The position numbers and the translations under genes were made by a program. A stretch of DNA of 47,387 bases. Origin: Candidatus Kerfeldbacteria bacterium RIFCSPHIGHO2_12_FULL_48_17 (lineage in GTDB: Bacteria > Patescibacteriota > Patescibacteriia > HO2-48-17). Each line of letters begins with the position of its first letter. Within the stretch, counting starts at the first letter, position 1. A model generated the notes under the pieces. It had not been told where the DNA came from and made no database searches. It saw only the letters and a program-made list of their open reading frames with translations. Positions 1-47,387 of the stretch are shown here, piece after piece. The DNA lies in contig MHKD01000011.1 in assembly GCA_001818775.1 (NCBI GenBank), positions 1 to 47,387 of the forward strand, in the 5' to 3' direction.

Positions 1-38
1 AAAAACACTTTTAATAAACCGTTTAACGATCAGGCATA

Positions 39-2675
39 ATGCAAGTTCCCAATCTCACCAATAAATCGCAGGAGGCGCTGCAAATGGCACACAGTATCGC
101 TCAAGATTACGGCCAGCAGCAAATAGACTCCCTGCATTTGTTATACGCGCTGTTGCGGCAAAACGACGGCGTCATTCCGCCAATTTTTGATACGCTCAAT
201 GTGCCGCGGACGGAAATGATGAACGATCTGGAAGGTTTGCTGCGTTCAATTCCCCGGGTATCGATGGGAGGCGGTCTGGGGCAGGTGTATGTGACGGAAG
301 ATATGAATCGCACGATGCTCGGTGCCAAAAAAGAAGCGGGAAAACTCAAGGATGAATACATTTCGACCGAGCATTTGTTACTGGGTATGATGCAGTCTGG
401 CGGCAATGCGGCCAAGTTGCTGTCCAGGTACAAGGTCGAATATGACGCGGTTTTGCGCGTGCTGGCCAAAGTCCGGGGCAGTCAGCGCGTTGATTCTCCC
501 GACCCTGAGAGCAAATATCAGAGCCTGGAAAAATACGGCACCAACTTGACACAGCTCGCCAAGCAGGAAAAACTTGATCCCGTCATTGGTCGTGACGCGG
601 AAATCCGTCGCGTGATGCAGGTATTGTCGCGTCGCACCAAGAATAATCCGGTACTGATAGGTGAGCCAGGTACGGGTAAAACCGCCATTGTCGAAGGTTT
701 GGCCCAGCGCATTGTGGCCGGGGATGTGCCCGAGTCGCTGAAAAATAAAGAAGTGATTTCTTTGGATATCGGGTCTTTGCTCGCGGGCGCAAAATTTCGC
801 GGTGAATTTGAAGATCGCCTCAAGGCGGTGCTGAAGGAAATTGACGCTCAGGCCGGTCGCATTATTTTATTTATTGATGAAGTGCACACAATTGTCGGTG
901 CCGGCGGTTCGGAAGGCGCTATCGACGCAGCCAACATGCTCAAGCCACCCCTGGCCCGCGGTAAGTTGCACGCCATCGGCGCAACCACGCTCAAAGAGTA
1001 TCAAAAGTATATTGAAAAAGATGCTGCTTTGGAGCGTCGGTTTCAGCCGGTGTATGTCGGCGAACCGTCACTCGAAGACACGATCGCGATTTTACGCGGT
1101 ATCAAAGAAAAATACGAAGTACACCATGGCGTGCGTATTACCGATGATGCCATTATCGCCGCTGCTGAATTGTCACAGCGCTATATCAATGACCGGTTTT
1201 TACCCGACAAGGCTGTTGATCTGATTGACGAAGCAACGTCAGCCCTGCGTATGGAAATTGACAGTCAGCCCGAAGAGCTTGATCATCTGAAACGCCGCAT
1301 CCGCCAACTGGAAATTGAAAAACAGGCGCTGAAAAAAGAAAAAGGTGGACGCGAAAAGATCAAAGATATTGAAAAAGAGCTGTCGAACATTCAAGAGAAA
1401 GCGCGGCAGTTGGAAATCCATTGGCAGAATGAGAAAAACATCATTACCGCTATACGCGATGCCAAAGCAGGGATCGATCAGCTCAAGAGTGAAGCCGAAA
1501 TGAAAGAACGCGAAGGTGAATTGCGCCGGGTCGCTGAAATCCGTTATGGACAAATTCCCGAACTTGAGAAAAAAATAAAAACTCAGGAACAAAAGCTGGC
1601 AAAAATTCAAAAGGATCACCAGATTTTGAAGGAAGAAGTCACACGCGAAGATATTGCCGCGGTGGTTTCGCGTTGGACGGGTATTCCGGTCAACAAAATG
1701 CTCGAGGAAGAAGCGCACAAATTGGTGGATATGGAAAAAGAGCTGGCGCGTCGGGTAGTTGGTCAGGAAGAAGCCGTCACGGCCGTAGCAAATGCCATTC
1801 GTCGCTCACGGGCAGGGGTCGGCGAAGCCGGTAAACCCATCGGTTCATTTATTTTCATGGGACCAACCGGCGTCGGCAAAACCGAGCTGGCCAAGGCGTT
1901 GGCGGATTTTATGTTCAATGACGAGCAGGCGCTGGTGCGGATTGATATGTCCGAGTACATGGAAAAGCATGCGGTGGCGAGATTGATTGGTTCACCGCCA
2001 GGATATGTTGGTTACGATGAAGGCGGACAGCTGACGGAAGCGGTGCGTCGCCGGCCCTATGCGGTGCTGCTGTTTGATGAAATTGAGAAAGCGCATCCGG
2101 AAGTATTTCATATTTTATTGCAGTTGCTTGATGATGGGCGTTTAACCGATGCCAAGGGACGCGTTGTGAATTTCAAAAACACGATCGTTATCATGACATC
2201 GAACATCGGCAGCGATGTGATTCAGGGCTATGCGCGCAATCAGCGCCAGAATATCGGTTTCAGAGATGATAAAGACGGTAAGAAAAATTCGACAGACAAG
2301 GAAATGCGTGACAAAGTCATGGAATTATTGCACGAACATTTCCGTCCCGAGTTTTTGAACCGAATTGATGAAATTATTATCTTTCATTCGTTGGCGCAGG
2401 CACAGTTGGCGAGAATTGTTGAGTTGCAGCTGGCGCGCGTGGAAAAGCGGTTGGCGGAAAAACGCATAGTGCTGGTTATTGGCGACGGCGTGAAGAAATT
2501 ATTGGCCAAAGTGGGTTATGATCCGGTGTTTGGCGCGCGGCCATTGAAGCGGTTGATTCAGACCAAGATTTTGGACCCGCTGGCTTTGGAGATTATTGCC
2601 GGCAAAGTCAAAGAAGGGCAGAAGGTGGCGGTGGATGTGAAAAAGGGGAAAGTGGAATTCAGTGTGAAAAAATAG
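39..2675 (+). CDS. clpB: ATP-dependent chaperone ClpB
   Basis: 878 aa; Clp N-domain, two AAA+ modules ([16 protein letters not shown]), coiled-coil middle domain, GYVGY pore loop. Confidence 0.97.
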
Positions 2676-2678
2676 CCA

Positions 2679-3443
2679 TTAATCCCATCTTAAAAATTCA
2701 ATTATGGCTTCCACGATTTTTTTTTGTTCGTGGTCGTTTGTTAAAATATGCTGATTATCATTCAAGAGCAGTTGTTTTTTTCTCTCGTCTGGAGTTTTAA
2801 TGGTTTGCATTATGAAAGCACTGCTTTTTGGATGAATAAGGGGGTCCTGTAATGATTGAATCGTATATATCGGGTGAACGATATGAGAAAGCGCTTTTTT
2901 TGTTTCCTCGATGCCACGTAAAAGCTCCTTTAATCCCTTATACGGCCATACGCTATATGCGCCCGTTTCAGCGTAATATTTTGCGCCCTCAGGGTGGTCA
3001 TGCAGATTTTCTTTGTGGAATTTTTTTAGGCGGGAAAGAATGGGCAATGCTGCCCTAATAAACGTTTTGCGCCTGAGAAAAATCGGTGTGCCCAGGCATA
3101 TGATTTTTTCAACATTCTCCGGATGCTCAGCGGCGCAGGTAATCGCCAAATTTCCACCCATGGAAACACCCAGGCAGTGCACCTTTCCATATAAATGGCG
3201 CGCGGATATAGTGGTCTCGTGAATGGCCTTTTTCCAATCTTCCCATGTTACGCGCAGAAGGTCATCAGGATGTGTGCCGTGACCCGGCAACCGTGGCACG
3301 ACAACGGAAAATCCCTTCTTTTGCAGTTCCTGAGCAAGAGGTTTCACTGCACTGGGAGTGCTCGTAAACCCATGTATAATGATAATAACCTCTTCTCCTC
3401 CCTCCAGTGAAAAACCTTCCATGTTCTCGCTGTTTCCGCCCAT
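2679..3443 (-). CDS. Alpha/beta-hydrolase carboxylesterase (Est30/monoacylglycerol lipase-like)
   Basis: IHGFT oxyanion motif, LPGHG, nucleophile GVSMG, C-terminal Asp and His. Confidence 0.9.
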   Translation of the reverse strand: MGGNSENMEGFSLEGGEEVIIIIHGFTSTPSAVKPLAQELQKKGFSVVVPRLPGHGTHPDDLLRVTWEDWKKAIHETTISARHLYGKVHCLGVSMGGNLAITCAAEHPENVEKIICLGTPIFLRRKTFIRAALPILSRLKKFHKENLHDHPEGAKYYAETGAYSVWPYKGLKELLRGIEETKKALSHIVHPIYTIQSLQDPLIHPKSSAFIMQTIKTPDERKKQLLLNDNQHILTNDHEQKKIVEAIIEFLRWD

Positions 3444-3469
3444 AATATTATTCGCTAAAAATCAACCAG

Positions 3470-3844
3470 CTACTTTAACATACTCTTGATTTTTTCGACA
3501 AGTTTATTGGGGTCAATCTGCGCTTTCACGATGTACTCTTTGGCGCCCAGCTTTTTCGCCTGGGCTATGGTGCTATCTTTCGTGAGGTTGGAAAAGATCC
3601 AGACTGGAATATCGCGGGTTTTTTTGTTTTTTTTGAGTTGCCTGAGGACTTCAATGCCGTCCATGTCGGGCATGACGAGATCAAGAAGTATGATTTTCGG
3701 CTGCTGACTTTTCGCCACAACCAGAGCGTCTTTTCCCCTCCGCGCGCCGATGGTACGCAGGTCTTCCAACTCAAATTTTGTTGAGTAGAGAAGTATTTGA
3801 TCGGGGTCGTCCTCTACGAGGAGAACATCCGGATTATCTTTCAT
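3470..3844 (-). CDS. Single-domain response regulator (CheY-like receiver)
   Basis: LLVEDD, LLDLVMPDMDG phospho-Asp motif, GAKEYIVK. Confidence 0.93.
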   Translation of the reverse strand: MKDNPDVLLVEDDPDQILLYSTKFELEDLRTIGARRGKDALVVAKSQQPKIILLDLVMPDMDGIEVLRQLKKNKKTRDIPVWIFSNLTKDSTIAQAKKLGAKEYIVKAQIDPNKLVEKIKSMLK

Positions 3845-3854
3845 ATATTTTCGT

Positions 3855-6098
3855 TTAAGACTGAGACGATGGGTGTTTTGTTATTGCGTTTGCGCCATTA
3901 ACCTTCGTTTTTGCCGCGGGGAGTTGGATGGAAAATATTGATCCCTTGTTTTCCACGCTTTCAACTGATACTTTTCCGCCCGGGTGGTTTTCCATGATTT
4001 GCTTCACTATAAAAAGACCAAGTCCCGAACCATCGGTATACATATCTATGGCATTTTTCGCGCGCATGAATTTGTCAAAAAGTTTAGGGAGATCCGCTTT
4101 TGGTATACCGATTCCGGTATCCTCGACCGATATAATAACCGTTTGGTTTTTAGAGCTCTCGGTTTTCACGCTCACTTGTATTTTTCCTTTTGCAGTATAG
4201 CGCAAAGCATTCGATATGAGATTACCGACCGCCTGTTCAAGATATTTTATATTTGTCAGAATTTTGGGAATGGATTTGCTTGGTTGTTCAAAGATCAATT
4301 TCAGTTGCTTTTTTTCCGCTTCCAGTAAGAATTCTTTCACCACTTTTTCAAGAAATTCAACGGGATCGATGACATCCTGAAGAACGAAACCGAAATTTTC
4401 CGCGTCCATTTCAGACGCCGCAAGAATGTCATTGATGATAAAGTCAAGTTTTTTCCCCTTGGTGTACGCATTTTCTATAAATTCTTTATGTTTTTCTTTT
4501 GGCAGACGATCAAGATCACCATCACGCAACATTGATAGGGTGCCATTAATAACCGATACCGGAGTTCGGAGCTGATGTGAAGCGATATCAAGAAATTCGG
4601 AACGGATTTTCAGCAGTTTTTTGAGATGAGTATTGGTTTTTGTAAGATTTTGTGTAGCCTTGGTAACTTCAATTTGCAATAGGGCGTTGAATTTTTTTGT
4701 TTCTTCGTACAGTTGCGCGTTTACCATGGCGATGGATGCCTGATTGGCTATATTTCGCAACAGGCGCAAATCTTCCAGTGTAAATGCGTCATGGGAGAGC
4801 TTGTCACCAAAAAATATCAGTGCAATTATTTTTTTGTGGGAAATTATGGGTACAAGAACGGCGATTTTAAGTTGAGTGAGTTCTTTTTTACAGATCAGAA
4901 GTGGTGCCACATATTTTTTTGCCGTCTTTTGCGTCAGATCTTCAATTTCTTCGCGCACAAGAATATCTTTGTATTCAGTCAGAAACTGATAAAGAGAATC
5001 GTTCTTCAGGAGTTCTGTAATATCCTGATGTTTCATGCCAGCGGTTTTTTTGACTGTGCAGTAGCCATGAGTTTGTTGGTCTTTTTCTTTACAGAGTACA
5101 AAAGTGTATCGCTCCGTACCCAGAGCCTGTTTCATGGTTTTTACAATCGTTGTAATTATTTGGTTTAGCTCAAGTGTTTGGGCAAGATCACGGCCGACGC
5201 GTTCGGTGATTTCCTGTGGGTCATAGAGAGACGTGAAAAAGTAACGGTTCGCAAGTTTCAGAAACCATTTCCGTAAGTATTGAAACAGAACAATACCGGC
5301 AATGAGCGCAACCGGACCCATGATGGATTCCGGCACTATTTTTCCATAGGCCAGGTTTCCGTAGATGATGAATAAGGAGATGATTACCGTGAAGACAAGC
5401 GCCCCGCCGACAACAAATATTTTGCGGAGGAAGATGCGGATGTCAAAGAGTCGATAGCGAATCATAGCATAACCAGAAGCTGCGATAAAAAATACTGAAC
5501 TTGGCGAGTCCAAAGGAATAAATGTTTCTATACCAAACAGTGGTAATAAAAAGTTCAATGTTCCTGTTGTGATACCAAAACCATACATTCCATACATCAC
5601 ATACTTTAACTGCAATTTCAAAATACCGGAACTTTTTTTATAGGTTAGATACAGCTTACCGAGTATCCAAAATATGAGAAAAATTGAATAAAAAGAAAAT
5701 ATATTAAATCCTTTTCCAAACGTTCCTTCAAAACCACCGATAAAAGTTTTTTCCGCATTTTTTATTATAAAATCTGTATATCCGAGAATAAAAAATATAG
5801 CACCTGATAGATAAATGAGTAATATTTTGTATTTGTTTTTTCTATCGTTTATTAGAACGAGAATCCAGACCAGTGCTGATGGAGCCAGTAATGCACCTGC
5901 GGCATAGCAATTACGAACCCAGAAAGTGTACGGTTGTAATGTTATTAAAATATTTGTCACTATCCAATAAGCCGTCAACCAGGCAAAGATGGTAAAGCTA
6001 ATGTTTAAAAAGGATCGGTTTTTTAATATAGCTAATATTCCTATAATCAAGGCAAGAAAAGCAGCTAAATATATTATTGCCGACAACAGTAAATTCAT
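3855..6098 (-). CDS. Membrane sensor histidine kinase (HisKA_7TM-like N-terminus, GAF-like domain, HisKA, HATPase)
   Basis: Multi-TM N-terminus ending YAMIRYRLFDI; H-box ASHQLRTP; N-box NLISNA; G1 DTGIGI; G2 GSGLGL. Confidence 0.93.
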   Translation of the reverse strand: MNLLLSAIIYLAAFLALIIGILAILKNRSFLNISFTIFAWLTAYWIVTNILITLQPYTFWVRNCYAAGALLAPSALVWILVLINDRKNKYKILLIYLSGAIFFILGYTDFIIKNAEKTFIGGFEGTFGKGFNIFSFYSIFLIFWILGKLYLTYKKSSGILKLQLKYVMYGMYGFGITTGTLNFLLPLFGIETFIPLDSPSSVFFIAASGYAMIRYRLFDIRIFLRKIFVVGGALVFTVIISLFIIYGNLAYGKIVPESIMGPVALIAGIVLFQYLRKWFLKLANRYFFTSLYDPQEITERVGRDLAQTLELNQIITTIVKTMKQALGTERYTFVLCKEKDQQTHGYCTVKKTAGMKHQDITELLKNDSLYQFLTEYKDILVREEIEDLTQKTAKKYVAPLLICKKELTQLKIAVLVPIISHKKIIALIFFGDKLSHDAFTLEDLRLLRNIANQASIAMVNAQLYEETKKFNALLQIEVTKATQNLTKTNTHLKKLLKIRSEFLDIASHQLRTPVSVINGTLSMLRDGDLDRLPKEKHKEFIENAYTKGKKLDFIINDILAASEMDAENFGFVLQDVIDPVEFLEKVVKEFLLEAEKKQLKLIFEQPSKSIPKILTNIKYLEQAVGNLISNALRYTAKGKIQVSVKTESSKNQTVIISVEDTGIGIPKADLPKLFDKFMRAKNAIDMYTDGSGLGLFIVKQIMENHPGGKVSVESVENKGSIFSIQLPAAKTKVNGANAITKHPSSQS

Positions 6099-6099
6099 G

Positions 6100-6183
6100 C
6101 TATTTTTTTAGTTTTTCAATAAGTTTCTTGACCAGATAGTAACCTAGAAAACCTGTGCCACCAGTGACAAAGTTTTTGCTCAT
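6100..6183 (-). pseudogene. 27-aa N-terminal remnant of an NAD-dependent epimerase/SDR
   Basis: Hand translation MSKNFVTGGTGFLGYYLVKKLIEKLKK*; Rossmann TGGTGFLG motif; start overlaps the upstream stop (ATGA). Confidence 0.8.
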
Positions 6184-7370
6184 ACGAGTATTTGTGATTT
6201 AAGAGCTGTGCAGACTTCAATAAGACGATCCATGTGCTTTTGTGTGTGTGTAGCCATGACTACGCAGCGAATTCTGGCTTTGCCTTTTGGCACGACTGGC
6301 CATCTTACACAAGGTGCTAAAATACCGGCTTCGAAAAGTTTTTCCGAAAAATGAATCGCTTTTGCTTCATCGCCGATGAGTATTGGTATGATGGGTGTTT
6401 CTGTTTCCAAGACATTTAGGTTGTTCTTACGGAGGTTTTCTATCAAGTACGTAGTGTTATTTTTTAATGAACGCACTATATGTGGATTTTCTGAAATAAG
6501 ATGAATTGCTTCTAGCGTGACGGCGGAAGCCGCTGGTGGAAGTGCTGTACTGAATATATACGAACGAGCCGTGATTCGTAAATAATCTATAAGGTTTTTG
6601 GTTCCTGCTATATATCCCCCGATGCTACCAAATGCTTTACTTAAGGTGCCCATTAAAATTGGGATATCCCTAGGTGGTATTCCAAAGTGTTCTGTCACAC
6701 CACGGCCGGTTTTTCCTAAAACCCCTATAGAGTGCGCTTCGTCGACCATGAGCATTGCTCCATATTTTTTTGCCAAGTCTACTACCTCCGGCAGTGGCGC
6801 AATATCACCGTCCATACTGAAAACGGCATCCGTAACAATAATTTTTCTTTTGTTTTCATGTTTTTTGAGTATACTCTCAAGTCCGTTGATGTCTTTATGT
6901 TTGTATATTTTTACCTCTGTTTTTGCGAGAGCACAACCATCGATGATACTAGCGTGATTAAGCTCCTCGCTTATAATGAGTGTCTTTTTTTTAAAAAGCC
7001 GGAACATATTTATTCCATTAACAAGAGCTGATATCGTTCCCACGTTTGTCATGTAGCCGGTGGCAAAAACGATCGCTGACTCGGTACCAAGGAACTGAGC
7101 TAGGGATTTTTCAAGTTTTTCGTGTACATTAATGTTGCCTGATATCAGTCGAGATGCTCCAGTGCCAACTCCGTAATGTTTGATAGTTTCTATTGCAACT
7201 TGTTTAAGACGTTCATGGTTTGCCAATCCAAGATAATCATTAGAACAGAAAAGGATGATTTTTTTACCATTAATTATGATCTCCGGATCTATGGCGGAGT
7301 CAATCGTTCGAACGATAGGATAGTAGTGGTTATCCTTGATTTTTTTTAACAATTTTTCTATTTCTAACAT
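6180..7370 (-). CDS. PLP-dependent alpha-oxoamine synthase (BioF/Kbl/SPT/CqsA family)
   Basis: SNDYLGL, NHASIIDG, DEAHS, GTLSKAFG (PLP lysine). Confidence 0.92.
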   Translation of the reverse strand: MLEIEKLLKKIKDNHYYPIVRTIDSAIDPEIIINGKKIILFCSNDYLGLANHERLKQVAIETIKHYGVGTGASRLISGNINVHEKLEKSLAQFLGTESAIVFATGYMTNVGTISALVNGINMFRLFKKKTLIISEELNHASIIDGCALAKTEVKIYKHKDINGLESILKKHENKRKIIVTDAVFSMDGDIAPLPEVVDLAKKYGAMLMVDEAHSIGVLGKTGRGVTEHFGIPPRDIPILMGTLSKAFGSIGGYIAGTKNLIDYLRITARSYIFSTALPPAASAVTLEAIHLISENPHIVRSLKNNTTYLIENLRKNNLNVLETETPIIPILIGDEAKAIHFSEKLFEAGILAPCVRWPVVPKGKARIRCVVMATHTQKHMDRLIEVCTALKSQILV

Positions 7371-7394
7371 CTAAGTTTATTTTGTTCAGTGTTT

Positions 7395-8810
7395 TTAGTT
7401 TGTTTTCTGATTTGGATAGCCATATCGGTCATACACATTGCGCATGGTGATGTCATAGGTGACCAACCAACGGAGCATTCCTTCCATCTTTTTTCGTAAT
7501 CCTTCAATATTCATATATTCGTCTGATGACCAAGCCTCATTGTTTTCTCGATCACCGAGTAACAAAAGTCCGGAATATATCCCTTCTTGTTCCAACGGTA
7601 AAACCAGACTGATGTTATGTTTTTTCAGTTTGGCAGAGAAATCCTGTTGTTTATGGTAGTTTTTGAAATAATTTTTGGCCAGCAGACCCTGTTTCTTTTT
7701 TTCAAAAAATGTCCATATTTCGTCATAGAAACTTCTGGTTATGTAGATTTTTTTCGGATAGAAAAATAACTGCTCATCGGATCGTGGAACGAGACGTATG
7801 AATAATGCAGCAGTTTCCAGCTGCAATGTGCGCGCAATGCTCTCAAGGATGGCAGGGATTTTTTGATTGAGTGTTCCGGTTGTCTGCGTTTCCGCTTTAA
7901 TTTTACTGAGCAGTTCGATGATGTCTATATCATACGCCGGCCACAGACGATCGATGAGATTCCTGATGAGTTTTTTCAGAGTATCGAAGAAAAGTGTCAC
8001 TGCCAGAATCAAAACGATGAGCACTTGCCATTCCTGAACGGCTATGTAAGGACCCAGAACAGATTTCAGCAATAAAAAACCGTATATGAAGACTGACAGG
8101 GTGATAAAGAGTGAAGCCCCGTAGATGACTCCACGCCGGATGATAAGCTGTAAATCGAACAGACGGTGCCGCAGAATGGCATAGGCAAAACTTGAAAGAA
8201 AAATAAGCGAAGCGGGCACGTCAATCCAAATAAAACGGTCATAGCCGGTGAAAAGCGGCACCAGAAGGCTGAAAGCAAGAGGAAAAATGGCAAAGCCTAG
8301 TACACCAAATAGAATGATTTTAAGCTGCGGTTTATTTTTGGTAGTTGATTTTTTTAATTCCTGAATAATGCGGAAAGATAAGAGGATAATAAGGGCTGCT
8401 TGATACGCGGTGTAAAAGGGAAAGAGTACGCCATATTTACCATCGCTGTAGCCCAGAGCGTAGTTATGCACGTCGTATTTTATTAAATCATTTATCAACG
8501 GCAGTATGAAGAAAGTCGTCCCGAGGGAGACGAGAATAATAAGATACTTTTTGTTGCATTGTTGTTTTGTGAAGTATTCAAACCAAATAAGAGCTATAGG
8601 TGTCATGAAGGCAGGAATCGAGTAAGCTAGCCGCATAAAAATAATGTTCTGCATTATACCCTCTAAAGTATTGGTTAGGATGGAAAACATTATTATAAGA
8701 GCGAGCACCCCGAAAAGTCGATGTTCAATTTTTTTACCTGTTTTCAGGACAAAGATACCAAGTATCAAGCTGAAGAAAAATCCGAATATATAAATGGCGA
8801 GCGGGGGCAT
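7395..8810 (-). CDS. HisKA_7TM-like membrane sensor with C-terminal GAF-like domain, no kinase domain (paralog A)
   Basis: About 9 hydrophobic segments, YAILRHRLFDL motif shared with the kinase, LVLPL..GLLLLG GAF-like end, no H-box. Confidence 0.8.
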   Translation of the reverse strand: MPPLAIYIFGFFFSLILGIFVLKTGKKIEHRLFGVLALIIMFSILTNTLEGIMQNIIFMRLAYSIPAFMTPIALIWFEYFTKQQCNKKYLIILVSLGTTFFILPLINDLIKYDVHNYALGYSDGKYGVLFPFYTAYQAALIILLSFRIIQELKKSTTKNKPQLKIILFGVLGFAIFPLAFSLLVPLFTGYDRFIWIDVPASLIFLSSFAYAILRHRLFDLQLIIRRGVIYGASLFITLSVFIYGFLLLKSVLGPYIAVQEWQVLIVLILAVTLFFDTLKKLIRNLIDRLWPAYDIDIIELLSKIKAETQTTGTLNQKIPAILESIARTLQLETAALFIRLVPRSDEQLFFYPKKIYITRSFYDEIWTFFEKKKQGLLAKNYFKNYHKQQDFSAKLKKHNISLVLPLEQEGIYSGLLLLGDRENNEAWSSDEYMNIEGLRKKMEGMLRWLVTYDITMRNVYDRYGYPNQKTN

Positions 8811-8834
8811 AGATATGCGTTAAAAATAATTATG

Positions 8835-10259
8835 CTATCTTGCACTCTGATTTGAATGACTATATTGATCAGATAGATTGCGCATGGTGATGTCATGGGT
8901 GACCAACCAACGGAGCGTTCCTTCCATCTTTTTTCGCAAGCCGTCAATGTTTCTCAATTCATCCGGCCCCCATGCTTCACCGGTTTTTCGATTCCCAACT
9001 AACAAAAGTCCGGAATATATCCCTTCTTGTTCCAACGGTAAAACCAGACTGATGTTATGTTTTTTGAGTTTAGCAGAAAAATCTTGTTGTTTATGGTAAT
9101 TTTTATAATAGTTCCTGGCCAGCAGACCCTGCTTTTTCGTTTCAAAAAACGTCCAAATTTCCTCATAAAAACTTCTGGTTATGTAGATTTTTTTCGGATA
9201 GAAAAATAATTGTTCATCGGATCGTGGAACGAGACGTATGAATAATGCAGCAGATTCCAGCTGCAATGTGCGCGCAATGTTCTCGAGGATGGCAGGGATT
9301 TTCTGATTGAGTGTTCCGGTTGTCTGCGTTTCCGCTTCAATTTTACTGAGCAGTTCGATGATGTCTATATCATACGCCGGCCAGAATCGATTTATGACTT
9401 TCCTGATGAGATTTTTCAGGGTATCGAAGAAGAGTGTCACAGCCAGAATCAAAAGTAGGAGCACTTGCCATTCCTGAACGGCTATGTAAGGACTCAGAAC
9501 AGATTTCAGGAATAAAAAACCGTATATAAAAATTGACAGCGTGATAAAGAGCGAAGCCCCGTAGATGACTCCACGCCGGATGATAAGCTGTAAATCGAAC
9601 AGACGGTGCCGCAGGATGGCATAGGCAAAACTTGAGAGGAAAATAAGTGATGCTGGAATCTGAAGCATAACAAGGTGATTATAGCCAATGACAAGAGGGA
9701 GTAAAAGGCTGAACACAAGAGGGAAAATTGCAAAGCCTACCACACCAAATAGAATGATTTTAAGCTGCAGTTTATTTTTGGTAGTCGATTTTTTTAATTC
9801 CTGAATAATGCGAAAAACTAGCAAAATAAAAAGAGCCGCTTGATACGCGGTGTAAAAAGGCAAGAGCACACCACTCTTACCGTCAGTGTAGTAGTCTAGG
9901 GCGTAATTATGCACGTCGTATATTATTAACTTATCTATTAACGGCACTATAAAGAAAATTGTCCCTAAAAAGATGAGAACAGCCAGATATTTTTTGTTGC
10001 AGTGCTGTTTCGTAAAGTATTCAAACCAAATAAGAGCTACAGGCGTCATTAAAGCGGCTGCTGAGTAAGTAAGTTCTGTAAAAGTAATACTTCGCAACAC
10101 TCCCATAAGGATATTGAACAATATCCACAGCATTATTATCAGTGACAGAAGACCAAAGAGTTTGTGTTCTATCTTTCGCCCGGCCCTTAAAACAAAAATT
10201 CCGAGCGCAAGACTGAAAAAAAATGCAAAAATGTAGATAATGAGTGGGATCATAGACAT
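8835..10259 (-). CDS. HisKA_7TM-like membrane sensor with C-terminal GAF-like domain, no kinase domain (paralog B)
   Basis: Tandem paralog of 7395-8810 with near-identical C-terminal half. Confidence 0.8.
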   Translation of the reverse strand: MSMIPLIIYIFAFFFSLALGIFVLRAGRKIEHKLFGLLSLIIMLWILFNILMGVLRSITFTELTYSAAALMTPVALIWFEYFTKQHCNKKYLAVLIFLGTIFFIVPLIDKLIIYDVHNYALDYYTDGKSGVLLPFYTAYQAALFILLVFRIIQELKKSTTKNKLQLKIILFGVVGFAIFPLVFSLLLPLVIGYNHLVMLQIPASLIFLSSFAYAILRHRLFDLQLIIRRGVIYGASLFITLSIFIYGFLFLKSVLSPYIAVQEWQVLLLLILAVTLFFDTLKNLIRKVINRFWPAYDIDIIELLSKIEAETQTTGTLNQKIPAILENIARTLQLESAALFIRLVPRSDEQLFFYPKKIYITRSFYEEIWTFFETKKQGLLARNYYKNYHKQQDFSAKLKKHNISLVLPLEQEGIYSGLLLVGNRKTGEAWGPDELRNIDGLRKKMEGTLRWLVTHDITMRNLSDQYSHSNQSAR

Positions 10260-10412
10260 GCGTTAAGAATAAATAAAATCCTGAAGACGCCCATCTCTGC
10301 TTAACACAGTATCTTTTCTGGTAAGTTTGTCAAACCGTCAGCGTCTCCCAACAAAAAATTTCATAGATTTCGGCCATATTCCACAAATATGTAAACAGCG
10401 GCTGACAATTGT

Positions 10413-11834
10413 TTAAACGCGTCTGTCCACAATCCTTTTTTCTTTCAATTCACTTTCCATACCCAGTGCGTTGATGAGCAGTTGGCGATCATGCATGTTT
10501 ACCACAGGGCGCACCGCGAGTTCTCGGGCTACATATTCTTCCACCATAACATCACAGGCGGTGCATTCCTCCCCGTGCACACAGGCGACATTCACATGAA
10601 GTTCATCCAACTCAAACACGTCATTATCTTTTTTACGAATTTCCACCTGCCATTCATCTATCTCTTTCATTCCATTTAATAAAGGGTAAAAAGCGTTGAG
10701 ATTCACCAGTTCGCCTTTCACTTTGCTCAATCGTAGTTCCTTGTGTTCGGATTTTCGTTCAATTTCGTAGTGTAAACGCGGCGTCGTTCGCCCGCAGTGC
10801 GTACATGGCTCGTATGTTAATCCTGCGCACATATCCCCTGTCCGGTAACGCATCACCGTTGAACCACGCCAGTCCAGAGCAGTGTACACTATCTCACCCG
10901 GTTGCCCTTCTTTGACACGCTGTCCTTCTTCATCAACCAGTTCTACAAATTCAAGGTCTGGGTAGAGGTGATAGCCACTTTCTTCATGGCACTGCACCCA
11001 GGCTGTTTTCGCTTCCGTTGAGGCAAAAGTTGATAATATCGTTACGTCGGGAAACATTCCTTTGATTTTTTCGCGGAGTCCAGGTGAAACCCTTTCGCCG
11101 CCAAAAATTATGTGCCGAAGTTTTGGAAAGTTTCTTCCCTGGCGTTTTGCTTCTTTTACAAGATGATAACCATAGCCCGGTAAGGATATAAGAATCGTTG
11201 CTTCCATTTTTTGCAGCGCGTTCAGAATTTTTTCAGTACCGAGAATTTTACCACCGCCTGTATGAAGACAGCGTATTCCGACTGCTTCGGTTGCTTTTTG
11301 CACCTGCCAAAAGGCAAGATGGGGAGCAAAAGGGAAGGCATTGACTACTATGTCTTCTTTAGCGAGACCGGCTGTTTGAAAAATACGGCTGCCGGTTTGC
11401 GCAAGGGTCGCCAGATCGCGTGCTGAATAGAGAAAGGGAATTTGGGCGGAGCTTCGGCCGGTTGTGAAGTGTATGTGAATCGGTTTGAATTCTCTTTCCA
11501 GCGATTCATGTAGATTACCTGTGATCATGTATTTTATCAGGCGCGATTTTGGGTAATGTTTTTTTATTGCTGCCGTGTCGGGCTGCAGAATAAACTGACG
11601 GGGTTTGTCAGGAATATTTTCTGTTGGGAGAATATCCTGTTTGGAAATAAGAGGAATTTTTTGCAGATCGCCCGTGTTTTGTATATCCGACGGTTTTATT
11701 GCGTGTTTTTTCAGGTGATCGCGGAGGAAAGGATGGAAAGGCAAAAGGTGCTTTATAAAAAAGCGCAGTTTTTTGTTTTGGATATTTTCGATTTTTCGCC
11801 TGGGTAGGCGCGACAGGGTTTCCCAGTTTTTCAT
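10413..11834 (-). CDS. Phenylacetate-CoA ligase (PaaK)-like adenylate-forming enzyme
   Basis: HFTTGRSS P-loop-like motif, FGGE, STFASTE, GEIVYT, RYRTGD. Confidence 0.85.
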   Translation of the reverse strand: MKNWETLSRLPRRKIENIQNKKLRFFIKHLLPFHPFLRDHLKKHAIKPSDIQNTGDLQKIPLISKQDILPTENIPDKPRQFILQPDTAAIKKHYPKSRLIKYMITGNLHESLEREFKPIHIHFTTGRSSAQIPFLYSARDLATLAQTGSRIFQTAGLAKEDIVVNAFPFAPHLAFWQVQKATEAVGIRCLHTGGGKILGTEKILNALQKMEATILISLPGYGYHLVKEAKRQGRNFPKLRHIIFGGERVSPGLREKIKGMFPDVTILSTFASTEAKTAWVQCHEESGYHLYPDLEFVELVDEEGQRVKEGQPGEIVYTALDWRGSTVMRYRTGDMCAGLTYEPCTHCGRTTPRLHYEIERKSEHKELRLSKVKGELVNLNAFYPLLNGMKEIDEWQVEIRKKDNDVFELDELHVNVACVHGEECTACDVMVEEYVARELAVRPVVNMHDRQLLINALGMESELKEKRIVDRRV

Positions 11835-11934
11835 AAACTAGTGCAAAAATCCGCAAGTTAATATTGGCATTTATACCTTTACTATGACAAATTTTACTTG
11901 TTTTGGCAATGTGGGTGCTGGTGTCGAATTTTTA

Positions 11935-11963
11935 TTGACAAGATAATCATTTTATGTCATTAT
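11935..11963 (+). promoter_or_regulatory. Sigma70-type promoter of the TrmB-like gene
   Basis: TTGACA-N17-CATTAT with extended TG, 10 nt upstream of the ATG. Confidence 0.55.
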
Positions 11964-11973
11964 CTAGGTACTT

Positions 11974-12726
11974 ATGAATGCTAATATTCCTCTCAAATCA
12001 AAGTTAAAAACCCTGGGCCTGAGTGATAATGAGGCTGATGTGTATATTTTTCTTTTGCATGAAGGTCAGGCCTCGGCCAAAGAGATTTTTCGTTCCTTGT
12101 CTTTGACGCGGGCGACTATTTACAATATTTTGGATGACCTCACGGATTTTGGTCTTTTGTCTTCTGTTCAGCAGAGTAACAAAAAAATCTATATCTGTGA
12201 ATCTCCAACGAATCTGCAGAATTTTATTCACAAACGCTTTGAACAGCTTAAAATACAGGAAAGATTGTTGGCTGATAGTATGTCGCAATTTATGGCGGAA
12301 TTTCAAAAGAGTCGAACGGACTGGCCTCAGGTGACATTTTTTGAAGGTATGGAGGGTTTGATTGCCTGTCAGGATGAGCTGATACGGAGTAGGCCGAAAA
12401 AAGCTTACGAAATAGTGAATATGGATCTTAATCCTTTTAAGGTGGATTTAAGAGAGGCTGAACATACTAAACATAAAATTCAGTTTGAATCGATCTATAC
12501 CTCAGAAAAGGGCGAAACCTTAGATCCTAAAAGTAAAGACAGTTATTTTCTACCGCGATCAGTTTTTTCAAATTTTAATATAGAAATTGTTATTTACCGT
12601 AACAGAGTGCTTATCAGTACGGTAGAACATAAAATCAGAACCATCGTTATAGACAATGAAGAAATCGCAGATGCTTTTTTGGATATTTTTCATATCATTA
12701 AGGAAAAAGCAAAAGAGAAAAAATAA
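11974..12726 (+). CDS. TrmB-family transcriptional regulator
   Basis: LGLSDNEADVYIFLL...RATIYNILDDL wHTH; FFEGMEG motif. Confidence 0.88.
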   Translation: MNANIPLKSKLKTLGLSDNEADVYIFLLHEGQASAKEIFRSLSLTRATIYNILDDLTDFGLLSSVQQSNKKIYICESPTNLQNFIHKRFEQLKIQERLLADSMSQFMAEFQKSRTDWPQVTFFEGMEGLIACQDELIRSRPKKAYEIVNMDLNPFKVDLREAEHTKHKIQFESIYTSEKGETLDPKSKDSYFLPRSVFSNFNIEIVIYRNRVLISTVEHKIRTIVIDNEEIADAFLDIFHIIKEKAKEKK

Positions 12727-13143
12727 AAGTAGGCAGTTACATACAATGAGAGAAAGTAAAAAATTATATGTAACCATCTGATTAGCCTTCGTTGCCACTG
12801 CTGGAGCATACATACTCTGTGATTCCATATCTGATAGGATATCGTTTTCGATAAGGTACAAAATTTAGAATCACTTTGTTAATGTGGGTTAACATTATTT
12901 CCTCTTGCGGTTTGGTTTTTGATGTTATTCATCTAATATAAGGGTAACTTTCTATTAGTTATTTGTCAATATAAACTAACAGTATAAATACATATAGAAA
13001 TTTAATACGCTAAAAATAAATAAAAATATACATTTATAGAATAGTTGTATAATTTATATTTGACATATTCTATAGAATAAGCTAAGTTACTTTATACACA
13101 CTACGTCATTAGGAGTAGGAGTTCTCAGTATTTAACATAAAGT

Positions 13144-13494
13144 ATGCAACGGAGGGAAAAATTACCAGCCCAGCCTGATTATCCACAGGATGATATATAC
13201 ATACAGGACGCTCAAAAAGACAGTTACCACCTGAGGCAGTTTATAAGAACGCTTGCCAATATCACACAAGAGAGACACATTCACGAAATTTTTTCTTCAC
13301 TTTATGATCCTTTTGAGATAAAGGGATTGGGAAAAAGATTTTGTTTTCTGAAACAAATGCTCAACGATATCAAAGAGCCACCGCACCCCCTGCTTCGACC
13401 GGACGATCGTTTTGCCTGGGCCAAGGTGGCTCTTATGTTTCGTTATAAAAAAAGTAAATCCCTTCTTAAAAAAATTATAGAAAAAGCTGACTGA
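13144..13494 (+). CDS. Hypothetical protein; 3' third lies in direct repeat copy 1
   Basis: 116-aa ORF with upstream TTGACA promoter-like element; no family recognised. Confidence 0.4.
   Translation: MQRREKLPAQPDYPQDDIYIQDAQKDSYHLRQFIRTLANITQERHIHEIFSSLYDPFEIKGLGKRFCFLKQMLNDIKEPPHPLLRPDDRFAWAKVALMFRYKKSKSLLKKIIEKAD
13365..13485 (+). repeat. 121-bp direct repeat, copy 1
   Basis: Matches 16223-16343 with 2 mismatches by manual alignment. Confidence 0.95.
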
Positions 13495-13871
13495 AGTTTC
13501 AGGCAGCTTTTCGGGATTATATCTTTTTGCCAAGGTTGAGATACTGATGGGTAGCAAGGATGTTTCAGAGTCGGCGCAGAAGCGGCTGCTTTTTTAAGGA
13601 TGAGTAGAGCCGTCGCTTCTCAAAATGTGGATAACTTTACTCTTGTGCAATCCTCTAATTTTGTTATTATCAATGTAGATGTTTTTCAGATTATCCGAAC
13701 TCAACAGCGTAGCGACGCAAAAACCATAAGAGGTTTATATGTGTAAACGTTCTTTGAAAACATGTTTGATGACACTGGTTCTCATCTGTCTACCCGGACC
13801 GGTCGTCTGGTCGGACACAGGACAGACGCGGTTATAGCGTTGCTAAAACAAGCAGAAAGGAGGAGTTCATC

Positions 13872-15224
13872 ATGTCAACTAGACTCAGCGCACCCGTAGA
13901 CGTCCAAATTGAGCTGACACAAACTTGTAATTGGCAGTGTCGTCATTGTTACAATTTCTGGCGTCCAGCTCAGACAACAACGAATCTCAGTCAACATCTT
14001 TCCTGCGATAATATTATTCACATCGTGAAGGAGCTCGCCTCGAATCAAGTCCCATCAATCACAATTACCGGCGGTGAACCGTTTTCTCGGCGTAGAGAAA
14101 TTTTTATGCTACTGGAAATGACTAAGAAGGCTGGTATTCACGCATCAATCAACACAAATCTTAGTCTTGTGGGAAAAGAAGACATTGAAAAGCTCGTTGA
14201 CGAATATAACAATGTATCGATTCTCTTCTCACTTTTGTCAGCAGATGCGGCAGAGCACGAACGTCTTGCCGGTGCTCCGAGTGGCACTTACACCAAAGTA
14301 ATTAACACAGCAGCCTTAATTATCCAGCGTGGAATTCCAGTAAGTTTAAATATGGTTCTCATGCGAGAAAATCTTCATGCAATGGAGATCACTGCCCGCC
14401 TTGCTAAAAGACTTGGTACGCGCACATTTTGCGCGACCAAGGTACTCCCTAATACTCATGCGCCTGATGGTACACTTCTTCTTTCAGCAGAGGAGGTGCA
14501 TTGGTCTCTCGCTGAACTGATGCGGATTGAGGAACTGCTCGATATCCCTGTTGACATTTTAGGTTGTTATCCAAGATGTCTCCTTGTGGGCACGTCTGCG
14601 CACCAACGTTTTTCACATCGCACCTGCGTTGCTGGCTACACAACCGTTACTATCGGCGCCGATGGAGGTGTGCGACCATGCTCCCACATGGAAATGAGTT
14701 ACGGGAGTATATTTCACGAACCGCTCATTGATATCTGGGAGAAAATGGACGGCTGGCGCGAGGGTGAATTTATTCCAGAACAATGTCGTAATTGTTTGTT
14801 CCTGTCCGCATGCAGAGGAGGTTGTCGTGTTAATACACTTACGCCTGGTTTGCACAATATGGATTTTTATGCCGACCCACAGCGTCTGACCAGCTTACCA
14901 CAAAAATGTCTTACTCCCCGTATACCGGAAGAGACAAGTGATATTGTAGCCAAGTCTATAATGTGTCCGCAAGTGAAGTTTCGCAAGGAACCTTTTGGAG
15001 CGTTGATTTACACAACCAACCCCCTTGCCATCATGTTGGTAAATCACAGCACGATCGACTTTCTTATGAATGTGGCGGAAAAAAGAGAGGATTTTGACTT
15101 ATTTTCCTTCCTCGAGCAATCAGGTGCGAGAACTGAGGCAGAACGGCGTGGTGTCAAGTACCTTTATCAAAAACTCGTTCGGAAGGGATTTCTTATAACA
15201 CTAACCGAGCATGAAAGGAGGTGA
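13872..15224 (+). CDS. Radical SAM/SPASM peptide maturase with C-terminal RRE (PqqD-like) domain
   Basis: CNWQCRHC (CxxxCxxC), TGGEP, SPASM cysteines (TCVAG..VRPC..CRNC..CRGGC), C-terminal wHTH-like extension; SD AGAAAGGAGG. Confidence 0.92.
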   Translation: MSTRLSAPVDVQIELTQTCNWQCRHCYNFWRPAQTTTNLSQHLSCDNIIHIVKELASNQVPSITITGGEPFSRRREIFMLLEMTKKAGIHASINTNLSLVGKEDIEKLVDEYNNVSILFSLLSADAAEHERLAGAPSGTYTKVINTAALIIQRGIPVSLNMVLMRENLHAMEITARLAKRLGTRTFCATKVLPNTHAPDGTLLLSAEEVHWSLAELMRIEELLDIPVDILGCYPRCLLVGTSAHQRFSHRTCVAGYTTVTIGADGGVRPCSHMEMSYGSIFHEPLIDIWEKMDGWREGEFIPEQCRNCLFLSACRGGCRVNTLTPGLHNMDFYADPQRLTSLPQKCLTPRIPEETSDIVAKSIMCPQVKFRKEPFGALIYTTNPLAIMLVNHSTIDFLMNVAEKREDFDLFSFLEQSGARTEAERRGVKYLYQKLVRKGFLITLTEHERR

Positions 15225-15229
15225 TAATT

Positions 15230-15391
15230 ATGCAACAAGAAATTTTTGATGAATTAGTCGATTCGGATGAACACAATGAACAGAGAGAAGTGTTCGCTGA
15301 AGTATCGCTATTCGACGCAGAGATGGTCGGTGGCGATGAAAGCGGTGACTGCGCTTGTTTCAATTGTGATGGAAATCCTTGTCACAAATGA
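15230..15391 (+). CDS. Putative RiPP precursor peptide, 53 aa (acidic leader, GG motif, Cys-rich core)
   Basis: MQQEIFDELVDSDEHNEQREVFAEVSLFDAEMVGG|DESGDCACFNCDGNPCHK; strong SD AAGGAGGTG overlapping the rSAM stop. Confidence 0.85.
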   Translation: MQQEIFDELVDSDEHNEQREVFAEVSLFDAEMVGGDESGDCACFNCDGNPCHK

Positions 15392-15419
15392 TTATTTGAT
15401 GCACATTTTTCGTAACATC

Positions 15420-15446
15420 AAGGGGAGGTTTATTACACTTCCCCTT
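15420..15446. terminator. Hairpin between precursor and convergent peptidase
   Basis: AAGGGGAG...CTTCCCCTT inverted repeat. Confidence 0.65.
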
Positions 15447-15447
15447 C

Positions 15448-16122
15448 TTATTTTACAAAATATTTTTTGAAATCTGCCATCACATCATGGGGATTATCAC
15501 CGAAATAGAGTGGAATACTTGTTACGGAAAAACGTGTTAATTTATGGGAATTTATTGCTGCAATAAATTTTTTCCATCCGTACAACCTTACAAAAAACAT
15601 AACGAGCAAACCGGCAATATTATAGCCGTTGTATTTTGCGGCAAATTTCCAGGAAACACCCCTGAACGGTATGTTTTTCTGCGCGATTTTTTTCCAATCC
15701 GTGGTTGATATGGAAGGTTTAAAGATTTGAGCTGCAACATATACCGATATTCCTTCCTTTAACCAATCCGACAATTTTGGATTTAATATATTTATATAAA
15801 GATGGGTCATTTCATGCAATAGTACCTGGCTTAATGTCTTCTTTGATGTGATACTGTCTTTATTATCAAATATGTAAATACAGGAGGTACTGTTTTTGGG
15901 CACATGAGCTATGAACCAGGTTGGCACCTTTTTAGTGGGAAGCGTTTTTAAAAAAGAGTTTTTATTTCGAAAAATGTGAACTGTAAGAGAAAGAAGCTGA
16001 ACAGGAAACATTCTAGCCAGTTTTTGCATATTTGAATGAGTATGCCTGATGTAAAAATCCTTTTGATATGTTCCTGGTTCGAATACAAATTTTATTTTTG
16101 TTTTCCGTCTTCTGTTGGTCAT
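15448..16122 (-). CDS. Gluzincin-type (clan MA) zinc metallopeptidase
   Basis: LLHEMTH (HEXXH) followed by WLKEGIS third-ligand Glu motif. Confidence 0.75.
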   Translation of the reverse strand: MTNRRRKTKIKFVFEPGTYQKDFYIRHTHSNMQKLARMFPVQLLSLTVHIFRNKNSFLKTLPTKKVPTWFIAHVPKNSTSCIYIFDNKDSITSKKTLSQVLLHEMTHLYINILNPKLSDWLKEGISVYVAAQIFKPSISTTDWKKIAQKNIPFRGVSWKFAAKYNGYNIAGLLVMFFVRLYGWKKFIAAINSHKLTRFSVTSIPLYFGDNPHDVMADFKKYFVK

Positions 16123-16222
16123 AGTGTAATTTCGTCTCTCGTGATTTTTAATTCCTTATCACTATATCAAAAGTGGCGAATAATGTCATTATTGCGCAAT
16201 GCGTTTTATATCGAGTTCCCAG

Positions 16223-16343
16223 CGATATCAAAGAGCCACCGCACCCCCTGCTTCGACCGGACGATCGTTTCGCTTGGGCCAAGGTGGCTCTTATGTTTCG
16301 TTATAAAAAAAGTAAATCCCTTCTTAAAAAAATTATAGAAAAA
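16223..16343 (+). repeat. 121-bp direct repeat, copy 2
   Basis: Matches 13365-13485. Confidence 0.95.
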
Positions 16344-16510
16344 AACAGTCGTTAATATTTTCGAGATAGGCTCATGGTTCGGATGTATTTTATCATGTCA
16401 TTTACATCTATTTTTGAAGTATTGGGATTGCCACTCATAAATCGTAGTGGGTATAGAATGGCATCTTCCTTATTGGATTCGGTAAGTGTGTTGTCCATGC
16501 TATCAAAATA

Positions 16511-18238
16511 TCATTCTTTCACTAAATCGTTGAGATTATATGGTTTTGTCAATTCTTTCTTGATTTCTTCAAGTTTCTCAATTTCAATCTTCTCATATAA
16601 TGGTTTTGGCTTATGAATTCTGTGACCCTTGGAAATATCCATCTTGGAAGCTTTTTCCCAAATTTCAGGCGTGTCCAGTGAGCCGCTAAAGTTCAATTGA
16701 TTATTCCAAAGTTCCTGCATTCCGGTTGGCATAATTGGCGACAAAACAATTGCCAAAGATTTTGCTAAGTTAAGGGTGATGTATAAAACCTTTTTTGCAG
16801 ATTCCAAATCTCCTTTTTTTACCAGCGACCAGGGTTCTTTCCTGTCCAAATAGACATTCCCTTCTCTGGCGTAATCAAGCATTTTTTGATATGCCGCTCG
16901 AAATTCCGTTTTGAACAACAATTTACCAATCTCTTCTGGGGTTGTTTTAATGGACGAAATCAGGTTTCTGTCCAACTCATCGTTATTGGTCAACTGTTCT
17001 GCGTCAATACCGAGGGAGCCATTAAAATTATTCCAGATTACATTCAGTGTTCGATTGAAAAAATTTCCGATTTTACCGATTACCTCACTGTTTGTGTGCA
17101 GCCGATACTCGTTCCATTGGAACAGTGAATCTTTGGTTTCCGGAATAACTGAAGTCAGGTACGCCCTGAGTGTGTCGATATTAATGTCAGAATTTAATAT
17201 ATTGTAGCAAAACACGCCAACTCCCTTGCTTTTGGAAAATTTTTTTCCTTCATAGTTGAGATAATGGAATCCGACTATCTTATAGGGCATGGAGTATCCG
17301 CCGTGAGCTATCAGCATGCCCGGCCAAAAAATTGTGTGAAACGGTATATTATCTTTTCCTAAAAAATGAAATATCTTGCTTTTAGTATTTTTCCAATATC
17401 GCTCATAATACTGATTACCCAATTCTTTAGTGAAGGTGATATATCCGATCGGTGCGTCAAACCATACATAAAAAACTTTATTTTTAAACTCCGGAACAGG
17501 AACACTCACCCCCCAAGTCAAATCTCTGGTTATTGATCTGGGTTTGAGTCCGTCGTCAATCCATTTTTTTGCGATACTGTATACGTGATTGTTCCAGATT
17601 CCTTTTTTACTCTCCACCCATGCGTCAATTTTTTTCGATAATTTCTCCAAATCGAGAAACAAATGAGGTGAGAGTTTGTATGTTGGAATTTCACCACATA
17701 TCCTGCATCGTGCATCAATTAACTCACCCGGATTGATGACAGTGCTGCATGTTTCACACTGGTCGGCGTATGCCGATGTGTAGCCGCATGTTGGACACGT
17801 ACCAATCACAAATCGATCCGGCAGAAACAGTGAATCGCGTTGGCAAAAGTACATCTTCAATTCTTCTCTGTGCAGATAAACTCCTTTGGCATCAATCACC
17901 TTAAAAAAATCCTTTGTCACTTCATGGTGAATCGATTTCGATGTTCTGGAATAATTGGTATAGCTGATATTCAGCTTCTTATATACATTTTTGTGAATTG
18001 CGTGTAAACGATCCGTTAATTGTTTCACAGGAATTCCCAATTCCTGAGCCGCGATCACCGACGGCGTGCCGTGTTCATCTGATCCCCCGATAAATGTAAC
18101 GTCGTGTCCCTTTGCTCTGCAGAAACGATAAAAGATATCGGCTGGAAGATGAGAGCCGACAATATGGCCCAGATGGGGCACGTTATTGATGTAGGGCAAT
18201 GCGGCGGTGATAAGTATGGTTTCTTTTTCCGTAGGCAT
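16511..18238 (-). CDS. metG: Methionyl-tRNA synthetase (KFSKS type, zinc knuckles, no C-terminal dimerisation domain)
   Basis: TAALPYIN..HLGH, GSDEHG, YVWFDAPIGY, GKDNIPFH, KFSKS; likely start ATG 18238 rather than 18388. Confidence 0.95.
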   Translation of the reverse strand: MPTEKETILITAALPYINNVPHLGHIVGSHLPADIFYRFCRAKGHDVTFIGGSDEHGTPSVIAAQELGIPVKQLTDRLHAIHKNVYKKLNISYTNYSRTSKSIHHEVTKDFFKVIDAKGVYLHREELKMYFCQRDSLFLPDRFVIGTCPTCGYTSAYADQCETCSTVINPGELIDARCRICGEIPTYKLSPHLFLDLEKLSKKIDAWVESKKGIWNNHVYSIAKKWIDDGLKPRSITRDLTWGVSVPVPEFKNKVFYVWFDAPIGYITFTKELGNQYYERYWKNTKSKIFHFLGKDNIPFHTIFWPGMLIAHGGYSMPYKIVGFHYLNYEGKKFSKSKGVGVFCYNILNSDINIDTLRAYLTSVIPETKDSLFQWNEYRLHTNSEVIGKIGNFFNRTLNVIWNNFNGSLGIDAEQLTNNDELDRNLISSIKTTPEEIGKLLFKTEFRAAYQKMLDYAREGNVYLDRKEPWSLVKKGDLESAKKVLYITLNLAKSLAIVLSPIMPTGMQELWNNQLNFSGSLDTPEIWEKASKMDISKGHRIHKPKPLYEKIEIEKLEEIKKELTKPYNLNDLVKE

Positions 18239-18248
18239 ATGTTTAATT

Positions 18249-19115
18249 TTATTTTTTGAGCTTGATTTCGGCCACGCGTTCAATACCGGCCAGGTCTTTG
18301 TGAAAAGTAGCATTTGCTTTAACACTCCGGGCAAGTCGTTGCATAAGCGGTGCCTGGCGGTGCCCAATTTCCAGAAAAATCCGCCCACCGGGTGTGAGAT
18401 GGTCGCGGGCTTGGTCGAGAAATTTTTTAAAAAATTGCCGCGGTGTCATATTGTTCGGTGCCAAAGCCAGGCGCGGTTCAAAGTGCAAACCTCGTTTGCC
18501 CGCTTCTTGTCGAGTTAAATAGGGTGGATTGGACACAATCACGTCGTAGCGGCCCAAGCGCGCTGATGCCAACAGATCCGAATGCACAAATTTTACCTGC
18601 GCACCCAAACGACGCGCATTTTTTCGTGCCACCTGCAAAGCTGCCCCGGAAATATCCGTGGCCATAACTTCTGCCGTGGGAAAATGTTTCTTGATACTTA
18701 CCGCCACGCACCCCGAGCCGGTACCAATATCCAAAACGCGCAATGTGCCGCCGCCGAGCCCGCACAACCGCAAAAAATCCAAAACCCGCTCCACGAGAAT
18801 TTCCGTATCGGGCCGGGGTATCAACACTGCTCGACTCACGCTAAAATCCAGACCAAAAAATTTCCGCACGCGCGTAATATAGGCTACGGGTTCACCGCCG
18901 CCACGGCGCCGCAGCAAAGACCGAAAACGTCGTAACTCACCAGCCATCAAAACACGGTCACTATGCGCAAACATATATTCACGTGACCGACCCAATACCA
19001 ACCCAAGTAATACTTCCGCATCTAAATCCGGCGTCGCTCCAACAGTCGCTCCACTACCTGCTCCCGCAGTTTTCAAATCTTTCCGCGCCCAAACCAGCGC
19101 CTGTTGAATATTCAT
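18249..19115 (-). CDS. prmC: Release factor glutamine methyltransferase
   Basis: GEPVAYI, LIPRPDTE, DIGTGSG, SNPPY. Confidence 0.95.
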   Translation of the reverse strand: MNIQQALVWARKDLKTAGAGSGATVGATPDLDAEVLLGLVLGRSREYMFAHSDRVLMAGELRRFRSLLRRRGGGEPVAYITRVRKFFGLDFSVSRAVLIPRPDTEILVERVLDFLRLCGLGGGTLRVLDIGTGSGCVAVSIKKHFPTAEVMATDISGAALQVARKNARRLGAQVKFVHSDLLASARLGRYDVIVSNPPYLTRQEAGKRGLHFEPRLALAPNNMTPRQFFKKFLDQARDHLTPGGRIFLEIGHRQAPLMQRLARSVKANATFHKDLAGIERVAEIKLKK

Positions 19116-19118
19116 ATG

Positions 19119-20270
19119 CTAACGCAAAAAACTCAATGAGCCCTGTGCAATATCCTGAGCAATGGCATCATCGCCACGCTGCGCCAGCTCGGTCAGCCAC
19201 GTCGCGCTGTCAGCAGCATTCATAAACTGTGGTTGGCTCAAATCACTCTGCGCTGGGCGAAGAGAGTAATCCACCCGCTCCGGAAAAATTTCCATTTCCA
19301 CCACCAAACCTTGCTGCACATCTTCAGAAAAATACTGATCAAAAATAAAGTTTCCCAGCGAGTAAAAAATCGGCCGCCCGGCATAGACCTCAACTTCCTG
19401 AACCACGTGGGGATGATGGCCAATCACCGCATCGGCACCGGCATCAATAAACCCATGCGCCGCTGCTTGCTGAAAGCCCGCCGACTGCAACTGGTATTCA
19501 TTGCCCCAGTGCACGCTCACCAACACCACATCATCAACACCATTACGCGCCGCACGCACCGTCGCAAAAGCCACCTCTTCATTAAAAGCACGGCTCGTCA
19601 TATTGAACGCGACCCAAACAATACGCTGATCGCGCACCACCATTTCCCGAACATATTCCGGCCCCGCCTGTACCGGATTCCCAACGGCCAGTAGACCAGC
19701 TTTTTCCAACGCCACCTGGGTTTCCGTAAATCCAGCTGCGCCCCTATCATAGGTATGGTTATTGGCCAGTGAAACGATGTCAAAACCAGCGGCAGGCAGC
19801 GCTCCCGGCGTCGTTTGCGGAAAAGAAAACGACAGCGAATTATCCGGAGTTTGCGCGTGCTGAAGGGGGATAGGGCCTTCCAGATTGCCAAAAGCAATAT
19901 CAGCGCCCCGGATATCAGCAGACGTCAGGGTAAAAGGATAATCCAAACCGCGCTGCTTCATTAGTGTTTCGACGTAGCGACCGAGCATGATATCACCGAC
20001 GGCAATAACGCGCACCGGATTTTTATCAGGTGATTGCTCAGGAATCTCACCGGTGCTATTAATATTTTTTTGCGTCGCTGATGGTTGAGGTTTTGGTTTT
20101 GCCGGCTCAGTCGCAATAACAGCCGAATTCACATTTGTGGACGGCGTATTTGTGAGCGGAGCTTGATCAGCGCCGGGAAACAAAGAATGGAAATACCAAA
20201 AACTGGCACCAAAAACAGCAGTCACCAACAACGCCCCAATAAAAATCGAAATAACTATAGATTGCCGCAT
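19119..20270 (-). CDS. CapA/poly-gamma-glutamate synthesis family metallophosphoesterase, membrane anchored
   Basis: N-terminal TM; VGDIMLGR, GNLEG, ANNH..D, HWG.E, GHHPHV, YSLGNFIFDQ. Confidence 0.9.
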   Translation of the reverse strand: MRQSIVISIFIGALLVTAVFGASFWYFHSLFPGADQAPLTNTPSTNVNSAVIATEPAKPKPQPSATQKNINSTGEIPEQSPDKNPVRVIAVGDIMLGRYVETLMKQRGLDYPFTLTSADIRGADIAFGNLEGPIPLQHAQTPDNSLSFSFPQTTPGALPAAGFDIVSLANNHTYDRGAAGFTETQVALEKAGLLAVGNPVQAGPEYVREMVVRDQRIVWVAFNMTSRAFNEEVAFATVRAARNGVDDVVLVSVHWGNEYQLQSAGFQQAAAHGFIDAGADAVIGHHPHVVQEVEVYAGRPIFYSLGNFIFDQYFSEDVQQGLVVEMEIFPERVDYSLRPAQSDLSQPQFMNAADSATWLTELAQRGDDAIAQDIAQGSLSFLR

Positions 20271-20284
20271 ACGTATGCGCAAAA

Positions 20285-21352
20285 TTATTTTTCAGCAGCT
20301 GCTAAAATACGATCAATTTCCACCTTTTTCAAAACACCAATAACCTGGCCCAAGTCGCCATTCAGAATTGGCGCGATGGTGTTCCAGCTCGAGCGGATTC
20401 GATGGTCGGTAATACGGTCCTGGGGAAAATTATAGGTACGGATTTTTTCCGAGCGATCGCCGGTGCCAATCTGTGAACGACGGGCATCGCCGCGTTTTTT
20501 GGCCTCAGCTTCACGGCGTGCAGCCAACAAACGCGTGCGCAAAACGCGCAGCGCCTTTTCCCGGTTTTTGATCTGGGATTTTTCATCCTGACAGGAAACA
20601 ACAAGGCCGCTGGGTATGTGCGTTATGCGCACGGCTGAATCGGTGGTGTTCACGCTTTGGCCACCATGACCACCGGAACGAAACACATCAATGCGCAGAT
20701 CTTCCGCCTTAATTGCTACGTCAACTTCTTCAGCCTGAGGCAGGACAGCCACCGTCGCTGTTGATGTGTGAACGCGACCGGCTTTTTCAGTTTCCGGAAC
20801 GCGCTGCACGCGGTGTACGCCGCTCTCATACTTCATGTCGCGGTAAACGTTCTGCCCGATAATTTCAAACACCACTTCCTTGAAACCACCGACATCGGTT
20901 TTGTTGCTGTGCGCTATCTGTGCCCGCCAGCCCTTTGATTCGGCATAACGGGCATACATGCGGTACAGCTCAGCCGCAAACAGGCTCGATTCATCACCGC
21001 CGGCCCCCGCCCGAATTTCCACCATAATATTTTTATCATCGAGTGGATCTCTGGGAATAACGGCAACTTTGAGCTGCTCTTCAATGGCAGCGAGGTTGGT
21101 TTTGGCGGCAGCGAGCGTTTCCTGGGCCAGCTTGGCGACTTCAGCGTCGGCATCACTTATCATGCTCTGCGCTTCTTCAATTTCCTGACCAGCGGCTTGG
21201 TACTTCTTCACCAGTTCGTAGGTCGGTTTCAGATCATTGTATTCTTTGGACAAGCGCTGCATATTTCGGGTATCAGACAAGACTTCAGGTTGCTGAAGCT
21301 GAAGTTCAATAGCAGTAAATTTTTTTAGAATATCCTGGTAAGGTTTTTTCAT
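20285..21352 (-). CDS. prfA: Peptide chain release factor 1
   Basis: GGQ motif, PET (PxT) anticodon-mimic motif; likely start 21352. Confidence 0.96.
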
Positions 21353-21396
21353 AGAAATCAGTCCAAAATATAAATCAGGCGCTAAACGCATAAAAC

Positions 21397-21429
21397 AAAA
21401 TCCCGATACATGTATTGTATCAGGATTTG
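21397..21429. terminator. Hairpin between rpmE and prfA
   Basis: AAATCC-CGATACA...TGTATC-AGGATTT imperfect inverted repeat. Confidence 0.5.
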
Positions 21430-21445
21430 GAGTGGAATTCCAAAG

Positions 21446-21763
21446 CTACGCCGACAGGCTGGTGCTTTTCAGAACCTTTTCTGCGAGTGGCGTGTCATCC
21501 TCAACTTTTTTCTTAGCAGGCTTTTTCGCCTTTTTCAGAGCTGACTTGGTGGCTTGCATTTCCTTAACACGTGCCTGTTTGGCCTGGTACTTTTCAACGC
21601 GGCGGGCGGTATCAATAAGCTTCTGTTTGCCGGTATAAAAAGGGTGGCACTTTGAACAAATTTCAACCTGGATAGCCTCAATAGTTGAGCCAACCATAAA
21701 CGTATTTCCGCACGCGCAGGTAACCTGAGTTTGCTGGTAGCCGGGGTGAATATCCTTTTTCAT
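21446..21763 (-). CDS. rpmE: 50S ribosomal protein L31 (zinc type, Lys-rich tail)
   Basis: [24 protein letters not shown]. Confidence 0.96.
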
Positions 21764-22007
21764 ACAAACCTAAAATAGAGAAATCAAGTGAATTTATAGT
21801 ACCATATTCCGCACAAAAGTCAATTCTGCCCCAAAGCTTGCAAAAATATAAAAATATGTTAGAATAAAGTCCATCTTATTATATATTCTCTCAGTAGAGG
21901 TCTTGAACCCTTTGCCTGTGTATTTCTTTGCTAAAGTAAGGAAAAAATGCAGGAAATAATGCCCTACTCAGTCCTGCTCAAGGACAGAGAAATTAAAGAA
22001 AGGAACA

Positions 22008-22751
22008 ATGAAAAAAGTTACTCTCATGGATCTCCTGAAAAATGGAGTCCACTTTGGCCACCAGGCCGCGAAATGGCACCCACGCATGAAGCCATATATC
22101 TTCACGACGCGCAGCGGTGTCCATATTATTAATCTGGAGAAAACACTTGAGCATCTGGAAAGCGTGTCACAATTACTCAAAGAAATGACAGCCGCAGGCA
22201 AAACGATTTTATTCGTTGGCACCAAGCGTCAGGCCAAAGACATTGTCAAAAAATACGCCGAAGATTGCGGTATGCCCTATATCACTGAACGGTGGCTCGG
22301 TGGTTTGTTCACCAACTTCACCACGGTTTCCCGACTGATGCGCAAACTCACCAAATTGAAAGCCCAGAAAGAATCGGGCCAACTGGACAAATACACCAAG
22401 AAAGAACAGGTTGAATTCGCCAAAGAAATCGCCAAGCTGGAAAAATTCGTTGGTGGTATTGAAAACATGAACACACTCCCTGATGTCGTATTCGTTGTCG
22501 GGGTTCGGGAAGAAAAAACCGCCATTCGTGAGGCTTCAAAAAAACATATTCCAATTTTGGCGATTGTTGACACCAACGTCAATCCCGATGACATGAAATG
22601 GATTATTCCGGGGAACGATGATGCGACCAAGTCGCTGGAACTCATAGTAGGCACGCTCGCCGAAGCGATTAAAGAGGGTCGCGCCAATAGGAAAGTAAAA
22701 GTGGAGACCAAACCCGAAACCATCGCCAAAGCAGTCCAGGCCAACGCCTAA
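22008..22751 (+). CDS. rpsB: 30S ribosomal protein S2
   Basis: GVHFGHQ..WHPRMKPYIF, RWLGG, PGNDDA. Confidence 0.97.
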   Translation: MKKVTLMDLLKNGVHFGHQAAKWHPRMKPYIFTTRSGVHIINLEKTLEHLESVSQLLKEMTAAGKTILFVGTKRQAKDIVKKYAEDCGMPYITERWLGGLFTNFTTVSRLMRKLTKLKAQKESGQLDKYTKKEQVEFAKEIAKLEKFVGGIENMNTLPDVVFVVGVREEKTAIREASKKHIPILAIVDTNVNPDDMKWIIPGNDDATKSLELIVGTLAEAIKEGRANRKVKVETKPETIAKAVQANA

Positions 22752-22801
22752 AAGGCCACCGCCTAAACACGAAGTAACAAGTCAGTCTAACGAAAAACTC
22801 T

Positions 22802-23419
22802 ATGTCGGAAATTACCGCCGCCCTCGTACAAAAACTCAGAAACATGACCGGTGCCGGGATTATGGATGCGAAAAAAATCCTGACCAAGACCAAGGGCGAT
22901 ATTGCCAAAGCCGTCGAAGAACTGCGCAAGAGTGGACAGGCAAAGGCGCTCAAAAAGCAGGACCGCGCCGTAAGTGAAGGTCTGATTGATGCCTATATTC
23001 ATGGTACCGGGAAAGTCGGAGCCATGGTACAGGTGAAATGCGAAACCGACTTCGTCGCCAGAAACGAAGAATTTAAGGCACTGGCTCATGACATCGCGCT
23101 GCAGGTGACGGCTATGAACCCACAGTATGTATCGCCAAAAGATATTCCGCAGGAGGTTATTGATAAGGAAAAGGAAATTTATCGGGCGCAGCTGAAGGCC
23201 CAGAAAAAACCGGAAAAAGCGATTGAAAAAATCGTCGAAGGAAAATTGCAAAAATATTTTTCCGAAGTCTGTTTACTCAAGCAAAAGTTTTTCAAAAATG
23301 ATACGGTGACGATCGAAGACCTCATTACTGAGAAAATTGCAAAATTGGGAGAAAACATTCAGCTCGCCGGTTTTACCCGCGTGGAGTTGGATGGGAGCCG
23401 GACATGCAATAGCAAATAA
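22802..23419 (+). CDS. tsf: Elongation factor Ts (short form)
   Basis: LRNMTGAGIMDAKK, CETDFVA; follows rpsB. Confidence 0.96.
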   Translation: MSEITAALVQKLRNMTGAGIMDAKKILTKTKGDIAKAVEELRKSGQAKALKKQDRAVSEGLIDAYIHGTGKVGAMVQVKCETDFVARNEEFKALAHDIALQVTAMNPQYVSPKDIPQEVIDKEKEIYRAQLKAQKKPEKAIEKIVEGKLQKYFSEVCLLKQKFFKNDTVTIEDLITEKIAKLGENIQLAGFTRVELDGSRTCNSK

Positions 23420-23429
23420 CCACATATAT

Positions 23430-24221
23430 ATGCTTATTGACTGGATCATTTTGGGGGTGGCGGCAGCTGCGTTTCTCGCGCTCGTGGTTATTTTCATCAG
23501 AAAATTTCCGCATGCGGCTTCACTTGATCTGAAGTCCATCCCGAAGCATGTGCAAAAAGAGATGAAAACGGCCCTCATCGAAGAAAGGCTTGAGCGGAAG
23601 ATCGCTAACGGATTTAAAAGTATTTTTGCCAAAACTGAAGCCGGCCGCAGGCAATTCGGCGCAATTATGCGCAGCTGGCAGGCCAAGATAAAGAAACTGG
23701 AAGAAAAGTATAAAGAGAGTAACACGCCGAAAACCGCGCAGGCAAAAGAGGAAAGTCGCAAAAAAGTTTCGACACTTTTGGAAGAAGCCACGAAATTTTT
23801 CCAGGCCGAAAATTACGCCGAAGCTGAGAGAAAATACATTGAAGCCGTGAGCCTGGATCATAAAAATGTCGGTGCGTATGATGGACTGAGTCAAGTGTAT
23901 ATCGCGCAAAAAAATTGGAAAAATGCTGAGGAAACACTCGCGTTCGTGATTAAGATGAATCCTGATGATGACCACGCGTATTTGATTCTGGCGAATGTTT
24001 TACAGGAGCTTGATAAAATGCGTGATGCGCTCGACATGGTCAAGAAAGCGGTGCATCTAAATCCGAAAAATCCGAAAAATATTGCCGCGTTGATTGAAAT
24101 AAGCCTGACGTTCGGGGAAAAATTTACCGCCAGGAATGCTGTGCAAAGAATGAAGCAGGTGAATCCGGAAAATCAGAGGATCAAGGAATGGGAAGAAAAA
24201 ATCGCGCAGATGGGGAAGTAG
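23430..24221 (+). CDS. Membrane-anchored TPR protein
   Basis: N-terminal TM, TPR-like helices (AERKYIEAVSLD.., KKAVHLNPKN); start ATG 23430. Confidence 0.85.
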   Translation: MLIDWIILGVAAAAFLALVVIFIRKFPHAASLDLKSIPKHVQKEMKTALIEERLERKIANGFKSIFAKTEAGRRQFGAIMRSWQAKIKKLEEKYKESNTPKTAQAKEESRKKVSTLLEEATKFFQAENYAEAERKYIEAVSLDHKNVGAYDGLSQVYIAQKNWKNAEETLAFVIKMNPDDDHAYLILANVLQELDKMRDALDMVKKAVHLNPKNPKNIAALIEISLTFGEKFTARNAVQRMKQVNPENQRIKEWEEKIAQMGK

Positions 24222-24238
24222 TGTTGGAAAGTAGTTTA

Positions 24239-24356
24239 GAGATTTCGTGGTTTGTGCAGTTCGAGGCCAGTGCGAGGAGCGGAGAGAGCTGTACTGAAAG
24301 GTACAGCGATGAGCACCGGAGCGCTCAACGAAGAAATACGCAAACCACGAAATCTC
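24239..24356. repeat. Palindromic element with 16-bp terminal inverted repeats (MITE/REP-like or structured RNA)
   Basis: GAGATTTCGTGGTTTG ... CAAACCACGAAATCTC; internal GCTGTAC-TGAAAG-GTACAGC hairpin. Confidence 0.75.
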
Positions 24357-24358
24357 CT

Positions 24359-24431
24359 GCCGTTGTAGCTCAGTTGGTAGAGCAGCTCCATGGTAAGGAG
24401 CAGGTCGGCGGTTCAAATCCGCCCAACGGCT
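24359..24431 (+). tRNA. tRNA-Thr(GGT)
   Basis: GCCGTTG/CAACGGC acceptor stem, GCTCC-ATGGTAA-GGAGC anticodon arm, GTTCAAATC T-loop. Confidence 0.95.
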
Positions 24432-24473
24432 CAGAGTTGTATGAGATTGAACTTTAAAAGACAAAGCAGTATG

Positions 24474-24502
24474 TTTACATGTACCTAGGGGTTTGGTATA
24501 AT
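24474..24502 (+). promoter_or_regulatory. Promoter of a probably leaderless LAGLIDADG-like gene
   Basis: TTTACA-N17-TATAAT with extended TG; ATG begins at 24509. Confidence 0.6.
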
Positions 24503-24508
24503 TTTCTC

Positions 24509-25159
24509 ATGGCGACAATTAACGAAAAAGAATATGAAAATATACGAAACCTCTACCAAGAGCGACGATTAAGTATGCAAGAAATAAGTGAAATATATAA
24601 AGTCCCACTTGATGCAATTGTTTATTTCTTCAAAAGACATAAAATTCCAAGGCGTAATCGCACCGAAAGCAACAGAATATTATTCGAAAGAAAAGCCACT
24701 GCCTTCAAAGTAAAGGAAAAGCTGTCTGCACATGAGGAAAAATTGAGAATCGCCGGAGTAATGCTCTATTGGGCTGAAGGATCAAATGCATTGACCGCGG
24801 ACAAGGTTGACTTTGTCAACAGTAATCCTGAAATGATTATGCTTTTTATGCAATTTCTCAGGAAAATCTGCAGAATTGATGAAACCAAGCTTCGTGTGCT
24901 TCTGTATTGCTATGCAAATCAAAATAAAGAATACCTGAAAGATTTTTGGTCTTCTGTAACAAATATACCAATTACAAAATTCACAAAACCTTATGTAAGG
25001 GAGGACTATAAACCAGAGAAAGAAGGACGAATGAAATATGGTCTTATACACATAAGGTATTATGAAAAAAAGCTACTTCTTTTACTCTGGAAATGGCGAA
25101 AGGAAATAGCTAAAGAATTAGGGGTGGATACCAAAGTGGTTAAATGGACTAGACTGTAA
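24509..25159 (+). CDS. HTH + degenerate LAGLIDADG-like protein overlapping tRNA-Tyr
   Basis: N-terminal HTH-like region, GVMLYWAEGS..FVNSNPEMI motif; stop TAA lies in the tRNA-Tyr anticodon loop. Confidence 0.7.
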   Translation: MATINEKEYENIRNLYQERRLSMQEISEIYKVPLDAIVYFFKRHKIPRRNRTESNRILFERKATAFKVKEKLSAHEEKLRIAGVMLYWAEGSNALTADKVDFVNSNPEMIMLFMQFLRKICRIDETKLRVLLYCYANQNKEYLKDFWSSVTNIPITKFTKPYVREDYKPEKEGRMKYGLIHIRYYEKKLLLLLWKWRKEIAKELGVDTKVVKWTRL

Positions 25160-25204
25160 ATCTAGTGGCCAACGCCTTCGTAGGTTCGAATCCTACTCCA
25201 CCCA
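25122..25204 (+). tRNA. tRNA-Tyr(GTA)
   Basis: GGGTGGA/TCCACCC acceptor, CTAGA-CTGTAAA-TCTAG anticodon arm, long variable arm, GTTCGAATC. Confidence 0.95.
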
Positions 25205-25237
25205 CAGAAAATTAACTTCACGCCTTACATAACAACT

Positions 25238-26002
25238 ATGGAAATATTTTTCAGCATTTTGCCGTTTGTGCTCGCGCTTTTGATTCTTGGTCTGCGCGTT
25301 ATTAACCAGTACGAACAGGGGGTTGTGCTCACGCTTGGTCGCTACACCGGCACCCGAAAACCCGGCCTCACCTGGGTTTTTATTGGCATTCAGCGCATGA
25401 ACAAAGTTGATATGCGCATTACCACGATTGATATTCCCAAGCAGGAAGTGATAACGAAAGACAATGTTCCGGTCATGATCAACGCCGTCGTCTATTTTCA
25501 GGTGAAGTCGGCCGAGAATGCGACGCTGAATATTAAGGATTATACGTTGGCCGTTTCACAATACTCACAGGCCGCGCTGCGTGATGTGATCGGTGGTGTG
25601 GAACTCGATGCCATTTTGTCTGAGCGGGAAAAAATCGCTGAAGAAATTCAGAACATCGTGAAAAAGGCGACCGACCCCTGGGGCATTTATGTCACGGATA
25701 TTAAAATTCAGGACATTGAACTGCCGGCCGATATGAAACGCATCATGGCCAAACAGGCTGAGTCTGAGCGCGAACGCCGGGCCGTGATTATTCGCGCCGA
25801 AGGTGAATACGCGGCTGCCGAGCAACTTTCGCGAGCGGCCGAAAAGCTCAGCCAGATTCCGGGAGGTATTTCCATGCGTACCCTGCAAACCATAGAAAAA
25901 CTCAGTGGCGATCCATCAAAAGCCACCATTTTCGCCCTACCTATTGAGTTTTATGAAGGCATAAAGACCCTAACGGAGTATTTCAAGGCCAAGGGGAAAT
26001 AG
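25238..26002 (+). CDS. SPFH/band 7 (stomatin-like) protein
   Basis: QYEQGVVLTLG, QEVITKDNV, QAESERERRAVII.AEGE. Confidence 0.93.
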   Translation: MEIFFSILPFVLALLILGLRVINQYEQGVVLTLGRYTGTRKPGLTWVFIGIQRMNKVDMRITTIDIPKQEVITKDNVPVMINAVVYFQVKSAENATLNIKDYTLAVSQYSQAALRDVIGGVELDAILSEREKIAEEIQNIVKKATDPWGIYVTDIKIQDIELPADMKRIMAKQAESERERRAVIIRAEGEYAAAEQLSRAAEKLSQIPGGISMRTLQTIEKLSGDPSKATIFALPIEFYEGIKTLTEYFKAKGK

Positions 26003-26093
26003 GTAATCTCGGCCGTAAGGCTTGAAAAAATCCGTTATTTATGCTAGAGTAAAAAAGTTCAAAACGGAAACAGGGGAGTTACGTTTGGCCCGC

Positions 26094-26165
26094 GCCGGAA
26101 TAGCTCAATGGTAGAGCAACTGTTTTGTAAACAGTAGGTCGTCGGTTCAAATCCGACTTCCGGCT
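26094..26165 (+). tRNA. tRNA-Thr(TGT)
   Basis: GCCGGAA/TTCCGGC acceptor, ACTGT-TTTGTAA-ACAGT anticodon arm. Confidence 0.95.
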
Positions 26166-26227
26166 CACACGCCGCCCAAGCGGGTTGTGCGCTAATAGTG
26201 GATAGTAAATTATTTTTTTATAACGTT

Positions 26228-26389
26228 ATGTCACAAGACAATCGCATTGACCTGGAATGCACCGAATGCAAACACAAAACCCACACCAGCAAAAAGAATA
26301 AGAAAAAACTTCGCAACGCCGGTCGTTTGGAATTGATGAAGCATTGCAAATTCTGCAAAAAGCATACACTGCATAAGGAGACGAAGTAA
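26228..26389 (+). CDS. rpmG: 50S ribosomal protein L33
   Basis: [35 protein letters not shown]; start ATG 26228. Confidence 0.95.
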
Positions 26390-26484
26390 TAAGGAGATTT
26401 CGGGTTTCGTAAAGTATTTACCGCGGCACCTTGATATGATAACCTAGATATACAGTTATGTGACTATTGTTTTATATCCAATTC

Positions 26485-27156
26485 ATGGTCAGGAAACCAC
26501 AAGAGTACAAAAAAGTCCGAAACCTCAGAAAGACGGGAAAATCTTTAGCCGAAATTAGTAGGAAACTGAGAATATCAAAATCAACGGCTTCTTTATGGTG
26601 CAGTAACGTGGTATTGTCGAAAAGGGCAAAGGATATTCTTAAATGGAAAGGGGAAAAGGGAAGAGCCAGGGGATCAAAGACTTTAAGAAACAAACGTAAA
26701 GCGGTGGAAAGAGAGATTCAGAAGAAGGCCTACCACGTTGTGAAAGGAATGAAATTTAACAAAAGCATATATGAAGCACTTTGTACGCTACTGTATATAG
26801 CTGAAGGAGTAACAGAAGTGAGTTATGGTCCCGGCTTTACAAATTCTGATCCGGGGTTGGTGCGGTTATATCTTTATTATTTAAGAAATTCATTCAACCT
26901 TGATGAGGGAAAATTCAGAGTTTGTGTTCATCTCCATAGCTATCACAATAAAAATAAGCAACTTACCTATTGGTCAAAAGTAACAAAAATTCCCCTCAGC
27001 CAATTTTTAAAACCGTATGAAAAAAAGAACGGTGGCAAGAGAATAAGAGAGAACTATCAGGGCTGTGTATCAATACGATATTACGATTCAAAGATTTCAA
27101 AAGAGCTGAGATACATATACTTGGCTTTATTAAAAAGGCATGGGCGCGTAGCTTAA
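26485..27156 (+). CDS. HTH + degenerate LAGLIDADG-like protein overlapping tRNA-Trp
   Basis: GKSLAEISRKLRISKSTASLWC HTH; LYIAEG..FTNSDP motif; stop lies inside the tRNA-Trp D-arm. Confidence 0.72.
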   Translation: MVRKPQEYKKVRNLRKTGKSLAEISRKLRISKSTASLWCSNVVLSKRAKDILKWKGEKGRARGSKTLRNKRKAVEREIQKKAYHVVKGMKFNKSIYEALCTLLYIAEGVTEVSYGPGFTNSDPGLVRLYLYYLRNSFNLDEGKFRVCVHLHSYHNKNKQLTYWSKVTKIPLSQFLKPYEKKNGGKRIRENYQGCVSIRYYDSKISKELRYIYLALLKRHGRVA

Positions 27157-27215
27157 TTGGCTAAAGCATCGGTCTCCAAAACCGAGGACTGTAGGTTCAA
27201 GTCCTACCGCGCCTG
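27142..27215 (+). tRNA. tRNA-Trp(CCA)
   Basis: GGGCGCG/CGCGCCT acceptor, TCGGT-CTCCAAA-ACCGA anticodon arm, GTTCAAGTC. Confidence 0.93.
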
Positions 27216-27255
27216 CTAAAAGGGCGCATAACCCAGACTAAAGCAAAATAAATTT

Positions 27256-27942
27256 ATGGATATTCTCTTATCCCTGCTTGATTTTTTCCTGCACCTCGAC
27301 GTTCATCTGAGCGCCTTAATTGCCTCATACGGAGTCTGGGTATACGGTATCCTTTTTTTGATTATTTTTGCGGAAACGGGTTTTGTGATTATGCCCTTTC
27401 TGCCGGGGGATTCACTGCTGTTTGCCGCCGGAGCTTTTGCCGCGACCGGATCATTTCATGTCATGTGGCTTTTTGTTTTGCTCACGGTGGCCGCCATCAT
27501 CGGCGACAGTGTAAATTATTGGATTGGACACAAACTTGGTCCACGGGTATTCAAAGAAAATGTACGCTTTCTCAAAAAAGAATACCTCACCCGCACGGAA
27601 GCGTTCTACGAAAAGCACGGGGGTAAAACCATCATCATCGCCCGTTTCATGCCGATTATCCGTACCTTTGCTCCATTTATCGCCGGTATCGGTAAAATGC
27701 GCTACGGCAGTTTCATTGCCTATAATATTTTCGGCGGAGTCCTGTGGATCGGCCTCTTCGTTTTTGGTGGTTACTTTTTCGGCAATATCTCCGTCATTAA
27801 AGAAAATTTTGAATACGTTATCATCGGAATAATCATTCTTTCTCTTGCGCCCGGTGTCGTGCATTATATAAAAAGCAAAATGGCTGCCAAAGCAGGAGCT
27901 CAGCCGGTAGCGCAAGAAGACAACAAAGAAAAAATTTCATAA
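27256..27942 (+). CDS. dedA: DedA family membrane protein
   Basis: FAETG..PFLPGDSLLFAAG, ARFMPIIRTFAPF. Confidence 0.93.
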   Translation: MDILLSLLDFFLHLDVHLSALIASYGVWVYGILFLIIFAETGFVIMPFLPGDSLLFAAGAFAATGSFHVMWLFVLLTVAAIIGDSVNYWIGHKLGPRVFKENVRFLKKEYLTRTEAFYEKHGGKTIIIARFMPIIRTFAPFIAGIGKMRYGSFIAYNIFGGVLWIGLFVFGGYFFGNISVIKENFEYVIIGIIILSLAPGVVHYIKSKMAAKAGAQPVAQEDNKEKIS

Positions 27943-27944
27943 AA

Positions 27945-29357
27945 ATGCCCGGCGTACGAAATTCAAAAACCAATCTCTCACCCTGGCTGCACCAGCTCAA
28001 AAGAACGCGCCAGGTGGCAAAAATTTCCGGTGACGTAAAAACCGATGTGATTATTATTGGTGGGGGAATTGCCGGGGTGGTCACGGCCTACTACACACTG
28101 AAACTCACCGATAAAAGAGTCGTGCTGCTCGAAGCGAACAAGGTGGCGCATGGAGCAACCGGGCACAATGCCGGTCAGCTTGCCAGTTATTTCGAGCGGC
28201 CATTTTCGGATATTGTCCGTGAATTTGGAGAAAAAATGGCAGCCGATGGCCAGCAAGCTGTTGATTCCGCCTGGATCTTGCTGGAAGAAATTTTCGAAGA
28301 TGCCAAATTACAGACACCGTTCTGGCAATTCACCGGCTATGCCGGTTGTAGTACCGTAAGTGACGTGGTGACGCATTTACGGGATATTTTTTATCAGCGT
28401 CGCTCCGGCATCGCCAAAGAATCGCTGCTGATTGCGGAAGAACATGTGAAAGAATGCCACATACCCAAAGAACTCAAAGACAGTTACACTACACTGCCGC
28501 AAAAAGATATACTCGCACTCCTGGAAACAAAAAATAAAAAGTATGTAGCCGCTTTGGTGAAACGCAAGGGCTGCATGAACAGTGCTTTATTCACAGAAGA
28601 ATTGGTGGCGTATTTATTGCGCGTCTACACAAAACGTTTTACCCTGATTGAGCATGCGCCAGTCAGGCGTATTGCTCTGCACAAAGATGAAGCGGTTATG
28701 GAAGTGGACACGAAAACGCGGCGCACTCATACGGTTACGGGCAAGCGCGTGATCCTTTGTACAAATGGTTTTGAAAAAATAATGATCGCCGATATTGCCG
28801 GTGGCACTGATATCGATGGCAGTTTTCATCACCTGGTGCAGGGTTCGGTTGGATGCATGGCCGGATATCTGGAAGAACATGACGCATCGCCGGTAGCTAT
28901 CAGTTATCTGCCGGAAAATGCCGGCGCTGGTAATGGCGGAACACAGCAAGCCGAACCATATTTTTATCTGACACGTCGGCCGTTTGAAAAGAAGGGGACA
29001 AAAGATGTCAATCTGATTTGCGTCGGCGGACCGGAAGCACTGCTGGATGACACGAATAAATACTCGCATGAACATCCCTACCCGGAAGAGGCAGGAAAAA
29101 TGATCGATAAATTTTTGAAAAAAAATTACCGTCGGGCACCTGGACGGGTAAAATATGCCTTCAAGTGGCACGGTCTCATGGGTTATACACCCAATGGCCT
29201 GCGCTGCGTTGGTTTTGAACCGCGAAATCCCGTACTTATGTATAATCTTGGGTGCAATGGAGTGGGTATTTTACCGTCTATATTCGGCGGAAAAAGAATT
29301 GCCCTGTTGCTTCAGGGCAGAAAACTTTCACCATCGATTTTTGATCCCAGAACCTAA
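27945..29357 (+). CDS. FAD-dependent oxidoreductase (DAO/PuuB-like)
   Basis: IIGGGIAG, GATGHNAG, GCNGVG. Confidence 0.85.
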   Translation: MPGVRNSKTNLSPWLHQLKRTRQVAKISGDVKTDVIIIGGGIAGVVTAYYTLKLTDKRVVLLEANKVAHGATGHNAGQLASYFERPFSDIVREFGEKMAADGQQAVDSAWILLEEIFEDAKLQTPFWQFTGYAGCSTVSDVVTHLRDIFYQRRSGIAKESLLIAEEHVKECHIPKELKDSYTTLPQKDILALLETKNKKYVAALVKRKGCMNSALFTEELVAYLLRVYTKRFTLIEHAPVRRIALHKDEAVMEVDTKTRRTHTVTGKRVILCTNGFEKIMIADIAGGTDIDGSFHHLVQGSVGCMAGYLEEHDASPVAISYLPENAGAGNGGTQQAEPYFYLTRRPFEKKGTKDVNLICVGGPEALLDDTNKYSHEHPYPEEAGKMIDKFLKKNYRRAPGRVKYAFKWHGLMGYTPNGLRCVGFEPRNPVLMYNLGCNGVGILPSIFGGKRIALLLQGRKLSPSIFDPRT

Positions 29358-29404
29358 GGAATTCCGACCGCGATTTTGCTGCCGCGCACAGGAGCCGACA
29401 GCAA

Positions 29405-31210
29405 CTATTTTTTCAGCGCCCGCAGCGCATTCAATATAACCACAATATCAATTCCTTCCTGAATCAGGGCACCAGCCACAGGGACAATGAAACCAAAAGC
29501 AGCGCCGAGCATGCCCACCGTCGACAGGGCAATGCCGCCATATATACTCTGACGCGCAATCCGGAGAGTTCGGTGCGAAGCATCAAACAACTCCACCACA
29601 TCGGCCATATCATGACCCAAGACCGCCACATCGGCGGCTTCGATGGAAGCGCCGTTTTCCGTTCCGGAAAAAACCACGCCAACATCGGCCAGAGCCAAAG
29701 CTGGAGCGTCATTTAGGCCGTCACCCACCATCACCACTGTGTGGCCGGCCGCCTGCTCTTTCTTGATTATGGAGTATTTTTCCTCAGGCGACTGTTCAGT
29801 ATGCATTTCCACATCCATGCCACGAAACACCTTTTCGGCATTTTTCTTTTTATCGCCCGTAATCACGGCTACGCGCACGCCCTGTTTTTGCAGTTTCCGC
29901 AGAATACCGGCTGCACCCTTTTTCAAAACGTCGGAAAAATGAAAACGCGCCGTCTCGACTTTGTCACGCATCATTGCTAAAGCCATGCCACGTTCGCCAT
30001 CTTTGGCGGCACGGATGTGCCAGCGCGCCCCATCAACATCACCTTCTATGCCTTTTCCAATGCGCTCAGAAATATTTTCCGCATGCGCAAATTTTACGTT
30101 ACGCTTCCGGGCTTCTGCAACGATGGCTCGGGCCAACGGATGCAAAGAATGTATCTCAATGCCGGCCGCCACCGCGAGGATGTCTTCAGCGCTTTTCACG
30201 CCCTTCTCGCGCCAGGCCTTCTCACTGCCGCGCGCACCCGCACGCTTCTGCCGACCCAACAGCTCAACTTCCAGCAGTCGAGGCTCACCAAGCGTCAGTG
30301 TGCCGGTTTTATCAAAAAACACCACATCGGCTTTATGCAAATTTTCAAACGCCGCCGGTTTGCGCAAAATAATCCCGGCCCGCGCCGTCCGCGACATGCC
30401 GCTGACAAACGCCACCGGAGCGGCAATGATCAGGGGGCAGGGAGTAGCAATAACCAAAATCGCCAGCAGCCGCACCACATCACCCGTCACAGCAAAGGCC
30501 ACACCGGCGATGACAAATGTCACCAGAGTAAAAAAGAAATTGGCGCGTTCGCTCAGACGTACCGTGCGCGCCGGATGTTCGCGGGCATACTCAACCAGGT
30601 TAACAATCTTATGATAGGTAGAGGAAGAGAAATCACCGACAACTTTCAGCTCCAGACTGGCGCCAACGTTTACTGAACCGCTTTTCACGAAGGTGTCGGA
30701 AGCAATCGTTATCGGAGCCGCTTCGCCGGTCAGATTCGAAAGATTGAGAACAACTTCCTGTGGCGAACGCACCATTCCATCAAGCGGTACGATTTCATCG
30801 CGCTTGATCATGATCACATCACCCTCGCGCACCTTTTGAATCGGCGTCTCAACGTACGTTCCAGCCCGGCGGACCAGGCAATATTTTGGAATGGTATCGC
30901 TGAGTTTTTTCAAAGCCGTTTGCGCGCGACTGGACGCGAATACCTCCAAAGCCGCCCCGGTCGTGAACATCAGGGCAATCACACTACCCGCCAAATATTC
31001 ACCTGAATACACAGAAACAAGCAGAGCCAAAAAGGCGATATAGTCGAGGCTGTAGCGTTTTTCACGGATGCTTTCGTAAGAGTTGTGGATGATCTTACCG
31101 ACACCGATGGCCAGAGCCGCCAAAAACGCCAAACGAACACCGAATAGGCCCATCAGGAGCAGGACAAAAACCAACGCCGGGAGAAAAAAAATAGTCTGAT
31201 TTCGTTTCAT
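29405..31210 (-). CDS. P1B-type heavy-metal translocating ATPase
   Basis: TGE, ATPCPL, FDKTGTLT, HPLA, GDGLNDAPALA. Confidence 0.93.
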   Translation of the reverse strand: MKRNQTIFFLPALVFVLLLMGLFGVRLAFLAALAIGVGKIIHNSYESIREKRYSLDYIAFLALLVSVYSGEYLAGSVIALMFTTGAALEVFASSRAQTALKKLSDTIPKYCLVRRAGTYVETPIQKVREGDVIMIKRDEIVPLDGMVRSPQEVVLNLSNLTGEAAPITIASDTFVKSGSVNVGASLELKVVGDFSSSTYHKIVNLVEYAREHPARTVRLSERANFFFTLVTFVIAGVAFAVTGDVVRLLAILVIATPCPLIIAAPVAFVSGMSRTARAGIILRKPAAFENLHKADVVFFDKTGTLTLGEPRLLEVELLGRQKRAGARGSEKAWREKGVKSAEDILAVAAGIEIHSLHPLARAIVAEARKRNVKFAHAENISERIGKGIEGDVDGARWHIRAAKDGERGMALAMMRDKVETARFHFSDVLKKGAAGILRKLQKQGVRVAVITGDKKKNAEKVFRGMDVEMHTEQSPEEKYSIIKKEQAAGHTVVMVGDGLNDAPALALADVGVVFSGTENGASIEAADVAVLGHDMADVVELFDASHRTLRIARQSIYGGIALSTVGMLGAAFGFIVPVAGALIQEGIDIVVILNALRALKK

Positions 31211-31252
31211 GGAAGTATTGTAGCCTGAACGGAGAAATTTTGCTAATGTTTG

Positions 31253-31846
31253 TTATTTTTTGAATTTTTTTTTGAACCACCACAGGACGACGATCATAAG
31301 CGCACCCAGTGAGTCAAGCAGGAGATCATTGGCCGTATCAAAGCCGTCACCCAAACGGTGTGAGCCGGTAAAAAAATCTTCGATATATTCGGAAATTTCG
31401 TAAACCGTTCCGAACGTGATGACCAGACACACCGTAAACGTCAGCAGAAACCGCCGGGAATAGCGTTTCGAAACGCCAACTTCCAACAGATGCCACACCA
31501 GAACGGTCGCGCTGATGGAAGCAAAAAAATGCAAAAACGCATCATAGTGGGGAATGCGCGCATACAAAAAAAAGAAGTCCCCAAAAGCATCCAGGTAGAC
31601 GGAAGTGACTGCTATCAGGATGACCCATCTGGCACGGATGCTGGCATGACGTCGCTCCAAAAAGGACTGCGCCAACTCCAGAAAAATCCAAACAGCAGCA
31701 GAGGTGAACAAAAGACCAAGCGAAGTAAACTGCGGTTGGTACGGTATGATGTGGATCACTGCTAAAAACTCAACGGTAGCCAGTATGGCCAAAGGAATCC
31801 GCCAAAACCAGCGTATATATTTGTGTTTTTTAGTTTTTGTTGCCAT
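31253..31846 (-). CDS. Membrane protein (DUF2238/VanZ-like)
   Basis: Several TM segments; YDAFLHF, YEISEY, DTANDL motifs. Confidence 0.7.
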   Translation of the reverse strand: MATKTKKHKYIRWFWRIPLAILATVEFLAVIHIIPYQPQFTSLGLLFTSAAVWIFLELAQSFLERRHASIRARWVILIAVTSVYLDAFGDFFFLYARIPHYDAFLHFFASISATVLVWHLLEVGVSKRYSRRFLLTFTVCLVITFGTVYEISEYIEDFFTGSHRLGDGFDTANDLLLDSLGALMIVVLWWFKKKFKK

Positions 31847-31919
31847 GGGTATATTTTACCACGCACAAGCTGTTTACGAAAATTTTACAAACGCGACTGA
31901 TAAAGTTTATAATACCGTT

Positions 31920-32912
31920 ATGGAAACACAAATACTCGACATCATTACCCTCGCTGCCAGCCTCGGTGGTTTTTTCATTGCGGCATATATTTTCAGAAAA
32001 AAAGAAAAGAAGCAGGTCTTGGCCTGTCCTATTGGAGCCAGCTGTGACCTGGTGGTTAAAAGTGAGCATTCGCAATTTTTTGGGATCAGACTGGAAATCC
32101 TCGGCATGATCTACTATGGAATTGTTTTCGCTTCAGCAGTGTTTTTTTTGCTGGCACCGGATCTCGGCACGCAAACAATCAAACTTTTATTTATTGCCCT
32201 CAGTGCAACGGCGTTTCTGTTTTCTCTCTACCTGACATTTCTTCAGGCCTTTGTCATTCGCGACTGGTGTTCATGGTGTCTGCTATCAGCCGGCATGACG
32301 ACGGTGATTTTACTGACAACATTTATAGGCGCCAACGCCAACATCATTGACACATTGGCGGCAATTCACGATTCGCTGATAGTGTTTCATGTATTGGGTG
32401 TGGTGCTGGGTTTTGGTGGAACGGTTATGGCCGACATTATGTTTTTTAAATTTTTGAAAGACGGCAAGGTTTCGACATTTGAAAATGACGTGCTGCGTAC
32501 GATCAGCCAGGTAATTTGGTTTGCCCTGGCTTTGCTTCTTTTGACCGGTGCCGGGCTGTTTGTGGCCGAGATGGAACTGTTGAGCGGCAGTCCGAAGTTT
32601 TTGACGAAAATGGTGGTCGTCGGGGTCATTCTGGTGAACGGAGCTTTGCTGAATATTTTTATTGCTCCACATTTTGAAAAAATTATATTCGGCGGCGTCG
32701 GTGCAGATGAGCAATTGATTCGTTTCAGGCGTCTCAAAAAACTGGCTTTTGCGCTGGGGGCGATCTCAACCCTTTCCTGGGGGTCGGCGTTCTTGCTGGG
32801 GGCATTGCGGCGGATTCCCATGGATTTGGGCACGGCTCTGGGTGTGTATGGGGCGGTTTTGTTGATCGGAGTGATGGTTTCACAAATCATGGAGCGGCGG
32901 ATGCGACGATGA
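31920..32912 (+). CDS. Vitamin K epoxide reductase (VKOR) family protein with extra C-terminal multi-TM domain
   Basis: CPIGASCDLVVKS loop cysteines and WCSWC CxxC; likely start ATG 31920. Confidence 0.85.
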   Translation: METQILDIITLAASLGGFFIAAYIFRKKEKKQVLACPIGASCDLVVKSEHSQFFGIRLEILGMIYYGIVFASAVFFLLAPDLGTQTIKLLFIALSATAFLFSLYLTFLQAFVIRDWCSWCLLSAGMTTVILLTTFIGANANIIDTLAAIHDSLIVFHVLGVVLGFGGTVMADIMFFKFLKDGKVSTFENDVLRTISQVIWFALALLLLTGAGLFVAEMELLSGSPKFLTKMVVVGVILVNGALLNIFIAPHFEKIIFGGVGADEQLIRFRRLKKLAFALGAISTLSWGSAFLLGALRRIPMDLGTALGVYGAVLLIGVMVSQIMERRMRR

Positions 32913-33024
32913 TGCGGGGTTGATGCGGGGGTATTCGGCAACAGACCCTTGACAAAAGAGAGGCCGCGCGCTACAACAAAGCCAGGTATTTTCCTGGTTT
33001 TCTTTTACAAAAGGAGGGCTGGCG

Positions 33025-33690
33025 ATGGAAAGATTCGCAGAACGATTCGCAGATCCGTTGAGTGCGGTGACACACATTTTCGGAGTGTTTATCGCCATGG
33101 TTGGAGGGGTGACACTGGTGTTTTGCGCCATAAGTCAGGGTAATGATCATTTATTGGCGCTTACGGTATACGCGTTTTGGGGTGTTGGCATGTTTACGGG
33201 GAGTGCCGTCTATCACACGGTGAAATGCTCCCCAGAAACTCGGGCATTTTTGCGGAAGATAGACCACGTGTGCATTTTCGGATTTATTGCCGCCACGTAC
33301 ACACCGGTATGCGTGATCGCGCTGAAGGACAACGGAGGCACGGGAGTGCTGTTGGCGGCCTGGGCCATGGCGATCGGTGGGGGAAGTCTGAAGCATTTCT
33401 GGAAAAAACAGCCGAAGGTTATCAGTTATATCATATATTTGGTGGCCGGTTGGCTGGTGGTATTGGCAGCGCCATTTTTACCGCGGTCTTTGCAGGAGGC
33501 TATGCCAAAAACATTTACGCCATTGCTGATAGGTGGTTTATTTTACACAGTAGGGGCGCTCATTGACGGCCTCGGTGAGTTGCTGGGAAAAAGGTACAAA
33601 TTTCACGGTTGGGGAGGACATGAGATTTTTCACGTGTTTGTTTTGGCGGGGTGGGCCGTTCATTTTTATATGAACTGGCAGCTTATTTAA
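33025..33690 (+). CDS. Hemolysin III / PAQR family membrane protein
   Basis: SAVYH, RKIDHVCIF..TYTP, GGLFYTVGA, HEIFHVFV. Confidence 0.92.
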   Translation: MERFAERFADPLSAVTHIFGVFIAMVGGVTLVFCAISQGNDHLLALTVYAFWGVGMFTGSAVYHTVKCSPETRAFLRKIDHVCIFGFIAATYTPVCVIALKDNGGTGVLLAAWAMAIGGGSLKHFWKKQPKVISYIIYLVAGWLVVLAAPFLPRSLQEAMPKTFTPLLIGGLFYTVGALIDGLGELLGKRYKFHGWGGHEIFHVFVLAGWAVHFYMNWQLI

Positions 33691-33979
33691 GGGAAGGAGG
33701 GATTGGTAAATTATAGGGAAGAACCAGGCTTTTGGGTCAGGTTCTTCATTTATTTTTGGCTTTACAAAGGGGTGTTTTTATTGTATTATGACGATACGTT
33801 TTTGTATGTGTTTTCTCGAAAAAATTAGGTGCGGACCCCGAATTATCGGGCCCCGCAAACGAGGTGCGGAAGGAGTGAAACGACTGAGCACGCGTTTGTG
33901 GGGAAAAGGAGAAATACCGCGAAAGCCGGAGTGAACAAACGAATGTTTGGTCACACAGGCTGGAGCGAAATTTCGACGT

Positions 33980-34053
33980 GGGGTTGTAGCTCAGTTGGTT
34001 AGAGCGTCTGCCTGTCACGCAGAAGGTCGCGGGTTCGAGTCCCGTCAACCCCG
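33980..34053 (+). tRNA. tRNA-Asp(GTC)
   Basis: GGGGTTG/CAACCCC acceptor, TCTGC-CTGTCAC-GCAGA anticodon arm, GTTCGAGTC. Confidence 0.96.
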
Positions 34054-34212
34054 CTGATATAAAAAAGAATGCCATATGGGCATCTTTTTTATTACATTGA
34101 GATGATGGAGGGACGAGAAGGCGACCGTAGCGCTTGCGCCAGTGGCGCAAGGAAACGGCGCCTGGCTGCGAAGGAACTCCGAGTCGGCTTGCGACGAGGA
34201 GTGGGTGAGCAG

Positions 34213-34230
34213 GAGTCCCGTCAACCCCGC
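34213..34230 (+). repeat. 18-bp duplication of the tRNA-Asp 3' end (att-like)
   Basis: GAGTCCCGTCAACCCCGC identical to 34037-34054. Confidence 0.9.
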
Positions 34231-34386
34231 CATTCGATACTTCGGCCGGAATCAGTATTTACAAAATTGGAAAACGGAAGTAATATAAAAAAGTAGGGCG
34301 TCCAAAACGCCTTATTTTTATTAAAAATTCATTGATTTCCAACCAAAAAAATGCTAGGGTAAAATGAAATTATATAAAATATTCAA

Positions 34387-35313
34387 ATGGAAAATAAGAA
34401 CAATCAAATAATCATTTATAAAAGCACCGATGGGCAGACAAAGATTGAAGTGACGCTGGAAAATGAAACCGTTTGGCTTACGCAAGATCAAATGGCAGAG
34501 CTTTTTGATAAGGCAAAATCGACTATAAATGAACACATACAAAACGTCTATTATGAAAAAGAGCTTATTTTAGAAGAAACTATGAGAAAATTCGGAAATT
34601 CCGAATTTTCTACCAAGCCGACAAATTACTATAATCTGGACATGATCATCTCCGTCGGTTATCGTGTTAATTCTTTGCGGGGCACGCAATTTCGTATCTG
34701 GGCAACGAAAAAATTAAGGGAATATATTGTGAAAGGATTCGTGATGGATGATGAGAGGTTGGAAAATGGAAAAGTGGCGAAAACCTATTTTCAAGAATGG
34801 GAAGAACGAATCAGAAAAATCAGAACGTCGGAAGCTAATTTTTATCAAAAGATAAGAGATGTTTTTGCTACAAGCGTAGACTATAATGCTAAAGCGGATT
34901 ACGCGAAAAAGTTTTTTGCAATGGTGCAAAACAAATTTCATTTTGCCATTACCGGTTTGACGGCGGCGGAAATAGTGGCCAATCGAGTGGATGCGGCTAA
35001 GGAGAATTTAGGACTCACTAACTGGAAAGGCAAAATCATTACCCGAGAACAAGCGGAAATTGCGAAAAATTATTTGGAAGAGTTGGAGCTCAAACGATTA
35101 AATTTATTGGTGGAGCAATTTCTTTCGTTTGCTGAATTACAGAGTGTGGAACAAAGAGTTATGTATATGAAAAATTGGATTGAAAAGCTGGATGGGTTTC
35201 TTGTTTTGAACGATAAAGAAATTTTGGAAAATGCAGGAAATATAAGACGAAAAGACATGGAGAAGAAAGTGCGCCGAGAATTGGCAAAATTCAATCAAAA
35301 ATACTTAAAATAA
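34387..35313 (+). CDS. RhuM family (virulence-associated, putative DNA-binding) protein
   Basis: ETVWLTQDQMAELF, YNLDMIISVGYRVNSLRGTQFRIWAT, VQNKFHFAITG. Confidence 0.9.
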   Translation: MENKNNQIIIYKSTDGQTKIEVTLENETVWLTQDQMAELFDKAKSTINEHIQNVYYEKELILEETMRKFGNSEFSTKPTNYYNLDMIISVGYRVNSLRGTQFRIWATKKLREYIVKGFVMDDERLENGKVAKTYFQEWEERIRKIRTSEANFYQKIRDVFATSVDYNAKADYAKKFFAMVQNKFHFAITGLTAAEIVANRVDAAKENLGLTNWKGKIITREQAEIAKNYLEELELKRLNLLVEQFLSFAELQSVEQRVMYMKNWIEKLDGFLVLNDKEILENAGNIRRKDMEKKVRRELAKFNQKYLK

Positions 35314-35427
35314 AGTATGACATTTCTATTTCCTGTTGACATTCCAATATTTTCATTTGACAGAAAAACACGTCTCGCCTAACGTGTACGTGCGACTCAT
35401 TGAAAAACCTTTAGACGAAGGAGAAAA

Positions 35428-36660
35428 GTGATGAAATTGAAATGGAGTGTTATGGGAAGATTGTTTTTTATCGCCTTGATAACCATGGGTTTGCCGCCGT
35501 GGTGTCAGGACAGCGACGATGACGGCATTCTTGATAGGGTTGATAACTGCCCACAGGTGGCCAACATTGATCAAAAAGACAGTGATTTTGATCACGCTGG
35601 TGATGCCTGCCAGGTTTTTTTGGCGGTGTTTGGATATGACTGGGATGCGCACGGGTATGATGTTCGTGCGGTCAGTGACGGTGGCTATATCGTGGTTGGT
35701 GAAATCACGAACGCAACCCGGGATGCGTTTATAGTGAAAACCGACGCGTTTGGCAATGAACTGTGGAACAAATCCTTCGACAATGGCAGGATGGACAGCG
35801 CGCGTTCGGTGGTGGAAATTTCGGTCGGGAAATATATCGTCATGGGCACGGAAGAAGCAAACGGGATGTCGCGGATGTTCGTTATTGCGCTCGATCCCAG
35901 CGGAAATCAGGAATGGAAAAAAACGTTCATGGAGGGTTCCGGCAGCAATGAGTTTGGTCGCGGTCTCACCAAAAAAGACAATAGCATTATGGGAGTGAGC
36001 ACGGGCACCGACGCCAATGGGGCGATCTACAATCGTTTGCTCGGCCTGGACGAAGCAGGTAATGTTTTACAAAATACACTGATTGTGCACGGCGATTTTC
36101 AGTTTCGCACCATTGATGCGCGTTCAGCGGGATATATTGTTTGTGCCGAAGCGGAAAGTATGGATCATATTTCGTCGTGGGTGGCGCAGTTCGACAGCGG
36201 AGGCACCATCGTGGCGGAAAAAGATTTTCTCGATGGTGGCTGTAAGAACATTGCGACGCTGGCGGATGACGGCGCCATGTTAATAGGCGAGCTCGCGACC
36301 GAGGAGGGAAAGCAGCTCATATTGAGAAAATTCAACGCTGACCTTGGACATCTCTGGTTCAAGGAATACGGAAACCCGGGCGAAGATGAAGTTGGTCGCG
36401 CCGCGAGTGAGGCTGCAGACGGTGGATATTTCGCCGTCGGAAGTACAAAAACAACGGGCACAGAAATTTCCCAGGTGCTCATTATCAAAACAAACAGCGA
36501 TGGCGCCGTTGAGTGGGCACGGAAACTCAATGAGGATAGCGCCGCCGGAACCGGAGAAGCCGTCCGCGGCACACCAGATGGTGGTTTTGTGATGACGGGT
36601 CGGCATTTTGGAGGCGCGCTGCTCTGGAAAAGCGACAGCCAGGGAACGGTGCCGCAATAA
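35428..36660 (+). CDS. Secreted protein with an N-terminal thrombospondin type 3-like repeat and beta-propeller-like repeats
   Basis: Signal-like N-terminus, DSDDDGILDRVDNCP..GDAC, repeated DGGY.V.G / K.D..G...W units. Confidence 0.75.
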   Translation: MMKLKWSVMGRLFFIALITMGLPPWCQDSDDDGILDRVDNCPQVANIDQKDSDFDHAGDACQVFLAVFGYDWDAHGYDVRAVSDGGYIVVGEITNATRDAFIVKTDAFGNELWNKSFDNGRMDSARSVVEISVGKYIVMGTEEANGMSRMFVIALDPSGNQEWKKTFMEGSGSNEFGRGLTKKDNSIMGVSTGTDANGAIYNRLLGLDEAGNVLQNTLIVHGDFQFRTIDARSAGYIVCAEAESMDHISSWVAQFDSGGTIVAEKDFLDGGCKNIATLADDGAMLIGELATEEGKQLILRKFNADLGHLWFKEYGNPGEDEVGRAASEAADGGYFAVGSTKTTGTEISQVLIIKTNSDGAVEWARKLNEDSAAGTGEAVRGTPDGGFVMTGRHFGGALLWKSDSQGTVPQ

Positions 36661-36672
36661 TTTGTTTTTTAT

Positions 36673-36706
36673 AAAAGAGGGCACACATGTCTCGCTGCCC
36701 TCTTTT
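36673..36706 (+). terminator. Rho-independent terminator
   Basis: AAAAGAGGGCA...TGCCCTCTTTT. Confidence 0.7.
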
Positions 36707-36784
36707 TCAATACATTATTATTTTTTTGACAATATACGAAATCGCGCTAAACTTAAGAGTAATCATTTTTAAGAAAAAATATAT

Positions 36785-37579
36785 ATGAAAATTTTATCCC
36801 TCGCACAACTTATAAGTCTCAAAAATAAAACAGCCATCGTAACCGGCGGGGCCATGGGCATCGGTTTTGGCGTTGCGCGCCGATTAGCTGAAGCCGGAGC
36901 CAACGTCGTTATTGCCGATATTGATGGAGAAGTGGGCAAAGCGGCGGCCAAAGAGCTCAAGAACGAGAGTTGGCAGGCGGCATTTGTGAAAACTGATGTC
37001 TCGCGCGAACAAGATATACAAGCAGCCGTTGATTTTACGGTGAAAACCTACGGCGGAATAGATATACTCGTCAACAATGCCGGTATTTATCCAACCATTC
37101 CCATTCGGCAGATGAAACCGGCGGATTTTGAAAAAGTTCTGGCCGTAAATCTGAAAAGTGTGTTTCTTTCGACCAAGGCCGCGGCAGAACAGATGATCCA
37201 ACAAAAACGCGGCGGGAAAATCATTAACATTACCTCCATTGACGCTCTGCATCCATCATCGGTTGGTTTGGCGGTGTATGATGCGTCCAAGCACGGCGTC
37301 TGGGGATTTACCAAAAATACGGCACTGGAATTCGCTCCACACAACATTCAGATCAATGCCATTGCTCCGGGCGGGATAGCAACACCGGGCACGGGCGCAG
37401 GTAAAGCAATCCCTCCGGCCATGGAAGCGATCATCAAAAAATTTATCCAAAAAATTCCCATGAAACGCATGGGTGATCCCGATGATATCGGTAAAGTCGC
37501 ACTGTTTTTGGCTTCGGACCTCTCGAGTTATATGACCGGTTCACAGGTGGTGGTAGATGGGGGCGTATTACTTTCGTAG
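36785..37579 (+). CDS. Short-chain dehydrogenase/reductase
   Basis: TGGAMGIG, NNAG, YDASK. Confidence 0.93.
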   Translation: MKILSLAQLISLKNKTAIVTGGAMGIGFGVARRLAEAGANVVIADIDGEVGKAAAKELKNESWQAAFVKTDVSREQDIQAAVDFTVKTYGGIDILVNNAGIYPTIPIRQMKPADFEKVLAVNLKSVFLSTKAAAEQMIQQKRGGKIINITSIDALHPSSVGLAVYDASKHGVWGFTKNTALEFAPHNIQINAIAPGGIATPGTGAGKAIPPAMEAIIKKFIQKIPMKRMGDPDDIGKVALFLASDLSSYMTGSQVVVDGGVLLS

Positions 37580-37844
37580 ACGTACGGGCTTATCGTGGGG
37601 CCAACTCTGGCCGCAAACGTTACAGCATGGTTTTCTCGTAACAAGTCTCGCAAAAGATTTTTTCCGGGCGTTCTGGCGCGTAACTGGTACACCAAAAGTA
37701 GAATGGGAGATGATGGAATAAGAAGACTGTGGCGCCAGTTTAAAATAGTGAGGAGCCGTCGCTGTGGCGTCTGGGGACAACTTTTGGTATTGAAAATTTG
37801 TTAAAAAAATGATACCATCCAAAGAAGTCAATAAGTATTTTACT

Positions 37845-38690
37845 ATGAAAAAAGAGTCAAAAAATAAGGTCATAGCCATTTTTGAGGGTCAAAAAATCCG
37901 TCGTCATTGGGATGAGGAAAAAGAACTGTGGTTTTTTTCTGTGATAGATGTGGCCAGAGTCTTAACAGGCAGCGTTGACGCCGGAGCCTATTGGAGAAAG
38001 CTAAAACAGAGGCTCAAAGAGGAGGGAAGCGAGATCGTGACAAAATGTCACGAACTGAAATTTTTGGCTAAAGACGGCAAATATTACCTCTCTGACGCCG
38101 CAGATACCGAAGTCATGCTTCGCCTGATTCAATCCATTCCATCCCCAAACGCCGAGCCCTTCAAGCTCTGGCTGGCGCGCGTCGGATACGAGCGACTGGA
38201 AGAAACCGCCGATCCGGAACTGGCAATCACCCGTGCCCTGAAAACCTATTTGCAAAAAGGCTACAGTCGTGAATGGATAAATCAACGGCTCAAGAGTATT
38301 GAAATTCGTAAAGCCATTACAGATGAATGGGAAAAACGCGGCGTGAAAGAGGGTTTGGAGTTTGCCATTCTGACCAACGAAATCACGCAGGCCTGGGCCG
38401 GTCTCACAACAAAGGAGTACAAAAATCTCAAAGGACTCAAAAAAGAAAATTTGCGGGATAATATGACCAATTTGGAGCTGGTTCTCAATATGCTGGCCGA
38501 AACAGCCACCACCGAAATTTCCGATACACGAGAACCAAAAAATTTGGATGAAAATAAAAACGTGGCTCGCGAAGGCGGAAGTGTGGCTGGCAACGCACGC
38601 AGAGAGATTGAAACCAAAACCGGACGCAAAGCAATCAGCAAAGACAATTTCAAAACCACAAAAAATAAGCGACTTCCCCAAGGTGAATAA
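37845..38690 (+). CDS. Bro-N domain protein (phage antirepressor-like)
   Basis: IRRHWDEEKELWFFSVIDV, QSIPSPNAEPFKLWLA, ENLRDNMT. Confidence 0.85.
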   Translation: MKKESKNKVIAIFEGQKIRRHWDEEKELWFFSVIDVARVLTGSVDAGAYWRKLKQRLKEEGSEIVTKCHELKFLAKDGKYYLSDAADTEVMLRLIQSIPSPNAEPFKLWLARVGYERLEETADPELAITRALKTYLQKGYSREWINQRLKSIEIRKAITDEWEKRGVKEGLEFAILTNEITQAWAGLTTKEYKNLKGLKKENLRDNMTNLELVLNMLAETATTEISDTREPKNLDENKNVAREGGSVAGNARREIETKTGRKAISKDNFKTTKNKRLPQGE

Positions 38691-38738
38691 TGAGTTATCG
38701 GCAGATTGTCGATAACTTACAGAGGATTCGCTGGAATC

Positions 38739-40430
38739 CTAGGCTATCGTTTTTTCATAACACGTTTCACAAAAAATCTTTTCCGTGCGTTCCGGCGCGT
38801 AGCTGGTTGCAAACTGATTACGGCATGGAGCCGCTTCCGCGTGATTATCATGACCAGCAAGAGTACACATGCACTGCCGCTGCCACAGTTGATTCGGATT
38901 ACGAAGCATCATCCGCCGCGCATGTCGGGCATCAGGATGCAAACGCGGCACCGGCACGCCGAGTTTTTTATACAACTCCAATTCCGGTTTGGTAATTTTA
39001 AAATTCTTACCGGTGACCTGGCAGGCAAGTACCTGGCCGCACAGCGAGTCATCAACTTCGCGCACATCATCAGCCACATCAGTCCACGACATCGTTTCTT
39101 TACCGGTAGTGAAGGGTAGCGAATCCGACCATTTCCAGCCCCGCGCCGTCACGGCGGCTTTTTCCAGAGGAAAATATTCCGCCGCCTGTGTTTCATTATA
39201 CGCCGACAACGCCAGCGCCACCGGCGGAAATTCACCATATTCACCGCTCGCACGCATATGTTCAATAATTCGCGCGCGCAAAGCCTTATATTCTTGCGCA
39301 CTGTATTGCTTGTTCAAAATGCAGTAGCTGTTGCGCCCATGCAAAGAAACGCAGCCAAACAATTCCGTCGAATTATGGCACTGATACGTATAATCAGCAA
39401 AACTCAAACCATATCCATACGAAGAAAATTTCACATTACTGGAATTCAAACCAACATTATTCACTTCATAGAGCCATTCACCGGTATTTCCAAACAACGA
39501 CACGTCCATACTGTCTTTCAAATGCAGCACGTCATGTGAATAGGCGCAGTTTTCCGAAAACTTTGCCGTAAACGACTGAAAACAATTTTTGCTGTTCAAA
39601 AAATAATCACCACTGCAGTCTTCGGAATTTTTTGCGTGTTGAAAACGACGCGGAAAGCCCAGCTTAAAGGTTTCAAAATCGCGCGCCAACGTGGTAACAG
39701 CCGCCGCCGAACCAAGGTTGAATTCACGCATCCGTTGTTCATATTCCTCGCGTGAGTATTGCACGTTCTTAATGCAGTATGATTTATTCCGTAAACCCAC
39801 GCTCATAAAACAATTCTGACAGCCGCGGCAGTCATACAAAAACGCACTGTCAACACAATCGCTCGAATTTTGCGAATAGCGCAGGTTGTAACATTTGAAA
39901 CATTCTTCACATTCATAACACTGCTCACATTCATTGCAGTGTGAACAATCCAGACAGTCACGACTTTTCTGCAACCAATACGAATAGTAGCAATTTTCAT
40001 TAAAGCTGCTGCAAAAAACGAGATAAACATTTTTGTTGTTGCCGGCAGCATGCGCATAGTCACTGTTTTCACAGTTCGACTGCAGCAAAGCCGGCATCGG
40101 CGTGGCGTACAAAACTTCCTGCCACTGATCAAAAAACGGCCGCGCAAAATCAAAGTCACGTCCGTTGTCCAGCGGGTTCCACGTGTCTGACCGCCAACAC
40201 GTTATGCAGTAGACTGGCCAAGGTGTGCCAGCCGGATAAATACTGACGATGCTTTTCTGACACAAATCACAGCTGCGCTTATACAACACCCGTTCATTGC
40301 GCCAGGCCATGCGCCGCTGACGGCGACAGGAAGGACACAAAGTTGGCTCAGGAACCGCCAGCTTCTGGTAAAATTCACGGTCCTGAGCGCGCGGTTCAAA
40401 TGATTGTTGACACTGAAGGCATGATTTCAT
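38739..40430 (-). CDS. Cys-rich hypothetical protein with zinc-ribbon termini (family common in CPR)
   Basis: CLQC..PTLCPSCRRQRRMAWRNER, many NC/DC repeats, YCILNKQYS, FCETCY. Confidence 0.8.
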   Translation of the reverse strand: MKSCLQCQQSFEPRAQDREFYQKLAVPEPTLCPSCRRQRRMAWRNERVLYKRSCDLCQKSIVSIYPAGTPWPVYCITCWRSDTWNPLDNGRDFDFARPFFDQWQEVLYATPMPALLQSNCENSDYAHAAGNNKNVYLVFCSSFNENCYYSYWLQKSRDCLDCSHCNECEQCYECEECFKCYNLRYSQNSSDCVDSAFLYDCRGCQNCFMSVGLRNKSYCIKNVQYSREEYEQRMREFNLGSAAAVTTLARDFETFKLGFPRRFQHAKNSEDCSGDYFLNSKNCFQSFTAKFSENCAYSHDVLHLKDSMDVSLFGNTGEWLYEVNNVGLNSSNVKFSSYGYGLSFADYTYQCHNSTELFGCVSLHGRNSYCILNKQYSAQEYKALRARIIEHMRASGEYGEFPPVALALSAYNETQAAEYFPLEKAAVTARGWKWSDSLPFTTGKETMSWTDVADDVREVDDSLCGQVLACQVTGKNFKITKPELELYKKLGVPVPRLHPDARHARRMMLRNPNQLWQRQCMCTLAGHDNHAEAAPCRNQFATSYAPERTEKIFCETCYEKTIA

Positions 40431-40576
40431 AAGGGCACTCTAACACAACCATAAGCGGTAGTAAAATTTTAAGTGAGGCTAAATTTTTCGTGCAAAGCTC
40501 TTCGTTAGACAGAACAGGTGAAGAAATTGTATAATTTCTCCATGACAGATACACTTACAAAATCAAAAAAATAAAT

Positions 40577-41803
40577 ATGAGAAAAATTTTTTTACTTGCG
40601 GGCATGGTGGCGATTCTTTTTATCGTTGCGCCTCCAGATGTTGGGGCCGAAGTCTATGACCTGGACGCGCTGACTGGTGGAACGGATGATCAGAATACCG
40701 ACGGAAGTGCGGTTGAGACTGCCGATGACGGTGCGGACGATCAGGCTGATCAAGACGCCGGCGCTGATACAGGCGATGATGCGGCTGTTGACACCAACAC
40801 AGACACACCAACCAATGCCAACATCAGCACCGGCGAAGAAGGTGAAGAAACGGATGAAACCGCCGTCACTATGGCTGAGTGCATCATTTTCCAAAGATTG
40901 GAGATTTACGACCGTCGCTGCGATGAGCTCACGCGCGGACTCGACTGTCCCAACTATGCAGAATGTCTGCAAACGTGCGAGCAGGATAAAAAGATCTGTT
41001 TTGTGGTGGTTGCGAAAAAGACAGATCAGCCGTACAAAGTTTGCAGCAACTACTATAATACCTGTACAGATCGTTGCTCTGCCCTGAATCCGCAGTGCAG
41101 TAAAAAATACCCACCGCGAAACATGGAGGGCACCGTGAAAGAGCTCAACCTCACCAACTCCACCGGCGATGTCCGTGTCACTTACCTCGACAATCCCACA
41201 CCGGCGGGCATGGAGGAAGTAACGGACAACCGAGCCATTCAGGTGGGCGCAACTATCTTTACGGGCGAAAAAGGTTCCACCACCGTCGTCCTGCCGAGCG
41301 GTATCACGCAGGTTATCGGTCCGAATTCCTATTTCCGCATCGCCGATTATTACACCGGCGACAATGTTGATGAAACCTACACCATACTCAAAAACGGAAG
41401 CGTCCGGACGAAAATAGACAAACAGGGCGATAAAACCGTGGAATATGTGGTTATCACACCACTGTGGAAGGTCGAAGCCAAAGGCACGGAATTTGAACTC
41501 ACGGTCGAAGCCAATGGCACGACGCAGCTGACAACGGACTCCGGCGAAGTGCAGCTCCGCGATCACGAAGATCAGCTCGTTGCCGCAGTTCCGGCCGGTG
41601 AAAGCATCACTACGGACGGATCGGGTAGTATCAGCGCAAACAGTGAAGGCGTGTTTTTTCCGAGTAAATGGGCATATTACAAAGACGCTTACGGCACAAT
41701 CGCGCTCGTGGTCGGAGTCGTCGGAGTGATTTTGTTGGTGGTGATTATTTTACTTCTTTGGCACAGCCGGCGCAAAATACAACGGAAAAAACGCCGGATC
41801 TGA
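40577..41803 (+). CDS. Surface protein: signal peptide, acidic linker, Cys-rich segment, FecR-like domain, C-terminal TM anchor
   Basis: IFTGEKGS..IGPNS..GSVR..ITP..VEAKGTEF FecR-like pattern; TM followed by basic tail. Confidence 0.7.
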   Translation: MRKIFLLAGMVAILFIVAPPDVGAEVYDLDALTGGTDDQNTDGSAVETADDGADDQADQDAGADTGDDAAVDTNTDTPTNANISTGEEGEETDETAVTMAECIIFQRLEIYDRRCDELTRGLDCPNYAECLQTCEQDKKICFVVVAKKTDQPYKVCSNYYNTCTDRCSALNPQCSKKYPPRNMEGTVKELNLTNSTGDVRVTYLDNPTPAGMEEVTDNRAIQVGATIFTGEKGSTTVVLPSGITQVIGPNSYFRIADYYTGDNVDETYTILKNGSVRTKIDKQGDKTVEYVVITPLWKVEAKGTEFELTVEANGTTQLTTDSGEVQLRDHEDQLVAAVPAGESITTDGSGSISANSEGVFFPSKWAYYKDAYGTIALVVGVVGVILLVVIILLLWHSRRKIQRKKRRI

Positions 41804-41905
41804 CAGTTTGATCTCAAATGAGAGATGCTGTCGAAAAAAACAAAAAGGCCAGGGATATAGAGAATATTCACTGGTCTTTTTTATTAAGAACGTTCGAAGG
41901 GGCCG

Positions 41906-42646
41906 TTAAAATTTGTACAAACCCCCCTTTACTGATAATTTCGCAAGATAGGCTGCAACACTCTCTTCCTGGCTATAGCCTAAAACGACGGCGGCCTTCT
42001 GCGCATGCGCCTTACGGAGGACGATCAGCGTTTTCGCAATAGCGATTTCCGTACGGACTTTGAGTAAAATACCGCTTAAAAGCGCCAGGTGAGTCGCTTC
42101 ATCCTGGCCGGCAGGAGAATAATCAAGAAGCGCCAGGTACAGTCGAAGCAGATGCTCATCCTCTGCTCCTATAAATGTGGTGCCGCACATGTCACGGCAG
42201 TACACGAGAAAACCTATGACCCCATCAAGCGATGAATTTTTCGAAAGAAAATCCACGGCCTGCAGAGGAGTCATTCCATCTCCCTTTTGTTCGGCGGCCA
42301 AGGCCATCTTTTGAGCGAGCGACTCAAATGTATACCTCTCAAGTGAGCTGCCTGCCTGGGAAATAACGGCATAAGTCGCTTCCTGAAAAAATCTTTTCAT
42401 GGCAAGCTGATCCGCCTCGACATCCTCAAGTGTGGCCGGTATCTTGTTCCCGATATCAAGGCTATGCTGCAAAAAAACATCAAGGGAGATATCCTTATTT
42501 TCTCCAGCCACGAAGGGCGCGTCAGTAAGAATATTTTTGTAATCGTCCATGTGCTCACTAACAGCGCCCAGAGCGTCGGCAAGATCGCTGTATTTCATGT
42601 TGACAGACTTTTCGGCCAGATTGACAGCAGCAGGCTTATATGGCAT
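41906..42646 (-). CDS. Hypothetical protein (start uncertain)
   Basis: Long ORF filling the gap; no motif recognised. Confidence 0.5.
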   Translation of the reverse strand: MPYKPAAVNLAEKSVNMKYSDLADALGAVSEHMDDYKNILTDAPFVAGENKDISLDVFLQHSLDIGNKIPATLEDVEADQLAMKRFFQEATYAVISQAGSSLERYTFESLAQKMALAAEQKGDGMTPLQAVDFLSKNSSLDGVIGFLVYCRDMCGTTFIGAEDEHLLRLYLALLDYSPAGQDEATHLALLSGILLKVRTEIAIAKTLIVLRKAHAQKAAVVLGYSQEESVAAYLAKLSVKGGLYKF

Positions 42647-42751
42647 GATGTGGCGGTTACTGGATGTTCCAGTGACTTTTTGCAAAATTGAACAGAAAAA
42701 TTCGAGTCCGCAAAAAATCAATGCGGCTCATTGAAAAAAGAGGGAAAGGTT

Positions 42752-43960
42752 ATGAAGACTATTGCGAGTTTTTTCGATGCGGTTATTGGAATGATGATGG
42801 GGTGGTTGCGTGATATGACGGTGATGGGGTTTTGGGTGTTGGCCCTAAGCCTCATGATTTTTTCGGGTATAGTGTGTATTGGGAAGATACCGGCTGAGGC
42901 GCAGGAGGCAGAACAGAAGCAGGTGACGGTTGTAGAAAAAGCGCCGGAACCATGCCCGGCAGGATTTGAGGATGTCAGCTTTATCGAGGACCCTTATGGA
43001 GTATACGCTCCCCAAATGGGGCGATACATTTACGTATGGGATTACTCGAATCCCATGAACCAAACGAGGATGCAGGCCGCCGGAAAAGCCATGAAGGGAG
43101 AGAGCTTTGAGGAAGTCTGCGGCTGCCAATACGGTGAACAGATTATGTTTTGGCTCAATGGCGCTTGGGAACGATTTTTTGTTCCGATTGAGTGGACAGT
43201 TCCCGATTACGAAGCGTTTCAGAAAAAAGCCGCAGCTGCTTGGAAGGACAACCAGCAAGAATTTATTCCCGGGTGGCCCAAGGAACTGGCACTTGGGATC
43301 GAGGATGAAAATCTGGGTATTTGGATGCTCGGTGAAAATGAACGGTGGTTTAACCACCAATTATTCTACAACGACCGCTATGATGCCCTGCGGTTCACTC
43401 TCGGGTTCTACGCCCAGTATTCCTTCAAGGTAGCCGGGACCAGGGTATTAAGGTTTGCTGCCCTGGGGATGAAGTATAAAACCCGCTCTTCCTTCCTCAA
43501 TGGCACTGAGTTAGGGTATGTGGACATGCTGACTATGATTCGCAGCCGGGTGGGAAGGAAAGTACTCGGTGTCATGGCCAAGGTACTCGAAAAACCGGAA
43601 AAGGTTCGCCTGCTGCGCCAGCAAAGCCTATTTTTTGAGGAATTCAACCCCTTGACGTCCAACACGCTGCGCTATTTAAGGGACGTTTTCGGGAAAGAAA
43701 AACTTGAGACTGAGATACAAACAGCCTACTGCGCTGCCAAAACTTTCGATCCCAACAAGATCAAAGCCGGCGCTGAGTACAGCAAGGCCATAAAATTGTT
43801 TGGGTACTGGCCCGCTTGGTTGGCGCGGCGCACCAACGGCCTCAACGATTTGGGCGCCTACGAGCCCAAGAAAAATTGGAAGGAGATCAGCAAAGAGCTG
43901 GAGCTCCTTTTTGAAAAATTTATCACGCATGCAGGGCTTGGCCTGCAGAAATGCCCATGA
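42752..43960 (+). CDS. Hypothetical membrane-anchored protein
   Basis: About 400-aa ORF, purine-rich RBS, N-terminal TM, followed by a hairpin and T-run. Confidence 0.7.
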   Translation: MKTIASFFDAVIGMMMGWLRDMTVMGFWVLALSLMIFSGIVCIGKIPAEAQEAEQKQVTVVEKAPEPCPAGFEDVSFIEDPYGVYAPQMGRYIYVWDYSNPMNQTRMQAAGKAMKGESFEEVCGCQYGEQIMFWLNGAWERFFVPIEWTVPDYEAFQKKAAAAWKDNQQEFIPGWPKELALGIEDENLGIWMLGENERWFNHQLFYNDRYDALRFTLGFYAQYSFKVAGTRVLRFAALGMKYKTRSSFLNGTELGYVDMLTMIRSRVGRKVLGVMAKVLEKPEKVRLLRQQSLFFEEFNPLTSNTLRYLRDVFGKEKLETEIQTAYCAAKTFDPNKIKAGAEYSKAIKLFGYWPAWLARRTNGLNDLGAYEPKKNWKEISKELELLFEKFITHAGLGLQKCP

Positions 43961-44064
43961 AGAGGTTGGATTCGGAACCTTATACCTCTCTTGAGGTCGC
44001 ACGGGGGCGACCAGTCTGCGAGAGGCACAAGGCTTCCGAATCAAAATATATGGCACACTATAGA

Positions 44065-44100
44065 GAATACGCACATGGAGGTATGCGTATTCTTTTTTTT
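44065..44100 (+). terminator. Rho-independent terminator
   Basis: GAATACGCA...TGCGTATTC followed by a T-run. Confidence 0.65.
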
Positions 44101-44253
44101 GGGAAAAATATTGGAAAAGCAAAAATTTTGACAAAAAGAAAAGCGATACGTGAAAGGGTATCGCTGAGGGAAGGAAAGGTTCGAGAGGAGGTCGGTATAA
44201 GGAACCGACAAAAGGAGAAGGAAAGTGCAGGGGAAAAGAAAGGGGGAGCGAAA

Positions 44254-45159
44254 TTATTCGCAATCGTCACCTACGCCATTGGCATCGTCATCGGTTTGCA
44301 GCCAATTGGAAGTTTGCGGGCAGTTGTCGCAGGCATCACCGAAGCCGTCGCCGTCAAAATCAGCCTGATCAGGATTGGAAATAACTTTGCAATTATCGCA
44401 GGCATCGCCAACTTCATCGGTATCATCATCAGTTTGTTCAACGTTGATGTTGAAATCACAATTATCGATGTCATTATTGATGCCATCAAGATCCCAATCG
44501 TTTTCCCAATCGCAGGCGTCACCAACTTTATCGCCGTCGGTATCAGCTTGATCAGGATTGACCATATCAGGACAATTGTCAGTGGGTTGGCAGATGCCGT
44601 CGTTGTCGTAATCGACACAATCGTCACAAGCATCGTCAACACCGTCGTTGTCCCAGTCACCGCCAAAATCATCAGCATTGGGACAGCTGTCGCAGACATC
44701 GCCACGGTAATCTTCATCTTCATCAGCCTGATCGGCATTGGCAATCATGTAACAGTTGTCACAATAATCACCAACTTTATCGTCATCGGCATCGAATTGG
44801 TCTTGATTATAGTATTCAGGGCAGTTGTCTGCATCGTTGAGAATTGTGTCGTTATCAATGTCGTCGTCACAGGCGTTGCCCATTTCATCGTCATCCCAAT
44901 TGTATTGATCTGCATTGGCAACATTAGGGCAATTGTCATCGACATCGACAACTTCATCGCCATCAACATCCTGACAAGCATCTCCTAAAGGATTATTTTT
45001 GTCAGTATCTTCTTGACCAGGGTTGGCATCATAGACGCAGTTGTCAGCTTGATTGCTGACGCCATCGCCATCAAGGTCGGCCAAGTAGCAGCTGGGTGCT
45101 GCGAAAAGGATTGTGGAAAAGAGAACAACGATTGTTGCGAGAATTTGATTTGTTTTCAT
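44254..45159 (-). CDS. Secreted thrombospondin type 3 (Ca-binding) repeat protein
   Basis: Signal peptide followed by tandem DNC...N.DQ.D.D.D..GDAC units. Confidence 0.88.
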
Positions 45160-45457
45160 GACAAAATCTCCATGCCCGAATTACGTCGGGGCCGCGATAT
45201 AGATTTTCAAAGAAACAATTTCTTTATTTGGTTTGGTATTTTTTGAGCAGTTTTTCATCGACTGCTCGTGATATAATACGACACCCCCACCCCACCATTA
45301 CACTTTCCATAATTTTGGCTAATATAAAGCAAAAAAAAACGTAAAGAATACGTCAAAAATCAGCCCGCCACCGCGCCCATTTTCGCCACTACAGCCAAAT
45401 ATTGCTATACTTACGGAAATAGTCTCCCTAACATTAAAAAGGCTTCACGCCACCACT

Positions 45458-46435
45458 ATGCCAAAACAAAAGTCAGCCGCGCCAAAAAATGCCGGCAAAA
45501 AAAGCAGCGGTCCCAAAAGTGTCTTCCTCCACATCCTCATGATCGTGCTCCTCTATATGAGCATCATCAGCAGCATCACCGTCATTTTCCAGTACATTAA
45601 CATTCTCCTTCCCGATCCACTCGGCTACGATTCGCAAGCAACCATCTTCAACAGTATTCGTTTGTCAAGCGCTGTACTCCTCATCGCTTTTCCCGTGTTT
45701 CTCTATGTCGCCCATCTCATCAACAAAGACATGGCCGGCAACAGCGACATTCAACAATCAAAATCGCGTCGTTGGTTGCTGCACTTCACCATCTTTGCCA
45801 CCGCGCTCACCATTATCATTGACCTCATCACGCTCGTCTATAATTTTTACAGCGGCGATCTGCAGACCAACTTTCTCCTCAAGGTCCTGACCGTCATCGT
45901 CATTGCCGCCGCCGTACTTGGCTACTACCGTTTTGAACTCAACCGTACTGATCCCAAAAGTCACACCGTAAAAATTTCAGCCATCATCGCCAGCGTGCTG
46001 ATTGCCATAACCATCATCGCCGGATTTTTTGTGGCGGGGACACCGGAAACACAGAGGCAGGTGCGATTTGATTATCAACGTATAAATGATTTACAGAGTA
46101 TCCAATCACAGGTGGTTTTTTACTGGCAACAAAAAAAGACACTCCCGGCCAATTTCGAAGCACTCGCAAGTGGAGTCGATGGTTTTATCGCAGCAAAAGA
46201 TCCGGAAACACAAGAGGATTATGAATATGAAAAGATAAGTGATCTGAAGTTCAAACTTTGTGCCGACTTTGATACATTATTGGAGCAATTCGAGGGTACT
46301 CTTGAACCCTCTCCATATAGCAACCCTGAATTAAAGGGAAGTCAGAGTTGGTATCATCCTGCCGGAAGACATTGCTTCACGCGCGAAATTGATCCGACAC
46401 TTGATAGCTCGAACGCGGGAAAAGTGCCGCTGTAA
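45458..46435 (+). CDS. DUF5671-like membrane protein
   Basis: Five TM segments, FPVFL, GTPETQRQVRFDYQRINDLQSI, DPET..YEY..LCA.F. Confidence 0.75.
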   Translation: MPKQKSAAPKNAGKKSSGPKSVFLHILMIVLLYMSIISSITVIFQYINILLPDPLGYDSQATIFNSIRLSSAVLLIAFPVFLYVAHLINKDMAGNSDIQQSKSRRWLLHFTIFATALTIIIDLITLVYNFYSGDLQTNFLLKVLTVIVIAAAVLGYYRFELNRTDPKSHTVKISAIIASVLIAITIIAGFFVAGTPETQRQVRFDYQRINDLQSIQSQVVFYWQQKKTLPANFEALASGVDGFIAAKDPETQEDYEYEKISDLKFKLCADFDTLLEQFEGTLEPSPYSNPELKGSQSWYHPAGRHCFTREIDPTLDSSNAGKVPL

Positions 46436-46460
46436 ATCGGCAACAACCGCGGTTAAAATA

Positions 46461-46503
46461 AAAACTCACTTCCTAAACGTCCTAAACGCGGGAAGTGAGT
46501 TTT
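46461..46503. terminator. Bidirectional terminator-like 13-bp inverted repeat
   Basis: AAAACTCACTTCC...GGAAGTGAGTTTT between convergent genes. Confidence 0.6.
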
Positions 46504-46895
46504 CCTTTTATACTTGTGAGCGCCAACCAACCAAAGCTGCGGCTGTCTTCACTGCCGGTGTCGACTGCGCCTTCAATCCACAACGTCCGTTCACCGCTGG
46601 CCGTCACTTTAATATTCCGTACGAATTTAATAATTTCGATCCGGCGAAAGGGGTGATCAGCCAGCACATAATCACCAACCATAATCGCTCCCGATTTTCC
46701 GGATGCCGAATCCAGTGTCTGAAAAAAAACCGTATCACCATCGCGCAAAAACGGCTGCAAAGAAGAACCCACGACACGCCGCCGCTGCCGCCGGCCGCGC
46801 AGCCACAACACAAAGTCAGACAAACGGAAACGGGGTAAAGGGGGTAATGGGTCGTTGTCCTGGCGCGGGAGCAGATGCGAGCGGGGATTTTTCAT
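46482..46895 (-). CDS. sodX: Nickel SOD maturation protease (S26 family)
   Basis: VVGSSLQP (Ser), IIK (Lys), SEDSRSFG; directly downstream of sodN. Confidence 0.85.
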   Translation of the reverse strand: MKNPRSHLLPRQDNDPLPPLPRFRLSDFVLWLRGRRQRRRVVGSSLQPFLRDGDTVFFQTLDSASGKSGAIMVGDYVLADHPFRRIEIIKFVRNIKVTASGERTLWIEGAVDTGSEDSRSFGWLALTSIKGKLTSRV

Positions 46896-46922
46896 GTCGG
46901 TAGATGTCGATCGCCACAGCGT

Positions 46923-47387
46923 CTAAACCACCGCCGTCATCCACGGTACTTCACGATTTTTGGTGGTCCAAAACATTTCATGAACTTTTTTCACTGCAGC
47001 AAGGAGTTCCTGGGCGTGTTCGCCGCTGATTTCATGTTTGCAGGCCGAAGCAGCTTTGGCCGCCATCCAAAAAGTTTCATGTAAATCCGGAAATTTGGCC
47101 ACATGTTCCGGTTTAAAATAATCCGTCCACAGCACGAGTAAATGATGCTTGGCGTTTTCGGCTTCGTCTTCTTTGATACGGATATAGCGCGTCAACGTAT
47201 TGAAATAGGCCAGATCAGCTGCCGGGTCACCACCTGCGGCGGGGCGCTTCAGTTCCAGGATTTTTTTTGTCATTGCGACAACAGCTTCAGCCGCCACGCG
47301 GGCCTGAGCCGGGTCATAGACACCACACGGGCCATCGCAGTGGGCATGCACCACGGCCGCCGGCGAGATTTTTTCCAGCGCTGAAAA
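46923..47387 (-). CDS. sodN: Nickel superoxide dismutase (5' end outside the window)
   Basis: Ni-hook HCDGPCGVYDPA, VLWTDYFKP; frame open to the window edge (FSALEKISPAAVVHA propeptide). Confidence 0.95.
   Translation of the reverse strand, partial: FSALEKISPAAVVHAHCDGPCGVYDPAQARVAAEAVVAMTKKILELKRPAAGGDPAADLAYFNTLTRYIRIKEDEAENAKHHLLVLWTDYFKPEHVAKFPDLHETFWMAAKAASACKHEISGEHAQELLAAVKKVHEMFWTTKNREVPWMTAVV

Follow-up and report, generated by a model that had tools for sequence, protein, structure and literature searches.

A conserved alpha-oxoamine synthase and 7TM sensor kinase gene pair in Patescibacteria, proposed as a synthase-receptor module

Results

Main finding

We found that a 7TM sensor is the sole near-constant partner of a Patescibacteria alpha-oxoamine synthase (AOS); of the 28 kinase-linked loci, only a few have a short-chain dehydrogenase/reductase (SDR), PlsC-like acyltransferase or ligase gene as well. 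The AOS-sensor pair recurs in many related lineages and has the look of a lipid-like signal made by the cell itself, together with its receptor. We propose that the two form a Patescibacteria-specific synthase-receptor pair, a reading for which we see about even chances. By analogy with CqsA/CqsS, and held with the same balance of belief and doubt, activation of a scavenged fatty acid and its condensation would yield a long-chain aminoketone for the 7TM kinase to sense.

Gene content of the locus

The window, the whole 47,387-nucleotide stretch of DNA that was analysed, comes from a tiny bacterium found in groundwater, a member of the Patescibacteria. The host genome is 91% complete, which sets the scope of the gene absences given below. 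All genes of the cluster listed by the sequence-only reading were present where it had placed them, each on the minus strand, and a 27-codon SDR stub was among them (Table 1). From the hydrolase to 7TMa, the intergenic gaps were 26, 10, 1, -4, 24, and 24 nt, and 153 nt separated 7TMa from the ligase. The gaps had been given as 25 nt or less, which was right at all junctions except the one of 26 nt. The TrmB regulator was divergent, as had been noted, but none of the other loci examined had it next to AOS and the kinase, and TrmB occurred at ~10 paralogous places in the host genome.

Table 1. Features of the AOS-kinase locus (positions in the window)
Feature	Coordinates	Strand	Length and match
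Alpha/beta hydrolase, monoacylglycerol-lipase/carboxylesterase-like	2679..3443	-	254 aa; Hydrolase_4 71.8 bits
Receiver-only response regulator (RR)	3470..3844	-	124 aa; Response_reg 80.7 bits, output domain absent
Sensor histidine kinase (HK), HisKA_7TM + GAF + HisKA + HATPase_c	3855..6098	-	747 aa; Pfam
3-beta-HSD/epimerase-type SDR stub, N-terminal Rossmann motif only	6100..6183	-	27 codons
Alpha-oxoamine synthase (AOS)	6180..7370	-	396 aa; Aminotran_1_2 214.7 bits
7TMb, kinase-less HisKA_7TM + 2 TM + GAF-like	7395..8810	-	471 aa; HisKA_7TM 40.4 bits
7TMa, kinase-less HisKA_7TM + 2 TM + GAF-like	8835..10259	-	474 aa; HisKA_7TM 37.0 bits
PaaK/F390-synthetase-like adenylating ligase	10413..11834	-	473 aa; AMP-binding 42.9 bits (Pfam)
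TrmB-family regulator, divergent	11974..12726	+	250 aa; TrmB 51.8 bits

Linkage of AOS to 7TM sensors across Patescibacteria

AOS was counted as linked when one of the next three genes downstream, on the same strand, encoded a 7TM protein no shorter than 400 aa. By this measure, 28 of the 68 Patescibacteria AOS genes examined were linked to a HisKA_7TM protein, and 24 of these 28 proteins contained a kinase core. Direct adjacency was observed in 24 cases, the gaps ranging from -8 to 100 nt (median, 5). Another 17 of the 68 AOS genes were adjacent to Tdh, and none had both contexts. In an AOS tree built by a quick search with SH-aLRT as its only support measure, all 27 kinase-linked rows fell inside one 33-row clade (SH-aLRT 99). 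The Kbl clade (19 rows, with reference Kbl and the host's paralog on contig C40) and the BioD-linked BioF clade both lay apart from it.

The carriers spanned 14 family codes in the class sample, where 47 of the 83 listed AOS places were examined, and 6 more in the phylum sample. Across these 20 family codes, the adjacency was kept down to ~37-41% AOS identity. The module was patchy, with kinase-linked pairs in at least 20 of the 401 class genomes, counting G000; because related genomes are not independent, these linkage counts are higher than the true number of separate events. The variable extras near AOS were kinase-less 7TM paralogs, PaaK-like or FadD-like ligases, 3-beta-HSD-type SDRs, and PlsC-like acyltransferases. 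Among the 28 linked loci, an SDR lay beside AOS in two, PlsC upstream in two, and a ligase upstream in six. Kinase-less 7TM genes recurred upstream of AOS at 10 loci, and at 8 of these a kinase was encoded downstream. The linkage to 7TM sensors, on which the sequence-only reading had staked its proposal, is therefore strongly conserved, in 28 of 68 loci and within one AOS clade, and none of the Tdh-linked genes showed it (0 of 17).

Sensors, kinase and response regulator

By sequence comparison, the three 7TM regions of the locus are homologous: 7TMa and 7TMb were 80% identical, and HK was 28-30% identical to both over ~350 aa. The N-terminal 299 aa of HK matched HisKA_7TM at 29.6 bits (Pfam cut-off, 28.6 bits), with GAF, HisKA, and HATPase_c following. 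The dN/dS between 7TMa and 7TMb was 0.20, indicating purifying selection. The kinase-less pair had been described as 7TM-GAF proteins. Pfam gave no GAF match in either, even at E<=10, but the AlphaFold2 model of 7TMb (pLDDT 89.2, pTM 0.80) bore the description out, with seven helices, a beta-hairpin (111-126), two further long helices, and an alpha/beta domain (297-463); Foldseek matched the model to GAF domains with target-normalised TM-scores of 0.60-0.65. GAF matches were also obtained in 14 of 49 mid-sized homologues. There were 3799 representative 7TMb homologues at E<=0.001, and the lengths of the 153 stored homologues were bimodal, at 450-550 and 700-750 aa.

In HK, residues H508, N630, D660/G662/G664, and G692/G694 were invariant across 61 aligned kinases, and the kinase at the same position in G019 was 39.5% identical over the full length. 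An RR gene directly followed the kinase gene in three other loci (L051, L082, and L099).

Ligase, hydrolase and membrane lipid

The best NCBIfam matches of the ligase, FlxY (160.9 bits) and PaaK (128.8 bits), were both far below cut-off, and its nearest solved structure was a phenylacetate-CoA ligase (83 bits). Judged from this family likeness, the ligase probably activates an acyl (fatty) acid. Of the 401 class genomes, 70 had a ligase match, and in 66 of these the match was an orthologue with ~50% identity. The linkage of the ligase to AOS was narrow: it was beside AOS only in the host genome and G019, and in 14 of 14 other loci or genomes examined it adjoined one to three PlsC-like acyltransferases, with patatin and CarS-like genes also nearby in some. 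A FadD-like ligase, unrelated to the PaaK-like one, was upstream of AOS in six loci (L053, L058, L083, L084, L087, and L088). The presence of two unrelated ligase families upstream of AOS suggests that the same step was recruited more than once.

The nearest solved structures to the hydrolase were thermostable monoacylglycerol lipases (103 bits, full length). This likeness fits a supply of fatty acid and lends no support to the signal quencher that had been supposed. Hydrolase homologues (28-33% identity) were encoded near AOS in L058, L060, and L063. The host genome yielded no match to KAS, ACP, or CoaE. A PF01553 acyltransferase was likewise absent from the matches in G000 and G019, which makes the lipid metabolism of these two genomes unusual.

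Membrane-lipid synthesis under kinase control is the main rival to a signalling role. AOS would act like serine palmitoyltransferase (SPT), converting a scavenged fatty acid to a sphingoid or amino-lipid base that the SDR reduces and a PlsC-like enzyme acylates to a structural product, while the 7TM kinase would monitor the membrane or lipid pool and regulate the pathway; we regard this account, chemistry and kinase role together, as possible but doubtful. The SPT structure 3a2b was the second-best solved relative of AOS (277 bits), and members of the AOS clade were flanked by FadD-like ligases, 3-beta-HSD/epimerase-type SDRs, and PlsC-like acyltransferases. The usual PlsC context of the PaaK-like ligase, a lipid-cluster gene elsewhere, and the unusual lipid metabolism of G000 and G019 point the same way. 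However, AOS missed the cut-offs of the SPT models widely (385.8 versus 640, 327 versus 500, and 256 versus 670 bits), the SDR and PlsC genes were each found in only 2 of 28 loci, with the SDR reduced to a stub in the host, and the patchy distribution is more in keeping with an accessory system than with a core membrane lipid. Full-text searches linking Patescibacteria to serine palmitoyltransferase or to lipid scavenging gave no relevant paper.

Possible co-transcription without a ligand link

AOS might instead have its own metabolic role in amino-acid or acyl-CoA metabolism, with broad substrates, and the kinase might be just a neighbour under the same promoter, or might sense an unrelated external cue and control AOS accordingly. 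This is rather unlikely in our view. It would suit the nearest solved relatives of AOS, the bifunctional AOS/KBL structures 8s1y and 7poa (309 bits), and the abundance of 7TM kinases in the class (matches in 17 of 41 genomes, up to 6 per genome). The AOS-adjacent kinases, moreover, clustered within the 7TM kinases without forming a monophyletic group (11 label changes versus a shuffled mean of 18.3), which does not support a dedicated receptor lineage. Against this, the adjacency, with genes that overlap or nearly touch, survives deep AOS divergence over 20 family codes, the Tdh-linked Kbl paralogs never adjoin the kinase, and copies of this sensor domain lacking a kinase are also concentrated at the locus.

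The SDR stub

The SDR remnant that had been noted is real. Its ORF (6183-6100) begins with an ATG that overlaps the AOS stop codon (ATGA) and ends 1 nt before the HK start. It encodes a TGGxGFxG Rossmann motif and can be aligned to the N-terminal ends of the full-length SDRs of G019, G229, and L066, which hold the stub's position in these three other genomes. A tblastn search with the G019 SDR detected nothing beyond the stub here. One contig from an independent soil-metagenome run spanned 5664-6377 with 0 differences; the stub junction is thus not an assembly artefact. Contigs of three of four runs showed an alternative continuation at exactly 6102, in which, read by eye, the stub frame stays open over 10 visible codons. 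This suggests sister strains with a longer SDR gene. Since 26 of the 28 kinase-linked loci have no SDR next to AOS, the SDR is dispensable for the core.

The truncation and the longer gene suggested in sister strains could also mean that the pathway is decaying in the host genome, SDR loss marking a module on its way out whatever its role in relatives. We consider this improbable, given that AOS, the kinase, and the regulator retain all catalytic motifs, that 7TMa and 7TMb are under purifying selection, and that most relatives do without the SDR. The loss of the SDR alongside an intact AOS and kinase instead supports the proposed signalling module.

Family of the synthase

AOS scored 455.5 bits against TIGR00858 bioF, over the cut-off of 426.45, and 414 bits against the Kbl model, under the cut-off of 460. 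The catalytic set H139, S185, D210, H213, K245, and R368 was near-invariant. Membership in the CqsA/LqsA family was rejected (NF005526, 196.7 versus 428 bits), and CqsA structures, at 102 bits, were near the bottom among solved AOS structures. AOS is not Kbl, because a separate Tdh-Kbl pair is present on contig C40 of the host genome (Kbl, 568 bits versus a cut-off of 460). An ordinary BioF serving biotin synthesis is very improbable: the bioF score and the BioD neighbours of the closest relatives outside Patescibacteria (43-47% identity) favour it, but bioA, bioB, and bioD each had 0 matches across the 91%-complete host genome, extending the earlier remark that no other biotin genes are nearby, bioA and bioB were found in 0 of 5 other carrier genomes (93-100% complete), only 1 of 13 clade relatives tested reached the bioF cut-off, the other 12 being under every curated cut-off, and the kinase-linked clade is separate from BioD-linked BioF. 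Judged by context, AOS is thus neither a bona fide BioF nor a Kbl; as this and the conserved linkage both hold, comparative genomics backs the synthase-sensor core.

Discussion

Proposed pathway

In the proposed synthase-receptor module, scavenged acyl chains would be used, as the organism has no fatty-acid synthase. The monoacylglycerol-lipase-like hydrolase may release a fatty acid, which the adenylating ligase, from its family and usual PlsC context, would activate. From the family chemistry and the intact catalytic residues, the PLP-dependent AOS is predicted to condense a small amino acid and the acyl thioester into a hydrophobic alpha-aminoketone. In some relatives, the 3-beta-HSD-type SDR could convert this product to an amino alcohol; because the SDR is a stub in the host genome, the ketone would be the end product there. 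The conserved, tightly coupled gene order suggests that the co-transcribed kinase senses the product through its HisKA_7TM/GAF input and phosphorylates the receiver-only regulator. More speculatively, the kinase-less 7TM-GAF paralogs might bind, buffer, or move the same ligand. Several observations weigh against a signal: AOS scores as BioF and lies far from CqsA, the FadD-like ligase, SDR, and PlsC of relatives would also suit a sphingoid or ceramide-like lipid pathway, the adjacent kinases are not monophyletic, the PaaK-like ligase is AOS-linked in two genomes only, neither of the genes that could point to an acyl carrier, ACP and CoaE, was found in the genome, and the stretch was present in no RNA run.

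Comparison with known systems

BioF and Kbl are the closest sequence families, and AOS keeps their His/Ser/Asp/His/Lys/Arg set. It differs in having no biotin pathway around it, in forming its own clade beside a separate Tdh-Kbl pair in the host, and in the below-cut-off scores of most relatives. Bacterial SPT pathways likewise combine an AOS, an acyl-activating enzyme, and an epimerase/3-beta-HSD-type reductase, with an acyltransferase in some relatives here; the Caulobacter sphingolipid cluster has an AMP-ligase-type ACP synthetase and an epimerase-family reductase. Unlike in those pathways, the SPT models are missed widely, the reductase and acyltransferase are not conserved, the constant partner is a sensor kinase, and no ACP was found in the host genome.

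In the LgsGA3 system of Bacteroides fragilis, a TetR regulator senses a ligand produced by an AOS; this non-CqsA AOS has been proposed to supply the regulator encoded next to it with a small molecule that is released (PMC13080023). An AOS-TetR pair of this kind is present on a B. fragilis plasmid. In contrast to the membrane kinase here, the B. fragilis sensor is a TetR repressor of the cytoplasm, and the B. fragilis AOS branches outside the Patescibacteria clade in our tree.

The alpha-hydroxyketone quorum-sensing systems CqsA/CqsS of Vibrio and LqsA/LqsS/LqsR of Legionella share with our locus the gene for an AOS-fold PLP enzyme beside that for a polytopic membrane histidine kinase, and a receiver protein is encoded in the cluster here as in the case of LqsR. 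According to PMC3376566, CqsA uses acyl-CoA to form an amino-ketone, a dehydrogenase acts next, CqsS also binds the amino form of the signal, and most CqsA-type clusters consist of synthase and sensor kinase only; a reaction of an acyl thioester with an amino compound would be the counterpart here. The sequence-only reading had likened the locus to these systems with a different receptor family. The receptor part stands, as the input here is HisKA_7TM plus GAF and not the 6-TM design of CqsS (PMC4821796), whereas the synthase falls outside the CqsA family. The locus further differs from both systems in its kinase-less copies of the sensor domain and in its phylum, Patescibacteria.

Organization of the cluster

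Eight open reading frames (ORFs) run head to tail on the minus strand at positions 2679-11834 of the window, which is contig C11 of a 1.22-Mb genome in 45 contigs (G000; 91% complete). DNA of the window recurs mainly in groundwater and soil metagenome runs. The ligase gene is set off from the others by 153 nt, and the remaining genes are spaced by 26, 10, 1, -4, 24, and 24 nt. A promoter and terminator scan found no terminator-like sites in the intergenic gaps of the cluster, and an Rfam search of the window detected five tRNAs, all outside the cluster, and no RNA family inside it. The cluster noted in the sequence-only reading (ligase, alpha-oxoamine synthase, three 7TM proteins, response regulator, esterase, and a short-chain dehydrogenase remnant) is real, with ORFs and domains as described there.

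Features of the cluster and its divergent neighbor
Feature	Position	Strand	Basis
PaaK-like adenylating ligase	within 2679-11834	-	Pfam, NCBIfam
7TMa, kinase-less membrane protein, 80% identical to 7TMb	8835-10259	-	HisKA_7TM
7TMb, kinase-less membrane protein	7395-8810	-	HisKA_7TM
Alpha-oxoamine synthase (AOS), 396 aa	6180-7370	-	Pfam, NCBIfam
Short-chain dehydrogenase (SDR) stub, 27 codons	6100-6183	-	
Histidine kinase (HK), 747 aa	3855-6098	-	Pfam
Receiver-only regulator, 124 aa		-	Pfam
Alpha/beta hydrolase, 254 aa		-	Pfam
TrmB-family gene	divergent, 139 nt upstream of cluster	+	Pfam

Several other features of the window were recorded. Positions 13144-15224 hold a 116-aa ORF with a weak Trp-repressor-like match (E = 0.0036) and, downstream, a radical SAM/SPASM protein of 450 aa (13872-15224); in another genome (G009, L039:6944-7255), the gene after the AOS-linked kinase is clearly Trp-repressor-like (E = 2e-17). 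Four of the five tRNA genes lie at 24359-27215 among short ORFs, an SPFH/Band-7 protein, and a VTT/DedA-like protein. At 33025-35313, a 221-aa hemolysin-III/PAQR-type 7TM protein is followed by a tRNA (33980-34053) and a gene for a 308-aa RhuM-family protein (318 bits), and the tRNA-RhuM arrangement may be the sign of an inserted element.

Family assignment of AOS

AOS is a member of the alpha-oxoamine synthase superfamily (PLP fold type I). H139, S185, D210, H213, K245 (the PLP lysine), and R368 are near-invariant among 62 aligned AOS sequences, and the set is intact here; we take the roles of these residues to be those familiar from work on BioF and serine palmitoyltransferase (SPT). With the BioF model TIGR00858, AOS scored 455.5 bits and passed the cut-off of 426.45. 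Only 1 of the 13 clade relatives scanned did the same, and the other 12 fell under every curated NCBIfam cut-off. However, bioA, bioB, and bioD each gave no matches in G000, bioA and bioB gave none in five other genomes carrying the synthase-sensor pair (93-100% complete), and AOS branches apart from biotin-operon BioF, which argues against a role as BioF of the biotin pathway. The window's AOS and its closest relative therefore represent an annotation trap, since they pass the BioF model though their genomes are without a biotin pathway.

Assignment as glycine C-acetyltransferase (Kbl) was likewise rejected. The Kbl cut-offs were missed (NF005394, 414.4 vs 460 bits; TIGR01822, 332.3 vs 493 bits), no threonine dehydrogenase (Tdh) lies near AOS, and the Kbl role is filled by a second AOS on contig C40 (6972-9352; L045). 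This 395-aa paralog scores 568 bits on the Kbl model, above its cut-off, and lies behind a Zn-dependent dehydrogenase of 396 aa, so the two are the Tdh-Kbl pair of the genome. AOS also missed all three SPT cut-offs (NF047600, 385.8 vs 640; NF047599, 327.3 vs 500; NF047603, 256 vs 670), so that the curated models do not make it an SPT, and it fell far below the cut-off of the CqsA/LqsA model NF005526 (196.7 vs 428 bits). Among solved structures, the nearest was a bifunctional AOS/KBL (309 bits), followed by SPT (277 bits) and Kbl (275 bits). Of the 54 solved AOS sequences with a match, CqsA structures were among the lowest scoring (102 bits), and membership in the CqsA/LqsA family was rejected on both scores.

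Linkage of AOS to 7TM sensors

AOS was searched for in 401 class genomes and 401 phylum genomes. Flanks were examined at 47 of the 83 class places listed, at all 20 phylum places listed, and at L066, the one further Patescibacteria locus obtained by a contig pattern scan with AOS; the other matches of that scan were BioF/Kbl of other phyla. The scripted census covers 68 AOS ORFs, including the C40 paralog and excluding the AOS of the window. In 28 of the 68, one of the next three genes downstream on that strand encodes a 7TM protein of 400 aa or more, and 24 of these 28 proteins contain a kinase core by a BLAST criterion. The 7TM gene is directly adjacent to AOS in 24 loci (gap of -8 to 100 nt, median 5), and one gene intervenes in the other four: an SDR (L038, L060), a formyltransferase (L059), or another gene (L120). 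A Tdh-like dehydrogenase lies beside 17 of the 68 AOS, and both contexts together were found in none. Most unlinked loci of the same AOS clade reach a contig edge within 0.4-3 kb (L040, L049, L053, L065, and L066); at L047, the kinase is five genes from AOS. The carriers represent 14 family codes in the class sample, to which the phylum sample adds 6.

A quick IQ-TREE search gave a maximum-likelihood tree of 62 AOS sequences with SH-aLRT support only; a 1,068-aa fusion protein (L071) was excluded. The references were BioF (Yersinia, bioB-bioF-bioC), Kbl (Phyllobacterium, with tdh), HemA, and the AOS of a Bacteroides fragilis AOS-TetR gene pair; the relation of AOS to SPT and CqsA, of which the tree holds no named sequence, is given by HMM and PDB scores only. 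All 27 kinase-linked rows fell in one clade of 33 (SH-aLRT 99), which contains the window's AOS. Tdh-linked and reference Kbl rows formed a separate clade of 19 (SH-aLRT 98), and BioD-linked BioF of Nitrospira, Planctomycetia, and Thermodesulfovibrionia formed a third group (SH-aLRT 89). No residue separating kinase-linked AOS (conserved in at least 85%) from Kbl (at least 80%) was obtained. The sequence-only reading had set its proposal against AOS being a bona fide BioF or Kbl without conserved linkage to 7TM sensors. The comparisons speak against this alternative: no biotin genes were found, a separate Kbl lies on C40, the AOS clade stands apart from the BioF and Kbl clades, and the sensor linkage is kept within a single AOS clade.

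Kinase-less HisKA_7TM genes, one to three in number, lie upstream of AOS in 10 loci, in 8 of which a kinase is also found downstream. The upstream proteins are either 207-290 aa or ~470-500 aa with a GAF domain. Other arrangements were also observed. In G366 (L054:9412-14746), a 488-aa kinase-less 7TM-GAF protein follows AOS, and a full-length kinase (747 aa) is encoded three genes beyond it. In G213 (L062:10133-12965), the 7TM protein after AOS is 618 aa with no kinase core detected, and a 196-aa kinase fragment lies two genes on, suggesting that the kinase may be split there. In G019, the closest relative (L038:307-3859), the ligase is immediately preceded by genes for three polytopic membrane proteins of 437, 369, and 375 aa with 7-9 predicted helices. 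One of them is weakly similar to 7TM-only proteins (E = 4e-5), so this genome has sensor-like paralogs as well, but across the ligase.

Domain structure of the sensors and the kinase

The HisKA_7TM domain (PF16927; gathering threshold 28.6 bits) was matched in 7TMb (40.4 bits), 7TMa (37.0 bits), and residues 1-299 of HK (29.6 bits), and the three membrane proteins are mutually homologous across ~350 residues. HK further contains GAF (PF01590; 31.4 bits vs a cut-off of 22.4), HisKA (52.6 bits), and HATPase_c (96.4 bits) domains and is thus a two-component histidine kinase. The phospho-accepting His and the N, G1, and G2 boxes are intact, with H508, N630, D660, G662, G664, G692, and G694 invariant among 61 aligned sequences.

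The C-terminal 181 aa of 7TMa and 7TMb gave no Pfam match at E ≤ 10, so Pfam identifies no GAF domain in them. An AlphaFold2 model of 7TMb made from 128 homologues (pLDDT 89.2, pTM 0.80) comprises, from N to C terminus, seven helices with a beta-hairpin between helices 4 and 5, two more long helices, and an alpha/beta domain at residues 297-463. This last domain resembles the GAF structures 3p01, 4g3k, and 3k2n (Foldseek; TM-score of 0.60-0.65 on the target); the helical bundle gave weak and generic Foldseek matches to eukaryotic 7TM receptors. GAF models also matched 14 of 49 mid-sized 7TMb relatives. On the basis of fold and homologues rather than Pfam, 7TMa and 7TMb are predicted to carry a GAF fold behind the membrane part.

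A HMMER search of 1.84 billion representatives found 3,799 relatives of 7TMb at E ≤ 0.001, compared with only 4 in a word-based search. The lengths of 153 of these relatives form two peaks, 450-550 aa for kinase-less proteins and 700-750 aa for kinases. Comparison of 7TMa with 7TMb gave an overall dN/dS of 0.20, with the 7TM part changed most, indicating that the duplicates are maintained by selection. In a tree of 54 7TM+GAF proteins, the two lie on their own long branch, which argues that they are not recent copies of the sensor of the adjoining kinase, and AOS-adjacent kinases do not form one clade; three rows labeled "unlinked" in this tree are mislabeled and represent short duplicate loci of G000 and G019. 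Complex prediction of HK residues 1-470 with 7TMb (score 0.02, mark 0.32) is uninformative either way on pairing.

A deleted short-chain dehydrogenase

The 27-codon stub bears a TGGxGFxG Rossmann start. Its start overlaps the stop of AOS (ATGA), and its end lies 1 nt before the ATG of the kinase. In G019, whose AOS is 64% identical, a full 333-aa epimerase/3-beta-HSD-type SDR occupies this position with the same ATGA overlap, and a full SDR is also found there in G229 and L066. An independent soil-metagenome contig spans 5664-6377 with zero differences. In three of the four metagenome runs compared (X2, X3, and X5), one contig each follows the window as far as 6102, where the stop codon of the stub begins, and diverges beyond that point; a second X2 contig bridges the junction unchanged. 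Judged by eye, the divergent continuation leaves the stub frame open for the ten codons shown, so sister strains may retain a longer SDR gene. These results suggest that strains with and without the SDR deletion coexist. Similar loose contig ends occur at 3608, 5529, and 8665. The window also encodes a classical short-chain dehydrogenase at 36785-37579 (264 aa; adh_short_C2, 224 bits), which is unrelated to the lost SDR.

Ligases, hydrolase, and acyl supply

The ligase scored far under the PaaK cut-offs (TIGR02155, 89.4 vs 646.3; NF041878, 128.8 vs 700) and is PaaK-like in fold family only; identity as phenylacetate-CoA ligase was rejected. It was matched in 70 of 401 class genomes and precedes AOS only in G000 and G019. 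In all 14 other class genomes examined (L106-L119), the order is NusA, H+-pyrophosphatase, one to three PlsC-like acyltransferases, and the ligase, with a trigger-factor gene beyond it in 13; in some, patatin and CarS-like genes intervene. In G000, NusA and trigger factor are adjacent (C21:23461-28614), and no H+-pyrophosphatase or PlsC (PF01553) acyltransferase was found in this genome or in G001, G019, G045, and G194. The usual acyltransferase route to phospholipids thus seems absent from part of the class. Judging by its usual gene context, the ligase would most simply be a fatty-acyl activating enzyme from lipid salvage, relocated beside AOS.

Elsewhere, a FadD-like AMP-ligase of 570-605 aa precedes AOS in six loci (L053, L058, L083, L084, L087, and L088) as well as one Tdh-linked Kbl (L095), and PlsC-like genes precede AOS in four (L040, L049, L082, and L085). 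No ACP gene lies between the FadD-like ligase and AOS in L087, L058, or L053; a 96-aa ORF nearby in L087 encodes a small membrane protein on the opposite strand. Ketoacyl synthase, ACP, and CoaE were not found in G000. A CoA pool is implied by the presence of Kbl, which is CoA dependent. The nearest solved relatives of the hydrolase are monoacylglycerol lipases, and homologues of it are encoded no more than a few genes from AOS in three other loci.

Proposed function and comparison with known systems

AOS and the HisKA_7TM sensor are constant and tightly coupled, and the reductase, acyltransferase, and ligase are variable, which favors a product made to be sensed. In the proposed route, a fatty acid would be converted to an acyl thioester and then to a long-chain alpha-aminoketone, which the SDR, in loci that have it, would reduce to an amino alcohol. 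The 7TM or GAF input region of the kinase would bind this product, and the kinase would pass phosphate to the receiver-only regulator. By gene content and analogy, we give about an even chance that the AOS product is an aminoketone-type signal sensed by the adjacent 7TM kinase. The main rival is a pathway to sphingoid-type membrane lipids that the kinase would control. This reading suits the accessory enzymes but ill fits their sporadic occurrence and the patchy distribution of the system, and we consider it unlikely. If correct, it would place sphingoid-type lipid synthesis in a phylum thought to depend on scavenged lipids.

A broader form of the signaling proposal, in our view doubtful, is a widespread system of the Patescibacteria's own, in which a dedicated AOS clade would make an aminoketone or amino alcohol from host fatty acid and HisKA_7TM kinases would read it. 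Because the acyl chain would be host derived, such a signal would reflect either the supply of host lipid or how densely symbionts are attached, and it would steer the parasite life cycle; kinase-less 7TM and 7TM-GAF paralogs would be co-receptors or ligand buffers. To our knowledge, almost nothing is known about sensing by these ultra-small, host-dependent bacteria, and the conserved synthase-sensor pair offers a concrete, clonable system. If sensing of the AOS product is confirmed, this would be the first ligand for the HisKA_7TM domain: openly available full text naming the domain, such as the excerpted text of PMC5847659, gives none. Within the same scope, no literature joining the candidate phyla radiation with 8-amino-7-oxononanoate synthase was found. 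Nothing relevant appeared among the literature matches listed for Patescibacteria with quorum sensing or oxoamine synthase, or in full-text literature for Patescibacteria with serine palmitoyltransferase or lipid scavenging.

In B. fragilis, a TetR regulator was reported in 2026 to sense a ligand made by an AOS (excerpts of PMC13080023). On a 44-kb mobilizable B. fragilis plasmid (L105, CP103266.1:8253-10036), a TetR/AcrR regulator gene comes directly after an AOS gene, as the same excerpts describe for LgsGA3. In CqsA/CqsS and LqsA/LqsS, the synthase joins acyl-CoA to an amino compound and is encoded beside a sensor kinase; according to the text available from PMC3376566, the amino-ketone also binds the CqsS-type receptor, a dehydrogenase completes the route, and most such clusters consist of synthase and sensor only. 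AOS adjoins a membrane sensor kinase as CqsA-type synthases do, and detection of its product by that kinase is putative. The sequence-only reading likened the cluster to these systems: its synthase-sensor core withstood the objections it had raised against itself, and the receptor family does differ as it stated, but AOS is not of the CqsA family. Judged from gene order and domain content, the cluster is probably best filed as a variation on the synthase and membrane-kinase signaling design, with another AOS clade and another receptor family.
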